Origin: an uncultured Planctomycetales bacterium
GTDB taxonomy: Bacteria; Omnitrophota; Gorgyraeia; Gygaellales; Profunditerraquicolaceae
DNA length: 64,000 nt
Direction of reading: 5' to 3'
NCBI GenBank assembly: GCA_964545575.1
Contig: CAZJFL010000003.1
Coordinates: 55,000 to 118,999, forward strand
In this document: positions 1 to 64,000 of the stretch, one piece after another
How positions within the stretch are numbered: position 1 is the stretch's first letter
Layout of the letters: each line of letters begins with the position of its first letter
Notes under the pieces: generated by a model
Told to the model about the DNA's origin: nothing
Databases searched by the model: none
Seen by the model: only the letters and a program-made list of their open reading frames with translations
Program-made: the position numbers and the translations under genes

Positions 1-570
1 GACGGCAATCCACATCGCAAGCTGTATAAGCAATACCAGCGGGGTCTCAAGGCCACTAGCCACAAAAATCCAGATTGAAGTGGAAAGAGAAAATAAAAAC
101 GCTGCTATTGCCGCCATGGCCTTTCCCAGACGGCTCGCCACATAGATGTAAAAAATAATAAGGGCAATGATGATACAGGCGACGTTAAAAAGACAAGAAA
201 AAATATACAAATTATTCATGCCTGCAATTAAATAGCCGGCTGCCATGCACAATAAATACAAAAAATTAGTATACCCCTCTACCCTCTCCCCCGGATTAAA
301 AACAAAACCGTTGCCCATGGCCAGATTCTGAGAATAGCGGTAACCAATGAATGCGTCCTCATTTCCCCAGGCATGCCCCGCCGAATCAGCATGAAAGTAA
401 CCAAAGAAAATATGGATAATCACGCCGGTGATTAAAATTAAAAGGCTGGCTAAAAGTGCAAGGGTATATCGCTTGCGCCGCAGAGAGAAAAATAATATAC
501 CTGTGAAAAAAAAGATAACTAAGGCGACAATCATTTTTATAAAAAAATAGCCAGTAAAAAAATGTGCCAT
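1..570 (-). CDS. GT-C type (ArnT/PMT-like) membrane glycosyltransferase; 5' part only, the gene continues past the window start
   Basis: Hand-translated minus strand from ATG at 570: MAHFFTGYFFIKMIVALVIFFF..., several TM segments and a GHAWGNEDAFIGYRYSQNLAMGNGFVFNPGE loop typical of GT39/GT83 enzymes. No stop within the window, so it is absent from the ORF track. Confidence 0.4.
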   Translation of the reverse strand, partial: MAHFFTGYFFIKMIVALVIFFFTGILFFSLRRKRYTLALLASLLILITGVIIHIFFGYFHADSAGHAWGNEDAFIGYRYSQNLAMGNGFVFNPGERVEGYTNFLYLLCMAAGYLIAGMNNLYIFSCLFNVACIIIALIIFYIYVASRLGKAMAAIAAFLFSLSTSIWIFVASGLETPLVLLIQLAMWIAV

Positions 571-710
571 GTCACCTTTCCCGTTTTCTGATATAATCAG
601 AAATGGTCAGTTACAAAACAGCCCGCGTATTTTTACCAGTTACTCTCCGATTATGTGAAATTGAGCCCGCCTCAAGCAATAAATCATGGGATTCCTATCA
701 CGGGCTTTAT

Positions 711-1883
711 TCAGCAGCGGCTATTACTTTTAATTACGCTGACAACGGCATCAATTACATCCCGGACATCCCTGTCACTCAGCTTGGCAGAAATCGGCAA
801 AGATACCGTCCTTTTAGAAATCCATTCCGCATTCGGAAAATCTCCCCACCGGTAACCCAGTTCCTTTTGGTAATAGGGGTGTAAATGCAGGGCGATATAA
901 TGCACGCCTGTGCCAATATTGCGCTTTGCCATGGCGTCTAAGAAACCATCCCGGCTGATTTTAAGCCTGTTGATATCAAGCAGCAGGGTGTAGAGATGGT
1001 ACGCATGCCTTATGCCTTTCTCGACAGGGGCCGGTATGAATACAGGCAGGCCCCCGAATGCTTCATTATATTTATTCCAGATCTCCTCTCTCCTCTTCCA
1101 GTATTTATTTATCCGGGGCAATTGATGGATGCCGATAGCAGCCTGCATATCCGTCATATTATATTTGTATCCGGGATATACAACTTTATAGTGCTTATAT
1201 CCTTTGTCCGAGAATCTCTTCCAGGCATCCTTGGTCATGCCCTGCAGCGCCAGTATCTTTATTTTCTCATCGTATCGCGGATTATCCGTAATCACCATTC
1301 CCCCTTCTGCGGTGGTGATATTTTTGGTAACATAAAAACTGAAACAGCCGAGCTCTCCGAAAGTCCCGGCCTTCCTGCCGTGATATTCCGCCTCAATCGC
1401 GTGCGCGCAATCCTCCACTACTTTAAGGGAAGATTTTCTGGCAAGCTTCATAATCTCATCCATATTAGAGGGGCGGCCGGCAAAATGCACCGGGATTATC
1501 GCTTTTGTCCTGCGGGTAATTTTTCTTTTTATGTCTTCGGGTTCGATGTTAAGCGTATCTCTCTGGCAATCAACAAAAACAGGCCTTGCCCCTGCCTGTA
1601 TAACGGCATTGGCAGTGCTGGCAAATGTCATCGCAGGCAAAATCACCTCATCCCCGCGTTTTGCCCCGATGACCAACATAGAAAGATGCAGCGCAGCAGT
1701 GCAAGAGCTTAAAGCTGCGGCGAATCTGCTGCCTTTGTATTTCTTAAACATCTCCTCGAATTTCTGGACTCTGGGGCCGGTGCCTACCCAGCCGGAGTCT
1801 AGCGTAGCCAGGACTTCGTCGATTTCCGGGCGCTCAATCAGGGGAGAGCCGAAAATTAAAAAATCTTTTCTCTTTTTTGACAT
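711..1883 (-). CDS. DegT/DnrJ/EryC1/StrS family PLP-dependent sugar aminotransferase
   Basis: 390 aa. The fold-type I aminotransferase pattern (GDEVILPAMTFASTANAV, VVEDCAHAIEAEY, SFYVTKNITTAEGGMV) matches nucleotide-sugar aminotransferases. Confidence 0.85.
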   Translation of the reverse strand: MSKKRKDFLIFGSPLIERPEIDEVLATLDSGWVGTGPRVQKFEEMFKKYKGSRFAAALSSCTAALHLSMLVIGAKRGDEVILPAMTFASTANAVIQAGARPVFVDCQRDTLNIEPEDIKRKITRRTKAIIPVHFAGRPSNMDEIMKLARKSSLKVVEDCAHAIEAEYHGRKAGTFGELGCFSFYVTKNITTAEGGMVITDNPRYDEKIKILALQGMTKDAWKRFSDKGYKHYKVVYPGYKYNMTDMQAAIGIHQLPRINKYWKRREEIWNKYNEAFGGLPVFIPAPVEKGIRHAYHLYTLLLDINRLKISRDGFLDAMAKRNIGTGVHYIALHLHPYYQKELGYRWGDFPNAEWISKRTVSLPISAKLSDRDVRDVIDAVVSVIKSNSRC

Positions 1884-1887
1884 CTCT

Positions 1888-3279
1888 TTAACCCACCGTA
1901 GCTACCGCTACTTCTGCGCTAGCCTCCTGCTCACCCAACAACCGCGGCAATGACAAAACTATGGCTGCCATAAACCAGAATGGCTCCATAACGATAATTA
2001 TAATGAAAGTATTTGTGCTGATTGCCTGCATCAGGAGCCCGACAAAACCAGCCATAAACCCTACGGCAAGCCCCTTGCTAAAGTTATCTTCTCTGGCTAA
2101 AATCTCGCCCAATGCTTCTTTGGCTACTTTAAAAAACCTGAAGAGCGCCCGCAGGAACAAAAATAATCCCAGAAGCCCCGATTCACAAAGCACTAAAAAC
2201 AGCTGGCTGTCAATAAAATATTTGCCGACGCCGTGGCCGATAATAGGGCTTGCCGGGAATCTTTCAAATAATACTATCTTCCAGCTCTCCAGGCGCGCCT
2301 GGGGAGAATCTTCCCATTTCAGAGTAGGCCCCTCTACAGATTGTTGCACCGTAAGCGTCTCCGTTATCCTGTCCCTGACCATAGTAGGCATAAACACTAC
2401 TGCCAAAAGCAAAACAGCGATTACCAGATATATAAGATTAAATCTTTTGGAAAAGAAAACAAAACTGACGAGCATGGGTATAAAAGCCAGGTAAGAACCT
2501 CTGGATAGAGTGTAGAGGAACCCTCTGAACATTAACAATAACAGAATAGCTAATAATGCCCTGATATAGAGCGGGCGCGCATACACTAAAAGGCCTGCGA
2601 CAATAGCAATCATAAAAAGCAGATACCCTCCCAGGGTCCCTGGCTCATCGCCTCCCACTTTCGTGACCGGCGGAGCTGCCCTGAAATACTGCACCCCAGC
2701 CAGCTGCTGCTGCTCAATATACTGGTGGGCATGAATTGAAACAAAGAGCGCAGTCAGCAGGAATATCAATATGAATATCTTGGCCTGCCCGAGGCTTCTC
2801 ATGTTTTCCCTGACTATTAAAAATAAAAGAAAATATTCCAGATATTTGAGTATCGTAAAAAAGCTCTGCTTGAGGTCTATGTCAGCTGATAGTGCTGCTA
2901 TCGACGTAGCGAGCGCGCAGAAAGCATAATACATGAAAAAACAGGCAGTGAGCTTAGTCTTAAATACTGCCGTAACATCTTTTGTCATGGCTGTCCTGAT
3001 AAAAGAAGCCAAAATAACCACTAATAAGAAAATATCCTCTATGCGTACGGTTACCCCTCTGACAGAAGTGCTGCCCATTGTTATTTCCGGAGAAAAAAGC
3101 ATGGAGACTATAATTATCACCAGGCCTATGTCCGGGTTGATCAGGGTCGGTATAAAAACCAGAAGAAAAATCAGGAAGCCGGTAGTCTGCGGGTTAAACT
3201 GCGCCTTTGCCAAAAAAAAAGTTATGCTCAGGCCCATGAGTAAAATACCGAAATAGACTAAAAGCTTATTTTTATCCAT
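1888..3279 (-). CDS. Polytopic membrane protein, Wzy/O-antigen ligase-like polysaccharide polymerase candidate
   Basis: 463 aa with about 10-12 hydrophobic helices and one larger loop. The call rests on its position within the EPS locus and its topology only. Confidence 0.45.
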   Translation of the reverse strand: MDKNKLLVYFGILLMGLSITFFLAKAQFNPQTTGFLIFLLVFIPTLINPDIGLVIIIVSMLFSPEITMGSTSVRGVTVRIEDIFLLVVILASFIRTAMTKDVTAVFKTKLTACFFMYYAFCALATSIAALSADIDLKQSFFTILKYLEYFLLFLIVRENMRSLGQAKIFILIFLLTALFVSIHAHQYIEQQQLAGVQYFRAAPPVTKVGGDEPGTLGGYLLFMIAIVAGLLVYARPLYIRALLAILLLLMFRGFLYTLSRGSYLAFIPMLVSFVFFSKRFNLIYLVIAVLLLAVVFMPTMVRDRITETLTVQQSVEGPTLKWEDSPQARLESWKIVLFERFPASPIIGHGVGKYFIDSQLFLVLCESGLLGLFLFLRALFRFFKVAKEALGEILAREDNFSKGLAVGFMAGFVGLLMQAISTNTFIIIIVMEPFWFMAAIVLSLPRLLGEQEASAEVAVATVG

Positions 3280-3323
3280 TCTTAAAAACCCGCGCCTTTA
3301 GAGCTTATCTATGTATAGCGAGA

Positions 3324-4457
3324 TTAAACCGAATCCTGGATAGACGGAAAATCCTGATTAGATAGATCTATGATAATGTTTTCTTTAGGCGGCTCGTTAC
3401 TGGCATCCCTGATAATCATCACTACCGGCCGTAAGGGAGAACCCGGCTCGACACTAATAACCTTGGCTAACTCTTGCGTATCTAGCCTGACAATGCTGCC
3501 TATCGGATAGACGGACATCTTATTGATGAATACCTTCAGCACGTCCGGGTCAAAATAATCTTTGGCGCCAGCCAGAAGGAACCGGATAGCCTTATGCGCG
3601 CTCATCCCCTGGCGGTACGGCCGGCTGTTGGTAAGCGCCTCGTAGGTATCTGCCAGCCCGATTATCTTGGCATAGGGATTTATATTTTCTGATTTTATGC
3701 CCCGGGGATAACCTTTACCAGAGAAGCGCTCATGGTGCATGCGTATAGTCTCTTTTACGAGGTCGTTGATGGCAGGGATCCTATCAACTACTTTTAAACT
3801 TTTGGAAATATGCGTCTTTATTAAAACGAGCTCTTCTTCGGTAAGTTGGCGGGGCTGGCCTGCGATTTCCCGCAAGGGATCCATTCCTATGTCGTAAAAT
3901 ATAGCCGCCAGCCCTAAATGGTTGAGACGAGATTTATTAAACCCCATATTTAAGCCTATGACAGAAGATAAGACCATAACGTTAGTGATGTGATAAGGCA
4001 GGTAATATTCGCCCCTCTCTCTGACATATATGTTATCCAATATACTATCCCCCAAGACCAACTGATTAAAGATGTCGTCTAAAAGGACTTCAATCTTGTC
4101 TATGTAGGGGAGCAGGTCTCCCTTGAGCCTCACTTTTTCCAGAAGGATATTTACTATCCCCACGGCGTCTTCGTAGATCTCCTGCGTCCTATCCTTATTA
4201 TCCACGCCGTATTTTCTCACTGCCGAAATAAGCTTCTTCGATAATAAGGCGCAATCTTCTTTTTTTGCGGTTTGTTTCTTATCGATTGCGATAATATTTT
4301 TAGGGAAACTTAGGGGTTGTTCGGCGGGCGCCTGCTGCGCGTTATCTGTGGGCGCAGTATTTTCTGGAACCGCCTCTTTTTTACCTTCATCATCTTTAGG
4401 CTGGCCTGCTTCGTCCTGCGGCACTTTATTTCTGAGGATATCAAACATCCTTGGCAT
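3324..4457 (-). CDS. HD-GYP domain c-di-GMP phosphodiesterase
   Basis: 377 aa. HHERFSGKGYPRG (the HD...GYP signature) lies in the C-terminal half. The N-terminus is a low-complexity Pro/Ala/Gln linker. Confidence 0.7.
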   Translation of the reverse strand: MPRMFDILRNKVPQDEAGQPKDDEGKKEAVPENTAPTDNAQQAPAEQPLSFPKNIIAIDKKQTAKKEDCALLSKKLISAVRKYGVDNKDRTQEIYEDAVGIVNILLEKVRLKGDLLPYIDKIEVLLDDIFNQLVLGDSILDNIYVRERGEYYLPYHITNVMVLSSVIGLNMGFNKSRLNHLGLAAIFYDIGMDPLREIAGQPRQLTEEELVLIKTHISKSLKVVDRIPAINDLVKETIRMHHERFSGKGYPRGIKSENINPYAKIIGLADTYEALTNSRPYRQGMSAHKAIRFLLAGAKDYFDPDVLKVFINKMSVYPIGSIVRLDTQELAKVISVEPGSPLRPVVMIIRDASNEPPKENIIIDLSNQDFPSIQDSV

Positions 4458-5271
4458 GGACAGGAACCTCCTTGTTGAAATCTGAAGCGATTCTTTCGAT
4501 CAATCCCCCGTCAACCTCCTTTACCTCCTGGCCAAAACCGATCAAAAGGCTCATATCGCAAATATTATTTATCTTCCTCGGCAGGCCCTGGGCGTGGTCA
4601 TAAATGGCCTGCATAGCCTCTGCGGTAAATATCTCGCTCTTAGCACCTGCTACGCTAAGGCGGTGTTTGATATACTCCTCAGTCTCTTTTCTATCAAGGG
4701 CTGCCAAATGATATTTTATGCCTAACCTCTGCTCTAACTGCGGTATTGCCTTGACCTTGCCCAATAGTTCAGGTTGGCCTATCAATACCAGCGTAATCAG
4801 AAATTTATTATTCAGCTGAAAGTTAAGTATCAGCCTCAGCTCTTCAAAGGTTTCCTTGTTCTTGATAATCTGCGCCTCATCAATTAAAATCACGGTCTTT
4901 TTCTGGTCATTGTGATTTTTATAAATGATATCCTGCAGCATATGCAGCAGTTGCGGCTTTGAGCCTTGGATATGTTCGTTTTTCAACTGATAGATTATCT
5001 CCTGTATAAACTGGATAGGGGTAAGCTGCGGGTGGACGATAAGCGCGACCTCATAGATCTTGTTTTTTATAAGTTCCTCTATGATAATCCTGCTTAATAC
5101 GGTTTTACCCGAACCGTATTCTCCGGAGAGCATCGCAGCCCCCTTCTCCTCTTTTATGGCATAGAGCATCCTGGTAAGGGCTTCTTCATGCTTCTTGGAA
5201 TAATACATAAAACGCGGGTCAGGCGTGTTTTCAAAGGGTTTCTCGGCCAGGCCCCAGTATTTTTCATACAT
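4441..5271 (-). CDS. ExeA/GspA-like AAA ATPase (PEP-CTERM locus secretion-ATPase type)
   Basis: 276 aa with Walker A GEYGSGKT and Walker B VILIDEAQ. The architecture is that of the AAA ATPases that accompany Wzc/Wza in exosortase-type EPS loci. Confidence 0.65.
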   Translation of the reverse strand: MYEKYWGLAEKPFENTPDPRFMYYSKKHEEALTRMLYAIKEEKGAAMLSGEYGSGKTVLSRIIIEELIKNKIYEVALIVHPQLTPIQFIQEIIYQLKNEHIQGSKPQLLHMLQDIIYKNHNDQKKTVILIDEAQIIKNKETFEELRLILNFQLNNKFLITLVLIGQPELLGKVKAIPQLEQRLGIKYHLAALDRKETEEYIKHRLSVAGAKSEIFTAEAMQAIYDHAQGLPRKINNICDMSLLIGFGQEVKEVDGGLIERIASDFNKEVPVHAKDV

Positions 5272-7219
5272 TTTTTCCGCCCTCCTCTGTCTTTTTTTCC
5301 GAAGGATCCTTGCCGTAATACTTTTTGCTGTAATAATAGTAATAGGCGCTCATGCCAATCTCGGGGGTAACGTTATTTAAGATGATGCCGGCAAGCGATT
5401 TTTTGCCCCTGACGCTCTCTATCTGTATCTTTGACCTGCGCAGCGCCAAACGTGAGGTAGAACCTGCCCGGTAGACTAACAAGACGCCGTCTACTTTAGG
5501 CAATAGAATAGAAGGTTCGCTTACTGCCAATACAGGAGAGGTGTCCATGAGCACCACATCGTATCTGTTTCTAAAATACTGCAGAGTCTCATCGAGTTTA
5601 GAGGAATTAAACAGGGCTATGGTATTGGGGAAAGTTGAGCCTGCAGTGACTACATTGAGATTATTCAACCAGGGTTTCTCGATTATCCTATCGATAGAGG
5701 TAGAGCCCAACATTATATCTGTAGCGGTTTTTATGCTGGCCTCGATGCTTATTTTGCCCGTCAGAATATCGGTCAGGCCATTCTCCTTCTCTTTCAGGCC
5801 GAAGCTCTTGTGTATATGGGCCCTGCGGGTATCGGCATCGACCACCAGGACCTTATAACCCATCTGCGCCATAATCACACCGAGGCTGGAGACAATGACG
5901 GTTTTGCCCTCCTCCGGCTTGGAGCTGGTGATAAGAATTATATTATTCTTTATCTTTCCGTTTTTACCAAAAATCACCTGCAGGTTTACGCCTAAAAGGC
6001 GAAAGGCTTCAAGAAACAAAGAGGTACGGTCGGACTTTTCCAGATCAAGGATATACGTAGGCCTTAAGTCTAGAGCCATGTTTTCTTTTTTGAAAAGAGT
6101 CCAGTGCTTCTTTTTGCCACTCCTCTTCTCCTCCTCCTCATAATACTCTGTGCAGTAAGGAATAATTCCCACCACGCCTACTTTTACGAAAGTTTCAATA
6201 TCATCCACCCTGCCGATGGAAGTATCCAAATTCTCGGATACCAATGCCGTAGCAACGCCCAGAACTAAACCCAAGACTAGCCCTATTAAGTAATTCTTTT
6301 TCTTATCGGGCAAATACGGGGTTTTAGGCATTATAGCCGGGTTGATGATGACAATATTATCCAGTTTCTCCGCTTCTCTGATCTGGGCGGTCTGGAGCTG
6401 TTGTTTTAAGGCATTGTACAGGGTCTCGTTAATCTTGGTATCCCGCTGCAGGATACCATATTCGAATTCCTCTTTGGGCAATGAGTTAAGTTTCTGCTTT
6501 AATATGGATCTTTCCTCTTCCATGTTGACTAAAAGAGGGTATTTGGGCGTAAATCTGGTTGAGAAATCCGTTATCTTGTCATCCAAATCCCGAATCTGCT
6601 GCATAATGCTCGCTGCTACACCTACCGCACCCTGGGTGGTAAGAACACGCAGCCTCTCTTCCTGTTCCTTTAATTTTTCCGAAACATTGGCTAGCGTAGT
6701 CTCGATAAAAATCCTTACATTACGCGTGCGCTCATTCTTCTGCTCCATGTTTATCTCTTTAAATGCCTGGGCCACGCCGTTGGCGAAATCCGTTGCTTTG
6801 GCGGCGTCAGTAAAATAAGTGTAAAGCCGTATCATGCTGCTTTTTTCTATTTCGACCGCCGAAACCTTGCTGGCCAAATCACTGACTATCCGCTCCGCCT
6901 CTCTTTTGGCAACGCCATCTTTTACCCATCCTAATTCTCTGGCGGCTCTTTCTATGACCGGGCCGGTAACCACCTGTCTTATGTAATCGGAAAGCTCATA
7001 AGGCTGCATGTACGAAGAGCGGCTCGGAAATATCACATCGGAAGGGAGCGAGGTAGACTCTATCTTTAAAAGGACCGTTGCCCGATAAATTGGCACCTGA
7101 AAGTAAGTATAAAAAAAAGCACTGAAAAAAACTACCAGGAAGGCAAGAAGGATTTCCCATTTTCTCTTTAAGAATATTGTCGAGTAATCCCTCAGGTTTA
7201 GTTCGTAAAATTTCTCCAT
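5264..7219 (-). CDS. wzc: Polysaccharide co-polymerase / tyrosine autokinase (Wzc/GumC-like, fused chain-length determinant plus BY-kinase)
   Basis: 651 aa. N-terminal TM, a long coiled-coil periplasmic region, a second TM, then a P-loop ATPase (SSKPEEGKTVIVSSLG, VLMDTSP). The C-terminal Tyr-rich tail SAYYYYYSKKYYGK is typical of BY-kinases. Confidence 0.8.
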   Translation of the reverse strand: MEKFYELNLRDYSTIFLKRKWEILLAFLVVFFSAFFYTYFQVPIYRATVLLKIESTSLPSDVIFPSRSSYMQPYELSDYIRQVVTGPVIERAARELGWVKDGVAKREAERIVSDLASKVSAVEIEKSSMIRLYTYFTDAAKATDFANGVAQAFKEINMEQKNERTRNVRIFIETTLANVSEKLKEQEERLRVLTTQGAVGVAASIMQQIRDLDDKITDFSTRFTPKYPLLVNMEEERSILKQKLNSLPKEEFEYGILQRDTKINETLYNALKQQLQTAQIREAEKLDNIVIINPAIMPKTPYLPDKKKNYLIGLVLGLVLGVATALVSENLDTSIGRVDDIETFVKVGVVGIIPYCTEYYEEEEKRSGKKKHWTLFKKENMALDLRPTYILDLEKSDRTSLFLEAFRLLGVNLQVIFGKNGKIKNNIILITSSKPEEGKTVIVSSLGVIMAQMGYKVLVVDADTRRAHIHKSFGLKEKENGLTDILTGKISIEASIKTATDIMLGSTSIDRIIEKPWLNNLNVVTAGSTFPNTIALFNSSKLDETLQYFRNRYDVVLMDTSPVLAVSEPSILLPKVDGVLLVYRAGSTSRLALRRSKIQIESVRGKKSLAGIILNNVTPEIGMSAYYYYYSKKYYGKDPSEKKTEEGGKNV

Positions 7220-7238
7220 AGTAATATCAAACCTTTAC

Positions 7239-8009
7239 CTATTGCCAACCTTTGTCAACATGCCCGCCAATTTCTCTGACTGCCCTTCTCAGATCAATCG
7301 CTGTCATCGCAGCATTGATAGTAGGCATCATGTTGTCTAAGAACTGGTTAAAATCAGCGATAAAGGCCTTAGGCACGAATATCAGATCATTTGGCTGCAA
7401 TATAATATCTTGCCTAGTCGTGCCTTTTGTAAGCACCTGCAGCATATTTATCCTGGTGACCTGCGGCTTATCGGTTAAGTTCCCGCGCACCAGCAGAACG
7501 CAATCCCTGCGGGACTTAACGGTGAAGTCCCCGGCTAATGCTATTGCATCGATTAAAGTCGCCCTGCCCTTGTAAGAGTATATTCCGGCGTAGCCCACTT
7601 CGCCTAAGACAATTACCTGATTGCCGGCAAACTTTGTCATCATCACCGAAACCTGCGGGTTCTTCACGTACTCGGAGATCTTTTCCCTAAATGTATCCTC
7701 GAGCTGGCCTACGCTTAAACCGGCAACTTTAATCCTGCCCACCAGAGGATAAGATATAAAACCGTCGGGCCCTACCACGATATGCTTGCTAAGGTCGGGG
7801 TTCTGCCAGATAAAAATTTCCATGGTATCTTCCGGCGCAATAAAATATTCAACCATGGGAAACTCTCCGGGCGTAGCTTCTTTTTCCGATGCCAGCGTAC
7901 CGCTCCTTACCCTTAAAAATTCCTGCCCCTGGGCAAAAGATTCTTGAACTCCGTAATATATTAGGAATAAAGAAAATATAACCCAAAGGATAAAAAAATT
8001 CTTTTTCAT
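7239..8009 (-). CDS. wza: Wza/GumB-like periplasmic polysaccharide export protein
   Basis: 256 aa with a signal peptide. The polysaccharide-export (Poly_export plus SLBB) pattern is present: PGDTMEIFIWQNPDLS, DGFISYPLVGRIKVAGLSVGQLE. Confidence 0.7.
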   Translation of the reverse strand: MKKNFFILWVIFSLFLIYYGVQESFAQGQEFLRVRSGTLASEKEATPGEFPMVEYFIAPEDTMEIFIWQNPDLSKHIVVGPDGFISYPLVGRIKVAGLSVGQLEDTFREKISEYVKNPQVSVMMTKFAGNQVIVLGEVGYAGIYSYKGRATLIDAIALAGDFTVKSRRDCVLLVRGNLTDKPQVTRINMLQVLTKGTTRQDIILQPNDLIFVPKAFIADFNQFLDNMMPTINAAMTAIDLRRAVREIGGHVDKGWQ

Positions 8010-8083
8010 AAAAATATAGGGCTCCTTTGCACTAAACTCCTATTCTATATTTTATCTTATACCGGTAAAAAATCAATCCTTTT

Positions 8084-9691
8084 TTAAGCGGGTTTTGGCA
8101 ATACTAATTTTGCTATCCCTTTAAAAATTCTCAAGATATAACTTCTCTGCCCCATTGCCTGCCGCGGGGGAAAAACCACCTTTTTTAAAATAATCAGGTA
8201 ATCCTTTAAGCAACGCGCCTCTGTTATTTCAAAAAAAATGTAGGCTAAAAACTTATCCAGGAAAGCCCTGCGCAGCCCTTCCTTCAAGATAACATTTTTA
8301 TTGGCAAAAGCCCGGATAAAAATGCGCTTAGGCGAAGAGAGGCCTAACCAAGCCAATAGTTCTCCAGGAAACCGGGGAACAAAAAAATCCTGATTCAGCC
8401 TGAGCGCTGCATATAGCGAGCCGCTCAGCCGCCATTTTTTTGCTTTATCCGCTAAACGCTGCCAGTTAATTTCCGGGGCATATTTTTGGAGCAATCGGTT
8501 GATATCAGCTACGGCTCTTAAGGTCCGGAAGGAATTGCTGTTGACCAGATGCGCCGAAAGGTAAAGCAGGAGCTCTTCCGGCTTAAAATCGTAATAACTT
8601 GCCCCCTCCCGCTCCACCGGCTCTGTGCCCTCCCATAATCCCTCGATGCGCTCGCGGCTGCGCACCATCATTGTTATATCCCAGTGTAGATCCACTTTTT
8701 TTTCTTTGGATTTAGAAAACTCATACTGCCATTGCCACTTTTCCACAAGTTCGGCCCTGGAGAACCGATAGCCAACCCCCTCTAATGCATTTTTTGTAAT
8801 TTCTCTATCCTCTTCTTTTATCAAAAAATCAAAATCGCAGCTTATGCCCCTTCCTGCAATATTTCCATAAAGCCTCTTAGCCAAAATTGTTCCCTTTAAG
8901 GGTAAAACCAGAATACCCTTTTTTGTAAACACCCCTAGAAGTTCCTCCAGCTGCTTATGCTGGTAATTGACTTCTGAGATTATGAAAAGGTAACTGAATT
9001 TTAATCTATCAAAGACAAATTGCGGGATATCTCGGCGGGGGGCAATTTCTCTTAAGGCATCATACACCAAAATAGTAACTCCTTTTTTCATCGCCAATTC
9101 TAAAAATCTCTGCCAGTAAAGGCCTTCCTTTATTAAACTTGCGGCTTCCTTTTTTAATTTTTCATCTAAATTTTTCTGGCAACAGATTAAGAGAAGCTCT
9201 TCGGTGTTGTAGAGCAAGGGGTTTGCCTTTTTTAATCTATTTTTTAGCTTAAATAGAAACAGCCTCCATTCGATGGCTAAACTTATGTACTTTGATAAAA
9301 AGCTAAGCGCCTTTGGATACCTCAATGAGAGTTGCGCAATAAACCTGTTAAAACGCCTCCATAAAGGCAGATTTAAATCAAAGCTGATTTTTCCCCTCCG
9401 GATTTCGGTTACTCTGCCGACAATTGATTCCGAATTTACTGGATTTTCCAGTCCCCCTTTATGGGCATCTCCTTTTGTAAAATAGGCTGTTTTTCCATCC
9501 TGCTCAATAATCTTTACCACCCGATGGGTGAGAAAAAGCTTTTCTTTATTTATCGGCACAACTTTTATGCAGTCGCCATTTTTTATAAAAGGGCACATGC
9601 TTAAACCTTTGGCGTTGAAATATAGAGGCTTGGCCTCCTGCGTTAAGCTTGAGCCTAAAGCCTTTGCTTTTTGTTCTTCTTTTACGATCAT
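8084..9691 (-). CDS. Fusion protein: N-terminal S24/S26-type (LexA/signal-peptidase-like) serine peptidase domain plus C-terminal uncharacterised nucleotidyltransferase-family domain
   Basis: The N-terminal ~130 aa carry KGLSMCPFIKNGDCIKV (the GxSMxP nucleophile motif) followed by downstream Lys residues. The C-terminal ~400 aa look like the 'nucleotidyltransferase family protein' (NTP_transf_5-like) found with PqqD/HprK-like genes. The likely start is the internal Met at 9691, which avoids overlap with the ABC gene. Confidence 0.5.
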   Translation of the reverse strand: MIVKEEQKAKALGSSLTQEAKPLYFNAKGLSMCPFIKNGDCIKVVPINKEKLFLTHRVVKIIEQDGKTAYFTKGDAHKGGLENPVNSESIVGRVTEIRRGKISFDLNLPLWRRFNRFIAQLSLRYPKALSFLSKYISLAIEWRLFLFKLKNRLKKANPLLYNTEELLLICCQKNLDEKLKKEAASLIKEGLYWQRFLELAMKKGVTILVYDALREIAPRRDIPQFVFDRLKFSYLFIISEVNYQHKQLEELLGVFTKKGILVLPLKGTILAKRLYGNIAGRGISCDFDFLIKEEDREITKNALEGVGYRFSRAELVEKWQWQYEFSKSKEKKVDLHWDITMMVRSRERIEGLWEGTEPVEREGASYYDFKPEELLLYLSAHLVNSNSFRTLRAVADINRLLQKYAPEINWQRLADKAKKWRLSGSLYAALRLNQDFFVPRFPGELLAWLGLSSPKRIFIRAFANKNVILKEGLRRAFLDKFLAYIFFEITEARCLKDYLIILKKVVFPPRQAMGQRSYILRIFKGIAKLVLPKPA

Positions 9692-9695
9692 TTTT

Positions 9696-11441
9696 TTAAA
9701 ATATAATTCCTTCTTCCGAAGCTGCCTCAATCTGGCTGGCAAATAATTCCCTATACCCCGCATTCCTTAAGAGTTCCTCGTGGCTGCCGATATAAATATC
9801 GGCGGGGCCTTCTAAAAAATAGGCCAGCTCCATCTTTTTAACCGTAGATAGCCTATGCGAAACAACGATTATGGTAGAATCTCTGAATTCATTTTTGATA
9901 TTATCGATGATTTTTTCCTCGGTTTCAGAATCTAACGAAGACATCGCTTCATCTAAAATCAGGATACTCGGCCTTTTTATTACTGTTCTGGCAATGGCAA
10001 CCCTTTGCTTCTGGCCCTCGGAAAGTTTACAGGCCATCTCTCCAATTAGCGAATCGTAGCCTTGGGGCAGCTTAAAAATAAATTTATCGATTTGCGCGAT
10101 CTTCGCTGCCTTAACCATTTCTTCATAACTGGCATCATCTTTTCCGTAGAGGATATTATTGGCAAGCGTATCATTCCAGAGGAGCGCCTCCTGAAGGCAA
10201 ATACCAATTTGCTCCTTCAAGGATTTTAATTTAACATCTTTTATATTCTGGCCGTCGATTAAAATCGAGCCTTTTTCCAGATTATAAAGCCTTAAGATCA
10301 AAGAAAGCAAAGTTGTCTTTCCGCATCCTGATTTTCCTACCAGGGCAATTTTTGAGCCGGGTTTGATTGTAAAATTTACCCCTTTTAAGACAAATCCATC
10401 TTTTTGGTATGTAAAATGAACGTCATGAAATTCTATTTTTCCCTTTAGAATCTTTGCCCCGGCGGCACCCTCTTTATCCCTTATCTCTGTTTTGATATCG
10501 AGAATTTCTGCCAGGCGCTGGTAGGATACTGAATTTACAAAAATATTTTCATAAAATCCTGCCATTGACTTAAACGCCCCCAAGGCTTGAGTTAAATAAA
10601 TCATTAACGCAGTCAGGCTTCCTAAGGTCAGATCCCCCCTGATAACTTGATAACCGCCGTATAAAAGAATTATCCCGCTTATCAGCTTGTTAAGAATAGA
10701 GCTGGAAAAACTGCTCATGCTGCGTATGCGGGCGTTTTTGAACTCAAAATCCGTCCTTCTTAAAAGAGATTCCTCAAATCTTTTTATCTCATACTCTTCT
10801 TTGCCCAAAGCCTTTACCAGATGCATATGGCTGAAAACTTCCTGAAGATTTCTATAAATATCCTGGGACTTATCAATGACCCTATAGGCTACCTGTTTTA
10901 GCCATTTTCCAAAAAAATAGGGATGGATAAAACTTAGGGGGGCCAAAATAAAGGTAAAAAAAGCAAGTTTCCAGTTAAGATAAAAAACGATGCATGAAAT
11001 AACCGCCAGGCGCAAAATTACTAAAGGTACCTGGGGGAGGCTGTTAGAGATAAAGCCGCTTACGGATGAAACATCGTTGCTTATACGATAAATATGCTCG
11101 CCTGTAGATTTATCCTTAAAGAAACTTAAAGAGAGGCTCTGCAGGTGCCTGAATAAATCTTTGGTTATATCAAAGCGTACCTGGGAATTTACTTTCGAGG
11201 AAAGGTAACTGATTAAGGAATTGATTAAACCATTTAGGATGAATATGCTTGCGCCAATAACAGCTAAAATCAAAAATAATTTTAGATCCTTATTCGCATA
11301 TGCCCTATCAATGACCAGCTTTGTAAGATAGGGGTTGATTAAACTTAAAGGCAAGCTAACCAGCCCTAAAAGAATTACCAGAGTCTCAATTTTCCAGTAT
11401 CTATAGAGATATTTATTAAAGCGTTTCCAATTTACATTCAT
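9696..11441 (-). CDS. ABC exporter, fused permease/ATPase (MsbA/LagD-like, no C39 peptidase domain)
   Basis: 581 aa. Six TM helices, then Walker A GKSGCGKTT, signature LSEGQKQRVAIAR and Walker B ILILDEA. Confidence 0.85.
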   Translation of the reverse strand: MNVNWKRFNKYLYRYWKIETLVILLGLVSLPLSLINPYLTKLVIDRAYANKDLKLFLILAVIGASIFILNGLINSLISYLSSKVNSQVRFDITKDLFRHLQSLSLSFFKDKSTGEHIYRISNDVSSVSGFISNSLPQVPLVILRLAVISCIVFYLNWKLAFFTFILAPLSFIHPYFFGKWLKQVAYRVIDKSQDIYRNLQEVFSHMHLVKALGKEEYEIKRFEESLLRRTDFEFKNARIRSMSSFSSSILNKLISGIILLYGGYQVIRGDLTLGSLTALMIYLTQALGAFKSMAGFYENIFVNSVSYQRLAEILDIKTEIRDKEGAAGAKILKGKIEFHDVHFTYQKDGFVLKGVNFTIKPGSKIALVGKSGCGKTTLLSLILRLYNLEKGSILIDGQNIKDVKLKSLKEQIGICLQEALLWNDTLANNILYGKDDASYEEMVKAAKIAQIDKFIFKLPQGYDSLIGEMACKLSEGQKQRVAIARTVIKRPSILILDEAMSSLDSETEEKIIDNIKNEFRDSTIIVVSHRLSTVKKMELAYFLEGPADIYIGSHEELLRNAGYRELFASQIEAASEEGIIF

Positions 11442-11500
11442 GGTTAAATTGTCAAATCGCTATATTGTTATACTGCTAGGTAATTTGACAGTTTAGCGGT

Positions 11501-12424
11501 TTATTTTGTCTTGCGCACAAACCCGATCACTCTTTTATTATTTACAAACCCCAAACGATAACAAGGCACGCTGCTAAGCAAATCCTGGCAAAAGGAAACG
11601 ATATTCTCTAAACAATTTTTGTCCCAGAAGGTGGGGAATAAACAGGGATACAGTAGGTTAAGGGCTGACTTTTTAGAAATTATTTTTATTTTATTCTCCG
11701 GGCTATGATAGATAAAAAATATCTTCTCCAGAGGCGCGGATTCTATCTTTGAGCTTAAATAATCGCTGAATGCGCCATGCCAGGGAGAGCTGTAGATAAA
11801 GAATCTTTTTTTAATTTTACGGATGATTATACGATCGTCATTTAAAACCATGGCTTTTGAATGATTATACCAGAGCTTGGCCAGAGTAGTTTTGCCGGCG
11901 TGAGATTTACCGGCAAAAAGTAAACCCTTGCCTTGCAAATCTTTTATCCCCACAGAATGGGTAAAAATTCCTTGCCTTCTTAAGGCAAGATGATTTATCA
12001 GCAGGACCTGTAAAAAGTCATAGATAATATCGGTGAAATTCCAGGCTCTTGCCTTGTTTTTTTTAGGCAAAAGATAAGCATTTACCTTATCAAAGGCCGG
12101 ATTCACCCGCATAAGTTGTTTCTTGGCTTCTAAAGGGCACTTATAGATATAAAAATCATTCTTTTTAAGCAGGCGCCAATTCTCATTTTTGCTTATATAG
12201 TGAGTAGTGATAAAGATATCTTGCGCCTGCCTGATTTCGGGCAATTTGTCTACGATGTTAACCTGAATAGTAATATGCGGTTTTTGCCTTCCCTTATAAA
12301 AAAAATTTTGAAAGCGCTCAAACCTTTCCAGCCTCTTCTTTTCTTTAGTCCGCTGTTCAAAGGGAAAAGCGCTTTGCATCTGAATGACTATATCGGCAAT
12401 CTTTAATTTTACCCTGTACTCCAT
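11501..12424 (-). CDS. HprK-related P-loop kinase (ScmC / HprK-related-kinase type)
   Basis: 307 aa. GKGLLFAGKSHAGKTTLA and LNDDRIII resemble the HPr kinase C-terminal P-loop domain (G-x-S-G-x-GKS ... ADDR). It sits in a PqqD/radical SAM context. Confidence 0.55.
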   Translation of the reverse strand: MEYRVKLKIADIVIQMQSAFPFEQRTKEKKRLERFERFQNFFYKGRQKPHITIQVNIVDKLPEIRQAQDIFITTHYISKNENWRLLKKNDFYIYKCPLEAKKQLMRVNPAFDKVNAYLLPKKNKARAWNFTDIIYDFLQVLLINHLALRRQGIFTHSVGIKDLQGKGLLFAGKSHAGKTTLAKLWYNHSKAMVLNDDRIIIRKIKKRFFIYSSPWHGAFSDYLSSKIESAPLEKIFFIYHSPENKIKIISKKSALNLLYPCLFPTFWDKNCLENIVSFCQDLLSSVPCYRLGFVNNKRVIGFVRKTK

Positions 12425-12425
12425 A

Positions 12426-13484
12426 TTAACAGTTTAAACCTTGCTTTATTTTTTTGGCAAAAATCCGGCTCTCGGGCTCGCAGGAGGTGAAGGTTTTATT
12501 GTAAAGCCATGCCCTCCCCGGGCACCATTTGCAGAAAGGCGCTAAATTGCATCTGTCGCATTTATAATTTTTATCTTGCTTAATTGAGGAAACCAGTCCT
12601 TTTAGCCTCTGCCAGGCATCTTTTAAAGAGGTCTTTAATATTTTGTATTTAGGAAAATCAATCATCAAGCACATTTTCAGTTCTCCAAAAGGATTAATTG
12701 CTGCCTGGCTTACTCCTACTGCGCATTTAAATAAATTATTGCTATCGGGTATTTGGTTTGTAGCCACTAAATCACACTCTTTAAAATTATCTTTTCTTAT
12801 GGCCTGCAACCTGTAGCCTGTAGCCTGTAGCTTATTTTTTAAACTTCCCCTATACCTAAATGGCTCTTTTGAACCATCTAGGCGTGGCGAAAGCCTGGTA
12901 TCCAGCCGATGTAGGGCGCCTAAGGATTCGGCAAAATCCTGGATATCCTCTATTTGGGCTTCGTTTTCTTTTAAAACACAGGTCTTAAAACCTAAATTGA
13001 CTTTATTTTTATGTAAAAGCCCGATTGCTTTAAAAACTTTTTTATATGAACCGGGAGAACAGGTTATCTTCTCAAAAGCGGCTTCAGTCATTGCCGGAAG
13101 GGTAATATCTACCTTGTTTGGTTTAAGCTGGGCTAATTCCCGGGCAATTATTTCATCGATTAAAGAGCCATTGCTATAAATGATGATTTCAACCCCTTTT
13201 TTCTTAGCATAGCAAAGGATCTGTATTATATCCTTTCTCATAAACGGTTCGCCGCCTGTAAAGCCCAAATAGAAGCAACCTATATCAGCCAGTTGATCAA
13301 GAATAGAAAATACCTCTTTAGTCTTAAGTTCTCTTTTTTCTCTAAAACTTTCCGGGACATAACAGTGCCTGCATTTAAAATTACATCTATAGGTTAACTC
13401 GAACATCACCCTTAAGAGAGAACCTTTTTCCTTTGCGCTCTTATGTATCTGTTGCCAGAACTTATTGTAGGCCCTAGTCTGCAT
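12426..13484 (-). CDS. Radical SAM/SPASM-domain peptide-modifying enzyme
   Basis: 352 aa. CX3CX2C (YRCNFKCRHCY) near the N-terminus; C-terminal SPASM Cys cluster (CDRCNLAPFCKWCPGRAW). Confidence 0.8.
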   Translation of the reverse strand: MQTRAYNKFWQQIHKSAKEKGSLLRVMFELTYRCNFKCRHCYVPESFREKRELKTKEVFSILDQLADIGCFYLGFTGGEPFMRKDIIQILCYAKKKGVEIIIYSNGSLIDEIIARELAQLKPNKVDITLPAMTEAAFEKITCSPGSYKKVFKAIGLLHKNKVNLGFKTCVLKENEAQIEDIQDFAESLGALHRLDTRLSPRLDGSKEPFRYRGSLKNKLQATGYRLQAIRKDNFKECDLVATNQIPDSNNLFKCAVGVSQAAINPFGELKMCLMIDFPKYKILKTSLKDAWQRLKGLVSSIKQDKNYKCDRCNLAPFCKWCPGRAWLYNKTFTSCEPESRIFAKKIKQGLNC

Positions 13485-13485
13485 C

Positions 13486-14586
13486 TTAACCGCCTAAACG
13501 CTTTCTCTCTGCTAAGGTGGCTTTAGCCAAATCGCAATAATAAGTTACCGGGGATTCCTCATCCCCGGTTTCTAAGAAAGCCCTGGCTGGGCAGTTATAG
13601 CAGAGCGGCCTTAAAGAACAGAGCCGGCATTTAGATTCGGTTTTAAATTTCTCCTTTAAGATTCCGGGAAAGACGCGGTAAAAGCCTTCTTTAAAGGGAG
13701 TTTCTTTTAAATCCACGCTGAATTTTTCAGAAAACATGCAAAACTTCAATTTTCCATAGGGATTGATAAAGAAATACTTCTTCCAGATATTGCAACGGTA
13801 AAGAAAATCTTTATTTCTGCTTAAATCCGGAAAATCGCTCTTTAAACGCCGCTGGTATTCTTCCCAGATTTGGGGGTCTTGTCTTCTTGCCTCTTTTAGC
13901 TCGGAAAAATTAAGTCTAAAATTTGTGGGGGCTATGTCTCCATTCAGCCGGGGGTAAATCATCGGGTCATATTTGAAATGGTATCTATTTTTGGAAGGCC
14001 CCCCCCAAAGTTGTTCGGTCCATTGTTTTATGCTTCCCAGCTCGTCTTTATTCTGCTTAAGGCAGTTTGTCTTCACTATCAAGGGTATTTTACTTTCTGC
14101 CAAAAATTTAATATTCTTTATTGCCTTTGAAAAAGAACCCCCTACCCGGCTTATCTTTTCATAGGTATCTTTGGTTATCCCGTTTAAAGTGACCTCGATG
14201 GACAGGGGCGGAGATTTTATCAAATAATCAAAAATCTCTTTGCTGAATAGCTGCGCATTAGTAAAAATGGTTACAAGAAAACCTTTTTCTTTGGCAAAGG
14301 AATAAAGCTCTAGAAAATCATCCCTGATTAAGGGATCCCCTCCGGTAAAGGTAACCCATAGACAACCCTCTTTTTTAATCTCGTTTAAAATTTTCTTCCA
14401 ATCTTGAGTGGTTAATTCCTGGTTTGAGGTTTTGCGGTATTTTTGCGGTATTGCGCTATTTTTACAGTAGCAATGGATACAGTTAAGGCTGCAATTGTAG
14501 GTAAGCTCGATTGTGCCGCTTAAGGGGAATTGCCCTTTTTTAATCCTAAGCCGCTGATAAAAAGGGCCTAATCTTCGCTCTTGCAT
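13486..14586 (-). CDS. Radical SAM/SPASM-domain peptide-modifying enzyme (second paralog)
   Basis: 366 aa. CX3CX2C (YNCSLNCIHCY); C-terminal SPASM (CRLCSLRPLCYNCPARAF). Confidence 0.8.
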   Translation of the reverse strand: MQERRLGPFYQRLRIKKGQFPLSGTIELTYNCSLNCIHCYCKNSAIPQKYRKTSNQELTTQDWKKILNEIKKEGCLWVTFTGGDPLIRDDFLELYSFAKEKGFLVTIFTNAQLFSKEIFDYLIKSPPLSIEVTLNGITKDTYEKISRVGGSFSKAIKNIKFLAESKIPLIVKTNCLKQNKDELGSIKQWTEQLWGGPSKNRYHFKYDPMIYPRLNGDIAPTNFRLNFSELKEARRQDPQIWEEYQRRLKSDFPDLSRNKDFLYRCNIWKKYFFINPYGKLKFCMFSEKFSVDLKETPFKEGFYRVFPGILKEKFKTESKCRLCSLRPLCYNCPARAFLETGDEESPVTYYCDLAKATLAERKRLGG

Positions 14587-14589
14587 AAA

Positions 14590-14850
14590 TTAAGATTGCC
14601 CTTCGGCCGAGTAAGGAGTCTGTCCTGCTGGATAGATACCAGGAGGAAACTCGCAAACCCCCTCACCCAGCATCTCTTTTGTAGCGACCTCAGTCCAGCA
14701 AATATTATCTGGGGGTGGAGGGGTATTAGCTAGATGTGCTGTTGTCCATGCCACACCAAACTCAAAACAGTTACAAGACAGCACTGCCTGCTCGGGGTTT
14801 AATTTTATCCGGCTAATCACCGGCCTAAACTTTGGTTTTCTCGTCTTCAT
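14590..14850 (-). CDS. Small Cys/Trp/Pro-containing protein; candidate precursor peptide of the radical SAM cassette
   Basis: 86 aa: MKTRKPKFRPVISRIKLNPEQAVLSCNCFEFGVAWTTAHLANTPPPPDNICWTEVATKEMLGEGVCEFPPGIYPAGQTPYSAEGQS. Its start overlaps the PqqD stop (ATGA) and is preceded by GGAGGTAAA. It has four Cys and lies immediately before the two rSAM/SPASM genes. Confidence 0.4.
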   Translation of the reverse strand: MKTRKPKFRPVISRIKLNPEQAVLSCNCFEFGVAWTTAHLANTPPPPDNICWTEVATKEMLGEGVCEFPPGIYPAGQTPYSAEGQS

Positions 14851-15137
14851 TTTACCTCCTCTATTGCCTTTATCTTCCTTAAATCTTCCAGCAGCACCTG
14901 CAATTTTTTGTCTGTTTCTTCTTCTGTGGTATCAAACTTTTTTAAAATCGCTTTTCTAATATCTTTTAGGGTTCTTTTTCCATCAATTAAATCCCAGATC
15001 TTTAAGGCAGCCTTATTTAGGGTATAAATATAATTTGCTTCCTCGGATGTCCTATAAATGGGTATCAGCATCGCTTGATCATCTATCTGGCGGCTGACTA
15101 TATCCGGGCTCTTCTTTAAAACTGCATCCTTTTTCAT
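14847..15137 (-). CDS. PqqD-family RiPP recognition element (RRE) / peptide chaperone
   Basis: 96 aa. Fits the PqqD family pattern (DQAMLIP...YTLNKAALKIWDLIDGKRTLKDI). SD AAGGAGG lies before the ATG. It is the first gene of the operon. Confidence 0.75.
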   Translation of the reverse strand: MKKDAVLKKSPDIVSRQIDDQAMLIPIYRTSEEANYIYTLNKAALKIWDLIDGKRTLKDIRKAILKKFDTTEEETDKKLQVLLEDLRKIKAIEEVK

Positions 15138-15358
15138 ACTTTGCCTCCTTGTAAATTCAATCGCAACAGTGTGCCCTGGCTATTGCTAGATGAGCGTCTA
15201 ACTATGCCTACAGGGGCAAGGCTATTATTAGGGAAAGCCTACTCTCATATTATCACAAGAGGAAATCAGAGACAACAGGTTTTCTTAAGACGGGGAATTT
15301 GTCTAGGTTTTATGTGGGTTTTGCGTTGGTTTGGGAATTGTCTGGGTTTTGGGTTTTG

Positions 15359-18300
15359 TTAACGCAGGTACCAGTGATCCTCATCGCCCACTAAAAGCTT
15401 ATATCCGGGAAATATTATTTTTGAATAGTCAGAACCGAGATCCATTCTGCTGTTAGCATCAAGGAAGCTAAAACCGACTCCGCTATAAACGTCGATCCTA
15501 GTGTTGTCAAAGATATCTGCGTCTAAGAAGGATATCAGCCCGCCGGCATGAAGATAGAGCCGGTCAATGGTAGTAATACCTACCGCCTCTAAGCTAATGC
15601 TACCAGCAGCATAAAGGGAAATCCAATCATGCGGACCAAAGGAAAAACCCCCTGTCAGAGTAATACTCCCTCCAGTAGAAGTAATAGCCAGTCCTTTGTT
15701 ACCTATAAAGTGGCTAAGGAAAGATGTATTGGCAGTAAGGCTATCTGCACTTTGGAGGTAGATGTAGGAAGAGGTAGCTGTGTTATTTAAAGTAAGGCTT
15801 CCTCCTCCGCTTTTATCATAATTCGCATAAAGATAGATCTTGTCGGCGGCTATACTTTGGTTTAAAGTAACGTCTCCGTAAGCAAGAATATAGATTGCTG
15901 TCAGCCCGGAGAGCTGCGAGTCAACAACAATGGTGCCAGCGGCAGCAGTAGAAGTAATGCCAAGCCCTCCGCTGTAATTGGATAAACGGGGAAGGAGTGC
16001 ACTTAAGGTAAATCCGGTCGGATTCGCACCTTGGAGGTAGATGTAGGGAGCGGTAACCATGATGGTCGGCGGTGTTATGAAAGTAAGGCTTCCAGAGCCC
16101 TTTTTATCATTATCCGCATAGAGATAGATCGCACCGTTTATTGTATCGTTTGTGCTAATAGTAGTCCTGTTTACAGTAAGAGTTCCGGCAGCAAAAAGGT
16201 AGACTCCATCATTTCGGGCAATGGGCGCAGATACCGTAATATCTCCGTTGGTAGAGCAAACACTTAAAACGCCGGTGTTGTTGATTAAAAAGCCAAGGAA
16301 AGCTGCATCGATGAACATAATTGCTGCCCCATCAGGCGCACTTTGGAGGTAGATCTTGGCAGCTTCTACATATTTATTATTTAAATTAAGGGCTCCCGAG
16401 CCATCTTTATCATTATCCGCAAGAAGATAGGCGCAGGGGGCTGTTATCGCTGTTGCCGACAGAGGATTTAAAGTAAGAATTCCAGCAGCATAAAGGTAGA
16501 TTCCCGTATTTCGGGAAATGGCCGTAGTTACCGTAATATCTCCCGTGGCAGCCACTTCTGCTTTAAGAGCGTTGATGCTTAAAACATCTGCGGCACCACC
16601 GGAATAGGCTAATTTGTTCAGGAAAGTCAAATCAATAGTAAAATTCTGCGCGCCTTGGAAGTAGATGTTGGCAGCATTGAAGGTGCCCAATGTATAAGAA
16701 ATCTGTCCCGATATAGCGCCAACACTATCCCCATACGCCGCATAGACGTAAATCTTGCCGCTCCCAGAGGTAACTGATAGGGCTACCGGACCACCTACCC
16801 CTACAGTAATATTTTCCGCACCATAAAGGTAGATTCCCTGAGTGCGGCTAATGTCAGTTGTTACCGTAATATTTCCGGCAGTAGAGGTGATGCTTAAGAG
16901 CTGGGTGTTACTGGTTAAAAAGCCGAGGAAACTTCCATCGATAGTAAAACTACCCGTACCTTGGAAGCCCGCACCTTGGAGGTAGGCGTAGGCAGCGTCA
17001 ATCTTTGTACCTACGCCCCCTATATAAAGTTGTCCTGCTTTATCTTTATCCTGATCCGCATAAAGGTAGACGTGGCCGCCGACTGCGTTGTCGCTGATTA
17101 TATCTGCATTTACAGTAATATCTCCAGTAGCATAAAGGTAGATATTATTTCGGCCACTAATGCGCGCACCTACAGCTACCGTAATATTTCCGTTGGTAGA
17201 GTAGAGACTTAAAACGCCGGTGTTGTTGATTAAAAAGCCAAGGAAACTTCCATCGATATTAAAAAGCTGCGCCTTTTTGAGATAGATGTTGGGAGAGTTG
17301 ATTAGTATGTTATTACTAAGGGTTCCTGTTTTATTTTGATCATAATCCGCATAAAGGTAGACCGCGCCGGTTGTTGCGGTAGAGGCGTTGGCCTGGGCCA
17401 CTGTAACATTATTATCAGCATAAACATAAATTTTACCTCCCGTTGCCGTAATAGTTCCACAGGTAATATTAAGTGAAGCATGAAGATTGACATCTTGGCC
17501 TCCGGTAATCACAGAAGACGCGCCGCCACCAATACAATAAATACTACCGCTTGCGGAAATATAAACTGAACCGGCGGCATTTAAATTATACGTTCCAGGC
17601 ACCCCCAGAATAACATTATGCCCAAAGATTTTTATATCGCCGGAAGTAGCAACGGTAATCGAGGTTCCGTTAGCCTGGGTAAAATCTCCGTCCCCGTTAT
17701 AATCTGAATCAGCCACAAAGATGAAATCAGTACCCGTGACAGTAATACTAGCATTCACATTTATATTGCGGGCGGCTTCTAAGGGACCAACGAGACCTAT
17801 CGGATTGCTAATAATGACGTCATAAAAGGGATGGCCACCAGGAGTGATGGTCGGGGTACTCCCGCCGTTAAAAGTGACAAGTGAGTTTCCAGGGTCAAAA
17901 GTAGCAGCTTCGCTTAAGGTAAAATTACCCCCCACGGATATGTTTGAGCTTTGGGCATTAAAAATAGCGCCGCTGTTTAAAATAAAACTACCACCCACGG
18001 CTAAAGTAAAAGATCCACAATTGACTTCTCCTGAATCTTGGCTATAAGGGCCGTTAATATTAAGGCCCCCCGCCAGGGTGATTGACCCTGAAAAACCACT
18101 TGTAATAATCAGGGAGTTAATCGTTAACCCTGGCATATTCATAATAGTATCGTCTGAGGTTGTATTAAAGATAATATCTTGGCCGTCAGGAGGTATCTGA
18201 GGATTCCAGTTAAGCGGATCTGACCAAAAAATGCCGTCGCCAGGCGGAAACCCCCCTGCCCCCACCCACTCCGGGTCTAAATGCCAGCCCACGATGCTGC

Positions 18301-19963
18301 CGTACTTTCCACCATGGACCACTTCAATAATCTCAGGGTTGAGGTTATGGCTATCCCGGACCAAGACCTCGTCAATATTATGGATATTGGAAGGTATGCT
18401 GATATACCAGGGTTTCCCGAGTTCGGAAGCATAAAGCTTGATTGTATCTGCGGGAGTGCCCTGGATAGTAGTTAAACCCTCAAAAGTATAGGTTTTTCCG
18501 GATTCAAAATAGATTTCCTTGCCCGGGATAGTGCAATTAAAGTTATAAAAGGTGATATTGCCGTATAAATAGGTAGGCTCCTGCCCTAAAAGAGTGACTT
18601 TATTCGCCTCTAAGGTAAGATTAGTATCTTTATTATAGATTATCGCGCCGAAGCCATCTGGCGGGCCGCGCAGCATAATACTGGTTCCGATTCCTAAACT
18701 ATCTAAGATATTAATATCTCCTTGAGTTCTGTTTATATAGATAAGCGCTGCATCTATCACTAAAGGCGCATCTATTGTTCCGAATTGCTTGGCAAATATT
18801 TTAACCTGATTGGCCTGAATAATTACCCCGGGAGCGGTGTTTATCGGAGGATCCCCTTCGTAAGTCACCGGGTCCTCGGGAAGGATGACTTCCACTTTCT
18901 CTGCATTAATGGTGATGAGCTTATCCGCCATGATCAAACCACCCTGTAAAAGGTTGACTGCCTGGATACTGATGAGATCATCAAAACCTTGGGAAGCTTG
19001 AGTGATTATATTGCCTTTATTAATGAAATCTGTACCTTGGGCGTTGACTTCTATCTTACCTGCTTCTAATCTGCCGCTATTAATTATGGGCGCACCCGCG
19101 GCTACCAGTTCAATTACGCCATTACGGTTAACCATATTATTTGCCTGAATTAAGCCCGTATTATTAATCGCATAATCAAAGACGCCATTTAAGACACTAG
19201 CCGTTAAAATAACTTTGCCGCCGTTGGCAGAGATTGTTCCTGAATTTTTAAGCGCAGAATCAAATCCGGAAATGGCTTCTTTTACCGGCCCGTCAACGAC
19301 TACCGAGATTGACCCTAAATTATCCAAAGCTAAGGTCATCTTCTCACCCGAAGCCAAAACCACCGTTCCTAAATCCGCCAGAATTAACCCTTGATTATCT
19401 ATTGCCCCGGATAAAAGGCAGATATATCCGCCCGGACTTCTGATTTGGCCCTGATTGACAATATAACCGTTTCCGGCACCCTTCTTGTAAAAATCATACT
19501 TACCATTTAAGAAATCATCATTAGAAATATCTAAGGTTGAAGCAAGTAATCCGGCAACATCTACCCTTGAATTTGGCCCGAATAAGATTCCGTTAGGATT
19601 AATAATAAAGATGCGTCCGGTAGCAGTTAAAATACCAAAGAGGCTGGAAGGATCAATACCCGTTACCCGGTTTAAGGCAATGCTTGAGGAAGAAGGCTGA
19701 ATAAAATGCACTGCTTCAGCTTGAGCAATAGAGAAACTGTTATAATTGACGATGAGTTTGTCTGAAGTGGTGCTGATAGTCAAGGTTTCTGCGCTTGTGC
19801 GGTCAAAAGTAGCCGAACCGCTGACTACGCTTTCGCCTTCAGGCAGACACCAAATAAATGAGGAACTGCCTAATACTATCAGGCTCGCCAAAATCAAAAT
19901 CAGAGAACCTTTAAAGAGGATTGTTTTTTTCATCTTCTTTTCCCTAATGGTAATGCCTATCAT
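15359..19963 (-). CDS. Large secreted exoprotein with filamentous-haemagglutinin-type TPS (two-partner secretion) N-terminal domain and beta-helical repeats
   Basis: 1534 aa with a signal peptide. The N-terminal domain has the haemagglutination-activity/TPS motifs (FIINPNGILFG, ALNRV). The body consists of about 7 repeats of ~95 aa (IDGSFLGFLxxNTxxLS..STxGNITV...GIYLYAAG) rich in G/N/T/S. Confidence 0.75.
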   Translation of the reverse strand: MIGITIREKKMKKTILFKGSLILILASLIVLGSSSFIWCLPEGESVVSGSATFDRTSAETLTISTTSDKLIVNYNSFSIAQAEAVHFIQPSSSSIALNRVTGIDPSSLFGILTATGRIFIINPNGILFGPNSRVDVAGLLASTLDISNDDFLNGKYDFYKKGAGNGYIVNQGQIRSPGGYICLLSGAIDNQGLILADLGTVVLASGEKMTLALDNLGSISVVVDGPVKEAISGFDSALKNSGTISANGGKVILTASVLNGVFDYAINNTGLIQANNMVNRNGVIELVAAGAPIINSGRLEAGKIEVNAQGTDFINKGNIITQASQGFDDLISIQAVNLLQGGLIMADKLITINAEKVEVILPEDPVTYEGDPPINTAPGVIIQANQVKIFAKQFGTIDAPLVIDAALIYINRTQGDINILDSLGIGTSIMLRGPPDGFGAIIYNKDTNLTLEANKVTLLGQEPTYLYGNITFYNFNCTIPGKEIYFESGKTYTFEGLTTIQGTPADTIKLYASELGKPWYISIPSNIHNIDEVLVRDSHNLNPEIIEVVHGGKYGSIVGWHLDPEWVGAGGFPPGDGIFWSDPLNWNPQIPPDGQDIIFNTTSDDTIMNMPGLTINSLIITSGFSGSITLAGGLNINGPYSQDSGEVNCGSFTLAVGGSFILNSGAIFNAQSSNISVGGNFTLSEAATFDPGNSLVTFNGGSTPTITPGGHPFYDVIISNPIGLVGPLEAARNINVNASITVTGTDFIFVADSDYNGDGDFTQANGTSITVATSGDIKIFGHNVILGVPGTYNLNAAGSVYISASGSIYCIGGGASSVITGGQDVNLHASLNITCGTITATGGKIYVYADNNVTVAQANASTATTGAVYLYADYDQNKTGTLSNNILINSPNIYLKKAQLFNIDGSFLGFLINNTGVLSLYSTNGNITVAVGARISGRNNIYLYATGDITVNADIISDNAVGGHVYLYADQDKDKAGQLYIGGVGTKIDAAYAYLQGAGFQGTGSFTIDGSFLGFLTSNTQLLSITSTAGNITVTTDISRTQGIYLYGAENITVGVGGPVALSVTSGSGKIYVYAAYGDSVGAISGQISYTLGTFNAANIYFQGAQNFTIDLTFLNKLAYSGGAADVLSINALKAEVAATGDITVTTAISRNTGIYLYAAGILTLNPLSATAITAPCAYLLADNDKDGSGALNLNNKYVEAAKIYLQSAPDGAAIMFIDAAFLGFLINNTGVLSVCSTNGDITVSAPIARNDGVYLFAAGTLTVNRTTISTNDTINGAIYLYADNDKKGSGSLTFITPPTIMVTAPYIYLQGANPTGFTLSALLPRLSNYSGGLGITSTAAAGTIVVDSQLSGLTAIYILAYGDVTLNQSIAADKIYLYANYDKSGGGSLTLNNTATSSYIYLQSADSLTANTSFLSHFIGNKGLAITSTGGSITLTGGFSFGPHDWISLYAAGSISLEAVGITTIDRLYLHAGGLISFLDADIFDNTRIDVYSGVGFSFLDANSRMDLGSDYSKIIFPGYKLLVGDEDHWYLR

Positions 19964-20379
19964 TTATTATCCTTCAATAAAAAAGCCCACTCTGTATCCT
20001 ACTAGAATGGGCTTATAGTTTTTTATTGCTTTGTTTCGGCAACTGACTGCCATACCCCATCTTAGGGGGTTTAGGCTCTAGAGTTTTGCGCCCCATCCTT
20101 TCGGATAGTTTACCTTTATCGTCTTACATATAAAGTATAACAGCTCTTGTGCAACTTGTCAACTTACACATCACTGTATTTTAGAGGCACATGCCCCGCC
20201 CTCTGCGGGGATGTCCCTAAACCTATCGGTACCTTGCCCTAAATGATGGGCAAGTATCCCACCGCCTGTGGGAATGGTTTATGCACCCTGCAATTCAAAA
20301 AATTAACCAAGAGATAAGCTGCCTAATCTATTGACTTGGAGCTCTTAATATGCTATTTTATGGGCTAAAGGAGAAACTT

Positions 20380-22065
20380 ATGAACTGGAAAAAAACAAAA
20401 TTCCTCTTTTCTCTATACTGGATAAAAATAACCGTTATTTCCGTAATAATTATCCTCTTGATAACAACGGTAATTATCGTTTCTTCGGGAATGCGCGCGT
20501 GGAACGAATCAGAATCGTACCTGCGTCAATCCCAGCTTGCGATGATGCCTCTGCAGATGTACATGTGGCTTATCATGGGATTAGTCCAGGCAGTAGTTTT
20601 TACCTACATGTATTACTGGATGTTCTTTAAAAAGGGGGCGAGCGGTTTCACTCAATCTCATAAAAAATCAATTGCCGGACAGGATATCGGGATCAAGTGG
20701 ACTGATGTCATCGGCATGGATGAAGCAAAACAAGAGGCGCTGGAAGTGGTTAAACTGATTAAAGACCGCGCGGAACTGCAGCGTATCGGCGGAAAAATAT
20801 TACGCGGAATCTTAGCGCTTGGGCCGCCGGGTTGCGGAAAAACCTATCTTGCCAAGGCGATCGCCACGGAAGCAGGCATGCCTTTCATCTCTATGTCCGG
20901 TTCGGAGTTCGTAGAGATGTTTGTGGGTGTGGGTGCCGGCAGAATCCGCAGTCTATTCAAAAAGGCGCGCCAATTAGCAGAATTAGAAGGTGGATGTATC
21001 ATCTTTATCGACGAAATAGATGCGGTAGGCGCACAACGCGCTGCCGATCCCGGATTCGGAGGGCAAACCGAAACCAACACCACCTTAAACCAGTTGCTGG
21101 TAGAGATGGACGGCCTGAAAGAAAAAGACGTAAATGTGGTCATCATCGGTGCTACAAATATGCCGGAAGCCTTTCTGGATGCAGCCCTGCTTCGCCCGGG
21201 GAGATTCGACCGTAAGCTCTACGTAGATAAGCCTAGCCTCGAAGACCGGGAGAAATTATTCGCTTATTATCTGGGAAAAGTCAGATACGATACGAATGAC
21301 GTAAAGATCGACCGCCTGGCGCGCATAACCGTCGGGCAAAGCCCGGCAGACATTGCTAATATCGTCAGGGAAGCGGCATTAATAGCCGTGCGCAATAAAC
21401 GCACCGCTATCGGCATGAAAGATATCGACGATGCCCGCGAAAGGATCGCCTTAGGCATCAAGCGTAGAATAAAGATGACCGAAAAAGAAAAATGGCAGGT
21501 GGCTTATCATGAGGCAGGACACGCTATTGTTACCTATATGCTCGTGCCTTCCAAAGACGTCTTTAAAATTACTATCACTCCCCGCGGGCATACCGGAGGA
21601 GCGACCTGGATCCCCGAGCGCGAAGAGACATTTATCGAGGACCAGAAACAACTTTTAAGCGAAATCAAAATTGCGCTCGGCTCTTATGCTGCGGAAAAAA
21701 TAAAACTCGGATTTACCACCTCCGGGGTAGGGGGTGATTTTGCCAATGCCCTCTATACCGCTCACAATATGGTCTGGCGTGTGGGGATGGGAAAATCGGG
21801 ATTAATCGGAGATTTTCACGCCCTGGATTTTTATCGGCGTATGGGCGGCACTGCCACACCCATATCCGAAGAAACCAAAAGCCGTTTAGACCGCGACGTG
21901 CAGGAGATAATGCAAGGTTGCTTGCAGGAAGTAACGGAATTATTAAAAAAAGAAGAGCCCCTACTTGACCGCCTGGCAAAAGAGCTGATCCTTAAAGAAG
22001 AACTTAATTATGACGAAATCGAGGCCATTTTTAAAGAGTTCGGCAAAGTGCGGCCTTCTGCTTAA
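20380..22065 (+). CDS. ftsH: FtsH-family ATP-dependent zinc metalloprotease
   Basis: Two N-terminal TM helices. AAA motifs GPPGCGKTYLAKAIA and IIFIDEIDAVG, SRH region, and HEAGHAI zinc motif. The likely start is ATG 20380 (GGAG 7 nt upstream); the ORF track begins at 20350. Confidence 0.85.
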   Translation: MNWKKTKFLFSLYWIKITVISVIIILLITTVIIVSSGMRAWNESESYLRQSQLAMMPLQMYMWLIMGLVQAVVFTYMYYWMFFKKGASGFTQSHKKSIAGQDIGIKWTDVIGMDEAKQEALEVVKLIKDRAELQRIGGKILRGILALGPPGCGKTYLAKAIATEAGMPFISMSGSEFVEMFVGVGAGRIRSLFKKARQLAELEGGCIIFIDEIDAVGAQRAADPGFGGQTETNTTLNQLLVEMDGLKEKDVNVVIIGATNMPEAFLDAALLRPGRFDRKLYVDKPSLEDREKLFAYYLGKVRYDTNDVKIDRLARITVGQSPADIANIVREAALIAVRNKRTAIGMKDIDDARERIALGIKRRIKMTEKEKWQVAYHEAGHAIVTYMLVPSKDVFKITITPRGHTGGATWIPEREETFIEDQKQLLSEIKIALGSYAAEKIKLGFTTSGVGGDFANALYTAHNMVWRVGMGKSGLIGDFHALDFYRRMGGTATPISEETKSRLDRDVQEIMQGCLQEVTELLKKEEPLLDRLAKELILKEELNYDEIEAIFKEFGKVRPSA

Positions 22066-22912
22066 TATATTAGTTATCGCCTTTCTATTCTCGGGTTGTT
22101 CATCATCTACCGCGCCTACCTACCTTAAAGAAAATATCCCCCAGGCAATCCAGAACATCTGCAAAGAAGAATATAAGTTTGATATCCGGGCCAAGTTAGT
22201 AGGAGAAACTCTCTGGCTTTACCTTCCGGTTGAAGATATGTTTACGGCACTGGATAAAAAAGATAAGGCCGATAAATACCTGGATAGATTTAACATCGAG
22301 GAGAATAAAAATACGCTGGAAAAAGGAGAATTAAAATTAGAATACAATATTAAAGAAATCCCCGAAAAAGAGAAATACCAGGAATATAATTACAATAAAA
22401 AAGTTGCCGAGCAGATAAACAACGTAATTATGGTTTTGCGGCGCGTAGTCTTAAGCCTGGACCGCTCTAAAAAGGATGAACCGAAGTTTTATTGCCTGGT
22501 GGTTGCGGATATCAAAAACGGCTTCCAGATGCAGGAGATAATGTACTATGCTGACTTAAGAAAGGTATCTTACGGGTTTATCTCTATCGGTGAATATCAG
22601 CACCGCACTACGCAAGACTTGGTTATAGAACCGAAGGCGATCGGCGATAAGAAAGGGTTCTATCTTGATTACAGGAATCTTTCTTTAGCTGATTTTATTC
22701 TTGCCCAGATAGGGCAACGCATAAAATTAAAATTCAGCAAGCCGGAAGTAGAAAAGAATGCTGATATCGATAAGGAAATCATCAAAATAGTTGCCTACAC
22801 CATAAAAATTTACGGTTTTAAGGATTTCCAGACCCTGGAATTAAACAACCTGGCAACAGGCAAAAAGACTAGCTTTAATACTGCGGCGATTTGGGCGAGG
22901 CCTACGGAATAA
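22010..22912 (+). CDS. Hypothetical lipoprotein
   Basis: 300 aa. Signal peptide with lipobox LFSGC. Lys/Glu-rich mature part. Overlaps the ftsH 3' end. Confidence 0.45.
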   Translation: MTKSRPFLKSSAKCGLLLNILVIAFLFSGCSSSTAPTYLKENIPQAIQNICKEEYKFDIRAKLVGETLWLYLPVEDMFTALDKKDKADKYLDRFNIEENKNTLEKGELKLEYNIKEIPEKEKYQEYNYNKKVAEQINNVIMVLRRVVLSLDRSKKDEPKFYCLVVADIKNGFQMQEIMYYADLRKVSYGFISIGEYQHRTTQDLVIEPKAIGDKKGFYLDYRNLSLADFILAQIGQRIKLKFSKPEVEKNADIDKEIIKIVAYTIKIYGFKDFQTLELNNLATGKKTSFNTAAIWARPTE

Positions 22913-23510
22913 CCTTTACTATCCTTCCCTCTGTTTTTAACTTACCTTCCAGAAATAATCTTAGGGCTTCGGGATAAAGCTTATGTTCAACTTTGTGAAT
23001 TTTAGCCTCTAAACTCTCTAAGGTATCGGATTCTTCTATTCTTACCGGCGCCTGAAGGATAATCGGGCCGTGGTCGGTCTTTTCATCCACAAAATGCACC
23101 GTGACACCCGTAACTTTTACGCCGTATTCGAAAGCGTCCTTTAACCCGGCGGCACCTTTAAAAGAAGGAAGCAGCGCCGGGTGGATATTGATAATTTTAT
23201 TTCTATAGCTATTGATCAGGTCGCTTCCTAAAACGCGCATAAAGCCGGCCAAAATCACCAGATCAATTTTATTTTCTTCCAGGCGCCGGATAATTTCTCT
23301 TTCAAATTCCTGCCTGCTGGCAAAATCTTCTCTTTTGATCAGGGCGATTTTTACGCCGGCGCGTTTTGCCTTGGCTAATACCGGAGCCTTAGGGTTGTCA
23401 GAAACCAATAAAGACAGATTAGCCTTGACCCTGCCGCTTTTTACGGCGCGGGCAATTGCCGAAAAATTCGTCCCTCTACCGGAGGCAAAAACCGCAATAT
23501 TGCTCATCAT
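22902..23510 (-). CDS. purN: Phosphoribosylglycinamide formyltransferase
   Basis: 202 aa. The formyl-transferase N-domain motifs are present: IAVFASGRGTNF, DLVILAGFMRVL, INIHPALLPSFKG. Confidence 0.85.
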   Translation of the reverse strand: MMSNIAVFASGRGTNFSAIARAVKSGRVKANLSLLVSDNPKAPVLAKAKRAGVKIALIKREDFASRQEFEREIIRRLEENKIDLVILAGFMRVLGSDLINSYRNKIINIHPALLPSFKGAAGLKDAFEYGVKVTGVTVHFVDEKTDHGPIILQAPVRIEESDTLESLEAKIHKVEHKLYPEALRLFLEGKLKTEGRIVKVIP

Positions 23511-24292
23511 CTGGTCCTTATCGTTTTCATCGGGCAGACCTTAATGCACTCCCCGCAGGAAGTACACTTATTATAATCTATAACTGCTAAATTGTCTATT
23601 ACATGTATGGCATCGGCAGGGCAGGCCTTCTCGCAAAGCTTACAGGCAATACAGCCTACGGAGCAGACGGCTTTGGTATCTTTACCGGAATCATGGGAGC
23701 TGCAGGCAACATAAACTTTAGACGTCACCGGGACCAGGGCGAATAATTTATTGGGGCAGATGAGCACGCATTTATTGCAAGCTTTGCATTTCTTAGGGTC
23801 GACGACGGGTAACTCTTCATCAGACATCTTCAGGGCGCCAAAGGGGCAGACTTTAACGCAGGTGCCAAAACCTAAACAACCCCAAACGCAATTCTTTGGC
23901 CCGCCTAAAACTAAATGCGCAGCTACGCAGTCGTCTATTCCCTTATATATAAACCTATTCCTTACTCTCCTGCCGCCTGCGCAATAGAGGGTTGCGATTT
24001 TTCTTACCCTCTTTTCTAATGATTCGCCTAATATTTTGGCGATTTGCTCCTTTGTTTCCTCCCCGGCCACGCGGCAGGCGTCGGGTAAAAACTTTCCGGA
24101 AAGCAGGCCTTCGGCAAAACCAAAACACCCTGCCCCTCCGCAGGCGCCGCAGTTTGAGCCAGGCAGCAACCCGTGGATCTGCTCTAAGCGCGGATCAATC
24201 TTAACCGCTAACTTTCTGGAGGCAATGGCCAGGCCTACGCCGAATGCCAAACCTAAAAACCCCAAAGTCAAAATTGGAATTAAAATATCCAT
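23507..24292 (-). CDS. rnfB: Rnf complex subunit B (polyferredoxin)
   Basis: N-terminal TM plus CGACGGAGC cluster, then several CxxCxxCxxxCP ferredoxin motifs. Confidence 0.8.
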   Translation of the reverse strand: MDILIPILTLGFLGLAFGVGLAIASRKLAVKIDPRLEQIHGLLPGSNCGACGGAGCFGFAEGLLSGKFLPDACRVAGEETKEQIAKILGESLEKRVRKIATLYCAGGRRVRNRFIYKGIDDCVAAHLVLGGPKNCVWGCLGFGTCVKVCPFGALKMSDEELPVVDPKKCKACNKCVLICPNKLFALVPVTSKVYVACSSHDSGKDTKAVCSVGCIACKLCEKACPADAIHVIDNLAVIDYNKCTSCGECIKVCPMKTIRTR

Positions 24293-24900
24293 TAGAACCT
24301 GAATCCGTTAAATCCCATAAAACTTAAGCTCATAATCGAAGCGATGATAAAGGCAAGGGGGAATTCTTTTACCGCCTGCGGGACATCGCAGAGGTCAAGC
24401 CGCTCTCTGATTCCGGACATCAGGAGCATCGCCAGGGTATAGCCTAAGCCTACGCAGATACCCTGAAATAGCGAATAGATGAAGCTTCCCGGGACGGCTT
24501 TACCTTTTACAAAAAACATATCCGAGTTTAAGACTGCTACCCCTAAGACAGCGCAGTTGACGGTGATCAGCGGCAGGTATATCCCGAAAAATCTATACAT
24601 CGGCGGGCTGATTTTCCTGATGACCATTTCGACTAACTGCACAAAGGTAGCGATGACCAGAATAAAAGAAATGGTGCGCAGATACGTCAGCCCAAAAGGG
24701 ATAAGCAGAAATCTATAAATCGCCCAGGTAATGATGGAGGCCATGGTGGTCACAAACATGACCGATAAACTCATCGCCAGGGCGGGCTTCGTTTCCTTAG
24801 AGATAGCGATGAAAGAACACAAGCCCAGAAAACGGGAGAGGATAACGTTATAGATAAAGACTGCGGAAATAAAAATAGTCAGCAATTGCGCGGGATTCAT
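24292..24900 (-). CDS. rnfA: Rnf complex subunit A
   Basis: Matches the RnfA/NqrE pattern (FLGLC..., LPLITVNCAVLGVA, IRERL). Confidence 0.85.
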   Translation of the reverse strand: MNPAQLLTIFISAVFIYNVILSRFLGLCSFIAISKETKPALAMSLSVMFVTTMASIITWAIYRFLLIPFGLTYLRTISFILVIATFVQLVEMVIRKISPPMYRFFGIYLPLITVNCAVLGVAVLNSDMFFVKGKAVPGSFIYSLFQGICVGLGYTLAMLLMSGIRERLDLCDVPQAVKEFPLAFIIASIMSLSFMGFNGFRF

Positions 24901-25490
24901 GTTTTCCTGTTTTTTAAAAGGTTAAAAAATCCCAATAACAGGCCGATGACTAAAAGCGCGCCTGATGGCATGCCTAAGACAAATACCGGCTCAAAACCTT
25001 TGAATATACCATGCCCTAAAAGTTTTCCTGCCCCTAAAAATTCCCTGATCCCCGAGATCAGTAGAAGCGCTAAGGTAAACCCGACACCCATGCCTAAACC
25101 GTCGAGCAGAGAATTTAAGACACTGCTTTTCTGAGCAAAGGCCTCGGCGCGGCCTAAGACGATGCAGTTCACCACGATTAAAGGCACATAAATTCCCAGC
25201 GCGCGGTCTAAGACAGGGCTGTAAGCCTTCATGGTCATCTCGGCGATAGTAACAAAGGTGGCGATGACTACGATAAAACAAGGGATACGGATCCTATCCG
25301 GAATAAAATTCTTTATTAGCGAAATAATAATGTTGGAACCTAAGAGTACGAAGGTCGCGGCTATCCCCATGCCGATACCGTTGATTAAAGATACCGAGAC
25401 TGCCAGCGTCGGGCATAAGCCCAAAGCCAGGACAAAAGTGGGATTCTCTTTAATGATCCCTTTTGTAAATTCGGCGAAATATTTTTTCAT
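24897..25490 (-). CDS. rnfE: Rnf complex subunit E
   Basis: Matches the RnfE/NqrD pattern (ALGLCPTLAVS, IVVNCIVLGRAEAFA). Confidence 0.85.
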   Translation of the reverse strand: MKKYFAEFTKGIIKENPTFVLALGLCPTLAVSVSLINGIGMGIAATFVLLGSNIIISLIKNFIPDRIRIPCFIVVIATFVTIAEMTMKAYSPVLDRALGIYVPLIVVNCIVLGRAEAFAQKSSVLNSLLDGLGMGVGFTLALLLISGIREFLGAGKLLGHGIFKGFEPVFVLGMPSGALLVIGLLLGFFNLLKNRKT

Positions 25491-26422
25491 CTTGTTCCGT
25501 AAACCCTGTTTTTGGTGTAGCGGTCGATGATCGGTGTGGCGGCATTCATCATTAGGATGGCATAAGAGACGCCTTCCGGATACCCTCCCCAGAGGCGGAT
25601 AACCGCAGTCAAAATACCGCAGCCGATGCCAAAAATAATCTGGCCTTTTCGGGTCAAGGGAGAAGTAACGTAGTCCGTAGCCATAAAAAACGCCCCCAGG
25701 ATCAGGCCGCCGGATAAAATATGGAATAGCCAGTCTCCGCTAAACAAGGCTTTTCCCGCAAAGACGTAAACGAATATTCCTGTGGTAGCGATGTATGTTA
25801 CGGGTATATGCCAGGATATATAGCCCCGGATTAAAAGAAAGGCTGCGCCCAGAAGCAGCGCTAATATACAAACCTCTCCGATGCAACCGCCGCGTTTACC
25901 TAAAAATAAATCTAAATAAGAAATATTCTCTAATATTTTACCTTCCCTGAGCGCTGCTAAGGGGGTAGCCTGGGTTATGGCATCAAAGGGCTTGGTAAAG
26001 GCAGTCATATACTTTGGCCAGGAAGCCATGAGAAATACGCGGCCCACTAAAGCCGGATTAAAGATATTCTGGCCCAGCCCGCCAAAGATTTGTTTTCCAA
26101 TGGCAATGGCAAAGAAGGAACCCGCGATAGGAAGCCAAAACGGCACTTTCGGCGGCAGGTTATAAGCCAGCAATAAGCCGGTGAGAATTGCGCTACCGTC
26201 AAAGATGGTTAATTTTCTTTTGGTTAATAGCTGTAAAACTCCCTCCGTAATTACCGCGGCAGAGATGCCTAAAATAATTACCCAGAGAGCGCTCTTTCCA
26301 AAGATCCATATCCCGGCAATACCCGCGGGGATTAAGCTAAGTACTGCCAGCCACATGATTTTACTGGTAGACTCCTTAGTATGTATGTGCGGGGAAGTAG
26401 AAACTATAAAGTTATTTTGCAT
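25487..26422 (-). CDS. rnfD: Rnf complex subunit D
   Basis: 311 aa polytopic. The N-terminus STSPHIHTKESTSKIMW matches the RnfD/NqrB family. Confidence 0.85.
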   Translation of the reverse strand: MQNNFIVSTSPHIHTKESTSKIMWLAVLSLIPAGIAGIWIFGKSALWVIILGISAAVITEGVLQLLTKRKLTIFDGSAILTGLLLAYNLPPKVPFWLPIAGSFFAIAIGKQIFGGLGQNIFNPALVGRVFLMASWPKYMTAFTKPFDAITQATPLAALREGKILENISYLDLFLGKRGGCIGEVCILALLLGAAFLLIRGYISWHIPVTYIATTGIFVYVFAGKALFSGDWLFHILSGGLILGAFFMATDYVTSPLTRKGQIIFGIGCGILTAVIRLWGGYPEGVSYAILMMNAATPIIDRYTKNRVYGTR

Positions 26423-26936
26423 TTTTCAGTATACCCTCTAAATCTTGCGCTCTCTTTTTTACGGCATCTATCACTGCCCGGGAAGAAATCGTAGCTCCGG
26501 TAATGGCCTGCACTTCGCTTAAGCCCGGGATGTCTTTGCCGCTAAATTGAGCGGCAAATTTCGAATCCGCAACGTTAGCCCCCAGCCCCGGGGTTTCATT
26601 TTGGCTTAGTACCTTTATAGCGGTGATTTTTCCGTCCTTGGCCATGCCTACCATAGTCTCAACGATACTAGAATAGCCTTTACCCGCAGCCTTAAAAGCC
26701 AGGCCGATTAATTTTCCGTTTTTATCATGGGCCTTGTAATAAAGGATGTCGTTACCGGATTTTACGGCCTCAAAATGCTCGGCGAGGGGCATTACCTCTT
26801 TGAGGCTGGCCTCTTCCTCTGCCTCTGCCTGCGCAAGGATGCGGGATTTAGTCAAAACATTCACTCCTGCCAGAAGCCCGCTTGCCACCACGCAGATTAC
26901 CGCCAAGATAAAACCATAACGGATCATTTCTTTCAC
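26412..26936 (-). CDS. rnfG: Rnf complex subunit G (FMN-binding)
   Basis: 174 aa. One TM and an FMN_bind domain with the TGATISS covalent-FMN site. Confidence 0.8.
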   Translation of the reverse strand: MKEMIRYGFILAVICVVASGLLAGVNVLTKSRILAQAEAEEEASLKEVMPLAEHFEAVKSGNDILYYKAHDKNGKLIGLAFKAAGKGYSSIVETMVGMAKDGKITAIKVLSQNETPGLGANVADSKFAAQFSGKDIPGLSEVQAITGATISSRAVIDAVKKRAQDLEGILKNAK

Positions 26937-28192
26937 TTTCCCGCCTCCAGCTTTGCTCTTTTAATGGATTGAACCAGCTTTCTATTTGCCGGACAGACAT
27001 AGTCGCACAAACCGCATTCAATACAATCCAGGGCGCCGTAATTTTTTGCCTGCGGCCAAAGCCATTTTTCAGAGGCTAGATTAATCAGGCAAGGCATCAG
27101 CCCCACCGGGCATTCCCGCACACAGGCTCCGCAGCGAATGCAGAATTCTTCCTCTTTTTCTTGGGCTTCTTTTTTGTTTAATAAAATCACGCCCCCGGTG
27201 GATTTTATCGCCGGGACTTCATCGGTATACTGGGCGATACCCATCATCGGGCCGCCGATAATAATTTTTACCGGCTCTTCTTTTAAGGGGCCGCAAAAGG
27301 CGATTAAATCTTTGACCGGGGTACCCAAACGCACCAATAAATTTCTGGGGTTGGCGATACAACTTCCGGTTACGGTAACTACGCGTTCATATAAGGGCTT
27401 ATTCTTATAAACTGCTTCGTAAATGGCAAAAACCGTAGCCACGTTTTGCACCACTGCCCCGACATCAAAAGGTAATTTTCCCGAAGGAACTTCCCTCTTG
27501 AGGATTTTCTTAATCAGCTGCTTTTCCCCTCCCTGCGGATAAGCACTTTTTAGGACCTTTACCCTGAACCCTGAACCCTGAACCCTGAATTTTTCTATCG
27601 CCTGCGGTTTATTATCCTCTATGACAATATAAATAAACTTTGCCTTTAAACATTTTGCGACAAGTTCGATGCCGGAAAAAATTTCTTCTGTCTTCTCAAG
27701 CATCAACCGGTAATCGCTGGTCAGATACGGCTCGCATTCTGCGCCGTTGATGATTAAACTATCTACCGGCTTCGGAGGGTTAAGTTTAACCTGGGTGGGA
27801 AAACAGGCACCACCCATGCCGACTATACCTGCCTCGCGGATGATCTTGCGGATTTGCTCAGGGCTCTGGGCGGGAAGCTCGGCGCCAGGAGCTAAGAGTT
27901 TATCCTCTCCGTCATTTTCAATCACTATCGCCTTACATCTGCCTAAAACCGGATGCGGCCAATCCTGGATAGCCGTAACTTTTCCGGATAGCGAAGCATG
28001 GATAGGCGCAGAAATATTGGCTTCGACACTAGCGATCTGCTGGCCAAGAGACACTATATCCCCGACATTTACCAGCGGTAAACAGGCCTTACCCATATGC
28101 TGCACCAAGGGTAAATAAACCTTAGGCGGTAAAGGAAATTTTTCAATAGGCTTATCTAAACTTAGGTGTTTCTGCTCTTCTAGTCTAACCAT
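26933..28192 (-). CDS. rnfC: Rnf complex subunit C
   Basis: 419 aa. NADH-binding region and two C-terminal 4Fe-4S motifs (CIRCGACVRECP, CIECGLCDYVCP). Contains an in-frame heptamer repeat at 27561-27588. Confidence 0.85.
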   Translation of the reverse strand: MVRLEEQKHLSLDKPIEKFPLPPKVYLPLVQHMGKACLPLVNVGDIVSLGQQIASVEANISAPIHASLSGKVTAIQDWPHPVLGRCKAIVIENDGEDKLLAPGAELPAQSPEQIRKIIREAGIVGMGGACFPTQVKLNPPKPVDSLIINGAECEPYLTSDYRLMLEKTEEIFSGIELVAKCLKAKFIYIVIEDNKPQAIEKFRVQGSGFRVKVLKSAYPQGGEKQLIKKILKREVPSGKLPFDVGAVVQNVATVFAIYEAVYKNKPLYERVVTVTGSCIANPRNLLVRLGTPVKDLIAFCGPLKEEPVKIIIGGPMMGIAQYTDEVPAIKSTGGVILLNKKEAQEKEEEFCIRCGACVRECPVGLMPCLINLASEKWLWPQAKNYGALDCIECGLCDYVCPANRKLVQSIKRAKLEAGK

Positions 28193-29439
28193 GGGATCCT
28201 GCGGTGATAGATGAGATTTAGAAAACCTAAAATGCTGAATACGCCTCCGACGATAACCAGGATTAAAACGTGGGATATTCTTTCCGCCAGGATGCTGCTT
28301 AAGAACATAAATAATAAAAATCCCAGATGCATCACAATTTCCAGGGAACTGAAAATCTTTCCCATCATGTGGGTCTCGCTGACATTATGGATGATGGTAT
28401 TGGAAGCGATCATAATCGGCGAAACCAAGAACCCCAGCAGAAAAGAAAGGAGTGCCGCGATTAAAAAATAAGGATGATTCTGTAGGACCAGGGCAAAAAC
28501 AACCAGCATTATGCCGCTGGAAACCAGGGAAGCAAATATTATTTTATAACGGGACAGACGCTGGCCGAGGAGGCCGTAAATAAGCGAGCCCAAGAATAAG
28601 CCGATACCTAAAAACATAATCAACAGCCCTAAATCTTTAGTAGCGGAATGCAGGGTCTTCTGCACAAAGACAATCAAAACTACGTAAACCGCTCCCAATG
28701 CCGACCATAAAGCAAAAATGATAGCCGCAGTGAAGCGGATGTCTTTTTTGGTAATAAAATAAAGGATCCCTTCTTTTACTTCCTGTAATACGGATTTCCT
28801 GATCACCTCGACTATCTCCCGGCCGACCTTTTTAATATTCAAGGATGAGAGGGCCGCTCCTTTCTTGACAATAAGAAAAATGAAGGTCCCTGAGACCAGA
28901 AAGCTTAAGGCATCCAGATAAAAACCGCTTTTTGCCCCCAGCCACTCCACTATCACGCCGCTTACGCCGAAACCCAGTATCGCTGCAATCATACCGGTAG
29001 TATTCACCAAAGAATTGGCCATCAGCAGGTCTTTCTCTTTGACCAAGTCCGGGATTATGGATAATTTGGCGGGAATAAAAAACCTGCCCAGGGAGAAGGT
29101 AACGAATATGATCATGTATATGGGAATTAAGCTCTTGGCATAAAATAAAAAGAAGGGTATGGTAAAGACCAAGGCCGCTCTTAAGAAATCGCAGACATAC
29201 ATGGTGCGGCGCCTGTCCCACCTGTCTACGTATACCCCGGCAATCGGGCCGATCAAAAATACCGGGATAATGGTAAAAGAGAGGATTTTGGCAATCTCCC
29301 ACGCTGAACCCGGAGCCCTCAAATATACGAAGGCAATTAAGGCCATCTGGTCGAGCCGGTCTCCTAATTGGGAGATAATCTGGCCAGTCCACAGAAAAAA
29401 GAAATTGCGATTTTTTAAAACTTCGTTGAACTTAGACAT
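28180..29439 (-). CDS. MFS transporter
   Basis: 419 aa, 12 predicted TM helices, with an MFS signature region (GPIAGVYVDRWDRRR). Confidence 0.75.
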   Translation of the reverse strand: MSKFNEVLKNRNFFFLWTGQIISQLGDRLDQMALIAFVYLRAPGSAWEIAKILSFTIIPVFLIGPIAGVYVDRWDRRRTMYVCDFLRAALVFTIPFFLFYAKSLIPIYMIIFVTFSLGRFFIPAKLSIIPDLVKEKDLLMANSLVNTTGMIAAILGFGVSGVIVEWLGAKSGFYLDALSFLVSGTFIFLIVKKGAALSSLNIKKVGREIVEVIRKSVLQEVKEGILYFITKKDIRFTAAIIFALWSALGAVYVVLIVFVQKTLHSATKDLGLLIMFLGIGLFLGSLIYGLLGQRLSRYKIIFASLVSSGIMLVVFALVLQNHPYFLIAALLSFLLGFLVSPIMIASNTIIHNVSETHMMGKIFSSLEIVMHLGFLLFMFLSSILAERISHVLILVIVGGVFSILGFLNLIYHRRIPWLD

Positions 29440-29475
29440 AGTATATTATACCGTGCAGTGCACGGCTTAAATTTA

Positions 29476-29548
29476 AGCCGACGGGGGGAGTCGAACCCTC
29501 GACCTAGTGTTTACGAAACACTTGCTCTACCAACTGAGCTACGTCGGC
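29476..29548 (-). tRNA. tRNA-Thr(CGU): tRNA-Thr (anticodon CGU)
   Basis: Minus-strand sequence GCCGACGUAGCUCAGUUGGUAGAGCAAGUGUUUCGUAAACACUAGGUCGAGGGUUCGACUCCCCCCGUCGGCU folds as a cloverleaf. 7-bp acceptor, D-arm GCUC/GAGC, anticodon stem AGUGU/ACACU with loop UUCGUAA (CGU), T-loop UUCGACU. There is one A-C mismatch in the T-stem. CCA is not encoded. Confidence 0.8.
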
Positions 29549-29560
29549 ACAAGTTATACT

Positions 29561-29588
29561 ATTATATCAATTTTTTGGGAATAGTCAA
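29561..29588 (-). promoter_or_regulatory. Near-consensus sigma70-type promoter (TTGACT-N16-TATAAT) driving tRNA-Thr
   Basis: Minus strand reads TTGACTattcccaaaaaattgaTATAAT, ending 12 nt before the tRNA 5' end. Confidence 0.5.
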
Positions 29589-29601
29589 CCTGAGGGGGAG
29601 G

Positions 29602-30507
29602 TTAGAATTTATGCTGGACTAAATAGCGGGAAGCTGAGAGTGCCGCCTTTGCCCCTTCTCCGGCAGCGATGATAATCTGTTTTTCGACAACGTCAGTCAC
29701 ATCTCCGGCGGCAAAGATACCAGGGATACTGGTTTCGTTACGGGAATTAACTTTTATCTCCGAATAATTATTTTTTTCTATAATTTTGGCAAATCCGGAA
29801 TTAGGAATAAGCCCGACTTCCACAAATACGCCCTGTACTGCAAGAACCTCATCTTTGCCTTCTTTCTTTATCTTAATCCCGCTTACGAATTTGTCCCCTA
29901 AGATAGCGGTAATTTCAGTATTATGCATCGCCGTGGCAATTTTGCTGTTATTTATACTCTCCTGCATTACGGCATCGCCGCTAAATTCAGAAGTTATGTT
30001 AATGATGTAAACTTTACGGGCTATCCGCATCAACTGTATCGCCGCATCTAAAGCAGAATTGCCCCCTCCGATCACCGCTACGTCTTTGCCGGCAAATAGC
30101 GGGCCGTCGCAGGTGGCGCAATAAGTCACCCCCCGGTTTTTAAACTCTTTTTCTCCCGGCACGTTCAATTCTCTTGAGCTTTTGCCGGAAGCAATGATCG
30201 CGGCTTTCACTTCATAGGCGCCTTTATCGGTCTTAACCGTGATTTTATTATCTACCTTTTGTATATCGGTTACGGATTCCCCTTCTTGAAGCTGAATATC
30301 GAACTTACGCAGATGCTCTTCGAACTTAGCTGCCAGGTCCGGGCCGGTAATGAACTGGTATCCGGTATAATTCTCGATATCCCCGCTCCAGGCTGCCTGG
30401 CCGCCGATATCCTTGGTGATTACTAAGACGTTCAGTTTTTTACGCGCGGCGTAGACGCTGGCGGTTATCCCCGCCGGCCCTGCCCCGATGATAATTAGGT
30501 CATACAT
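29602..30507 (-). CDS. trxB: Thioredoxin reductase
   Basis: 301 aa. FAD motif GAGPAGITASVYAAR, redox-active CATCDG, NADPH motif. Confidence 0.9.
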   Translation of the reverse strand: MYDLIIIGAGPAGITASVYAARKKLNVLVITKDIGGQAAWSGDIENYTGYQFITGPDLAAKFEEHLRKFDIQLQEGESVTDIQKVDNKITVKTDKGAYEVKAAIIASGKSSRELNVPGEKEFKNRGVTYCATCDGPLFAGKDVAVIGGGNSALDAAIQLMRIARKVYIINITSEFSGDAVMQESINNSKIATAMHNTEITAILGDKFVSGIKIKKEGKDEVLAVQGVFVEVGLIPNSGFAKIIEKNNYSEIKVNSRNETSIPGIFAAGDVTDVVEKQIIIAAGEGAKAALSASRYLVQHKF

Positions 30508-30510
30508 ATT

Positions 30511-30747
30511 TTAAATTCCCAACGTTTGTTTTATTCTGTCTTTGTCAAACCCGACGATGATTTCACCCTCAATATCTATGACTGGCACGCCCATCTGGCC
30601 GGATTTTTCCACCATCTCATCTGCTTTAACCTTATCAGAAGAGACGTCGTAATTGGTGAATTGTATGTTATTTTCTTTTAAGAATTGCTTTGCCCGGATA
30701 CAATAAGGGCAGGTCGGGGTACTGTAAACTAATACGTTCTTAGCCAT
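30511..30747 (-). CDS. Glutaredoxin-like protein (CPYC active site)
   Basis: 78 aa. TPTCPYCIRAK thioredoxin-fold motif. Confidence 0.7.
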   Translation of the reverse strand: MAKNVLVYSTPTCPYCIRAKQFLKENNIQFTNYDVSSDKVKADEMVEKSGQMGVPVIDIEGEIIVGFDKDRIKQTLGI

Positions 30748-31219
30748 CTTGTTTCTCCTCTTTTAAGTGTTGCGGGGTGAGATCAACCACTTCTTCCACC
30801 TGCATCATGATCAGATATTGCGGCAGGGGAAGTAACGACTCCGGATGCCGTGGATGGCCCTTCTCTCCCCGTAAGTTTCTTAAGACTCTCTGCGTCAGAC
30901 GGCTGGCTATCCTCTGCTCCCATGCGCTTTTAATCTCCGGGCTTAAGTTTCTGACTAGCAATACTCTTGCTTTACCCTTTAGGCAGTAACCTTTGAATCT
31001 ATGTTCGTCAACCGCGGTCAGGCTAATATTCTTATTGCGCTTAAGATTACTGAAGGTCTCACGCAGATAAAGGTCAAGCAGGTATACCCTACCGTTTTCA
31101 TTTATTTTTATCAGGTCTTTGCAGGCGCTATGCGGACGGCCGCGGTTATCGAGGGTTGAAACAATCACAAACCCCTGGTCCTGGAAAAACCTGACTACAT
31201 TGTCGGATAATCTCGGCAT
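30740..31219 (-). CDS. Pyridoxamine 5'-phosphate oxidase-like FMN-binding split-barrel protein
   Basis: 159 aa. N-terminal pattern FFQDQGFVIVSTLDNRGRPHSA fits the PNPOx-like family. Confidence 0.5.
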   Translation of the reverse strand: MPRLSDNVVRFFQDQGFVIVSTLDNRGRPHSACKDLIKINENGRVYLLDLYLRETFSNLKRNKNISLTAVDEHRFKGYCLKGKARVLLVRNLSPEIKSAWEQRIASRLTQRVLRNLRGEKGHPRHPESLLPLPQYLIMMQVEEVVDLTPQHLKEEKQDG

Positions 31220-31659
31220 TAAAGTTCTTGCTCAGCAATCCAGCGGCCGTGGATATTGCAATTTTCCAAAGCCAGCAGTTTTCCGGAAGCGGCTTTTAAA
31301 TGTATTCCTAAAATCGGATTCAGTTTATCCGCAGTCATATGGTAACGCGCAATAAAAGCAGAATCAAGGTAAACATCAATATACATAATATAGTGCTTCT
31401 CTTCCATGACGTGCAGGATTTCTCCTACCTTGATATGCACATCAGTACATCCCGGGCCGGCTAAACCGCAGGTCTTGTTGATTTTTATCGCCGGGATATG
31501 CTTCTTTTCCAATTCAGTTAGATTTTGGGGGTCAGCGGGTTTCTTGATTGCGCTGTTATCGAGTTGGAAGGCTTCTTTTTTTGCGCCACACACCGGACAG
31601 GCATCCGGAGCCTGGCCAAAAGCCACGTACCCGCATTTTCCGCAGACAAAAGTATCCAT
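31219..31659 (-). CDS. Superoxide reductase / desulfoferrodoxin-like (N-terminal Cys4 zinc-ribbon/desulforedoxin-like domain plus SOR domain)
   Basis: 146 aa. N-terminal CGKCGY...CPVCGA; C-terminal KHIPAI...ENCNIHGRW matches the SOR Fe(His)4Cys site motif (CNxHGxW). SD AAGGAGGAG precedes the ATG. Confidence 0.7.
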   Translation of the reverse strand: MDTFVCGKCGYVAFGQAPDACPVCGAKKEAFQLDNSAIKKPADPQNLTELEKKHIPAIKINKTCGLAGPGCTDVHIKVGEILHVMEEKHYIMYIDVYLDSAFIARYHMTADKLNPILGIHLKAASGKLLALENCNIHGRWIAEQEL

Positions 31660-31660
31660 T

Positions 31661-31760
31661 TTCTCCTCCTTTTAATGAGCAGACAACTTATGGAACACGA
31701 AGTGCGACATAAGTTGTAGCATCGCTATTAAATTTCTATTGCGTCTGCGAATTAATATCC
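31661..31760 (-). promoter_or_regulatory. Conserved structured 5'-leader element, copy A (before the superoxide reductase operon)
   Basis: Shares the blocks cctcctNttaatgagcRgacaaYttatgga / gacataaRttgtagc / ctatt.aa.t / gcgtcYgcgaatt with copy B. Two stems show compensatory changes. Confidence 0.55.
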
Positions 31761-31833
31761 CGCCCGCTCATACTTTGCTTGCGGGATAAAACAACAGATA
31801 ACTGTCGTGCTGCGCACTCCATAAGTTATGGCC

Positions 31834-31995
31834 TCACTTAATCTCCTCGAACATATCTTTACCTACGCCGCATTCCGGACAGACCCAGGAATCGGGAAGA
31901 TTTTCAAAAGCTGTTCCGGGCGCAATCCCCTGCGTAGAATCCCCGACTGCCGGATCATAAATATACCCGCAGACCGTGCAACGGTATTTTGCCAT
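31834..31995 (-). CDS. rub: Rubredoxin
   Basis: Not in the ORF track (53 aa). Hand-translated: [53 protein letters not shown], with the two CxxCG knuckles. Confidence 0.85.
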
Positions 31996-32004
31996 TACCC
32001 CCCC

Positions 32005-33192
32005 CTATTTAATTTGCCGGGCAAAGTTTTTCCCGAATTCGTAACAGCGCTGCATTTCATTTTTATCCGGGACATATTGAACGCCTAAACCCGGCTGGGT
32101 AACTTCTATTCCCGTGTCTTTGAGAATATTTTCTATATTCTTAACTGCGCCCCCTGCCCAGCCAAAGGAACCAAAGACAGAGGCAATCCTGTTTTTAGGC
32201 TTTAAGCCTTTTAAAAATTCCAGGAACCCCGCAATAGAAGTAAGCATATCATTATCGTGGGTAGAGGAACCGATGATGTAGCCCTGAGCATCCAGCATCT
32301 CCTTAATCACCTCGGTGCGGTCAGAGGCAGCGATGTCGAAAAGTTTTAGGCTTATGCCGGAGCTGATCACTCCTTCGGCGATGGCCCGAGCCATCTTCTC
32401 GGTTGCGCCCCACATAGTTTCATATACCACTACCACTTTAGGCTTAGTCTGATTGTTCCCCCAGGAAAGATAGGCATTGATAATCTTGCCGGGGTCTTTA
32501 CGCCAGATAATCCCGTGGCTGGGCGCGATCATCTTAATAGGAATGCCCATTTTCTTTACTTCTTCGATCTTCTTTACTACTAAAGCGCTTAGCGGCCAGA
32601 GGATATTGCCGTAATATTTTGCCGCCTCCTCCATCAGCGCGCAATGATCAATTTCATCATCGAACCTTTCGGAGGTCGCGTAATGCTGGCCAAAGGCATC
32701 GTTAGGCAAGAGAATCGCGTCTTCCAAAACGTAAGTAAACATGCTATCCGGCCAGTGCAACATCGGCGCCTCTAAAAAAGTAAGCGTCCTTTTGCCTAAT
32801 TTTAGCTGATCGCCGGTTTTAAGGGTCTGGAAATCCCAGTTTTCGTAATAATGCTTATAAAGGCCTTCTTTACATTTTGCCGTGCCTAAAACTTTGGCTT
32901 TGGGGCATAATTTCATCAGCTCTGGCATCGCTCCGGAGTGGTCAGTCTCTACGTGATTGGCAATCACATAGTCGATTTTTTCCGGAGGAATAATTTCCCT
33001 GATTCTTTCGATGAGCTCTTCTGAAAAAGGCCCGTAAACCGTATCCACCAAGGCAACCTTTTCATCCAGGATTAAATAAGCGTTGTAGGTGGTGCCTCTT
33101 TTAGTAGTGTAGGTGTGGCCGTGAAAATTCCGCACGTTCCAGTCTACCGCCCCCACCCAGAATATATTTTCTGCAATCTCTGTCTTTGCCAT
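32005..33192 (-). CDS. Flavodiiron protein (A-type flavoprotein; rubredoxin:oxygen/NO oxidoreductase)
   Basis: 395 aa. N-terminal metallo-beta-lactamase-like diiron domain (HVETDHSGA) and C-terminal flavodoxin domain. Confidence 0.85.
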   Translation of the reverse strand: MAKTEIAENIFWVGAVDWNVRNFHGHTYTTKRGTTYNAYLILDEKVALVDTVYGPFSEELIERIREIIPPEKIDYVIANHVETDHSGAMPELMKLCPKAKVLGTAKCKEGLYKHYYENWDFQTLKTGDQLKLGKRTLTFLEAPMLHWPDSMFTYVLEDAILLPNDAFGQHYATSERFDDEIDHCALMEEAAKYYGNILWPLSALVVKKIEEVKKMGIPIKMIAPSHGIIWRKDPGKIINAYLSWGNNQTKPKVVVVYETMWGATEKMARAIAEGVISSGISLKLFDIAASDRTEVIKEMLDAQGYIIGSSTHDNDMLTSIAGFLEFLKGLKPKNRIASVFGSFGWAGGAVKNIENILKDTGIEVTQPGLGVQYVPDKNEMQRCYEFGKNFARQIK

Positions 33193-33207
33193 ATTTTATT
33201 GCCCCTT

Positions 33208-33966
33208 TTAATAACCGATAAAATTTTCTATTCTTAAATTTTCCTTCTTTGCCCCTGCCTCTAAACTAACAGCCTGCATTGCCTCGACCATTTTAGGGGG
33301 CCCGAAAATAAATAAAATGCGGTTTTCTAGATCGGGGATCTCTGCCCTGATAAAATCCTTGTCTATCCTGCCGAATATACAGGACTTATCCTTAGGCTGG
33401 TAATCTGTAACTAAGTAGCTTATTTTAAAGTTTTTATTCAATGAACGCCAGTAATCTAATTCTTTTTTAAAGGCGATTTCTTCTTCCGTGCGGTTAGAAT
33501 AAATCAGGCAGAGATCCGTCTCTATTTTTTTATCCGCTATATACTCGATTATGGAAATGACCGGAGTAATCCCTATCCCGCCGATAAGAAAAGCTATTTT
33601 TCCATATTCTTCTTTAAAGACGCAAGCCCCTAGCGGCGCGTTTATTACGATTTCATCCAGAGGCTTTAAGTCTTTTAGCGCTTGCGAAAACTTGCTTTCG
33701 CTTAATCTTTTAGTCACCTCGACATAGTCATGAGCGGGAGAACAGGAAAAAGAAAGGTATTTATTCAGCTCTTTATTGCCGGGGTTATCCGGATCAAAGA
33801 CCAGCTGCAGGAACTGCCCGGGGATAAAGCTTATTTTTTTCTTCGGCAGAAAGCGGAAACTTTCTACACTTGGCGTTCTCCTGATGCGCTGGCTAAATTT
33901 TACCTTTAATAATCCCATTCTTCTCGTTAAGTAATCAGCGATTCGTTGAAGCACCGGAACTGCCAC
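33208..33966 (-). CDS. FNR-like FAD/NAD(P)-binding oxidoreductase (probable reductase partner of the rubredoxin/FDP system)
   Basis: 252 aa. FAD-binding (RxYS-type, SFSCSP) and NAD-binding (LIGGIGITP) motifs. No Fe-S domain. Confidence 0.6.
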   Translation of the reverse strand: MAVPVLQRIADYLTRRMGLLKVKFSQRIRRTPSVESFRFLPKKKISFIPGQFLQLVFDPDNPGNKELNKYLSFSCSPAHDYVEVTKRLSESKFSQALKDLKPLDEIVINAPLGACVFKEEYGKIAFLIGGIGITPVISIIEYIADKKIETDLCLIYSNRTEEEIAFKKELDYWRSLNKNFKISYLVTDYQPKDKSCIFGRIDKDFIRAEIPDLENRILFIFGPPKMVEAMQAVSLEAGAKKENLRIENFIGY

Positions 33967-34336
33967 ACTTCATCATGCCCTTGTTGCCTTCAGGCATCAT
34001 CCCCTGGTTTTTGGCCGCGGCTTGGCCTTGCATCCGCATCATACCTTGCCCCTGCCGCTGCATCATGCCCGGCCCCATCATCCCCGGCCTATGAGACCCC
34101 ATTATCTTGTGCATCATCGGATACATCATCGCTGGCCTTCCGGTAGAAAGCGTATAAGCCCCTGCCGAAAAAACCAATGCTGCCGCCAGCCAAAGCAGCG
34201 CTGCCACCACATAACCAAAGGCTTTTAACCCTTGCGTTTCAATTTTACGCATGGCAAACAAAACAAAGAAACTGATCGTCAATAACACTGCTGCCGGAAT
34301 AACCGCAAACAACCCCGCTATCCTTAAGCCTTCCAT
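33935..34336 (-). CDS. Membrane protein with Met-rich (MxxM/MMxxM) C-terminal tail, possibly Cu(I)-binding
   Basis: The probable start is MEGLRIAG at 34336, preceded by AAGAGGAGGTG. Two TM helices, then PAMMYPMMHKIMGSHRPGMMGPGMMQRQGQGMMRMQG... Confidence 0.45.
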   Translation of the reverse strand: MEGLRIAGLFAVIPAAVLLTISFFVLFAMRKIETQGLKAFGYVVAALLWLAAALVFSAGAYTLSTGRPAMMYPMMHKIMGSHRPGMMGPGMMQRQGQGMMRMQGQAAAKNQGMMPEGNKGMMKCGSSGASTNR

Positions 34337-34440
34337 CTGCCACCTCCTCTTAATGAGCGGACAATTTATGGAGCTCTCAAAGAACGACATAAATTGTAGC
34401 TCAGAGCTATTTAATTATTGAAGCGTCCGCGAATTTACAC
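34337..34440 (-). promoter_or_regulatory. Conserved structured 5'-leader element, copy B (before the Met-rich protein/FNR-like/FDP/rubredoxin operon)
   Basis: See copy A. It lies immediately before the SD GAGGAGG of the MEGLRIAG start. Confidence 0.55.
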
Positions 34441-34625
34441 TCCCTTGCCGCCTTACACCAGTCAACACAACTGGGTAACCTCTCCCTGCAGGCCAAACTC
34501 TTGCATCTCGGGCACCTTGCCTTTATTTCATCGGAAAAAATCTCTATCTCGTATCCGCAGTCCGGACACTCTAGCAGCTCTGCTTTTAGTTTCCGATCAT
34601 CCTGCCCGGGGCATTTATTGATCAT
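34407..34625 (-). CDS. Small zinc-ribbon (Cys-rich) protein
   Basis: 72 aa with CPDCGY...CPRCKS...C..C. Confidence 0.35.
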   Translation of the reverse strand: MINKCPGQDDRKLKAELLECPDCGYEIEIFSDEIKARCPRCKSLACRERLPSCVDWCKAARECKFADASIIK

Positions 34626-34626
34626 T

Positions 34627-35031
34627 TTAATTTTTCCTTAATAAAGAAGCTAAGTTTATAGATTTTAACTGTGAAAACACATATTTTTCTATGGAACCTA
34701 TTTTTCTTCTTAAGGCGCAGGTATGCACATTGGAACAGGGTACTTTCTTAAAAACACACTCATTCAGGCTAAGCGGCCCCTGGAAAATCTCTATTAAATC
34801 TACCAGGAATATTTTACGGGCCTCTTTGGCTAACCGGAAACCTCCGCCCTGGCCTTTGTGAGATTGCAGGATCCCTTTTTTATTTAAGACCTGCAGGATC
34901 TTGCGCAAAAAAGGCCGCGGCATCTTTAAATCTTCAACTAGTTCAGAAACCGGGACTGTTTTTTTCTTGTGCCTAGCGATAAAACATAACGCCCTTAAGG
35001 CGTAATCTGTGTCTCTGGTGATTAATTTCAT
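34627..35031 (-). CDS. Rrf2-family (IscR/NsrR-like) transcriptional regulator
   Basis: 134 aa. wHTH (DYALRALCFIARH...VPVSELVEDLKMPRPFLRKILQVL) plus three clustered Cys (CVFKKVPCSNVHTC) that could ligate an Fe-S cluster. Confidence 0.8.
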   Translation of the reverse strand: MKLITRDTDYALRALCFIARHKKKTVPVSELVEDLKMPRPFLRKILQVLNKKGILQSHKGQGGGFRLAKEARKIFLVDLIEIFQGPLSLNECVFKKVPCSNVHTCALRRKIGSIEKYVFSQLKSINLASLLRKN

Positions 35032-35039
35032 TACCCAAA

Positions 35040-35075
35040 TGATACCATATTTGTATCATTTGTCAAGGAAAATTT
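35040..35075 (-). promoter_or_regulatory. Promoter (TTGACA-N17-TATCAT) with embedded palindromic operator TGATACaaatatGGTATCA directly before the Rrf2 start; likely leaderless, autoregulated
   Basis: Minus strand reads TTGACAaatgatacaaatatggTATCATttgggtaATG. The perfect 7-bp inverted repeat lies between -35 and -10. Confidence 0.45.
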
Positions 35076-36235
35076 TAAAAAATCAAATTAAAGAGATAAC
35101 CGATAAGTACGACTTGCGGGACAGTGATTACAGGCATCCATAAGGCGGTGCGCCGGCCGACATTAGTCCAAAGCAGGCCAATTTCGGTATAATCCGTAGC
35201 CACGCCGGCCATTAAAAAAACAAAGCTATTGCCCAGCGCGCCTGTTTGGCGGTAAATTTCAAAGGCCAGCGGAGATGACCCCTCGGAACAGACCTCTATG
35301 ACTGTAGCCAAGGCTAAGGTAACTAGCAGCCCCAATAGCGTCGGGCCCATAAACTTATGGAAGAAATGCACCGGAATATATGCGCCGGCTAAACTAGCTA
35401 TGGCGAGGCCCAAAATAATCCACCAAAGGACCATCTCAGAAAGCGCCCAAGTCCCGATAAGGACGCCTTTAAAATCACTGGCTATATTAGCCAAGTTGAA
35501 TTTATAATTCCTGGAACGCGCCTTAATATCATCAAGAATCGAAAACTTTTCCGGAACCTCTACGATATTCTTATTTTTTTCAATCAGCCCCTTCTTCTCC
35601 AGAAATATAAAGATAAAGCCTGTATTAATAGCGACGATAAGCGCAGCGATAATTATAAACAAGCCTTTGAAACCAAAAAACCCGACCAGCATTACCGTAA
35701 TCGTAAAGTTTGCCCAGGGGCTAGCCAGAAGAAAACTCACCACCGCCGGATTAGAAGCCCCCTTCTTATGTATCTGCATGGAGATGGCAAGTATGCCGTG
35801 GCTGCAGGCGCTCATTAGGAAACCCAAAAAAACGGCATTAAATATAGCGGAGGGTTTTTTCTGGGCAAGCATTTTAGAGATGTATTCCCGCGGGATATAA
35901 TAGTCAATAATCCCGCCTAAAAATAAACCTAAGGCCACTGCCCACCAGATCTTTTTTAAATAATCTAAAAACGCCCTGCGGAAAGGTTCTAAAAAGGGGA
36001 GGAAAAGAGAAACTAAGAGCAGAATTAAAACTGCGCTGCTGGTGATAAACAGCCTGTTTTTAAAAATGGACTGTTTTTTTGCTACAGAACAAACAGCCGC
36101 ATCCCTTATTCTCTCCTGTTGGATAAATTTATCCCGGCAATGCGTACTGCAGAAAAAATACTCCTGGCCACGATGAACCACCCTGAGGCCGCTTTTAGAA
36201 TCTACTTCCATCCCGCAGATCGGGTCTTTCGGCAT
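35075..36235 (-). CDS. YHS/TRASH metal-binding domain fused to a DUF318/ArsP-type permease
   Basis: N-terminus PICGMEVD...FFCSTHCRDKF (YHS domain) followed by an 8-10 TM permease body. Confidence 0.55.
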   Translation of the reverse strand: MPKDPICGMEVDSKSGLRVVHRGQEYFFCSTHCRDKFIQQERIRDAAVCSVAKKQSIFKNRLFITSSAVLILLLVSLFLPFLEPFRRAFLDYLKKIWWAVALGLFLGGIIDYYIPREYISKMLAQKKPSAIFNAVFLGFLMSACSHGILAISMQIHKKGASNPAVVSFLLASPWANFTITVMLVGFFGFKGLFIIIAALIVAINTGFIFIFLEKKGLIEKNKNIVEVPEKFSILDDIKARSRNYKFNLANIASDFKGVLIGTWALSEMVLWWIILGLAIASLAGAYIPVHFFHKFMGPTLLGLLVTLALATVIEVCSEGSSPLAFEIYRQTGALGNSFVFLMAGVATDYTEIGLLWTNVGRRTALWMPVITVPQVVLIGYLFNLIF

Positions 36236-36252
36236 CTCTTATAGCCTCTCTG

Positions 36253-36864
36253 TTAGATGCTGCCAGAAAATAACGCCTGAAACTTTTCTATCTCTTTTTT
36301 TACGTCCGGCCGGGTAACGATGGCAGAGATCGCGCATAAACCGTCGGCTCCCGAGAGGATAACCTCTTTAGCGTTTAAGAGGTTTATTCCGCCGATAGCC
36401 ACCAACGGTATAGAAACCGCTTTTTTGATTTCATTTATCAGCCTAACGCCCACGGGCGGCCCCGCGCCTTTTTTTGTTGTGGTGCTAAAAACCGGGGATA
36501 CGCCCAGATAGTCCGCACCTAGTTTTTGCGCCGCTTTTGCCTCTCTGAGCGAACGGACCGTCAGGCCGATTATTTTCTTTTTGCCGAGGAGCTTCCTGGC
36601 AACTGCGTAAGGCAAATCCTCCTGCCCCAGATGCACTCCGTCGGCTCCCACGGCTAATGCGATATCAATCCTATCATTAACCAGAAAAATATTGCCTTTA
36701 CATATCCTTTTTAATTTAAAGGCTTCCTCGTACATCTCTTTTGTGCTTGCCTTCTTCTCTCGGTACTGCACAAACTTTACTCTCGCCGCCAACGCATTTT
36801 TTACATCGCTAATATTACCGGCGCGGCTTAAGCCCGAATCGGTAATAAAATAATATCCGATCAT
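36253..36864 (-). CDS. thiE: Thiamine-phosphate synthase
   Basis: 203 aa. TMP-TENI pattern (IALAVGADGVHLGQEDLP, GADYLGVSPVFST, IPLVAIGGI). Confidence 0.85.
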   Translation of the reverse strand: MIGYYFITDSGLSRAGNISDVKNALAARVKFVQYREKKASTKEMYEEAFKLKRICKGNIFLVNDRIDIALAVGADGVHLGQEDLPYAVARKLLGKKKIIGLTVRSLREAKAAQKLGADYLGVSPVFSTTTKKGAGPPVGVRLINEIKKAVSIPLVAIGGINLLNAKEVILSGADGLCAISAIVTRPDVKKEIEKFQALFSGSI

Positions 36865-37020
36865 GCCTCTACCCTCTGCATTTTATTAGTCAAATGGTGG
36901 ATAACCGGCTTCTGCATAAACATTAAAACTTTAGTTTTACGGATAATAACAGGAGGCCTCAAATAACTGTGCAAACTACCGCCGTTTTTATCGGCAGCAG
37001 CAATACCAGCGCTATAAAAG

Positions 37021-38049
37021 TTAAACGAATACCCCCGGTATGGGGCTAGTGCAATAAATACACCTGCCTTCTTTTATATTATAATCAAAAATATTAAAGC
37101 CTTCCCTTTTAATTAATAATTTATTGCAGGCAGGGCAATTAGTATCGTTGCCCCAGCCGTAGACATTGCCGGCATAGATAAACTCCAATCCCGCCCTTCG
37201 GCCTATTGCCTGCGTTTTTTCTAAGACCGCCTCAGGCGTAGGATGGCGGTGGGTAAGTTTATAGTCGGGGTGAAACCGCGATACGTGCCAAGGTATATTT
37301 TTATCCACGCCGGCGATAAATTTGGCGATCCCCTCTAATTCCTCGTCAGAGTCATTCTCTCCGGGCACGACCAACGTAGTTATTTCCACCCAAATCTTTA
37401 ATTCTTTCATCAGCCTAATCGTATCCAGAACGGGCTGAAGGCTACCGGAGCAGATTCTTTTATAGGAACTGTCTTTAAAAAACTTTAAATCAACATTAGC
37501 CGCATCCAGATATGGCCTGATCATCTCCAAAGCTTCTTTGGTCATATAGCCGTTGGTAACAAAAATATTATACAGGTCTTTTTCTTTGGCCAGCTTTACC
37601 GTATCATAAGCATATTCAAAGAATATGGTGGGTTCGGTGTAGGTATAGGAGATACTTTTACAGTCATTCCTTACAGCTTCGTCCACTATTTCTTCGGGTA
37701 GAAACTCTTCTTCTGCCAAATCAGTCCCCTGCGCAGACAGTCCCTTCTTATCAAATGAACTCTGAGAGATTTCCCAGTTCTGGCAAAAGTCACAGCGGAA
37801 ATTACAGCCGATGGTGGCGATAGAAAAGCTCTTTGAGCCGGGCAAGAAGTGGTATAACGGTTTTTTCTCGATGGGGTCGATGTGCGCGGCGATCACCTTA
37901 CCGTAGGCGTAAGTATACAAAGTACCTTTTAGATTTTGCCTGACGCCGCAGAAGCCGAATTTCTGGTCGGCAATTTTACAATGATGGGCACAGAGAAAAC
38001 AGTGCACAAAATTATTTTCTAATTTTTCGCAGAGTAAAGCTTCTTTCAT
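37021..38049 (-). CDS. AmmeMemoRadiSam-system-type radical SAM enzyme
   Basis: 342 aa. N-terminal VHCFLCAHHCKI..FGFCGVRQN motif, then CNFRCDFCQN (CX3CX2C). Its overall size and pattern resemble the PFL-activase-like rSAM family found with AMMECR1/MEMO1. Confidence 0.65.
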   Translation of the reverse strand: MKEALLCEKLENNFVHCFLCAHHCKIADQKFGFCGVRQNLKGTLYTYAYGKVIAAHIDPIEKKPLYHFLPGSKSFSIATIGCNFRCDFCQNWEISQSSFDKKGLSAQGTDLAEEEFLPEEIVDEAVRNDCKSISYTYTEPTIFFEYAYDTVKLAKEKDLYNIFVTNGYMTKEALEMIRPYLDAANVDLKFFKDSSYKRICSGSLQPVLDTIRLMKELKIWVEITTLVVPGENDSDEELEGIAKFIAGVDKNIPWHVSRFHPDYKLTHRHPTPEAVLEKTQAIGRRAGLEFIYAGNVYGWGNDTNCPACNKLLIKREGFNIFDYNIKEGRCIYCTSPIPGVFV

Positions 38050-39113
38050 ATCTTCAAGTTTTGTAATTCCGTATCACTTATAGGGGGAACTCTTAGAAAA
38101 GAGGGACTGTCCCCGCAGGGGGGCGGGGCACCAAACCATCCGATAGGTTTGGGTGCTTCCCCGTAACCAGAGGGATCTGTCCCTCTTTTAATTATAATTA
38201 CCGCCTCCTTGCTGCCATTCAAATCGCAATAACGACAGGTAATGCTACAGGAAAGATTGATTAAATCCGGATTAAATTCTCCCCTGCCTAAAGAAGTGGG
38301 GCCGGCCAGTTCCTCATTAGGAAAAAACAGGTAATCACCTGCACTGGCTAAATTTTCCAGCTCTTTACCCTCTTTTTCATCGCGGCCTACCACCAGCCTT
38401 GCCTGCTCCGAGAGCCTGAAATGCCTGCCGATTTTTAACAACTCTATGTTATTTAGGCTTAACTGCCGGTGAGCGATAAGTTCTTTTAGCCTGCCGGCAA
38501 ACTCCGGATCAGTCAGCAAACAGCCCCCGGCGGCATTAGGATAATCTTTTATCCCGAATTTTTGCGCTAACTTTATCTGCGGCCTGCGGCTCCTGCCGCT
38601 AAAATCCAGCAACTTTTCTCTAGACACCCACCCTTGTTTTTCGGGGGTTGTCTCTGGCAACAGCTTAGCCGATAACGGCCGCAAGAGCAAACCTTCCAAG
38701 CCGCTTTTTTTCTCAATAAGCTCCAATGCCTTCCGGTGCTGCGACATCGGCCGCTGCCCTAAAACCTCTCCTGTGACTACAAATGCCGCATCTAGCTCTT
38801 TCATTATTTCTCTGGTTTTAGTTAACATAAAAATCTTGCAATCTATACAGGGGTTCAGATTTGCGCCAAAGCCGTGCTCCGGCTTAATCAGTAATTTCAG
38901 GAATTCATTACTGATATCGAATATCTTTAAATCTGACCCTAAGCTATTCTTTACGAAAGAAATTAAATTATTTTCCCGCGATGAAACTCCTTTATCGCGA
39001 TGAGAGAAAGGTATCTTAAAGTGCAGCGGGATAACTCTAACCCCTTCTTCCTGGGCGGTTTTAGCCGCTAAGATGCTATCTAATCCTCCGGAGATTAAAG
39101 CTATTGCTTTCAT
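38046..39113 (-). CDS. PP-loop (SGGxDS) adenine-nucleotide alpha-hydrolase family ATPase, likely a tRNA/cofactor thiolation-type enzyme
   Basis: N-terminus AIALISGGLDSILAAK; NPCIDCK and C-terminal Cys cluster. The last ~45 aa are Pro/Gly-rich translation of a GC-rich palindromic element, so the true C-terminus is uncertain. Confidence 0.5.
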   Translation of the reverse strand: MKAIALISGGLDSILAAKTAQEEGVRVIPLHFKIPFSHRDKGVSSRENNLISFVKNSLGSDLKIFDISNEFLKLLIKPEHGFGANLNPCIDCKIFMLTKTREIMKELDAAFVVTGEVLGQRPMSQHRKALELIEKKSGLEGLLLRPLSAKLLPETTPEKQGWVSREKLLDFSGRSRRPQIKLAQKFGIKDYPNAAGGCLLTDPEFAGRLKELIAHRQLSLNNIELLKIGRHFRLSEQARLVVGRDEKEGKELENLASAGDYLFFPNEELAGPTSLGRGEFNPDLINLSCSITCRYCDLNGSKEAVIIIKRGTDPSGYGEAPKPIGWFGAPPPCGDSPSFLRVPPISDTELQNLKI

Positions 39114-39130
39114 AGATAAATCGGCAGGGC

Positions 39131-39874
39131 TTAATGGCCGGGCAGTGTCCGGGCCAGCAAAATAAACAACACGCCGCAGATAAAAGCAAACATGGCTAAG
39201 GCGCTCTTTTTTATTTGCGGCTCTTTGTGTAATTCCGGGATCAGGTCGCAGGCGCCGATATAGATAAACCCTCCGGCGGTAAGGGGGAGCAATACGGCTG
39301 AAAAATTGCCGATCCTGCCCGATAAATAAAATCCGGCTACCGTCCCTAAAACACAGGTGAGCGCTGAGATAAAATTATAGAATAATGCCTTTGTCTTCTC
39401 CATGCCGCCGTAAACCAATATGCCGAAATCTCCGATCTCCTGCGGGATTTCATGAAAGACTATCACCAAGGTAGTAATCACGCCAAAATGGATGCCCACT
39501 AAAAAACTTGCGCCGATCACCAGCCCGTCGCAAAAATTATGGATGCCGTCTCCGACAAGATTAAGATAGGTAAATGTATGTATCTGACATTCGCCCTGAT
39601 GACAGTGGCGCCAATGCAGGTACCTTTCCAGAATAAAAAAGACGATAAATCCTGCTATAACATAAATGAAGACTGCAGAAGGCCTTGATTCTTCTAGGGC
39701 CTCAGGGATAAGATGCAAGAAGGCCCCTCCGATTAACCCACCTGCGGAAAAGCCGATTAATACAAATAATAGCCTTTCAAGCCATCCCTCTTTAAGGAGC
39801 AGGGTAAAAATTCCGATCAAAGAGATAAGGCTGACCGCGATACTTGCCGCTAAAGCCCAGATTAAATTTATCAT
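39131..39874 (-). CDS. zupT: ZIP-family divalent metal (zinc) transporter
   Basis: 247 aa. ZIP signature HEIPQEIGDFGIL, His-rich loop, 8 TM helices. Confidence 0.8.
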   Translation of the reverse strand: MINLIWALAASIAVSLISLIGIFTLLLKEGWLERLLFVLIGFSAGGLIGGAFLHLIPEALEESRPSAVFIYVIAGFIVFFILERYLHWRHCHQGECQIHTFTYLNLVGDGIHNFCDGLVIGASFLVGIHFGVITTLVIVFHEIPQEIGDFGILVYGGMEKTKALFYNFISALTCVLGTVAGFYLSGRIGNFSAVLLPLTAGGFIYIGACDLIPELHKEPQIKKSALAMFAFICGVLFILLARTLPGH

Positions 39875-39920
39875 TCTGGTATTTGCCTCCTTTTATAGTT
39901 TACTTATTATAACACGGGAA

Positions 39921-40661
39921 TTAAAATTTATGAAGAAGAGATAAGGGCGCTTCTAAACCGTGCGCAGTAAGAAGGGGTTTGTTAGAAAGGACTTCTTTAG
40001 TCAGGCCTTCGGCGACTATCCTGCTGTTGTCTAAAATAATAACACGCTGACAAGTTTCCAGGACCATTTCTAAATCGTGTGTCGCGATTATTTTAGTAAA
40101 TTTAAATTTCTTTAAAAATTCTATCAAGTGCCTGCGGGATGAGTGATCGAGGTTGGCATTCGGCTCATCCAAAATCAAAATCTCCGGGGACATCGCCAAA
40201 ACCGTGGCAATGGAAAGCCTGCGCTGCTGCCCTAAGCTTAAATGGTGCGAAGAATGGCTCCCGGCATCCGAAAGCCCCATCTCTTTGAGGGCATAATTTA
40301 CCCTCTCTTTTACCTCTTCCTTGTTCATGCCAAGATTCATCGGCCCGAAAGCGACATCTTAGTATGCAGTAGGCATAAAAAGCTGATCCTGCGGGTCCTG
40401 AAAAACAAAACCGACCTGCTGACGGATAAAAGAAAGATTTCCTTTTGACGCCTCCCTGCCGAAAATCCTGACTGCTGCGCTATTTCCGTTGAGCAAACCG
40501 TTAAAATGCAAAAGCAGAGTGGACTTACCGGCGCCATTAGGTCCGATTACCGCCAGCGAATCCCCTTCGTATATGTCAAGAGTTATATCCTCCAGGGCAG
40601 GACTGCCGTCCGGATAAACGAAGCTCAAATTCCTTATTTCAACGGCTTTTCTCATGGGCAT
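39921..40661 (-). pseudogene. cbiO: ECF-transporter ATPase (CbiO/NikO/EcfA) interrupted by an in-frame TAA at 40359-40361
   Basis: Two ORF-track pieces (40359..40661 with Walker A GPNGAGKST; 39921..40340 with LSLGQQRRL and ILILDEP) are in the same frame, separated by one TAA. The read-through sequence FQDPQDQLFMPTAY*DVAFGPMNLG matches the conserved Q-loop region, where the stop occupies a position that is normally Glu (GAA). Confidence 0.6.
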
Positions 40662-41268
40662 ACCCCCTTGCGCACATCGCCAGGTATACTCTTTCCGCGC
40701 GCTCGTAGGTGCGAATGAATACGGTCCCCAGGATATTGCTTAATACTCTGACCTTAAATCTCGCCTTGGCATCGCCGGCGCTCCTGGACTCATAAGCGCG
40801 CCTTACTCTTAATATCTGGTCTTCTAAAAGGAAAGAGTAACGGTACATAAAAGAAAGCAGGTCAACCAATAACCGGGGAAACCTTAACTGCCTCAATGCC
40901 CCCAGCAGTTCTGTAAATTTAGTGGTAAAAGAAATTATCAAGACTAAGGAAACGGCTAAAACAGCTTTCGCTATACAGTTTAAAAATAGAAGATAACCCG
41001 ATTTCCTGAATAACGCAGGTATTGCAATAAGGGCGATAAAAGGCAATATCTCAACTAATTTTGCCAACAGTAGCTTAAGCGGTACCCCTGATAAGTAAAA
41101 CAAAGTTGCGACTATCAATGTATAGCCTATAAATAAAGCCACCTGCCTGATGGGAGTAAGAACTACGGCGAATAGAAAAATAAAGAGAGCGATGATTTTT
41201 ACCCTAGCGTTAATCTTATGCAAAGGGGTATCCAGGTCGGCACAACTATCGAAAAAGGCGTGTTTCAT
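40639..41268 (-). CDS. cbiQ: ECF transporter transmembrane T component (CbiQ/NikQ)
   Basis: 209 aa, 5 TM helices. CbiQ-family pattern with its conserved Arg-rich C-terminal region (LRVRRAYESR). Confidence 0.7.
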   Translation of the reverse strand: MKHAFFDSCADLDTPLHKINARVKIIALFIFLFAVVLTPIRQVALFIGYTLIVATLFYLSGVPLKLLLAKLVEILPFIALIAIPALFRKSGYLLFLNCIAKAVLAVSLVLIISFTTKFTELLGALRQLRFPRLLVDLLSFMYRYSFLLEDQILRVRRAYESRSAGDAKARFKVRVLSNILGTVFIRTYERAERVYLAMCARGYAHEKSR

Positions 41269-41542
41269 TTTTTCTCCCGAGTAATCTGCCTAAAATAAGA
41301 GCTGAAATAAATACGATAAATACTCCTACCACTCCCGCGATAGAACCGGCTAACTTTTCGTTGTTTACGCCGGGGAACATATAATCGGCAATGGGCGCGC
41401 GGATCAAGCTGACAGCTTTATCCAAAAAACTTTTATCCTCGGCCACGCGCTCAAGGCCGTCAGGAGAAGCGGAGGCAAGAAAAGAAAATATTGCCAAGGT
41501 AACAGCTATAACTAAACCGATAATTACATCCTTCTTTTTCAT
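41246..41542 (-). CDS. PDGLE-domain small membrane protein (CbiN/NikL-type auxiliary component)
   Basis: 98 aa. SPDGLERVAED motif between two TM helices. Confidence 0.6.
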   Translation of the reverse strand: MKKKDVIIGLVIAVTLAIFSFLASASPDGLERVAEDKSFLDKAVSLIRAPIADYMFPGVNNEKLAGSIAGVVGVFIVFISALILGRLLGRKNETRLFR

Positions 41543-41544
41543 GG

Positions 41545-42171
41545 TTATCTCCCGTATACGAGATCCGGCCTGACCTTTAATATAAAGCTTATTACCAACG
41601 TAGTAATAACGGCCTCGCCTGTGCCGATAAAAATATGCACAAATAACATCGCCGGGAGCGCTATATTAAGCGGCGATATTCCTGAGGCGGCTAATTCAAA
41701 AGCGCAAGCGCTTGCGGCTATAACTACGGAAAACCAGCTGGCAATAAACACAGCCGGCAGGATATTATTCCGGAAAAACGATTTCTTAAGCAACGTATAG
41801 AAATAATAACTTAAAATCGTGCCTACTATCGCCATATTAAAGATATTGGCTCCCAAAGCGGTCAATCCCCCGTCCTGAAATATCAAGCACTGCACAATTA
41901 AGACCAGGCTTAAGACAATTGCGCCGGCATATGGCCCTAAGGTAACCGCCGCCAGAACCCCGCCTAATAGATGCCCGGAAGTCCCGCCTAAAACCGGAAA
42001 ATTCAGCATCTGCGCCGCAAAGATAAATGCAGCCATTACTCCCATTAAAGGCACTGTTTTATCTTTCATGGACTCTTTGACTTTTTTGAAGGCATAACTT
42101 AAGGTGCCCAAAGCAACCGCCCACGCCGAGATAAAAACCGGCGGGCTCAAAAAACCATCCGGGATATGCAT
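41545..42171 (-). CDS. cbiM: ECF transporter substrate-capture component CbiM/NikM
   Basis: The conserved N-terminus MHIPDGFLS starts at 42171; the ORF track extends 9 codons further upstream. 6-7 TM helices. Confidence 0.85.
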   Translation of the reverse strand: MHIPDGFLSPPVFISAWAVALGTLSYAFKKVKESMKDKTVPLMGVMAAFIFAAQMLNFPVLGGTSGHLLGGVLAAVTLGPYAGAIVLSLVLIVQCLIFQDGGLTALGANIFNMAIVGTILSYYFYTLLKKSFFRNNILPAVFIASWFSVVIAASACAFELAASGISPLNIALPAMLFVHIFIGTGEAVITTLVISFILKVRPDLVYGR

Positions 42172-42326
42172 ATCTGCCTCCTTCACAGTAGTAAACACCC
42201 GATTTTATCGGATAAATCGGTGTCCCGTCTTCTACGGGAACACCGAACCATTCCCGCAAAGGCGGGACGCCGAAGCATCCAATAGCTTCGGGCGCATATA
42301 GGTTCGGGTGCAACAATCTATCTATT

Positions 42327-43100
42327 TTAAAATGCAAATGATAAAGTTGAGGAAAGCTGATAATCCGGGCTGGCCTTAGAAATGCCTCCGGCTCCGCTTA
42401 CTTCAAAAGAAACATTCTTATTAAATTCATAGCTTAAGGTAAGCGCGCCGATGAATATGTTATCGTCGAAATCCCCTTTAAAAATATTTTCTCCGTAAAT
42501 TTCCGCGCAGATGCCGAGCTTTTCGGTGAGGCTACGGCCGATATCAAAACAATAAAAGAATGCATTATCTTCTCCCTTGGCAAGGGTAAAAATATAGCCC
42601 AAATTTAGATCAAAAACATTATCCCCTATATTTTTGGTAAAGATATTATTGACGCTAAGATCAAACCTCCCGGTACCGATACCATCGCTTTTATCTGCTG
42701 ATGGAGGTTTGACATCAAAATACAAAGCATAACCGGGCAAAACCCGGCTTTCTTCGCGCAACCGGCATTTAGTTTCTATAAGGATATCGGAAAAACCATT
42801 TACCTTACCGTCTGAGCCGTTAATAAACTCATAGGGTACGGTTAAGCCGACATCCAGATTATCCAGCAGGCCGTAAGAAAAATAAGCGCTAACGTCTAAT
42901 TCTCTGCTAGCCGGCTTGATATTTTCTCCAGACTCAAGATCAAATCCCGTTTCTACGTCCCGGTAATAATCGGCGGTAAATTCTATATCCCAGTGCCCTT
43001 TATCGGTAGTATAAATATCATCTATAAAAAGAGCTGCATAACTGCGGCTAAACTGTGCACAAAAAAATATGGTCAAAAAGATAACAAATGCTTTTCTCAT
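42327..43100 (-). CDS. Putative outer-membrane beta-barrel protein
   Basis: 257 aa. Signal peptide, alternating amphipathic beta-strand pattern, C-terminal ...LSFAF. Confidence 0.4.
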
Positions 43101-43513
43101 AATCCTTCTCCTACTGTAGTCATTACCAGCCTACCGTGTTTGACGCCTTTTACCGAAATCAGAGCATCTGCTATTTTTTTAATACGCGCCGGCTTTCCCC
43201 TGACCGCTAATACTTCAAGGCAATTATGCACATCTAGGTGCACATGCATTGAAGAAATAATTTCTGAATGGTATTGATGCTGCAATTCGGTAAGGATATC
43301 GGTTAATTCATGCACATGGTGACTATAGACTATGGTTACCGTGCCCACTGTCTCTTTATTGCCTGCCTCCCATTCTTCTTCTACCAGATTATTGCGTATC
43401 AGGTCTCTTATTGCCTCGGAACGATTAGCATAACCTTTGCGGTTTATCAGCCGGTCAAACTTTTTTAAAAGCTCTTCCTCCATGGCTACGCCAAAACGTA
43501 TTACTGCGGACAT
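43097..43513 (-). CDS. nikR: Nickel-responsive regulator NikR
   Basis: Probable start at ATG 43513 (GGGAGGAG upstream). N-terminal ribbon-helix-helix ([37 protein letters not shown]); C-terminal ACT-like domain with His/Cys metal site (HHVHE...H.HLDVHNC). Confidence 0.8.
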
Positions 43514-43529
43514 AGAACTCCTCCCTGCA

Positions 43530-43556
43530 AGCAGGATTAGTGTTACTTTTTTAAAA
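43530..43556. promoter_or_regulatory. Candidate NikR operator: dyad GTGTTACT-N11-AGTAACAC upstream of nikR
   Basis: Perfect 8-bp inverted arms 17-43 nt upstream of the proposed nikR start. Confidence 0.45.
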
Positions 43557-43700
43557 ATAGTAACACACAATAAAGCTTTGTCAAGTCTTTTTTATAAAAG
43601 ATTTTTAAGGGGGGCTAAAAATGCGGGCTGGCGTTAGCCAAGGTTAGGCTTTCTTCCTTTATTTGCCCTTTTGGAGCGCCAGTTAAGTTTGCCTCTGCGT

Positions 43701-44279
43701 TTACGTTTTCCCATTTGCCTTCTCTTTATTTAAAGCCTCTATTATTTTATACGCCAGATCCTCGCCGGCATTCGCTAATGCCTCCCTGCCGCCGGTAATC
43801 ACATCTAGGTGCGCGGAATTGCCCGCAGCATCCAGATAAGCAATGACTTTCCCGTCTTTGACCCGGATGAGCTTAGCGGTGACATTGGCAAAGCAGGAGC
43901 GCATATTTGACTGCGGGACATTGCCTCCGGCGGAAGCAATGGCTTTGCCTACTACTACGTAATTGGCGCGCGATAAATTACCTAATTTTACGGCCTTGCC
44001 TTCGGAAAAATTAAGCAGGCGGAATGCCGGGTCCTGGCGGACGATCTTGGTGAGGTTGGAGGGTTCAAGCACGTCATAACCCTGGGCAATCAGCTGGGTG
44101 GCAAGCTTAGCTTCCGTAGTGGATAAGTCTATTTCGCTGGCCCACCAGGCCCGTTGCGGGCCTTCGATATTCTGCTCACTGATGAGCAGGATGATCTTGG
44201 TCTGTGTATCTTTGGCGTAAGATAGCGATAAGGAAAGGGTAAAATAAAGCATTAAGAAAATAAAAGATATTTTTTTCAT
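43701..44279 (-). CDS. Hypothetical secreted protein
   Basis: 192 aa with a signal peptide; no recognisable catalytic motif. Confidence 0.3.
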   Translation of the reverse strand: MKKISFIFLMLYFTLSLSLSYAKDTQTKIILLISEQNIEGPQRAWWASEIDLSTTEAKLATQLIAQGYDVLEPSNLTKIVRQDPAFRLLNFSEGKAVKLGNLSRANYVVVGKAIASAGGNVPQSNMRSCFANVTAKLIRVKDGKVIAYLDAAGNSAHLDVITGGREALANAGEDLAYKIIEALNKEKANGKT

Positions 44280-44350
44280 CTTTTAGCCTCCTGTTTGATT
44301 TAATATATTAGAAATGTCTGCCGCTGTCAAGCTAAATCGACGGCGTAAAA

Positions 44351-44989
44351 TTATAATATTTTAAATAAATCCGTAATTTTATGCGCTATACGCCAAGGCT
44401 CCTCCCGTCTGATCTCCTGCCGGCTGCTTGAGCCGGTGGTCACAATAACCGTCTTTATTGCGGCGCGCCGGCCGGCCTGGGCATCGATAGTCATATCCCC
44501 TACGTATAAGGTCTCGGACGGCTTACTCCTTTCTTTACGCATAATTTTCTGCAGGATCTCTGGGTGCGGCTTGCCATGCGCCAATTTATCCGCGCAAAGG
44601 ATAGTATTAAAATATGGCGCGATTTTTAAGTGGCGGATTAAAATCCATAAAAAACGCGTGGGGCGGTTGCTGGCAAGCGCAAGCTGATAGCCCCTGTTCT
44701 CTAGATAGGTTAAGAGCTTCTTTACGCTAGGAAATAAGCGAGATTGGCAAAGGAGCGACTTGCGATGATGCCGGCGGTATATCGAAAGCACCTTTTTTAA
44801 ATCCGCTTTCTTGATAAAGGGCGTAAGGAGCCGCTCGTCTCCCCAGCCTACTGCCCGGCAAATAATCCCGGGGGCCTGTTTAGGATAACCCGTTTTTTGC
44901 ATCGCGTAATTAAAGCTGCTGACAATCGCCGGATACGCGTTGACCAGCGTACCGTCCAGATCGAAGATAATTAATTTTAAATTATGCAT
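44351..44989 (-). CDS. HAD-superfamily hydrolase (phosphoglycolate phosphatase-like, subfamily IA)
   Basis: 212 aa. Motif I IIFDLDGTL; motifs III/IV present. Confidence 0.8.
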   Translation of the reverse strand: MHNLKLIIFDLDGTLVNAYPAIVSSFNYAMQKTGYPKQAPGIICRAVGWGDERLLTPFIKKADLKKVLSIYRRHHRKSLLCQSRLFPSVKKLLTYLENRGYQLALASNRPTRFLWILIRHLKIAPYFNTILCADKLAHGKPHPEILQKIMRKERSKPSETLYVGDMTIDAQAGRRAAIKTVIVTTGSSSRQEIRREEPWRIAHKITDLFKIL

Positions 44990-45105
44990 CTTAGTTATGC
45001 CGCCTACGGCGGTGTCATTTTCTAAAATTATAAGAGCCAGAAAATGAATAAGGCAGGCCTCTTTAGCCTGCCTTTTAATAGGTGGTTAATTTAATAGCTA
45101 AAAAC

Positions 45106-45558
45106 TTATTCTGCTACCTGCGGTGCTATCGTATTATTAGAGGCATCCGGCATCGCCCCTTCTTCTTCGGGGGGTATTGCTTCGGTAGCTTCCGGCTTTT
45201 CTACGCTGATATTTTTGGCGATATTCTTTCCTTGGTCAGTAATGATATAATCGATGCTGACGTTATCCTGTATTCTAAGGTCGGCCAAAGATTTTACATT
45301 CTCGTAAGCGGTTTTATCGTCAGCGGTGATAAGCATTTGTTTTTCCGTATCCGTTTCATAATCGAGGTATTTGACCGAAATAGAGTTGGTTTGCGGATTG
45401 AGAGAAACTACCTCGCCCCAGAGCCATTGCACTTCCGGTTCACTGGCCAGAACCGGCTGTTCTTTATCCGCGCTCTCCTGCGAAACGCTAAGACCGTAAC
45501 CTAAAAGGATTAAACCAGCCGCTATAATACCCAGAATAAAATACCGCTTAAATTTCAT
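45106..45558 (-). CDS. Hypothetical secreted protein
   Basis: 150 aa. Signal/TM anchor; acidic Glu/Pro-rich C-terminus. Confidence 0.3.
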   Translation of the reverse strand: MKFKRYFILGIIAAGLILLGYGLSVSQESADKEQPVLASEPEVQWLWGEVVSLNPQTNSISVKYLDYETDTEKQMLITADDKTAYENVKSLADLRIQDNVSIDYIITDQGKNIAKNISVEKPEATEAIPPEEEGAMPDASNNTIAPQVAE

Positions 45559-45612
45559 CTTCTCCTCCCTTTAACGAAATTGACTATAGCATAAGTTATA
45601 TTGTTTGTCAAG

Positions 45613-46887
45613 CTATCTCCAGATAAACCAGTTAAAGAGCGACCCTAAGAATACGGCGATCAGCGTAAAGGGCAGGCCTATCTTTAGGAATTCGCTGAAT
45701 TTTACCTGATAGCCCTGTTTGCGCAATATCCCCACGGTGACCACATTACAGGAGGCGCCGATCGGCGTAATATTGCCCCCCAAACAGGTTCCGATTAAAA
45801 GCCCGAATAAAAACGGATACATCGGCATGCCAAGATTTAAGGCTACAATTTTAGCTACCGGGATCATCGCTACGGTGTAAGGTATATTATCCACAAAGGC
45901 AGAGATCAAAACCGACATCCAGACTATCAGCATATAAGCAAAAAAGGCGTTTTGGCCGGTAAACGAAGATATATATTTGGCAATCTCCTCGATTACCCCG
46001 TTATAAGTAAGGCTTCCGACGAGGATAAATATCCCGATCAGGAAAAAGAAGGTCTGCCAGTCTAAATTCTTCACTAAAGAAATGCCCTCGCGGTGCTTCA
46101 GTTCATGCCAGATCAGCCCGACTGCTGCCCAGGATAAACAAATAATCGCCACCGTATGCTGGGGCTTATTCTGGATAAATGAAGCTAGCACCAGGCTTGC
46201 CACCATTAAAGACATTAGTATCGCCGGTACCCAGGTTTTAGGTCTAATAATTTTTATTTGCGGGGGTGCCTGTCTGTGCTTCTTAAAAATCAGCCATAAA
46301 ACAAAAAGGGCTCCGATGGCACCCAGTTCCACGGCAAAAAATATCCCGGGCCTGCCCTTCATCCAGAAAAAATCGTTAAAATTCATCCCGGATTGCATCG
46401 CCAGAATAATACTGGGAGAATCTCCGATCATCGTAGCCGTCCCCTGGAGATTTGCCGAGAGGGCTACTCCGATAAGCAGGGGAACCGGGTTTATCTTTAT
46501 ATGCCGGGCAATCTCCAAGGCTATCGGCGCCACAATTAAAACCGTAGCCACATTCTCGGTAAAGCTGGAGATAAAACCGCTTAGGCCGCAGACTAAGAGC
46601 ATGGCTACGGCTATGCTCTTAGATTTATCTACTAAATTGGCAGCCAGATACGCCGGCACTCCGGAATAAATAAACAGTCCGGATAAAATCATCGTGCCTA
46701 AAAAGACACCTAAGACATTGATGTTTATAGAGCCGACTGCCCCGGATAGATTTATTGCGGAGGTCAAAAAAAGCGTCGCGACGCCGATATACACCGCCAC
46801 CAATGCTAAGAAATGTTTCTGCCGGTTCATAAAGTAGCTGATAAAGGCATAACAAGCCAAAAATATGGCGAGCGCTAAATATTTCAT
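45613..46887 (-). CDS. ArsB/NhaD-superfamily (CitMHS-like) anion/ion permease, divergent paralog
   Basis: Polytopic membrane protein. The shared motif GGNITPIGASCNVVTVGILRKQGY aligns with the two downstream paralogs. The probable start is the internal Met at about 46887. Confidence 0.55.
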   Translation of the reverse strand: MKYLALAIFLACYAFISYFMNRQKHFLALVAVYIGVATLFLTSAINLSGAVGSININVLGVFLGTMILSGLFIYSGVPAYLAANLVDKSKSIAVAMLLVCGLSGFISSFTENVATVLIVAPIALEIARHIKINPVPLLIGVALSANLQGTATMIGDSPSIILAMQSGMNFNDFFWMKGRPGIFFAVELGAIGALFVLWLIFKKHRQAPPQIKIIRPKTWVPAILMSLMVASLVLASFIQNKPQHTVAIICLSWAAVGLIWHELKHREGISLVKNLDWQTFFFLIGIFILVGSLTYNGVIEEIAKYISSFTGQNAFFAYMLIVWMSVLISAFVDNIPYTVAMIPVAKIVALNLGMPMYPFLFGLLIGTCLGGNITPIGASCNVVTVGILRKQGYQVKFSEFLKIGLPFTLIAVFLGSLFNWFIWR

Positions 46888-48266
46888 CGGTAGATAGGAG
46901 TAAATATCAGGATAAGCCAGACTACACAAGTAGTAACTAATCCGACTGTAAGGCCAACCCAGAACCACCTAAAAAATGTCACGCGGATATTCTTCTCTTT
47001 TTCTAATATACCTAAAGCAACAATATTTGCGGTTGAACCGACCAGGGTAATATTGCCACCGAAGCAGCCCCCGAAGAGTAATGCCCACCATAAAGGTTGT
47101 AGGTTTAGATTTAAACCCTGAAAGCTCTGGATGACCGGGATAAAAGCCGCAACCAGCACCACGTTATCCAGGATGCTCGAACCTATAGTAGAGATCCAGA
47201 GCACTATTCCGATTAGGACCGGCAGGCTATTACCGGCAAAGCCAGCTAGTTTTTTTGCCAGAACATCCGTTGCTCCGGTGTATTTAAGTGTTCCTGCCTG
47301 GGCAAAGAGCAATAAAAAGAATAAAAGCGTCCACCACTCCACATCCTTCTCGATATAATCCCTAGCCTTCTGCCATTTCCAAGCCATCACCAAGCCGCTT
47401 GAGATAAGCGGTATGGTCAGCAATACGGTATTGGGCTTCAGGTGCCAAAGGACTTCCAGGCGGTGGTGAAAGGCAATCGAAAGTAAGGTTGCGCCGAAGA
47501 TTGATAATCCTATCTTAAGCTCCTTCTCCGGCGGAATGGAAATGAGCTTAATAAGCATATCATTGGCGCCTAACTCTTTCATCTTACGGTCTAGTTCAGC
47601 TAACGGCTTTCTGTACCAAAACTTCACAATAAGAATCGCAACTATAAGGCACAATAACATCACCGGAAAAGCCTTGATAATAAAGTCTTCGAAAGTAAGC
47701 CCGGACTTGGTGGCAATCAGCACGCCGATGGGGTTGCCCAGCACCGTGCCGCTTGAGCCAATGTTGGTGGCTAAGACCGAAATGATTAAAAAGGGCGTAG
47801 GCTCAACTTCAAAATAATCGCAGATTTCAAAGATTGCCGCCACGACAAAAATAATCGAGGTCACCTCATCAATAGCGCAGGCAAGCAGCCCCGAAATGAC
47901 CGAAATAATAATAAGAAACTTATTGGCAGTGAGGTTTTTTAAACGCAGAATGAGGCTGACAATCCAGGCGAAGAAGCCGGAGTCTTTAAGTAATCCCACC
48001 AAAACCATCATCCCTACCAGAAAAAGGATAACTTCCAGGGATGAAAACTTTACTACATTATCCAAATCTATAGTCTGGGTTATCAATAATACGGAGGTAC
48101 CCAGGAAGGCAAAAGTCAGGCGGAAACTCCAAAAAAAGAGCGTGCCTAATATAGAGAAGGAGAATATCGAAATGGATAATGCCTGCGAAAGATTTAAGCC
48201 GATCTTTAAGCTCAGGAAAAATAACCCCGCTGCTATAGCCGCGACAAAAATTAGCTTCTTGAGCAA
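46884..48266 (-). CDS. ArsB/NhaD-superfamily permease, tandem paralog 1
   Basis: 460 aa. GGNITLVGSTANIVALGILEKEKNIR; about 70% identical to the next gene. Confidence 0.6.
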   Translation of the reverse strand: MLKKLIFVAAIAAGLFFLSLKIGLNLSQALSISIFSFSILGTLFFWSFRLTFAFLGTSVLLITQTIDLDNVVKFSSLEVILFLVGMMVLVGLLKDSGFFAWIVSLILRLKNLTANKFLIIISVISGLLACAIDEVTSIIFVVAAIFEICDYFEVEPTPFLIISVLATNIGSSGTVLGNPIGVLIATKSGLTFEDFIIKAFPVMLLCLIVAILIVKFWYRKPLAELDRKMKELGANDMLIKLISIPPEKELKIGLSIFGATLLSIAFHHRLEVLWHLKPNTVLLTIPLISSGLVMAWKWQKARDYIEKDVEWWTLLFFLLLFAQAGTLKYTGATDVLAKKLAGFAGNSLPVLIGIVLWISTIGSSILDNVVLVAAFIPVIQSFQGLNLNLQPLWWALLFGGCFGGNITLVGSTANIVALGILEKEKNIRVTFFRWFWVGLTVGLVTTCVVWLILIFTPIYR

Positions 48267-48290
48267 TTTATTTATCCTTTTACCTGTAGC

Positions 48291-49673
48291 TTAACGGTAC
48301 ATCGGAAGAAATAAAAGTGCCGCCCAGACTACTATGGTAGTCACCACTCCCACCGTAAGGCCAATCCAGAACCAGCGGAAAAAAGTCATACGGATATTCT
48401 TTTCTTTTTCTAAGATACCTAAGGCCACGATATTGGCGGTAGAACCGACTAAAGTGATATTCCCTCCGAAGCAGCCGCCGAAAAGCAACGCCCACCATAG
48501 AGGATGTAGATTAAGATTCAAGCCCTGAAAACTCTGGATGACAGGAATAAATGCCGCCACTAAAACTACGTTATCCAGCATACTGGAACCTATGGTAGAG
48601 ACCCACAGAACTATACCGATTAAAACTGAAAGGCTATTACCGGCTAAAGAAGACAGATTTTTGGCCAAGACATCGGTTGCACCGGTATATTTGAGTGTGC
48701 CTGCCTGGGCAAAAAGCAGCATAAAAAATAAAAGCGTCCACCATTCTACGTCTTTCTCCACATAATCGCGCGCCCTGCGCCACTTCCAAATCATCACTGC
48801 GCCGCTGGCAAAAAGCGGCATGGTCAAAAGCACAGTGTTAGGCTCAAGGTGCCAGAGAAGCTCCAGGCGGTGGTGGAGCGAGATAAAAAAGAGAGTTGCT
48901 GCGAAAATCGCTAGGCTGATTTTCAGTTCTTTTTCCGGCGGGACGGAGATGAGCTTAATGAGCATTTCGTTAGCCCCTAATTTTACGATATGTTCATCCA
49001 TTTGCTTTATGGTTTTTCTGTACCAAATAAGCACCACGAAAATCATCACCACCAAACATCCCATTGCCAGAGGAAAGGCTTTAACAATAAAATCCTCAAA
49101 AGTCAGTCCTGCCTTGGAAGCAATCAGGATTCCTACAGGATTACCCAATACCGTAGCGGCGCTGCCGATATTGGTAGCCAGCACGGAAATAATTATAAAC
49201 GGGACGGCGTCAACATCGAAATAATCGCAGATTTCTAATACCGCCGCCACCATAAAAATGATGGAGACGACTTCCGAAGTCATAGTGGATAAAAGTGCGG
49301 AGACTATGGAGATTATGACCACAAACTTAGTGGCGGTCAGGTTCTTGATCCTAAGTATCAGCTGCACTATCCAGGCAAAAAAACCCGCCTCTTTAAGAAG
49401 CCCTACCAAAATCATCATCCCTACGAGGAAAAGGATAACGTCCAAAGAAGCAAACTTAATCACATTCTCCAGGTCTATGGTGCGGCTCATCAGAAGTATC
49501 GAGATGCCTAAAAAAGCAAAACCCAGACGGAAATCCCAAAAGAACAATGTCCCTAATATAGACGCGGAAAATATGGATATGGCGGTGGCTTGATGAAAAT
49601 TAAGCCCGATATTTCTGCTTAAAAAACCTAAGCTTAAAGATATCAGAATAAGAATGATAAACTTTTTTACCAT
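48291..49673 (-). CDS. ArsB/NhaD-superfamily permease, tandem paralog 2
   Basis: 460 aa. Collinear with 46884..48266, same length and conserved blocks throughout. Confidence 0.6.
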   Translation of the reverse strand: MVKKFIILILISLSLGFLSRNIGLNFHQATAISIFSASILGTLFFWDFRLGFAFLGISILLMSRTIDLENVIKFASLDVILFLVGMMILVGLLKEAGFFAWIVQLILRIKNLTATKFVVIISIVSALLSTMTSEVVSIIFMVAAVLEICDYFDVDAVPFIIISVLATNIGSAATVLGNPVGILIASKAGLTFEDFIVKAFPLAMGCLVVMIFVVLIWYRKTIKQMDEHIVKLGANEMLIKLISVPPEKELKISLAIFAATLFFISLHHRLELLWHLEPNTVLLTMPLFASGAVMIWKWRRARDYVEKDVEWWTLLFFMLLFAQAGTLKYTGATDVLAKNLSSLAGNSLSVLIGIVLWVSTIGSSMLDNVVLVAAFIPVIQSFQGLNLNLHPLWWALLFGGCFGGNITLVGSTANIVALGILEKEKNIRMTFFRWFWIGLTVGVVTTIVVWAALLFLPMYR

Positions 49674-49678
49674 AATAA

Positions 49679-50116
49679 TCAGCTAGTGAGGGCACTGAGC
49701 ACATCGCAGCGTGCCACGATGCCCACTACTTTACCGGATTTATCCACTACCGGGACACGGCGGGCTTTCTGGGTCAGAATGACCCTGGCCACCTCGCAGA
49801 TAGTAGTATCTTCCGTAGTAGTAATCACGTCTTTACGCATCAATTGGGCAACCTTCATCTTGCTTAATTCCTCGGCCTTCCTCTTGGTGGATTTTGGGTT
49901 TTCTTCATAGATAAATCTTCCTACTTTTTCTATATAGCTGGGCAGGATATACGACAGGATATCTTTTTCGGTAAACATCCCCACCAGCTTGCCATCTTTA
50001 TCAATAACAGGCAGCCCGCTAATTTCCATTTTCTTTAATAAATCCAACGCTTCCTGTGCACTAGTATCCGGAAAGACACTTATCACATCTTTAGTCATAA
50101 TCTCTTTTACCTTCAT
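49679..50116 (-). CDS. CBS-domain pair protein
   Basis: 145 aa with two CBS motifs. Confidence 0.75.
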   Translation of the reverse strand: MKVKEIMTKDVISVFPDTSAQEALDLLKKMEISGLPVIDKDGKLVGMFTEKDILSYILPSYIEKVGRFIYEENPKSTKRKAEELSKMKVAQLMRKDVITTTEDTTICEVARVILTQKARRVPVVDKSGKVVGIVARCDVLSALTS

Positions 50117-50135
50117 CTCTCCTCCTTATCAAAAG

Positions 50136-50702
50136 TTATAATATTTCTTTAAGGCGGGACTTTAGTTTTAAATATATTACGGAAGCGCAAAAGGCCTTTA
50201 CTAAATCTCCTGTAAGAAACGGTAGGAATCCGATCAATAACAGCTTGTCCCACGAATAACCAAAAATGACTTTAAGCCAGATAGTCCCGCTGGCTAAAAG
50301 TATCAAGTCGCCCAAACAAAAGACGGCCAGCGTATAAAATAAATTATCCGGGGTATATTTTATAAATCTACCGATAAACAGGGCGGCTAAAATAAAACCT
50401 AAGAGGTAGCCTCCGGTAGGACCAAAAAAATATAATAAACCGCTGCCTGCGCCGCTAAATATAGGAATACCTACCAGACCCAGAAAGATATAGCTGGCTT
50501 GAGTAACTGCCCCGAAACCGCTTCCTAAGAAAGCTGCGGATAAGAGCACAAAAAATGTCTGTAGCGTAAGCGGCACCGGACTAAAGGGCAAGGGGATACG
50601 CACAAAAGCGCCCAGGCTCATCAGGATTACAAAAATCAATACCCCCAGAATCCGGCTTACGGCCCTGTTAAGAGTGATTTCCTTGGTCAGAATAGTCTCC
50701 AT
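50136..50702 (-). CDS. bioY: Biotin ECF-transporter S component BioY
   Basis: 188 aa, 6 TM helices. BioY family pattern. Confidence 0.75.
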   Translation of the reverse strand: METILTKEITLNRAVSRILGVLIFVILMSLGAFVRIPLPFSPVPLTLQTFFVLLSAAFLGSGFGAVTQASYIFLGLVGIPIFSGAGSGLLYFFGPTGGYLLGFILAALFIGRFIKYTPDNLFYTLAVFCLGDLILLASGTIWLKVIFGYSWDKLLLIGFLPFLTGDLVKAFCASVIYLKLKSRLKEIL

Positions 50703-50753
50703 GATTATTCTCCCGCGATAATGAAAATTGAATTTTTAGAATAAGCTTATAAC

Positions 50754-50933
50754 CTACTCTTTGGCTATTGCCAGGGTAATGATGCCTGCCAGAAGCAGAA
50801 ACGGCCCGGCGCAACCTTTAATCACTAGCCATGTCTCCTGCCACCAGAGGCGCCCGATCAACAGATAGATTGCCAGCCCTAAGAAAACTAACCCCAAGAC
50901 CGCTTTCAGAATAGTCCCTAATAACTTGCCCAT
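50754..50933 (-). CDS. Small two-TM membrane protein
   Basis: 59 aa. The ORF track's longer 116-aa call overlaps the upstream gene; the internal start MGKLLGTILKAV is more plausible. Confidence 0.35.
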   Translation of the reverse strand: MGKLLGTILKAVLGLVFLGLAIYLLIGRLWWQETWLVIKGCAGPFLLLAGIITLAIAKE

Positions 50934-50934
50934 A

Positions 50935-51864
50935 CTATCCACCTCCTTCTGTGTTCGGCCTGCTCTTCCAGCGCCGATGAATCCAGCTCCATTCCGCCGG
51001 ATAGCGCCGGATGTAAGATTCAATGATATCGGTGAGCTTCTGAATATTGATCTGCACAAACTCTTGGCGCATCTTTCCTTCCGCCAGATTAAAAGGCGGC
51101 TCAAAGATAATTTTATGGGTATCGTCTTTCTGGCGCAGAATGAAGCAGGGTAATATAGGGGCGCCGGTACGCTGCGCCAGGACCACCGGCCCCGTAGCGG
51201 TAGCTGCTTTCTTGCCGAAAAAATCTACGAAGACGCCACCTGCTGAGCCGAAGTTCTGGTCGATAGGAATAAAGACTATTTCGCTGCCGCGCAATGACCT
51301 GATAGTCGCCTCGACGCAGGCGCGGCGCGGCTGGCTGTAGATAGTTTTTATGCCAAAGCGGGTACGCGCGCCCAAAAACATCTTTTCCGCGCGCTCATCG
51401 CGCATCGGCCGCATAATACCGGCGATTTTATATCCCTGGAGGCTTAGCTTCGACATCAGCAGAGGAAAATTACCAAAATGCGCGCTCACCAAAATCACGC
51501 CTTTGCCCTGGGATAGGGCGGCATCCAGGTTATCTTGGCCGGCTATCTGCACGCGTTTTTTTACTAGCGCCGGCTTATTTAAGAAATACATCATCTCCAT
51601 CCCGCCCTTGGCCATAAAAATAAAACTATCTCTGGCTATCCGTTCTATCTCCTCTTTCGACTTCTCGTTGCCGAAGGCAATACTTAAGCTTTCCAAGGCG
51701 GTCTTTCTCTGTTTGGCGGCGATACGGTAGCCTAGACGGGAGGCATTTTGCGCAAAAGCGTATACCCAACTTCTCGGAAGTATGCTGACCAGCAAAGCAG
51801 CAAAGTTTAAACCCAGCCACCCCAGGTAACGGCTGATGGCAAGGCGTATTTTTTTTGTATCCAT
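50935..51864 (-). CDS. LpxL/HtrB-family lipid A (Kdo2-lipid IVA) late acyltransferase
   Basis: 309 aa. N-terminal TM, acyltransferase HX4D-like region (VSAHFGNFPL), overall family pattern. Confidence 0.7.
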   Translation of the reverse strand: MDTKKIRLAISRYLGWLGLNFAALLVSILPRSWVYAFAQNASRLGYRIAAKQRKTALESLSIAFGNEKSKEEIERIARDSFIFMAKGGMEMMYFLNKPALVKKRVQIAGQDNLDAALSQGKGVILVSAHFGNFPLLMSKLSLQGYKIAGIMRPMRDERAEKMFLGARTRFGIKTIYSQPRRACVEATIRSLRGSEIVFIPIDQNFGSAGGVFVDFFGKKAATATGPVVLAQRTGAPILPCFILRQKDDTHKIIFEPPFNLAEGKMRQEFVQINIQKLTDIIESYIRRYPAEWSWIHRRWKSRPNTEGGG

Positions 51865-52353
51865 CTAAAGCTTATATCCTAACTGGCGTAAGAAATTTTT
51901 ACGCCAGGCGATATCCTCTGTAGATTCCAGCCCTTTGGGCTTTGCGCCGTCAATAACACCGAGGATGCCGCGGCCCATATCGGTCTCGGCAATAATCACT
52001 TCTACGGGGTTAGCAGAAGCACAGTAGATATTGCAGACCTCGGGTATATTTTTAAGCGCGTTTAAAATATTAATCGGGTAGGCATTCTTGATAAAGATGA
52101 TAAAGCTGTGTCCGGCCGCGATTTCTAAAGCGTTCTCCGCGGCTAACTTCTTAAACTCCCCATCATTGCCCTCCACTCTCACTTTGCAGGCTCCGGAAGA
52201 TTCCACAAACGCCAAACCGAACTGGATACCCGGGACATTGTTTACCAGCATTTCGTAGATATCTTCCACGGTCTTAATAAAGTGGCTCTGGCCCAATATA
52301 AAATTTACCTCGGCGGGCTTCTGAATTTTTACTACCTTTAACTCTACCGTCAC
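51865..52353 (-). CDS. Adenosine-specific-kinase-like (DUF355) protein
   Basis: 162 aa. The pattern GQSHFIKTVEDIYEMLVNNVPGIQFGLAFVESSG resembles the small archaeal/bacterial adenosine-kinase family. Confidence 0.35.
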   Translation of the reverse strand: MTVELKVVKIQKPAEVNFILGQSHFIKTVEDIYEMLVNNVPGIQFGLAFVESSGACKVRVEGNDGEFKKLAAENALEIAAGHSFIIFIKNAYPINILNALKNIPEVCNIYCASANPVEVIIAETDMGRGILGVIDGAKPKGLESTEDIAWRKNFLRQLGYKL

Positions 52354-52402
52354 TGTCCTCTCCTTCTTTTATATCTTAACATAAAACTTAAAGAGCATAC
52401 AA

Positions 52403-53770
52403 TTATTTCTTTAGGCTTATCTTTCGGAAAGCCGAGGTATTTACCGAAAACAGCGCAGCGTAGGTTTTGGCGCAGGCTAATACAAAATCCGGATCGCCCA
52501 AAACCCTAACCGGTACGGCCAAAACCAGCCAATCATCCCCTGACTCTACACGCAATCCTTGCGGCTCGACTAATTTATTCGCATCCCAGACCCTGATCTT
52601 TCTGCCCTTAAGAATAATGCGGATCTTAGACATGCTAGGAAACGGCTTCTTATAACTGTAGCCGAAAAGGTAAAATCCGAAGCTCATTTTGCTGCCGCGG
52701 ATCTGCATTTTATCTATGCGAATCAAAAGGGCATCCTCTTCTACCGAATAAGTAACTCTGCCTTGCCCCAAAGAAGAAGCACCCCCTTCTGCATCTGAAC
52801 CCGTGTACATAGCCGACTCTCCTAAAAATTCTTTCTGTTTTGGCTCTACGTCGGGGTAATCGCTGAATAATTCGTTCCTACGGGCAAAAGACAACAGGTA
52901 AAAGGCGCTGGATTCCGTCTGGCTTTTATACGAGAGGATTGCTTGATATTTATTATCTATTTGCGCCCCTGCCAGTTCTTGTTTAAACCAGTGTATGGAC
53001 GTATCCGCAAATTGTTCGGGCGGAATTAACGGTAATTCCGGATGATAGCGCCGGGGAAGAGGCCAGCCTACCCAGTGGACAAGATAAGGATAAATCTCGG
53101 GCCTTGGAATATCTTTATTCAGGTCAGCAAGGGCGACCTGCAAAAAGAGGTAGAGCGCTTTATGGTCGAGGTTCGCGTCAGCGGGGTGCGAGACAAAAAT
53201 CTTATTGGGCTGATACTCTCCAATGATGCTTTCCAAATCCGCCAGAATACTCTCTCCTTTATAGGGCGCGCCAAAAGAACGGTTTTCTCGGTAGGGGACG
53301 GAAGAGACGCGGGTCAGCATGGTCTTAAAGGGCGACACCTCTTGCCAATGTTTAGCGAATATGGCAAACGTCCCGGAATCCGGATACCCCAGAAAAATAA
53401 GGTTGTTTTCGCCTAAGCCCAATAGCTTCATCGCCTCTATCGCTTCTTTGCGGCGCACCTCCCCCAGATGGATAAATTCACTTTTTCTTAAGGGGATCCT
53501 TTTTTCGTAAACGATAAAAGCAAACTGATTATGCTCTCCGTTTGTAAGATAGACGACGCGTATGTTTGCTCCGCTATCGATGGCCTGCTGGATGATACCG
53601 GCGCAAGCGATTGTTTCGTCGTCGGGGTGGGGAACGAGGATAAGAATCCGGTCCTGTTTTTTAAAAAGGGGCAGATTGTCAATTTGGACACGGTCTGTTT
53701 GCGGATAGGCTAAAGCATAAAATAAGCACAGCCAAAGACAAACACAAAAAATCTTTTTCGTCATCGTCAA
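52403..53770 (-). CDS. Secreted PIG-L/LmbE-family N-acetylglucosaminyl deacetylase with C-terminal extension
   Basis: Signal peptide; LVPHPDDETIACAG motif. Confidence 0.7.
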   Translation of the reverse strand: MTMTKKIFCVCLWLCLFYALAYPQTDRVQIDNLPLFKKQDRILILVPHPDDETIACAGIIQQAIDSGANIRVVYLTNGEHNQFAFIVYEKRIPLRKSEFIHLGEVRRKEAIEAMKLLGLGENNLIFLGYPDSGTFAIFAKHWQEVSPFKTMLTRVSSVPYRENRSFGAPYKGESILADLESIIGEYQPNKIFVSHPADANLDHKALYLFLQVALADLNKDIPRPEIYPYLVHWVGWPLPRRYHPELPLIPPEQFADTSIHWFKQELAGAQIDNKYQAILSYKSQTESSAFYLLSFARRNELFSDYPDVEPKQKEFLGESAMYTGSDAEGGASSLGQGRVTYSVEEDALLIRIDKMQIRGSKMSFGFYLFGYSYKKPFPSMSKIRIILKGRKIRVWDANKLVEPQGLRVESGDDWLVLAVPVRVLGDPDFVLACAKTYAALFSVNTSAFRKISLKK

Positions 53771-53894
53771 AATCAGGATTGCGCTTCTTGCTTAAGGAAA
53801 TAATTTTATCATAAGCGCGGCCATAAATCAATACGTTCTGGAAGGAACAATAAAGCAGTTGAAATAAGGGTTAAATAAATATATAATTATTTAT

Positions 53895-54788
53895 ATGGCG
53901 AAGCCAATAGACGAACACTACAGAACAATCAGATATGTGCTGCTGGTGATCCTCCTCTTGAACTGGGCAGTAGCCGCGGCCAAGATCATCTACGGGCTCT
54001 TGACGCGCTGCGCCAGTATGACTGCCGACGGCTTCCACTCCCTTGCCGACGGCGCCTCCAATATCATCGGCCTGATAGGCATCGCCCTGGCCTGCCAACC
54101 TAAAGATACAGATCATCCCTACGGCCACAAGAAATACGAAACCTTATTCTCGCTTGTCATCGCAGCGCTCTTATTTGTGGTTTGTTTTAACCTCTTTAAG
54201 GAGGGTCTAAAACGCATCCTCCATCCGGTCATACCCGAAATCAATATCACGAGCTTTATAGTAATGTTAACTACGCTGGCGGTGAATATCTGGGTGATGA
54301 AATATGAATATACGAAAGGCAAAGCTCTGCAAAGTGACATCCTGATTTCCGATTCCATGCATACAAGAGCGGATATCTTTACTTCCCTGTCGGTTATCAT
54401 CGCGCTGGTCGCGGTAAAAATCGGCCTGCCAATCATCGACCCTATCGCCACAATCATGATTTCGCTGTTTATCGCCCATGCCGGCTGGCAGATCACCAAA
54501 GAAAGCTCTGCCGTCCTCTGCGACAGCGCAGCGATACTGGAAGATAAAAAAATAGTGGATATTGTCCTGGGGGTCAAAGGCGTGAAGACCTGCCATAAAA
54601 TACGCACGCGCGGAAGGCCAGATGATATCCATGTTGACTTACATGTGCAAGTCAATCCTGATATGCACGTAGATAATGCCCACCGGGTAAGCTATGCTAT
54701 CGAAGGCGCGATTAAGCAAAATATCCCTAACGTCACCGACGTCATCGTGCACATCGAGCCGCAGGAAAAAATTTCAAATTCCCCTTAG
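53895..54788 (+). CDS. Cation diffusion facilitator (CzcD/ZitB-like) metal efflux transporter
   Basis: 297 aa. HSLADGASN and DSMHTRAD metal-site motifs; 6 TM helices plus a cytoplasmic C-terminal domain. Confidence 0.85.
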   Translation: MAKPIDEHYRTIRYVLLVILLLNWAVAAAKIIYGLLTRCASMTADGFHSLADGASNIIGLIGIALACQPKDTDHPYGHKKYETLFSLVIAALLFVVCFNLFKEGLKRILHPVIPEINITSFIVMLTTLAVNIWVMKYEYTKGKALQSDILISDSMHTRADIFTSLSVIIALVAVKIGLPIIDPIATIMISLFIAHAGWQITKESSAVLCDSAAILEDKKIVDIVLGVKGVKTCHKIRTRGRPDDIHVDLHVQVNPDMHVDNAHRVSYAIEGAIKQNIPNVTDVIVHIEPQEKISNSP

Positions 54789-55919
54789 GATAAACCAAAG
54801 GCCGATGCTTGCCGCTATCCCCATAAACCCACCGAAATAAAACGGGGCGGCAGCACCCAGAAACTTCCAGAGTAACCCCGCCAATAATGAAGCGGGCAAT
54901 AATCCTATCCCGACAAAGGTAGCATGCAGGCCGATGGCAGTGGCGCGTAAATTAACCGGCGCCATATCTGTTACCAATGCCTTTTCTACGCCTTCGGTAA
55001 ATCCGATATACAACCCATAAACCCCGAATAAAACCCAGAACATATTTAAGGAATTATTCAGCGCAAACCCCAGATACACCAGCCCGTAGAAAAAATAACC
55101 CAAGACCAGGAGTTTCTTTCTGCCGATTCTATCGGAAATGCGGCTGGCCGGGTAGGCAACTGAAGCATAAACGGCATTATAAACCAGATAAAAGAGGATT
55201 ATCTGCGGGAGGGGGCTGCCCAGGTTTTTTGCGCGCAACAAGAGGAATTGGTTGGAAGAATTACCAAGCGTGAAGATAAAAGTAAAGATAAGGAAAAGTT
55301 TTAATCTTTTATCCAAGGCGCGCCACCTGAATTCTAATCTTTTAGAGAGGGCGGGCCTTTCTTGCGCCTTTTTTTCCCTGACAAAGAATAAAACCAGAAC
55401 TCCAAAAAATGCCGGAATAAGCGAGAATAAAAATACGTCTCTCAAAGGGCCCCTGAAACGGGTGACCAAAAAATAGGCTATGGCGACCCCTGCTGTCGCT
55501 CCCAAAGTATCCATGGCCCGATGCAGCCCAAAAGCAGCCCCGCGTTTTCCCTCTTTAGCGCTCTCTGCAATCAACGCATCCCGCGGAGCCGTGCGCACGC
55601 CTTTGCCGAAACGGTCGATTACCCTGCCGCATAAAACCATCCCCCAGCTCTGAGAAATATACAAAAATAATTTGCCGAGGGTAGAGCCGGTATAACCGAT
55701 TATAGTAAAAGGCTTCCTTAATTTTATCCTGTCGGAAAAATATCCTGAAAAAACCTTAAGCAGGCTGGCTAGGCTTTCGGCGATTCCTTCGATTAAACCC
55801 AGTATCGCCGGGCTGGCTCCGAGGACCGTGACTAAAAAAACCGGCAATATCGGATAGACCATTTCGCTGGAGATGTCGGTCAAGAGGCTGGTTATGCCGA
55901 GTAAAATAATATTGAACAT
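54774..55919 (-). CDS. MFS transporter
   Basis: 381 aa, 12 TM helices. Confidence 0.7.
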   Translation of the reverse strand: MFNIILLGITSLLTDISSEMVYPILPVFLVTVLGASPAILGLIEGIAESLASLLKVFSGYFSDRIKLRKPFTIIGYTGSTLGKLFLYISQSWGMVLCGRVIDRFGKGVRTAPRDALIAESAKEGKRGAAFGLHRAMDTLGATAGVAIAYFLVTRFRGPLRDVFLFSLIPAFFGVLVLFFVREKKAQERPALSKRLEFRWRALDKRLKLFLIFTFIFTLGNSSNQFLLLRAKNLGSPLPQIILFYLVYNAVYASVAYPASRISDRIGRKKLLVLGYFFYGLVYLGFALNNSLNMFWVLFGVYGLYIGFTEGVEKALVTDMAPVNLRATAIGLHATFVGIGLLPASLLAGLLWKFLGAAAPFYFGGFMGIAASIGLWFILRGI

Positions 55920-55920
55920 A

Positions 55921-56409
55921 TTATTCTAAATATTCCCGGGGGTCTTGGGGGATGCCGTTTTTTCTTACTTCAAAATGCAGGTGCGGCTGGATAGCGCGGT
56001 AATTGGCATTGCCGGTTTTGCCCACGCTTCCGATAAGCTCTCCCTGACGCACGAGCGCGTTTTTCTGCACGTAGATATCGGTAAGATGGCCGTAGATAGT
56101 AATCATGCTGCCGGGATGTTTGATCGCAATATAATTGCCCATCCCCTTACTGCTGGTGGCAGCGACCACTATCCCTGAGCGCGCCGCAAATACAGGCGAG
56201 CCGAGCGCAGCCAAGAGGTCGATACCCTGATGCAGCCTTCCTCCGCTACGCGGGCTACCGAATAAGCCATCTCCCATGGAATCGGAGCGGACAACCATCT
56301 TTACCTTGTATTCGATGGGAGAGAAAAAATAGCTTTTATCCAGGAAGTAAAGGCCGGCTACCAGATAAAACGGTAAAACTATCAGTAAAATTAATAATAT
56401 TTTTTTCAT
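55921..56409 (-). CDS. M23-family peptidase
   Basis: HQGIDL, GHLTDIYV, PHLHFEV motifs. Confidence 0.8.
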   Translation of the reverse strand: MKKILLILLIVLPFYLVAGLYFLDKSYFFSPIEYKVKMVVRSDSMGDGLFGSPRSGGRLHQGIDLLAALGSPVFAARSGIVVAATSSKGMGNYIAIKHPGSMITIYGHLTDIYVQKNALVRQGELIGSVGKTGNANYRAIQPHLHFEVRKNGIPQDPREYLE

Positions 56410-56411
56410 GC

Positions 56412-57941
56412 TTATTTTTTAAAACGCACTATTATAGCATAGAGAATAAAAATCAAACAAGCTAAAATGAAGATATCCCCATAGCACGTATAAAGCGAAC
56501 GATTCTCACCCGATACAAAAACATCCTCCGTTTTATAGCCACGAATAAATATGCTCCTTCCCCGGCAATCACTCGCCAAAGAAACGATTTTACCGGAAGG
56601 CAAAATAAAAGCGGAAACTCCGGTATTGGCGGCACGGATAAGATTGATGCGGTTTTCTACGGCCCTGAATACCGAAGCCTGGAGATGCTGTAAGGGCGCA
56701 GATGTTCTTTTGTACCAGGCATCATTAGTGATGTTGACCAAGAAGTCCGCCCCTCTCCTCCTGAATTCCCGGCTCAATTCGGGGAATAAGTCTTCGAAGC
56801 AAACCAAGACCGCAAACTTAAGCAGGAGCTGTGAACTTGACTCCGGAAGCTTAAAAATTGTATAATCTTTGCCGGGGGCGACTTCTCCGATAGGCACGAC
56901 AGTCTCTAGGAAACCGAATATATTTTTTAAGGGCACATATTCCCCGAAAGGAACCAGATGCAATTTATTATAGCGCCCTAGCAGCTCTCCCCGGGAGGAA
57001 ACCAGGAGCGCGCTATTGTAATAGGTGCCTCCTTGCGAGACGACCGCTCCGAAGAGCAGGGGCGTTTTAACGCTCTCTGCAAAGAGCTTTATTTTTTCAA
57101 AATATCGCGGTTCCTCCCCGATGATGGCAGGGCTGGCTGCCTCAGGCCAGACGATTAAATCCGGTTTTTCTTTGGCGGCCGAACTGCTTAAAGCAAAATA
57201 TTCGCCAAAGATAAAATCCTTAGCCTGCGTATCCCATTTTAGATTCTGGGGGATGTTAGCTTGGATTACGGATATTTTGGTTGAGAATTCATAGTTCTTA
57301 GTTTGTAGTAATTTGTAATAACCGTAAGTCAGAGAAATAATTAAACAAAAAATGGGCAATATATATATCTTTAGACTTTGAACCCTGAACTCTGAACGAC
57401 GAACTAATAAATAGCATGCTATATTGACTAACATAATCAAAAACGACACTCCCCAGGCTCCGGTAATATCGGCTATCTGAATCGCCGGCAAATTAAGGTA
57501 CTGGGAATAACCTAATAAGGCCCAAGGAAACCCGGTTAAGAGGTGGCTACGTAAATATTCCAATAAAACCCAGAGGGAAGGAAGCAATAGTAGGGAGTAG
57601 ATAGTAGGTAAGGTGTAGGAGACGGCCAGGCCGAAGAAACCGAAATATAAAGCAAGATATAAAATAAGCAGGATCGTGCCGGGTAAAGTTACGTGGATCA
57701 GCCAGTAAATAGTGCCACTCCAAAATATTACGCCCGTAAAATAGGAGAGTAAAAATGCCTGGGTTCTATTCTTGCCTTCTAACACAAAAAATAACGGCAC
57801 AAACCCAAACCACGCAAAAATCCAAAGATTAAAGTTCGGAAAAGAAAGGATAAGCAGAATTGAAGATAGGACGCATAAGAGCAATTGCTTGGCGATAGGC
57901 GATAGGCGATAGGCGCTATGCGAACTCATCTGCCGCAGCAC
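56412..57941 (-). CDS. lnt: Apolipoprotein N-acyltransferase
   Basis: 509 aa. N-terminal polytopic domain plus C-terminal nitrilase-like CN-hydrolase domain (VCFEDLFPE). Contains two in-frame heptamer repeat blocks. Confidence 0.85.
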
Positions 57942-60850
57942 TTTTTATATTTTTTGCCCGAATGGCACGGGCAGGGATCATTACGTCCGACTTTGGGCTG
58001 TGCTCTTTGGGGGGCAATAGGCTGCGCTCGGGGCGGGCTGGAAAGATTTTCTTCTCCTAGTAACTTTTCTGCAGGGGCTTCCATTTTAGCAAGCTCCGGA
58101 TGCAACAATTCTTGCGCTACTGAGCTAAAAACACCCCTTATTCTCTCCGGCCTTACCGGCTGTAGTTTAAAAACCGCCTCTACCGCCTCTTCCTCAATAC
58201 TGGAAATCAGCCGGCCGAACATATCAAATGCCTCGCGCTTGTATTCTATCAGCGGGTCGCGCTGGCCGTAAGCCCTGAGGCCTATGCCTTCACGCAGGCT
58301 ATCCATGGCATAGAGGTGGTCTTTCCATTTGCTATCGATAACCTGCAGAAAAACCATGTATTCCAGATGCCGCATCAGTTCGGCGCCCAGTTTTTTTTCT
58401 TTTTCTGCATAGGCAGCCGCGGCTTTCTCATAGAGGTGTTCTTTAATTTTAGCGCCGGCGGAGTTTTCCAGGGAAGATAAGTCTAACTCCAGGCCAAACT
58501 TTAATTTTATTTTCCCGGAAAGTTCTGCGCTACCGGCTGCCTGCCGGACAGCATCGCCGAAATGGGTATTCACAATACCCTCAATCACCTTATCGGTTAT
58601 CCCGAGAATATCTTCTTTTAAAGACACTCCTTCCAGCACCGCCCTGCGCTGGCCGTAGATAACTTCTCTCTGTTTATTCATGACATTGTCGTATTCTAAG
58701 AGCTGCTTTCTGATTTCAAAATTATGCTGCTCCACCCTCCTTTGGGCGATTTCAATAGAGCCGGTTACCCAGGGATGTTCAATGACCTGCCCCTCCTCTA
58801 GGCCGAGCTTATCCATCATGCCGATAATCCGGTCAGAGCCAAAAAGCCGCATCAGTTCATCCCCTAAAGAAACATAAAATCTGGACGAGCCGGGATCCCC
58901 CTGCCTTCCGGAGCGGCCGCGCAGCTGGTTATCGATGCGCCGGGCTTCATGGCGTTCCGTGCCTAAAACGTGCAATCCGGCGAGGGCGACCACTTTTTCG
59001 TGCTCTACCTGGGTTTCCTTTTTATACCCCTCCAATATTTTTTTATACCCCTCTTGATAGAGAGGGTCGTCGGCAGCCAGCTTCTCTTTGGCCAGGCTAC
59101 GCGCCATAAACTCCGGGTTGCCGCCTAATAAAATATCGGTTCCGCGGCCGGCCATATTGGTGGCGATGGTTACCGCTTGATACCTGCCTGCCTGGGCAAC
59201 GATTTGCGCTTCCATTTCATGATATTTGGCATTCAGGACCTGATGCGGTATCCCGCGTACCTTAAGCATCTCCGAGAGCCGTTCTGATCTATCTATGGAG
59301 ATGGTGCCGACCAAAACCGGCCTGCCCTTTTTATATAATTCAGAGATTTCCTCGACCACGGCAGCAAACTTTTCCTTTTCCGTCTTATAAATCCGGTCGG
59401 CGTAGTTTGTGCGCAGGAGCTTGCAGTTGGTCGGAATGACCACTACATCCAGTCTATATATCGCCTTGAACTCATTAGCTTCGGTAAAAGCGGTGCCGGT
59501 CATGCCGGCTAATTTCTCATACATGCGGAAGTAATTCTGGAAAGTAATCGTGGCTAAGGTTTGGTTTTCGCGTTCGATCTTTAAGCCTTCTTTTGCCTCT
59601 ACTGCCTGATGCAGCCCGTCTGACCAGCGCCGGCCAGGCATCATCCTGCCGGTAAATTCATCCACGATAATCACCTGGCCGTCTTTTACCACATAATCCA
59701 CATCTTTTTCGTAAAGGTTATGCGCAGAGAGTGCCTGAATCAGGTGGTGCCGCCACTCCATGGTCTCGACATCATGGAGGTTAGCGATATTAAGCATCTT
59801 ACAGGCTTTTGCTTCCCCTTGTTCGGTAAGATAGGCAGCGTGCTCTTTATGGTCGACGATATAGTCGAAGCCTTTAGTGAGGTCTTCGCCTTTATACTTT
59901 GCGCTAATGGCGTCCTTTTCCAAAATCTCTTTACCTTTTAAGTGCGGGATGGTCTTGTCCACGATATAATATTTATCGGTAGACTCGTCAGCCGCTCCGG
60001 AAATAATCAAAGGCGTGCGCGCCTCGTCAATCAGGATGGAATCCACCTCATCCACAATAGCGTAGAAAAACGGCCGCTGCACTAAATCCTCTAAGCTGTA
60101 TTTCATATTATCGCGCAGGTAATCGAAGCCGAATTCGTTATTGGTGCCGTAGGTGATATCGCAGGCGTAGGCCTTTTTTCTTTCTTCGTCGGACATCTCA
60201 TGCTGTATCACTCCCACGGTCAACCCTAAAAACTCATAAATCGGCCCCATCCATTCGCGGTCGCGGCGGGCTAAATAATCATTGACGGTGACGATATGCA
60301 CGCCTTTACCAAGCAGCGCATTTAAATATGCGGATAGCGTTGCCACCAGCGTCTTTCCTTCTCCGGTAGCCATCTCGGAGATTTTACCTTCGTGCAGGAT
60401 GATGCCGCCGGCAAGCTGCACGTCGAAATGCCGCAGGCCGATGGTGCGCCGGGACGCCTCTCTGACCACGCTGAAGGTCTCCGGTAATACCTGCTCAAAG
60501 ATTTTATTGCGGGTATTTTTAAGCTTCTCTTTTATTTTATCCCGTTCCTCGGCAATGGCGGCTAAAGACAGCGCTTCTTCTAATTCCTTAATCTCCGATT
60601 CGTATTCCGCGGATTTTTTAAACAGGACTTGCTTGAATTCTTCTGTCTTTTTTCTTAATTGCTCGTCCGACAGGCCGCTTATTTTCGGCTCCAGGGCGTT
60701 GATAGCAGCCACGGTCTTAGCCACTTCCGCCATTTTATTGACCGAAGGACTCGGCATTTCAGCATGCAGGATGATATTCACCGCGGGGGATTGCCTGCGG
60801 ATAACTTTTTGCTTCTGATTTAAAATGGTTTTCTTGATAAAGCCTAACAT
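57926..60850 (-). CDS. secA: Preprotein translocase ATPase SecA
   Basis: 974 aa. DEAD-like motor ([13 protein letters not shown]), and the C-terminal zinc motif [14 protein letters not shown]. Confidence 0.95.
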
Positions 60851-61936
60851 TTTTTCTTTAAATATACCTCGATAAACTCGTCTATCCCGCCGTCCAGCAC
60901 TTTGCCTGCATCGCCGGTCTCATAATCCGTGCGGTGGTCTTTTACCAGCGTATAAGGATGCAAGACATAGGAGCGGATCTGGCTGCCCCATTCGATTTTC
61001 TTTTTTTCAGCACCCTGCTTTGCCAGCTCACGCTCTTTCTTTTCCCGCCCTAATTCCCAGATGCGCGCCTTTAATATTTTTAAAGCGGTCTGTTTATTCT
61101 GATATTGCGAACGTTCGTTCTGGCATTGCGCCACCAGCCCCGTAGGGACGTGGGTGATCCTGACCGCGGAATCCGTGGTATTGACGCTCTGGCCGCCGGC
61201 TCCTTTGGAACGGTAAACTTCAATACGCAGGTCTTTCTCTTCCAAATTCACCTCGGCGTCTTCTTCTATTTCCGGAATGACATCCACGGAAGCAAAAGAA
61301 GTATGCCGGCGTTTGTTGGCATCAAACGGCGATATCCTCACCAGGCGGTGCACCCCGCGCTCAGCCTTAAGATAACCGTAGGCATAATCTCCTTCGATAA
61401 GCACGGTTACGTTTTTAATCCCGGCTTCTTCCCCGTAGAGCACGTCTATGGTTTCTACGCTCCAGCCGTGATTTTGGGCGAAACGGCTGTACATGCGCAA
61501 AATCATCCCCACCCAGTCGCAGGACTCTGTGCCGCCTGCGCCGGCATTGATACTTAAAATGGCGCTATTCTTGTCTAATTCAGCGCCCAAAAACGCATTA
61601 AACTCTAATTTATCCAGCTCGTTTAAAAGCAGATCAACGCTCTTGTTTAAGTCCGCGCATAACTGCTCATCTTCTTCTTTTAAGATGCTGCTTAACTCCT
61701 CTGCTTCCTGGTATTTCTTAAAAGCGTTTTCCCACGGCTCCACCAGAGCCTTGATGGCTTTTAGCTGCCGGACTACTTTCGTAGACTCCTGGGCATCATC
61801 CCAGAATCCGGGCTCTGACATCCGCGAAGATAGCTCTGCAATCAATTTATTTTTATTCTCTATGTCAAAGATAACCTCTTAAATTATTCAGGTGGGTAGA
61901 TACAGATGAGAGTTTGGATTTGATTTCTTCCAGCAT
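60844..61936 (-). CDS. prfB: Peptide chain release factor 2, with programmed +1 frameshift
   Basis: GGQ and SPF motifs. The 0-frame N-terminus [23 protein letters not shown] stops at CTTTGAC (minus strand, 61864-61870), with AGAGGT three nt upstream. The +1 frame continues [14 protein letters not shown]... Confidence 0.9.
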
Positions 61937-61963
61937 CTTTGGCCTCCGTGATTTTAAAGCTGA

Positions 61964-63055
61964 TTAAACTTTTCTGATGCCCTTTAAGGAAAGGATAAAC
62001 TCGTCTTTATTATCGGAGAAGGCCATGGCTTCTTCTTCGCTAATCTTTCCCGCTTCCGAGAGCTTAACCAGCGACTGGGTAAAAGACTGCATCCCGAAGA
62101 TAGAGCCTTCTTCGATGAACTTAGGAATCTCGACCACGTTTCCTTCCCTGATTAAACGGCTGATCGTGGGTGTCAGGAGCATGATTTCATAGGCCGGGAT
62201 ACGCCCGGACTGACCCTTTAAGGGAACCAGCCGCAAAGAGATTACGCCTTTTAACAAGGTTGCCAGCTGCATATGTACCTGATGATGCTGGTGCGGCGGG
62301 AAAAAATTGGTAATGCGCTCGACGCTCTGCGCGGCATTGATGGTGTGCAGGGTGCTTAAAACCAGGACCCCTGTCTCTGCCGCAGTCAGGGCCGCAGCCA
62401 TGGTCTCCGGGTCGCGGATGTTGGCAATATAAATCACATCCGGGCTCTGCAGGGTAAATGCGCGCAGCGCCGTAGCATAAGAGAGCACGTCCAGCCCCAG
62501 CTCTCTCTGATTGATAATGGAGCCTTTGTCCTTGAAGGTGAACTCAATGGGCTCTTCTATGGTCAGGATGTGCTTTTTGGTATTGCTGTTAATGTACTCA
62601 AGCATGCTGGCGATAGCGGTAGACTTGCCGCTGCCGGTGCTTCCGGTCAAAAGGACTAACCCCCTGGTTTCCAGGCATAACTTTTTTAATACCTCGGCGG
62701 GGAGGTTCAGTTCTTGGAAATTAGCGATGGTATTGCGTATGTTCCTGATCACGAAAGCCGGCCAGTTCCGCTGCATAAAAATGCTTATGCGCAGGCGCCT
62801 GTCCAGCTCTTGCGAAAATAAAGCAAAATCTATATCTAAATTATTTTTTAGTTTTTCTCTTTGCTCTGGGGTAGTGATTTCTTCTACCGCTTTTACGACA
62901 TCATCTATAGTAAGGGCCTCTTCTCCCAGCGCCGTAATATGCCCGTCTACCCTTAAGCGCGGGGGGCTGCCAGCGCGACAGAATAAATCCGAAGCATCCT
63001 GCCTTACCATCTCTTCTAATAATTTCTTGGTTTTCATCGGCTCGTCCCTCCTCAC
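61964..63055 (-). CDS. pilT: Type IV pilus retraction ATPase PilT/PilU family
   Basis: 363 aa. Walker A GSTGSGKST, Asp/His boxes, PilT-family pattern. Confidence 0.85.
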   Translation of the reverse strand: MRRDEPMKTKKLLEEMVRQDASDLFCRAGSPPRLRVDGHITALGEEALTIDDVVKAVEEITTPEQREKLKNNLDIDFALFSQELDRRLRISIFMQRNWPAFVIRNIRNTIANFQELNLPAEVLKKLCLETRGLVLLTGSTGSGKSTAIASMLEYINSNTKKHILTIEEPIEFTFKDKGSIINQRELGLDVLSYATALRAFTLQSPDVIYIANIRDPETMAAALTAAETGVLVLSTLHTINAAQSVERITNFFPPHQHHQVHMQLATLLKGVISLRLVPLKGQSGRIPAYEIMLLTPTISRLIREGNVVEIPKFIEEGSIFGMQSFTQSLVKLSEAGKISEEEAMAFSDNKDEFILSLKGIRKV

Positions 63056-63058
63056 TTA

Positions 63059-63331
63059 TTATAGCATTAACTTCTTAATTTGTCTCTCCAGATTTAACAA
63101 CGCTGCTTTTTTCTTCTTTCCCCAAACATAGCCGCCGACTCCTGCGCTAGATGTCACCACGCGGTGGCAGGGGATGAATAAGGGACAAGGGCTATTTTTT
63201 AATACCTGCCCGACAGCGCGCTGGGCCCTGGGAGAACCTGCTTTTTTGGCCACCCACTTGTAGGTACGGACTTCGCCTAACGGAATAGCTGCCACAACCC
63301 GATATACTCGTTTTGCGAAAGGAGTCATCAT
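63059..63331 (-). CDS. MGMT-family (O6-alkylguanine-DNA alkyltransferase DNA-binding/active-site domain) protein
   Basis: 90 aa. IPCHRVV active-site motif. Only the C-terminal domain is present. Confidence 0.7.
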   Translation of the reverse strand: MMTPFAKRVYRVVAAIPLGEVRTYKWVAKKAGSPRAQRAVGQVLKNSPCPLFIPCHRVVTSSAGVGGYVWGKKKKAALLNLERQIKKLML

Positions 63332-63334
63332 TTT

Positions 63335-63473
63335 AAACTCTAAACCCTAAACACTAAACCCTAAACAAATTCTAATTTATAAATTCTAAACTTGCCAGTT
63401 TAGGACATTAGGATTTGGAATTTGGGATTTGTTTAGAGTTTAGGATTTCGGATTTAGGATTTAACATTATTTG
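63335..63473. repeat. Imperfect inverted array of heptamer repeats (CTAAACC/CTAAACA x4 ... GGGATTT/AGGATTT x~6)
   Basis: Left arm ctaaaccctaaacactaaaccctaaac; right arm aggatttggaatttgggatttgtttagagtttaggatttcggatttaggattt. Roughly self-complementary, lying between the MGMT and uvrC genes. Confidence 0.7.
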
Positions 63474-64000
63474 CCAATAATTTTTTATGCCGTAACAAGT
63501 GGTGGTATTTAATCGCAAAGCGGTGCGCTTCGTCGCGGATCCTGCGTATTAGATTCAAGGCCGGGGTATCGGCTTTTAGCTTTATGGGATTATCCTTGGC
63601 CGGCAGGTATATATTCTCCCTATCCTTGGCCAGGCTGATTAAGTCAACATGCAAAGCTAAGGCTTTTATTACCCTGGCTGCCACGGCAAGGTGCCCCCTG
63701 CCTCCGTCGATCAGGATTAAATCCGGCAAGGAAAGGCCCTCTGCCAACAGCCTGGAATAGCGCCTCTGGATTACTTCTCTGAGCATCCCGTAATCGTCTA
63801 TATTTTTGACGGTCTTAATGCGGAAACGACGGTAGTTATTCTTATCGGAATTACCCCGGTAAAAACTTACCATTGAGCCGCAGGCACCGGCTCCGGAAAT
63901 ATTGGATATATCAAAAGCCTCGATGCGCTCCGGAAGTTTATGCATCCTTAGCAGGTTTTTTAAATCTTGGAGCTCATCAATGCTTGTTTTCTCTTGCCCC
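63454..64000 (-). CDS. uvrC: UvrC-like excinuclease subunit, C-terminal part (the gene starts beyond the window); ends without the usual HhH domain
   Basis: FDISN, LIDGGRGHL and RDEAHRFA motifs of the UvrC RNase H-like endonuclease domain. The ORF terminates inside a heptamer-repeat element. Confidence 0.65.
   Translation of the reverse strand, partial: GQEKTSIDELQDLKNLLRMHKLPERIEAFDISNISGAGACGSMVSFYRGNSDKNNYRRFRIKTVKNIDDYGMLREVIQRRYSRLLAEGLSLPDLILIDGGRGHLAVAARVIKALALHVDLISLAKDRENIYLPAKDNPIKLKADTPALNLIRRIRDEAHRFAIKYHHLLRHKKLLANNVKS

Follow-up and report, generated by a model that had tools for sequence, protein, structure and literature searches.

A candidate RiPP precursor family encoded with PqqD, radical SAM/SPASM and HprK-fold kinase genes, mostly in Omnitrophota

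Closest described systems

The described systems closest to the gene cassette analyzed here are the linear polyphosphorylated peptides (LPPs), lasso peptides of the paeninodin type and the SynChlorMet cassette, and our cassette combines their features. LPP systems consist of an SpI-like peptidase, an RRE, a kinase resembling HprK, an NTP transferase plus an MsbA-like exporter (Popov et al., Nat Commun 2026; PMC13381572). Their precursors, 35–200 aa long, keep the N-terminus conserved while the C-terminus varies strongly, and lie in polysaccharide biosynthesis loci; LPPs are described as Bacillota-restricted, linear and without radical SAM (rSAM) enzymes, with YxxPxVLxHQxIxFETxxS as the consensus of the leader, and their kinase targets core Ser3 and not the C-terminus (PMC13381572). 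In paeninodin-type systems, HprK homologues place a phosphate on the C-terminal Ser of the lasso precursor, and PsmN attaches a hexose to this phosphate (PMC6993621, PMC8498205).

The window, by which we mean the whole 64,000-nucleotide stretch from an uncultured Planctomycetales bacterium (GTDB phylum Omnitrophota), contains a cassette that resembles the LPP systems in having a discrete RRE, a kinase like HprK, an NTP transferase, an MsbA-like exporter and an archaeal-type S26 (SpI-like) peptidase domain, though the TIGR02228 match for the last is under cut-off. A conserved N-terminus, a variable C-terminus and a polysaccharide-locus setting are also common to both families. The LPP leader consensus, however, is not matched, as the window family has KPKF[RK]PxITR[VI]KLNPEQAVLxCxC and the aromatic-Pro-hydrophobic element alone is reminiscent. 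Further differences are that the window cassette has two intact (ancestrally three) rSAM/SPASM enzymes and conserved Cys residues, that its peptide family ends in an invariant C-terminal Ser/Thr, and that its hosts are mostly Omnitrophota. With paeninodin and pseudomycoidin the window cassette shares an HprK homologue, an NTP-transferase, a Ser-ending precursor, a PqqD-like RRE and an ABC exporter, and in some of those systems the nucleotidyltransferase and the leader peptidase form a fusion, as in the window (PMC6993621, PMC8498205). In contrast, the lasso cyclase (asparagine-synthetase-like) and the B2 transglutaminase-type peptidase are matched by none of the eight operon proteins, and rSAM/SPASM enzymes are found instead.

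The SynChlorMet cassette (ScmC, ScmD, ScmE and ScmF; TIGR04248–TIGR04251) is built in the same way, from a PqqD homologue, an HprK-related protein and a pair of PqqE-like rSAM/SPASM enzymes, and to our knowledge no precursor has been identified for it. Window proteins score 34 bits for ScmD against a cut-off of 100, 19 against 125 for ScmC, 74–79 against 400 for ScmE and 69–73 against 400 for ScmF, and the window cassette adds an exporter, an NTP_transf_5 domain and an S26 peptidase. Judged on these sequence scores, it is a sister of the SCM cassette and not a set of SCM equivalogs. Sactipeptides and ranthipeptides are also comparable in having rSAM/SPASM maturases whose auxiliary-cluster motifs are complete, and a core that contains Cys, but the window precursor and maturases fall outside the known families (SCIFF, SkfB, AlbA, StsB, CefB and others), the window core is much longer, and those classes are without the kinase, nucleotidyltransferase and S26 peptidase present here. 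Multi-precursor RiPP families, such as the prochlorosins and the Nif11/NHLP-type peptides, combine one leader with hypervariable cores and have precursor genes scattered from their maturases. A shared leader and scattered precursors are likewise seen in the window family, though leader, enzymes and phyla all differ.

The operon in the window

Eight genes on the minus strand, running from 15137 to 8084, very probably encode a RiPP pathway with an 86-aa ORF as the precursor (A) peptide. The features of this operon are as follows.

14847 to 15137, minus strand: PqqD-family protein, discrete RRE, 96 aa (PF05402, E = 4e-11, above the gathering score)
14851 to 14859, minus strand: Shine-Dalgarno-like GGAGGTAAA, just 5′ of the precursor ATG and within the end of the PqqD gene (read from the sequence)
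14590 to 14850, minus strand: candidate precursor peptide gene, 86 aa plus stop, MKTRKPKFRPVISRIKLNPEQAVLSCNCFEFGVAWTTAHLANTPPPPDNICWTEVATKEMLGEGVCEFPPGIYPAGQTPYSAEGQS (read from the sequence)
13486 to 14586, minus strand: radical SAM/SPASM enzyme 1, 366 aa (PF04055; "position 1" orthologue group by BLAST)
12426 to 13484, minus strand: radical SAM/SPASM enzyme 2, 352 aa (PF04055; "position 2" orthologue group by BLAST)
11501 to 12424, minus strand: HprK/PEPCK-fold P-loop kinase-like protein, ScmC family, 307 aa
11442 to 11500, minus strand: short spacer where a third rSAM/SPASM gene was lost (relative L079 has a 357-aa rSAM gene at this site)
9696 to 11441, minus strand: MsbA-like ABC exporter without a peptidase domain, 581 aa (PF00664 and PF00005)
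8084 to 9763, minus strand: SipW/archaeal-type signal-peptidase-like (S26) and NTP_transf_5 fusion, 559 aa (TIGR02228, PF14907)

The original prediction was of a small ORF coupled to PqqD through an ATGA and preceded by GGAGGTAAA, and direct reading of the sequence confirmed it. The peptide ATG (14850 to 14848) overlaps the TGA of the 96-aa PqqD ORF, and the gene for rSAM/SPASM enzyme 1 begins 3 nt past the peptide stop codon. The same 4-nt overlap is found in relatives L080 and L052, and across 20 loci the gap between PqqD and precursor runs from −17 to 274 nt; the two genes generally lie side by side, while only certain lineages show the ATGA overlap. The 86-codon ORF is a real gene. A scan of 7000 to 15500 for promoters and terminators gave a signal no higher than shuffled expectation.

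The PqqD-family protein has weak NCBIfam matches to ScmD, PqqD and a lasso PqqD-type chaperone, all under curated cut-offs. Both rSAM/SPASM enzymes have an intact CX3CX2C motif and full SPASM Cys motifs, and SkfB is the best solved relative of enzyme 1 (E = 2.8e-15). Their chemistry cannot be read from homology because no curated NCBIfam equivalog is reached by either, all maturase matches being far under cut-offs. Structure prediction with a fold search gave the kinase-like protein a kinase fold, its P-loop and DD motif are invariant, and PF27840 (ScmC) is recorded on its homologues; PDB sequence searches with this protein and with the S26-NTP_transf_5 fusion returned nothing usable. The exporter matches the MsbA model at E = 3.6e-104, yet is under the curated cut-off.

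The fusion protein, which may truly start at the ATG at 9691, matches PF14907 in its NTP_transf_5 part (E = 1.2e-48), with G-x-S-x-D-x-D at residue 306, and TIGR02228 under cut-off in its S26 domain (E = 2.3e-7). The S26 motifs G-x-S-M-x-P-F, H-R-[VL]-V and GD are conserved in the window protein and 13 homologues, and the same fusion is present at five other loci (L010, L043, L049, L058 and L075). L079 is about 90% identical to the window at the DNA level, and the alignment breaks at window positions 11483 and 11463, in the spacer; no orthologue of the position-3 rSAM gene lies elsewhere in the window. The window peptidase domain also has 13 residues fewer than that of this relative. Because the window cassette is reduced compared with its 90%-identical relative, with the third rSAM gene and 13 peptidase residues gone, it might make a different product or none.

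Across genomes the conserved order is PqqD, precursor, two rSAM/SPASM genes, HprK-fold kinase (ScmC family), a further rSAM/SPASM gene, MsbA-like exporter and NTP_transf_5, and it recurs in Omnitrophota, Elusimicrobia, Planctomycetales, Verrucomicrobiota and others. Within 10 kb of the precursor, PqqD was found at 43 of 73 loci, rSAM genes at 49 and a ScmC-like kinase at 35. A SipW-type peptidase often accompanies the cassette (S26 domain detected in 13/73 loci), and related loci have additional RiPP-type tailoring genes, namely a peptide-arginase-like/TPR protein and a B12-rSAM methyltransferase. The window cassette lies within a polysaccharide and adhesin neighbourhood. Since cassettes of this type repeatedly adjoin polysaccharide-export genes of the Wza/Wzc/XrtA type, a cell-surface or matrix-related role of the product is suggested.

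The peptide family, its leader and its core

A word-indexed search with the peptide found 26 homologues, a profile search found 834 protein clusters at 50% identity, all of small proteins, and a genome scan, which used exact leader patterns, found 72 loci with family members. Members range in length from 47 to about 120 aa, and one MAG has 24 distinct precursors, many of them distant from any cassette. The peptide and six diverse relatives had zero Pfam or NCBIfam matches even at E ≤ 1, and the family was not found in literature on the KLNPEQAVL leader, the SynChlorMet/HprK-related kinase, Omnitrophota RiPPs, or HPr kinase with radical SAM/PqqD. The family is large, undescribed and mostly found in uncultivated Omnitrophota. 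With homologous small ORFs present beside orthologous PqqD/rSAM cassettes, and with the peptide matching no known domain family, the reading of this ORF as a precursor was not refuted and is supported. Tblastn found no paralogue of the peptide in the window; the best other hit, at 57114 to 57308 (E = 0.025), falls within a gene for apolipoprotein N-acyltransferase and was rejected as chance. Three features within the precursor gene are referred to below.

14776 to 14850, minus strand: leader-like region, residues 1–25 (MKTRKPKFRPVISRIKLNPEQAVLS), column entropy near zero in 155 family members
14593 to 14775, minus strand: core-like region, residues 26–86, opening with C-x-C-[YFW]-x-x-G, containing C51 and C66 and otherwise hypervariable
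14593 to 14595, minus strand: codon of C-terminal Ser86, a family-invariant Ser/Thr end and candidate phosphorylation site

The family N-terminus is almost invariant, reading M-x-[RK]-K-P-K-F-[RK]-P-x-I-T-R-[VI]-K-L-N-P-E-Q-A-V-L-x-C-x-C-[YFW]-x-x-G. Among 155 members, column entropy is about zero through C-x-C-[YFW]-x-x-G and then about 3.9 bits past residue 32. The suggestion of a basic, leader-like N-terminal segment ahead of a core thus holds in its sharp entropy step and not in its extent, as the conserved block exceeds the basic 16 residues, reaches about residue 25–32 and includes C26 and C28. We predict a cut after Ser25 (V-L-S / C). In class A leaders F-x-P-x-[IV] is invariant, and class B leaders contain [W/F/Y]-x-x-[P/M]-x-[I/L/M], a pattern similar to the RRE-binding motif of lasso peptides and LPPs, [Y/W]xxPx[L/V/I/F/A] (PMC13381572). 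Over 90 distinct leader DNA segments, codon entropy in KLNPEQAVL was 0.13, 0.00 and 1.27 bits at positions 1, 2 and 3, of which only the third-position value is informative as the segments were picked by motif. Variation in these codons is nearly confined to the third position, and conservation is therefore at the protein level.

The core is 61 aa long and rich in G/S/T/A. Between the window and L080 the leader is 96% identical and the core 55%, against 94.8% for PqqD and 85.9% for rSAM1, and dN/dS is about 1.2 (1.25) in the core but 0.14 in PqqD and 0.21 in rSAM1, the core value resting on one pair and 58 codons. By these figures the core changes much faster than the genes around it. A spacer whose constraint is relaxed could also explain a core that is long, rich in G/S/T/A and at a dN/dS of about 1. 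Direct reading places Cys at residues 26, 28, 51 and 66, Trp at residues 35 and 52, and both PPPP and PPGIYP in the peptide, all of which had been singled out as typical sites for crosslinks. Conservation of the Trp and Pro-rich stretches is limited to the closest relative. Of the Cys residues, C51 is invariant in the 26 closest homologues, C26 and C28 lie in the leader-like block, and the fourth Cys is common in the wider family (four Cys in 86/155 members, only three in 49/155). No link was seen between the number of Cys and the number of rSAM genes, the window having four Cys and two rSAM genes.

The most striking feature of the core is its terminal Ser/Thr, which was absent from the original prediction, as were the genes downstream whose kinase, nucleotidyltransferase and peptidase products could act on it. 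Of 155 members, 151 end in S and 3 in T; among 105 peptides taken from genomes, 94 end in S and 11 in T (105/105 S/T), where the background S+T frequency is 0.21.

An invariant last residue after some 50 almost random, G/S/T/A-rich residues is also what a scaffold peptide would show, and scaffold-peptide pathways of the pearlin type exist. The N-terminus would then recruit the enzymes, the middle would be a spacer, and the terminal Ser/Thr would be the true substrate, which kinase, nucleotidyltransferase and rSAM enzymes turn into a small molecule or a phospho-sugar head group before its release or transfer. The core dN/dS and the lack of a predicted fold fit this reading as well. Against it, three or four Cys recur in the supposed spacer and C-x-C-[YFW]-x-x-G is invariant, and the cassette comes with its own exporter and with a peptidase of leader type, not with an enzyme that clips the C-terminal residue, and is without an aminoacyl-tRNA-dependent ligase. 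We consider such a scaffold unlikely.

It is less probable still that the peptide is a small structural or accessory protein, such as a metal- or Fe-S-binding subunit using the four Cys or an rSAM chaperone, and not a substrate. Its 86 aa are long for a RiPP precursor, which had raised the alternative of a small scaffold protein, and the four Cys and the translational coupling to PqqD would suit such a role. That alternative gained no support from the AlphaFold2 model (pLDDT 51.5, pTM 0.24, residues 49–86 under 50), by which the peptide is predicted to be without a confident fold, nor from lengths of 47 to about 120 aa and hypervariability past residue 32. The 24 different copies in one MAG, many far from any cassette, and the many members with only three Cys also argue against it.

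The SipW/archaeal-type signal-peptidase-like domain in the operon and the polysaccharide and adhesin neighbourhood could point to a Sec-secreted matrix protein, its signal peptide cut by a SipW-like peptidase as for TasA/TapA in Bacillus and the rSAM genes unrelated. This is highly improbable. A hydrophobic core region is missing from the N-terminus MKTRKPKFRPVISRIKLNPEQAVLS, which for that reason we rejected as a signal peptide; the position of the peptide co-varies with PqqD and rSAM genes across phyla, and the SpI-like peptidase of LPPs is RRE-dependent and cuts a leader, not a signal peptide (PMC13381572). Finally, the idea that the ORF arose by chance or was miscalled between the PqqD and rSAM genes has nothing for it besides small size and missing annotation, and it is refuted by the 834 homologous clusters, the protein-level conservation with third-position wobble, and the Shine-Dalgarno and ATGA coupling recurring in relatives.

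Proposed pathway and its meaning

Our main reading, to which we give a probability of roughly 0.8 on the sequence comparisons, is that the 86-aa ORF truly encodes a peptide substrate for the cassette. We infer every chemical step that follows, and each is less certain than this reading. The peptide would be co-translated with PqqD, which as a discrete RRE would bind the leader via the F-x-P-x-I...KLNPEQAVL segment and hand the peptide to the two rSAM/SPASM enzymes. These would crosslink the core or modify it by other radical chemistry, most likely at the conserved Cys, with a thioether-type link as the default guess; we see the odds of Cys-based crosslinks as about even. The ScmC-type kinase would then phosphorylate a Ser, the likeliest target, with paeninodin and pseudomycoidin as models, being terminal Ser86, and phosphorylation there has perhaps one chance in two. 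Because the LPP kinase acts on core Ser3, the target residue in the window cassette is uncertain. The NTP_transf_5 domain could possibly add a sugar to the Ser phosphate, the fused S26-type peptidase domain would remove the leader, plausibly past V-L-S25, and the ABC exporter would secrete the product.

A more far-reaching version, which we regard as a long shot, is that rSAM-modified peptides with a phospho-sugar on the C-terminal Ser/Thr form a new RiPP class, the modified end joining or priming the polysaccharide of the adjacent Wza/Wzc/Wzy (XrtA-type) locus.

If the ORF is the substrate, the widespread rSAM/SPASM-PqqD-HprK cassette of SynChlorMet type gains a concrete and testable one. Two separately described RiPP lines would also be linked, namely rSAM/SPASM crosslinking and the kinase/nucleotidyltransferase/SipW-peptidase machinery of paeninodin-type lasso peptides and LPPs. 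The family counts 834 clusters, and a single leader precedes up to 24 different cores in one genome. It is found chiefly in uncultivated phyla, Omnitrophota among them, from which we know of almost no natural-product chemistry. The recurrent polysaccharide-export setting, as in LPPs, bears on the purpose of phosphorylated peptides. Should the phosphoglycosyl end be real, Omnitrophota and other uncultivated bacteria would carry on their surface a ribosomally encoded, hypervariable peptide-polysaccharide conjugate.

The small ORF and its operon

The original prediction of a small ORF coupled to a PqqD gene is borne out in the window: the ORF at 14590..14850 (minus strand) encodes 86 residues with Cys at 26, 28, 51 and 66, Trp at 35 and 52, and the Pro-rich stretches PPPP and PPGIYP. 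Its start codon shares the sequence ATGA with the TGA stop of the preceding 96-aa ORF (14847..15137) and follows the nine bases GGAGGTAAA; this preceding ORF does belong to the PqqD family (PF05402, E = 4e-11). Three bases separate the peptide stop from the next gene.

Genes of the window cassette
15137-14847, minus strand: PqqD, 96 aa
14850-14590, minus strand: peptide, 86 aa
14586-13486, minus strand: rSAM/SPASM 1, 366 aa
13484-12426, minus strand: rSAM/SPASM 2, 352 aa
12424-11501, minus strand: ScmC/HprK-related protein, 307 aa
11441-9696, minus strand: MsbA-like ABC exporter without peptidase domain, 581 aa
9763-8084, minus strand: signal-peptidase-like (S26) domain fused to NTP_transf_5 (PF14907, E = 1.2e-48), 559 aa

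Read from its first ATG (9763), the 559-aa ORF overlaps the exporter gene by 68 nt; an alternative ATG at 9691, 5 nt past the exporter stop, is the more plausible start. In the homologous locus L079 the counterpart starts even later, at a Met replaced by Thr in the window.

L079 is ~90% identical to the window in DNA over 5.3 kb and, like most cassettes, carries another rSAM/SPASM gene (357 aa; 2274..3330, ~1.06 kb) that separates the ScmC-like gene from the exporter. This third gene is cleanly absent from the window, where only 59 bases (11442..11500) correspond to it and no orthologue was found elsewhere in the window. The window peptidase domain has also lost 13 residues in frame (IKIGDIIVVNKEK in L079) at junction K75/L76 (9536..9541); the deletion is flanked by repeated NKEK, could be a real slippage event or an assembly artefact and may impair the peptidase. 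Given both losses, the window product may have one modification fewer, or the pathway may be partly disabled.

Anatomy and evolution of the peptide family

A word-indexed search returned 26 homologues of 63-92 aa, while a profile search of 1.84 billion representatives gave 834 clusters at E <= 0.001 (633 at E <= 1e-10), with lengths of 63-119 aa among the 150 of 834 matches listed. Scanning one genome per species located 72 loci, the majority in Candidatus Omnitrophota MAGs and the others in Elusimicrobia, Planctomycetales, Verrucomicrobiota, WOR-3, NPL-UPA2, Chloroflexota and a few more. The family is large and unannotated: homologues are named 'hypothetical' or not at all in their source records, the window peptide and six diverse members matched no Pfam or NCBIfam model even at E <= 1, and our literature search found no paper mentioning the leader motif or the peptide family.

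Family sequences were aligned by anchoring on NPEQA and the entropy of each column was computed. The block from -16 to +14 reads M-x-[RK]-K-P-K-F-[KR]-P-x-I-T-R-[VI]-K-L-N-P-E-Q-A-V-L-x-C-x-C-[YFW]-x-x-G, and most of its columns have zero or near-zero entropy; from +15 onward entropy is ~3.9 bits, near random. Codon variation in the invariant KLNPEQAVL lies at third positions (1.27 bits) rather than at first or second ones, so the constraint is on the protein. Two subclasses can be told apart. Class A, the one that includes the window peptide, combines C-x-C and an invariant F-x-P-x-[IV] with ~55 aa of core-like sequence; class B combines CC and [W/F/Y]-x-x-[P/M]-x-[I/L/M] with ~30 aa. In 15/36 cases this class B element is exactly [Y/W]xxPx[L/V/I/F/A], the motif bound by the RiPP recognition element (RRE) in leaders of lasso peptides and linear polyphosphorylated peptides (LPP) (PMC13381572). 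After the leader block, 86 of 155 members have four Cys and 49 have three. The last residue is Ser in 151/155 and Thr in 3/155, with 'SS' ending 94/155; the 105 distinct peptides from genome loci end in Ser (94) or Thr (11) without exception, against an S+T frequency of 0.21 in the variable part. The AlphaFold2 model of the window peptide is low-confidence (pLDDT 51.5, pTM 0.24, residues 49-86 below 50).

Class B precursors (leader ...KLNPEQAVLSCC, short core) are also found in tandem, three to five different genes to an array, at L055 (35..5190), L070 (8224..12120) and L071 (8939..10210), with no cassette within 10 kb. Counted among this class are the 24 distinct precursors, every one ending in Ser, spread across a dozen contigs of MAG STF1_137.

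Locus L080 keeps the PqqD-peptide-rSAM order, including the 4-nt overlap. Between it and the window, PqqD is 94.8% identical (dN/dS values 0.022 / 0.154), the first 263 aa of rSAM1 85.9% (0.070 / 0.337), the peptide leader (residues 1-28) 96%, with few changes and dN/dS not informative, and the core 55% (0.306 / 0.245), with all four Cys and the terminal EGQS kept. A core evolving several times faster than the enzymes is the pattern of hypervariable RiPP cores, though the contrast is indicative only, since it comes from one pair and 58 codons, and a spacer would also fit.

The recurrent cassette and a proposed pathway

Among 73 non-redundant loci, genes within 10 kb included rSAM at 49, PqqD at 43, a ScmC-like kinase at 35, an ABC exporter at 31, NTP_transf_5 at 21 and an S26-like domain at 13. 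The genes recur in the order PqqD, precursor, rSAM, rSAM, ScmC, rSAM, ABC, NTP5, and many precursor copies are orphans. The conserved leader block, variable core and recurrent PqqD/rSAM cassette support the precursor interpretation, and we put the probability that the peptide is a genuine substrate of the cassette at roughly 80%.

Some cassettes encode a TPR-repeat protein whose N-terminal domain is peptide-arginase-like (FlmR/OhkR) (L052 6148..9711; L001 503..2038), and L052 additionally encodes a B12-binding rSAM similar to RiPP C-methyltransferases; such proteins would add tailoring steps that the window lacks. In L001 (Omnitrophota; 2476..5439, 10338..10703) small selfish-element-like genes (GIY-YIG, DUF5674, 23S rRNA intervening-sequence protein, reverse-transcriptase fragment, HepT) are scattered among the biosynthetic genes, and a truncated 38-aa precursor pseudogene lies at 3590. 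L005 (6751..7794) has a weak transglutaminase-core protein beside NTP_transf_5 and PqqD in place of the S26 domain, so the leader peptidase may vary between cassettes and may be lasso-B2-like in this one.

Both window rSAM proteins carry CX3CX2C and a complete SPASM cysteine pattern; among solved proteins the sactisynthase SkfB is the best match, and they reached no curated NCBIfam equivalog. In an alignment with 13 homologues, the N-terminal domain of the 559-aa protein shares G-x-S-M-x-P-F, H-R-[VL]-V and GD, motifs that mark the Ser and His boxes in signal peptidases of SipW/archaeal type; the domain is either joined to NTP_transf_5 or free-standing as a protein of 138-216 aa. The 552 homologues of the ScmC-like protein, mostly at 61-69% identity, carry PF27840, and none has a functional name; its invariant motifs are G172-K-S-x-x-G-K178 and N195-D-D-R198. 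The DD looks equivalent to the predicted metal site of the pseudomycoidin kinase PsmK, which D158A/D159A inactivates.

What the analysis shows is the family, with its anatomy, its context and the folds. We infer a pathway, with moderate to low confidence in each individual chemical step, in which PqqD would bind the leader, the rSAM/SPASM enzymes would modify the Cys-bearing core, the kinase would phosphorylate Ser, the NTP_transf_5 domain would decorate the phosphate, the S26 domain would remove the leader and the exporter would secrete the product. The residues that type I signal peptidases prefer at -3/-1 suggest a cut after V-L-[S/A/T], and position +7 is S, A or T in 134/155 members. The LPP leader is cut after F-E-T, RRE-dependently (PMC13381572). 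We favour the terminal Ser as the likely kinase target because it is the sole invariant hydroxyl residue outside the leader, and because the HprK homologues in lasso clusters target the precursor C-terminal Ser largely irrespective of the remaining sequence, PsmN then adding a hexose to its phosphate (PMC6993621, PMC8498205). This assignment is weakened by the LPP kinase, which acts on core Ser3 (PMC13381572).

Neighbourhood and related systems

Directly downstream of the cassette on the same strand (711..8009) lies a polysaccharide locus of XrtA/PEP-CTERM type, with genes for a Wza-like exporter, a Wzc-like autokinase, an XrtA-associated ATPase (E = 1.3e-64), an HD-GYP phosphodiesterase-like protein, a Wzy_C protein and a DegT aminotransferase. 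Such genes recur beside cassettes (Wza at 8 loci, Wzc at 5, the XrtA-associated ATPase type at 9, HD-GYP at 8), and L005 neighbours glycosyltransferase, Wzy and WecG genes. Immediately upstream, also on the same strand (15359..19963), is a 1534-aa two-partner-secretion exoprotein, a filamentous-haemagglutinin-like adhesin that combines an N-terminal TPS domain with long, repetitive stretches rich in Gly/Ser/Thr.

Of the systems described so far, the LPP family, reportedly confined to Bacillota (PMC13381572), comes closest: it shares five accessory genes, the precursor logic and the polysaccharide neighbourhood with the window cassette but has no rSAM enzymes and a different leader. The SynChlorMet cassette has the same architecture, and all four window proteins score far below its curated cut-offs. 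Unlike lasso peptide clusters, the window cassette has no lasso cyclase or B2 peptidase, and assignment to the sactipeptides or ranthipeptides depends on knowledge of the crosslinks. On these comparisons we rate the family as a putative RiPP family that would join rSAM/SPASM chemistry to LPP/paeninodin-type end decoration; it is no surprise of principle, but a solid, well-delimited genome-mining lead.

Follow-up and report, generated by a model that had tools for sequence, protein, structure and literature searches.

The window analysed here is a 64-kb stretch of DNA, and the genes of the region of interest all lie on its minus strand. An Rrf2 regulator gene (34627-35031; Pfam Rrf2) is located downstream of a strong sigma-70-type promoter, and two related intergenic motifs, copies A and B, precede the genes for superoxide reductase (SOR) and for a Met-rich membrane protein, ending 12 nt and 13 nt from the respective ATG (Table 1). 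The Rrf2-first gene order is conserved in L161-L173, and the promoter is likely to be that of an ancestral single operon. Scanning for sigma-70 promoters revealed none within the leaders, the only strong one being that upstream of the Rrf2 gene, and inspection by eye yielded no consistent sigma-54- or ECF-type box, nor a consistent promoter within the C loops (see below).

A first-pass annotation had described the two motifs as recurring leader copies with compensatory changes in their stems, and the stems were found exactly as quoted. The copies are ~85 nt each and 82% identical in an alignment over ~110 nt, with differences that are compensatory. The inner stem is ACAACTTATG/CATAAGTTGT in copy A and ACAATTTATG/CATAAATTGT in copy B, while the outer stem (P1) is GCAGAC/GTCTGC and GCGGAC/GTCCGC, respectively. 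The outer stem is longer than was first seen, TTAAT-TC-GCAG pairing with CTGC-TC-ATTAA, and the final GT of the inner stem also belongs to it. Each copy folds as one extended hairpin that is interrupted by a 2x2 TC/TC internal loop; its distal stem has one sequence in A and another in B (fold z = -3.0 and -2.4). A covariance model scored at every position of the window recovered copies A and B only, and the 21-mer CATAARTTGTCYGCTCATTAA has two window sites, which are these same copies (none expected from shuffling). Candidates for further copies were rejected: ACAAYTTATG-like 10-mers are about as frequent as chance predicts (11 sites against 8.5 expected), site 12110 is coding-like and unrelated, and 63354-63443 (16.8 bits) is a different palindrome. 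A peptide encoded by the units was also rejected, since several frames contain stop codons and changes at the covarying positions would be non-synonymous.

Table 1. Features of the two motif copies and their surroundings (window coordinates).
Feature	Position	Strand	Basis
Copy A S-unit (R-type)	31672..31755	-	covariance model 74.2 bits, fold, alignment
Copy A three-way junction: P1 TTAAT-TC-GCAG / CTGC-TC-ATTAA; long AT-rich P2; P3 ACAACTTATG-TC-GCAC(TTC)GTGT-TC-CATAAGTTGT			
Copy A C hairpin (ATCCCGC...GCGGGCGGGAT)	31757..31787	-	sequence, DNA fold of 31756-31840, C hairpins of other loci
Copy A decayed left-hand unit E', start TAAGTGAGGCCATAACTTATGGAG	31788..31840	-	sequence; weak antisense model match 31798-31829
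Host sequence at copy A right junction, AAGGAGGAGAAA (ribosome-binding site), then ATG	31660..31671	-	empty versus filled comparison
Copy B S-unit (R-type), P1 variant GCGG/CCGC	34350..34437	-	covariance model 69.1 bits
Last nine codons and stop (KFADASIIK-stop) of 72-aa Cys-rich ORF	34407..34436	-	translations, junction alignment
Sigma-70-type promoter TTGACA-16-TGnTATCAT, outside element	35039..35066	-	promoter scan, 11/12 matches

The motif forms the right-hand end, unit S, of a polar module ordered as stop, E' hairpin, C hairpin, S, start. In its full form, on the gene strand, the module comprises a stop codon, E', the C5' arm, a ~85-aa GIY-YIG gene, the C3' arm, S (a hairpin or three-way junction), and the ribosome-binding site with ATG; ORF-less derivatives retain E', a C hairpin built of both arms, and S. 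E' and S are inverted homologues. The E and S units measure 55-90 nt, have two TC/TC internal loops each and often form a three-way junction, and the separate C arms are 14-17 bp long. In copy A, the C hairpin is a two-arm remnant, the arms of which enclose a GIY-YIG ORF in full-length relatives; it is terminator-like and is followed by ATATTAATT. The rubredoxin stop TGA (31834-31836) sits within the outer end of the copy A E', and this TAA(A/G)TGA stop arrangement was also found at 29 other units. Copy B is without E' and C; L067 and L105 have the same S-unit at this junction and retain intact E' and C units. The copy B junction, TGTAAAT/TCGCGGAC, would fit a deletion from TAAAT (the start of E') to TTAAT (the start of S). 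The end of the 72-aa Cys-rich ORF that is read from within copy B is then probably a by-product of the E'-C deletion, and orthologues of this ORF have other ends.

An exact-pattern metagenome scan revealed at least 118 stretches carrying the motif, and the covariance model gave ~208 matches in 1.24 Mb. The TC/TC loop was intact in 163 of 178 distinct units, which between them contained five distinct complementary arm pairs at P1a and 16 at P1b. In 63 distinct sequences, 94% of cells pair and 11 pairs show double changes, a degree of covariation reached in 0 of 500 shuffles. The exact search pattern left out the 5' arms, and the covariation test is therefore a fair one. Exchanges were seen at pairs 36-75 (AU 36, GC 25), 38-73 (CG 39, UA 19, GC 3), 42-69 (CG 33, UA 23) and 10-79 (AU 58, GC 5), and the small second hairpin (P2) covaries at all four of its four pairs. 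The two TC/TC loops are the only invariant unpaired bases. Unit sequence is better conserved between species than the neighbouring proteins are, and near-identical units occur at different loci (L092 and L130; L065 and L080/L150). The proposal of a conserved structure survives the two outcomes that the first-pass annotation named as refuting it, a lack of homologues or non-compensatory changes. Rfam gave no match in the region at the gathering score or at E <= 10, and no description of these repeats in Omnitrophota was found in the literature searched. We conclude that the motif belongs to a widespread, covarying family of multi-copy, intergenic, palindromic elements hosted by a clade of Candidatus Omnitrophota.

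The polarity of the module relative to the flanking genes is fixed. Ninety-six of 140 S-class units are in the sense orientation and next to a start codon (<=30 nt counted), mostly 0-20 nt away, and seven are antisense and adjoin a stop codon. The upstream stop codon lies inside the E-class unit in 28 of 50 cases, and eight E units precede start codons; one reversed module was found within an FMN-riboswitch leader. In dense contigs there is one module per 1-3 genes. The gene context is not function-specific. Genes downstream of units encode ribosomal and other core products (L35, S14, L6, L25, S6, IF3, RF1, GyrA, NusA, RpoA, PNPase), His/Pur/Fab/Aro enzymes and pilins, and rRNA operons are flanked by units, after 5S rRNA and before a 16S promoter.

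A ~85-aa single-domain GIY-YIG gene is enclosed by C arms at at least five independent loci, with ORFs positioned exactly between the arms in L084, L085, L087, L174/L175, L176/L177, L178/L179 and L180/L181. Five ORFs of 79-92 aa had PF01541 as their only Pfam match (E = 3.5e-9 to 3e-17), and there are 4040 relatives of similar size; the nearest solved relatives are UPF0213 (1zg2, 1ywl) and SLX1. The nuclease gene is flanked by E'/S units and C arms in L084, L085, L174 and L176, by C arms and an S unit in L087, and by C arms with E'/S units absent in L178 and L180. Among the ~7 nuclease-bearing loci examined, these last two suggest that E/S and C-nuclease could be distinct elements which are frequently found together. 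Three other GIY-YIG ORF matches, in two distinct loci (L046, and L115 with its duplicate L158), were without a detected unit in the vicinity. The arms within which the gene is nested differ in sequence with nuclease lineage (CCCCGCCCTTTTGG, CCCAGCACTAATTTT, CCCTTGACATTTTGCCC), and on contig L085 identical 15-bp arms occur on one ORF-bearing and two ORF-less C elements. C forms of ~103 nt might have arisen from the ORF-bearing form by internal deletion: the arms are common to both, but the interiors align unconvincingly with the ORF. No nuclease gene was found in the window, so that the nuclease link for this genome rests on family membership.

In syntenic relatives the junctions of the oxidative-stress operon are, on sequence comparison, tight and element-free. 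Loci L167-L173 carry the same operon with the arrangement Rd-TAA-AAAGGAGG-ATG-SOR, and there the small ORF overlaps the start of the Met-rich gene; the covariance model found no unit in L167, L170 and L172, the three of these loci that were scanned. The host sequence at the copy A right junction agrees with this empty site, and L150 and L085 provide a second empty/filled pair. TAA/TTAA is present at both ends of the element and once in the empty sites, which come from other species and so place the boundary, and with it any target-site duplication, with an uncertainty of 1-3 nt. Because the syntenic junctions of relatives are without the element, both window copies appear to be insertions at TAA/TTAA just 5' of a ribosome-binding site.

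Taken together, we consider that the window motifs are probably the right-hand S units of two decayed, ORF-less copies of an Omnitrophota intergenic palindromic element family. The units would fold as single-stranded DNA hairpins, whose invariant TC/TC loops, with the helices on either side, would be recognised by the nuclease. The spread and sequence homogenisation of the units may rest on this recognition, as the analogy to Ssn/NTS and RAYT/REP suggests. The polarity may reflect a promoter-less nuclease gene that needs read-through from host operons. On this view, an oxidative-stress operon headed by Rrf2, continuous in the ancestor, would have received two elements in the window, each at a TAA/TTAA site immediately 5' of a ribosome-binding site. 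Since the elements are transcribed, effects of their structures on mRNA can be envisaged: the element in copy A may supply a terminator-like hairpin, and both copies may place a stable 5' stem-loop beside each ribosome-binding site. Such generic RNA effects are possible, whereas oxygen or redox sensing by the window elements is very unlikely. The family is apparently an undescribed variant of nuclease-associated intergenic hairpin repeats. More tentatively, E'-C-S modules and the ~85-aa GIY-YIG genes might together form an undescribed class of ~0.5 kb mobile elements, with a nuclease recognising structured single-stranded DNA (hairpins, three-way junctions, TC/TC loops) and fixed-polarity insertion exactly where a stop codon is followed by the next ribosome-binding site. 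Every first to third junction would be colonised in some Omnitrophota, leaving operons 'punctuated' by modules that perhaps now serve as host RNA 3'/5' end structures.

A rather doubtful alternative is that the modules are host-functional RNA punctuation, generic rather than stress-specific: E' and C would act at the 3' end of the preceding cistron as stabiliser or terminator, and S would form a 5' structure that protects the following cistron or positions its translation. S may then define a processing site that leaves the ribosome-binding site/AUG at a new 5' end, and the nuclease gene would be a passenger or historical vector. The polarity relative to transcription and the conservation of units beyond that of neighbouring proteins accord with this, as does the plausibly high expression of many genes behind S. 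In ~26 cases S ends 0-2 nt from an ATG lacking a Shine-Dalgarno sequence, and in ~57 cases TTAA is followed at once by GGAGG and the ATG lies 9-20 nt from the end of S; the C hairpins are GC-clamped and followed by the T-rich tract TTTAATT. These features, too, fit the model. However, the transcribed strand showed no bias of G.U over A.C: G.T-type and A.C-type mismatches numbered effectively 17 and 15 (36 and 16 in the anchored count, 19 being from one ambiguous position). In an earlier global self-alignment the count was confounded by the junction. These counts give no support for strand-specific RNA selection, and DNA folding of both strands was equally good. The reversed modules described above also argue against RNA punctuation, close relatives do without the module in the same operon, the model has no need of a nuclease association or of arms that differ by lineage, and there is no Rfam match. 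The first-pass argument that covariation indicates an RNA and not a DNA palindrome is not decisive, as a single-stranded DNA hairpin yields the same signal; the nearest characterised nuclease family acts on single-stranded DNA hairpins, not RNA (PMC11893778). The units drew no tRNA call, and a tRNA-like punctuation reading of them is pure speculation. What we take to be a resemblance of UGCUCAUUAA to BoxA (NusB/E) receives no support from context.

In the original interpretation, the motif would be a cis-acting riboregulator, a leader that senses redox state, oxidants or temperature and serves O2-detoxification operons specifically. Its structural part stands, the fold being conserved through compensatory changes, but the regulatory role can hardly be upheld. 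Both window copies precede oxidative-stress genes, and further copies precede SOR (L095, L113), glutaredoxin (L114), Met-rich protein (L009, L014, L067) and flavodiiron protein (L026) genes; nevertheless, ~95% of copies precede unrelated genes, rRNA or non-coding DNA. In low-density genomes (the window, L009, L014, L026) the few copies all lie beside O2-stress genes, a link that is largely ascertainment because these loci were fetched around the Met-rich gene. A conserved junction resembling a ligand pocket is absent, the same junctions are element-free in syntenic operons, and the supposed leader is one arm of a larger palindromic module that carries a GIY-YIG gene when full-length.

Still less probably, a transcription factor, for example the Rrf2 protein encoded alongside, would bind the motif as a double-stranded DNA operator or palindrome. 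The Rrf2 gene is immediately upstream and the motif contains 10-bp inverted repeats, but the arms are 15 and 17 nt apart in the two window copies and 8 to >40 nt apart across the family, and the spacers are self-complementary with unrelated sequences. In addition, copies occur at genes beyond any single regulon, the motif overlaps no promoter, and Rrf2-headed syntenic operons exist without it. Integron attC-like sites bounding gene cassettes, suggested by folded imperfect palindromes with unpaired spacers between co-oriented ORFs and by an outer-helix AA/TT recalling the AAC/GTT of attC R boxes, were rejected on core sequences and gene content: inspection showed no GTTRRRY/RYYYAAC cores, the outer helix being TTAAT/ATTAA or variants; the units adjoin core housekeeping genes and rRNA operons, with a GIY-YIG nuclease as the associated gene; and no integrase was noticed.

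Reading the window motifs as remnants of a nuclease-associated repeat family removes a false lead, in that two-copy covariation within one genome looked like a new stress riboswitch and is the signature of a repeat family. It also directs attention to an uncultured phylum with an apparently uncharacterised system of nuclease and repeats, which would extend the recently discovered Ssn/NTS principle (a tiny GIY-YIG enzyme with genomic hairpin repeats) to far more elaborate substrates. The system offers a clean natural example of insertion into the gap that separates a stop codon from the following ribosome-binding site, and putative structure- and sequence-specific single-stranded DNA nucleases with defined substrates. 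Intergenic covariation screens of metagenome-assembled genomes can be expected to catch such DNA-level repeats.

Among known systems, riboswitches and structured 5' leaders likewise lie 5' of a ribosome-binding site and have a covarying fold, but the Omnitrophota units have no common gene function, Rfam family or conserved junction or pocket, and occur also downstream of genes or rRNA and in the antisense orientation. Free-standing GIY-YIG homing endonuclease genes such as phage T4 seg are similarly inserted at junctions of conserved, co-directional host genes, and relatives have the site empty; Seg proteins, however, are >200 aa, have DNA-binding domains and home to one allelic site (PMC2988022), and seg genes are not accompanied by high-copy hairpin repeats. 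Bacterial MITEs (Correia/CREE, RUP, ERIC) share non-autonomous, ORF-less derivatives whose ends are common with an ORF-bearing element, terminal inverted repeats (compare the identical L085 arms), insertion in AT-rich targets at gene boundaries and co-transcription with neighbours. In contrast to MITEs, the Omnitrophota element has no DDE transposase partner, each of its 'TIRs' is itself a structured hairpin, and its orientation is non-random.

The closest known systems are REP/BIME-RAYT and Ssn/NTS-SRM (Neisseria dRS3/NTS; GIY-YIG cd10448; PMC11893778). REP/BIME/REPIN-RAYT elements are likewise high-copy extragenic palindromes, arranged as inverted pairs around a linker between co-directional genes and transcribed, with hairpins kept by compensatory change and a partner enzyme gene flanked by repeats. 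REPs are 20-40 bp with GTAG or CGTC tags (PMC3733652), whereas the units described here are 55-90 nt with internal loops, lack a terminal GTAG and contain CGTC only as part of TTACGTCG, one inner-stem allele. The module gene is GIY-YIG and not an HUH/Y1 transposase, and gene polarity and stop/start abutment are much stricter. Ssn is likewise a single-domain GIY-YIG protein of ~85-95 aa, its gene flanked on both sides by directional hairpin repeats that are multi-copy elsewhere, mostly between genes; the architecture is similarly insertion-sequence-like, and nuclease and repeat appear to co-evolve. The host phylum is a different one, Omnitrophota. With UPF0213 and SLX1 as nearest solved relatives and a mismatch to the published SRM consensus, membership of the Ssn clade (cd10448) is at most putative. 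The SRM consensus HGTCWYN(0-2)YYVSBRHN(0-5)WNVSBRGN(0-2)RNCYNB had four matches in 1.4 Mb, none of them in or near units, as compared with 5-6 in shuffles. Compared with the Neisseria repeats, those of Omnitrophota are much larger and modular, with separate E/S units and C arms, and occupy, in fixed polarity, the exact interval from a stop codon to the next ribosome-binding site.

Every gene around copies A and B lies on the minus strand, in the order listed in the table. The two copies are 82% identical, and a 21-mer across the 3' arm occurs in them alone in the whole window. The fold of each is a long hairpin interrupted by a 2x2 TC/TC internal loop, and the copies differ in the sequence of the distal stem. 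The first-pass annotation had described two similar leader copies, with compensatory differences in their stems and no resemblance to a recognised riboswitch class. This description was borne out: the quoted stems and the stated changes are found in the sequence, and Rfam gave no match even at E ≤ 10.

Features of the window (operon genes 5' to 3' on the minus strand) and of fetched genome and metagenome loci (L numbers)
Feature	Location	Positions	Strand	Remark
Promoter 5' of Rrf2 gene	window	35039-35066	-	near-consensus sigma-70, extended -10 (promoter scan)
Rrf2-family regulator	window	34627-35031	-	first gene
72-aa Cys-rich zinc-ribbon ORF	window	34407-34625	-	second gene
Copy B	window	34350-34437	-	
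Met-rich two-helix membrane protein	window	33935-34336	-	
FNR-like oxidoreductase	window		-	
Flavodiiron protein	window		-	
Rubredoxin	window		-	
Copy A	window	31672-31755	-	
Superoxide reductase (SOR)	window		-	rubredoxin-like N-terminus
PNPOx-like protein	window		-	
Glutaredoxin	window		-	
Thioredoxin reductase (TrxR)	window		-	
c-di-GMP-I riboswitch aptamer	window	20035-20124	-	73 bits vs gathering score 35
Long imperfect palindrome	window	63340-63470	+	between two minus-strand ORFs
Reversed module	L080	4252-4651		
Reversed module	L150	364-772		
C hairpins of ~100-105 nt	L085	4242-4344, 6446-6548		
Element 5' of Met-rich gene	L003	~6790-6885		
GIY-YIG gene at tRNA gene	L180	2960-3330		also L181
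Group I intron in 16S rRNA gene	L141	467-721	-	element-bearing Omnitrophota contig

Homology of the Met-rich protein places the organism in Candidatus Omnitrophota. Of 42 species-level loci collected around genes homologous to that of this protein, the element was present in just three (L009, L014 and L026). Scanning metagenome contigs with a pattern that fixes most of the 3' arm and the tail yielded at least 118 stretches; the matches listed and the copies from the window and the genomes make up 106 distinct sequences. On 63 of these we imposed a structure consisting of an outer helix (TTAAT-TC-GCAG/CTGC-TC-ATTAA), a small variable hairpin (P2), a 10-bp inner helix, TC/TC and a distal hairpin. 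Pairing was found in 94% of cells, and none of the shuffled and slid controls approached this value. In the 3' arm, the four positions left free by the search pattern show clean covariation with the 5' arm, which the pattern did not constrain (AU 36/GC 25; CG 39/UA 19/GC 3; CG 33/UA 23; AU 58/GC 5). The proposed covariance-model search for homologues extended the family to 178 distinct units, in which the outer 5-bp helix occurs in five complementary versions and the next helix in 16, with the TC/TC loop intact in 163. Complementary pairing across the units shows that the fold of the hairpin unit is real and under constraint. All of these counts tally sequences rather than independent events, since the family contains subfamilies.

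Most of the weaker matches to the model were diverged relatives lying 50–150 nt upstream on the opposite strand, revealing a polar module that reads, on the gene strand, E' (an antisense unit), C and S. E' starts with TAA(A/G)TGA and S ends with ...GCTCATTAA; C is a GC-clamped hairpin, (A/T)CCC...GGG(T/A), with arms of 14–17 bp that fall into discrete sequence families. Of 140 S-class units, 96 lie in sense orientation with a start codon no more than 30 nt away, mostly at 0–20 nt, and ∼26 of them are 0–2 nt from the start codon, lacking a Shine-Dalgarno sequence; only seven are antisense beside a stop codon. The outer end of E-class units holds the stop codon of the upstream gene in 28 of 50. 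On some contigs a module occupies every first to third gene junction; elsewhere extra modules occur about once per 24 kb. At L080, L150 and L071 a reversed module, antisense S followed by sense E, the final base of which is the first of the ATG, separates an FMN riboswitch from its downstream gene; the repeat is evidently tolerable inside a riboswitch leader. C hairpins of ∼100–105 nt (L085, L078, L100, L155 and L131) have interior sequence conserved across loci and contigs, which may be what is left of the ORF or a functional insert in its own right. The element of L003 matches at its outer ends (TAAGTGAGG ... GGGATCATTAA-AAGGAGG), differs in its interior and has CCCGACAGCTAAGCGCTTCG in common with L009, which suggests further families with the same termini.

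C can also enclose a gene. At a ribBA-like/ribH junction that is empty in L150, the filled site of L085 carries a 79-aa ORF between the C arms CCCAGCACTAATTTT and AAAATTAGTGCTGGG; for this ORF and four other small ORFs of the fetched loci, the GIY-YIG catalytic domain was the sole match. L084 is complete, with an antisense unit, a C 5' arm bearing its own SD, an 85-aa ORF, the C 3' arm, S and the next gene, and in L087 an ORF lies between CCCTTGACATTTTGCCC arms beside an S unit. In a profile search, 4040 small proteins resembling these were recovered, from phyla including Omnitrophota and Patescibacteria. Four genes whose products are related to the L084 protein all have unrelated, co-oriented genes on either side: PqqD and radical-SAM genes; an unannotated ORF of a type IV pilus (pilMNO) cluster and a secretin gene; AcrB-like and RND adaptor genes; and MerR and glycosyltransferase genes. 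Arms CCCCGCCCTTTTG...CAAAAGGGCGGGG flank all four, two with E' and S as well and two with arms alone. At L180/L181, an arms-only case, a GIY-YIG gene with CCCCGCCCTTTTG arms lies at the 5' end of a tRNA gene with GGGGCGTG on both sides of the insert, which may be a target duplication. On contig L085 identical arms occur on one ORF-bearing and two ORF-less C elements, and near-identical units, variable loops included, are found at different loci. The pattern, with the nuclease association resting on about seven loci, is that of an autonomous element with non-autonomous derivatives, in which nuclease and arms co-evolve. There is no nuclease gene within the 64-kb window.

We propose that the units would be single-stranded DNA hairpin substrates of the associated nuclease, on which their spread and homogenisation would depend, and that modules would be polar because the nuclease gene, lacking a promoter, has to be transcribed from host operons. 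The main rival is that the modules exert generic RNA effects, C acting like a terminator or a stable stem-loop forming at the ribosome-binding site; this is plausible because the modules are transcribed. Covariation had initially been taken to favour RNA over DNA. Mismatches in the anchored stems, one ambiguous position being set aside, are equally often of the G.T and the A.C type (17 versus 15), and both strands of copies A and B fold with equal energy as DNA, unlike the prediction of strand-specific RNA selection.

The reading of the element as a novel O2-detoxification riboregulator is not supported. ORFs starting directly 3' of a unit (simple ORF calls) encode many unrelated proteins and few redox proteins: ribosomal proteins L35, S14, L6, L25 and S6; IF3, RF1, NusA, RpoA, GyrA, PNPase and trigger factor; His, Pur, Fab and Aro enzymes; and pilins. 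Units also flank rRNA operons, ∼100 nt 3' of 5S rRNA in L054, L126 and L139 and upstream of a 16S promoter in L141, and are antisense in the leader of an FMN-riboswitch-controlled gene in L080 and L150. In the few low-density genomes all copies adjoin O2-stress genes, which weighs little because the loci were fetched around such a gene. A second c-di-GMP-I aptamer was noted in L139, downstream of the rRNA operon. The window palindrome, in which CTAAAC-like repeats face GTTTAG-like ones, is unrelated to the E/S family.

We regard synteny as the deciding evidence against an O2-stress leader. In related species (L167–L173; Met-rich proteins 61–76% identical) the gene order from Rrf2 to TrxR is conserved throughout and the junctions are tight: the end of rubredoxin leads into SOR as ...GAGAAGATT-TAA-AAAGGAGG-ATG, and at ...AATTAAAAGGAGGTGGCAAATGG the start of the Met-rich gene is overlapped by the small Cys-rich ORF. 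The covariance model had no match in the three syntenic loci scanned (L167, L170 and L172). These flanks recur in the window on either side of the element (GAGAT/TAAGTGAGG...GCTCATTAA/AAGGAGG); copies A and B are thus both insertions into what was ancestrally one operon, at TAA/TTAA just 5' of the ribosome-binding site. A second such filled/empty pair is the ribBA-like/ribH junction of L085 and L150. Copy A keeps a decayed E' and C hairpin, with the rubredoxin stop TGA inside TAAGTGAGG. Copy B has lost E' and C, and L067 and L105 hold an intact module at the same junction; its window junction, TGTAAAT/TCGCGGAC, fits a deletion from TAAAT (E' start) to TTAAT (S start), because of which the Cys-rich ORF now runs nine codons into copy B.

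In every syntenic locus the entire oxidative-stress cluster begins with an Rrf2 regulator gene, and this gene with its promoter is the more likely place of redox regulation. The Cys-rich ORF is conserved (CPGQD...CPxCG...CPxC...CxDWC) and always has the Rrf2 gene on one side, in some cases separated from it by a Fer4 gene, and the Met-rich gene on the other. Two helices are predicted in the Met-rich protein, whose N-terminal half is highly conserved and whose tail is rich in Met; it has no Pfam family. Its search gave 112 clusters, all source-named matches being from Omnitrophota; among the fetched genome loci, a few bear the labels of other phyla. The gene lies within clusters for O2 detoxification, and the protein could serve as a methionine-based scavenger of oxidants or metals.

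No description of these Omnitrophota repeats was found in the papers searched. REPs are much smaller than these units and carry tags that the units lack, the published SRM consensus has no matches above chance here, and the solved structures nearest to the GIY-YIG proteins are UPF0213 and SLX1. Ssn proteins are single-domain GIY-YIG proteins of ∼94 aa whose genes lie between NTS/SRM hairpin repeats, of which there are hundreds of copies; binding and cutting of the repeat are confined to single-stranded DNA and to one strand, double-stranded DNA and RNA being neither bound nor cut, and the authors compare the SRM-ssnA-SRM layout to an IS and draw a parallel with REP/RAYT (PMC11893778). Although defining sequence features of both are absent here, the system appears to resemble Ssn/SRM and REP/BIME–RAYT in its working, and Ssn is the closest characterised counterpart of these units and their nuclease.
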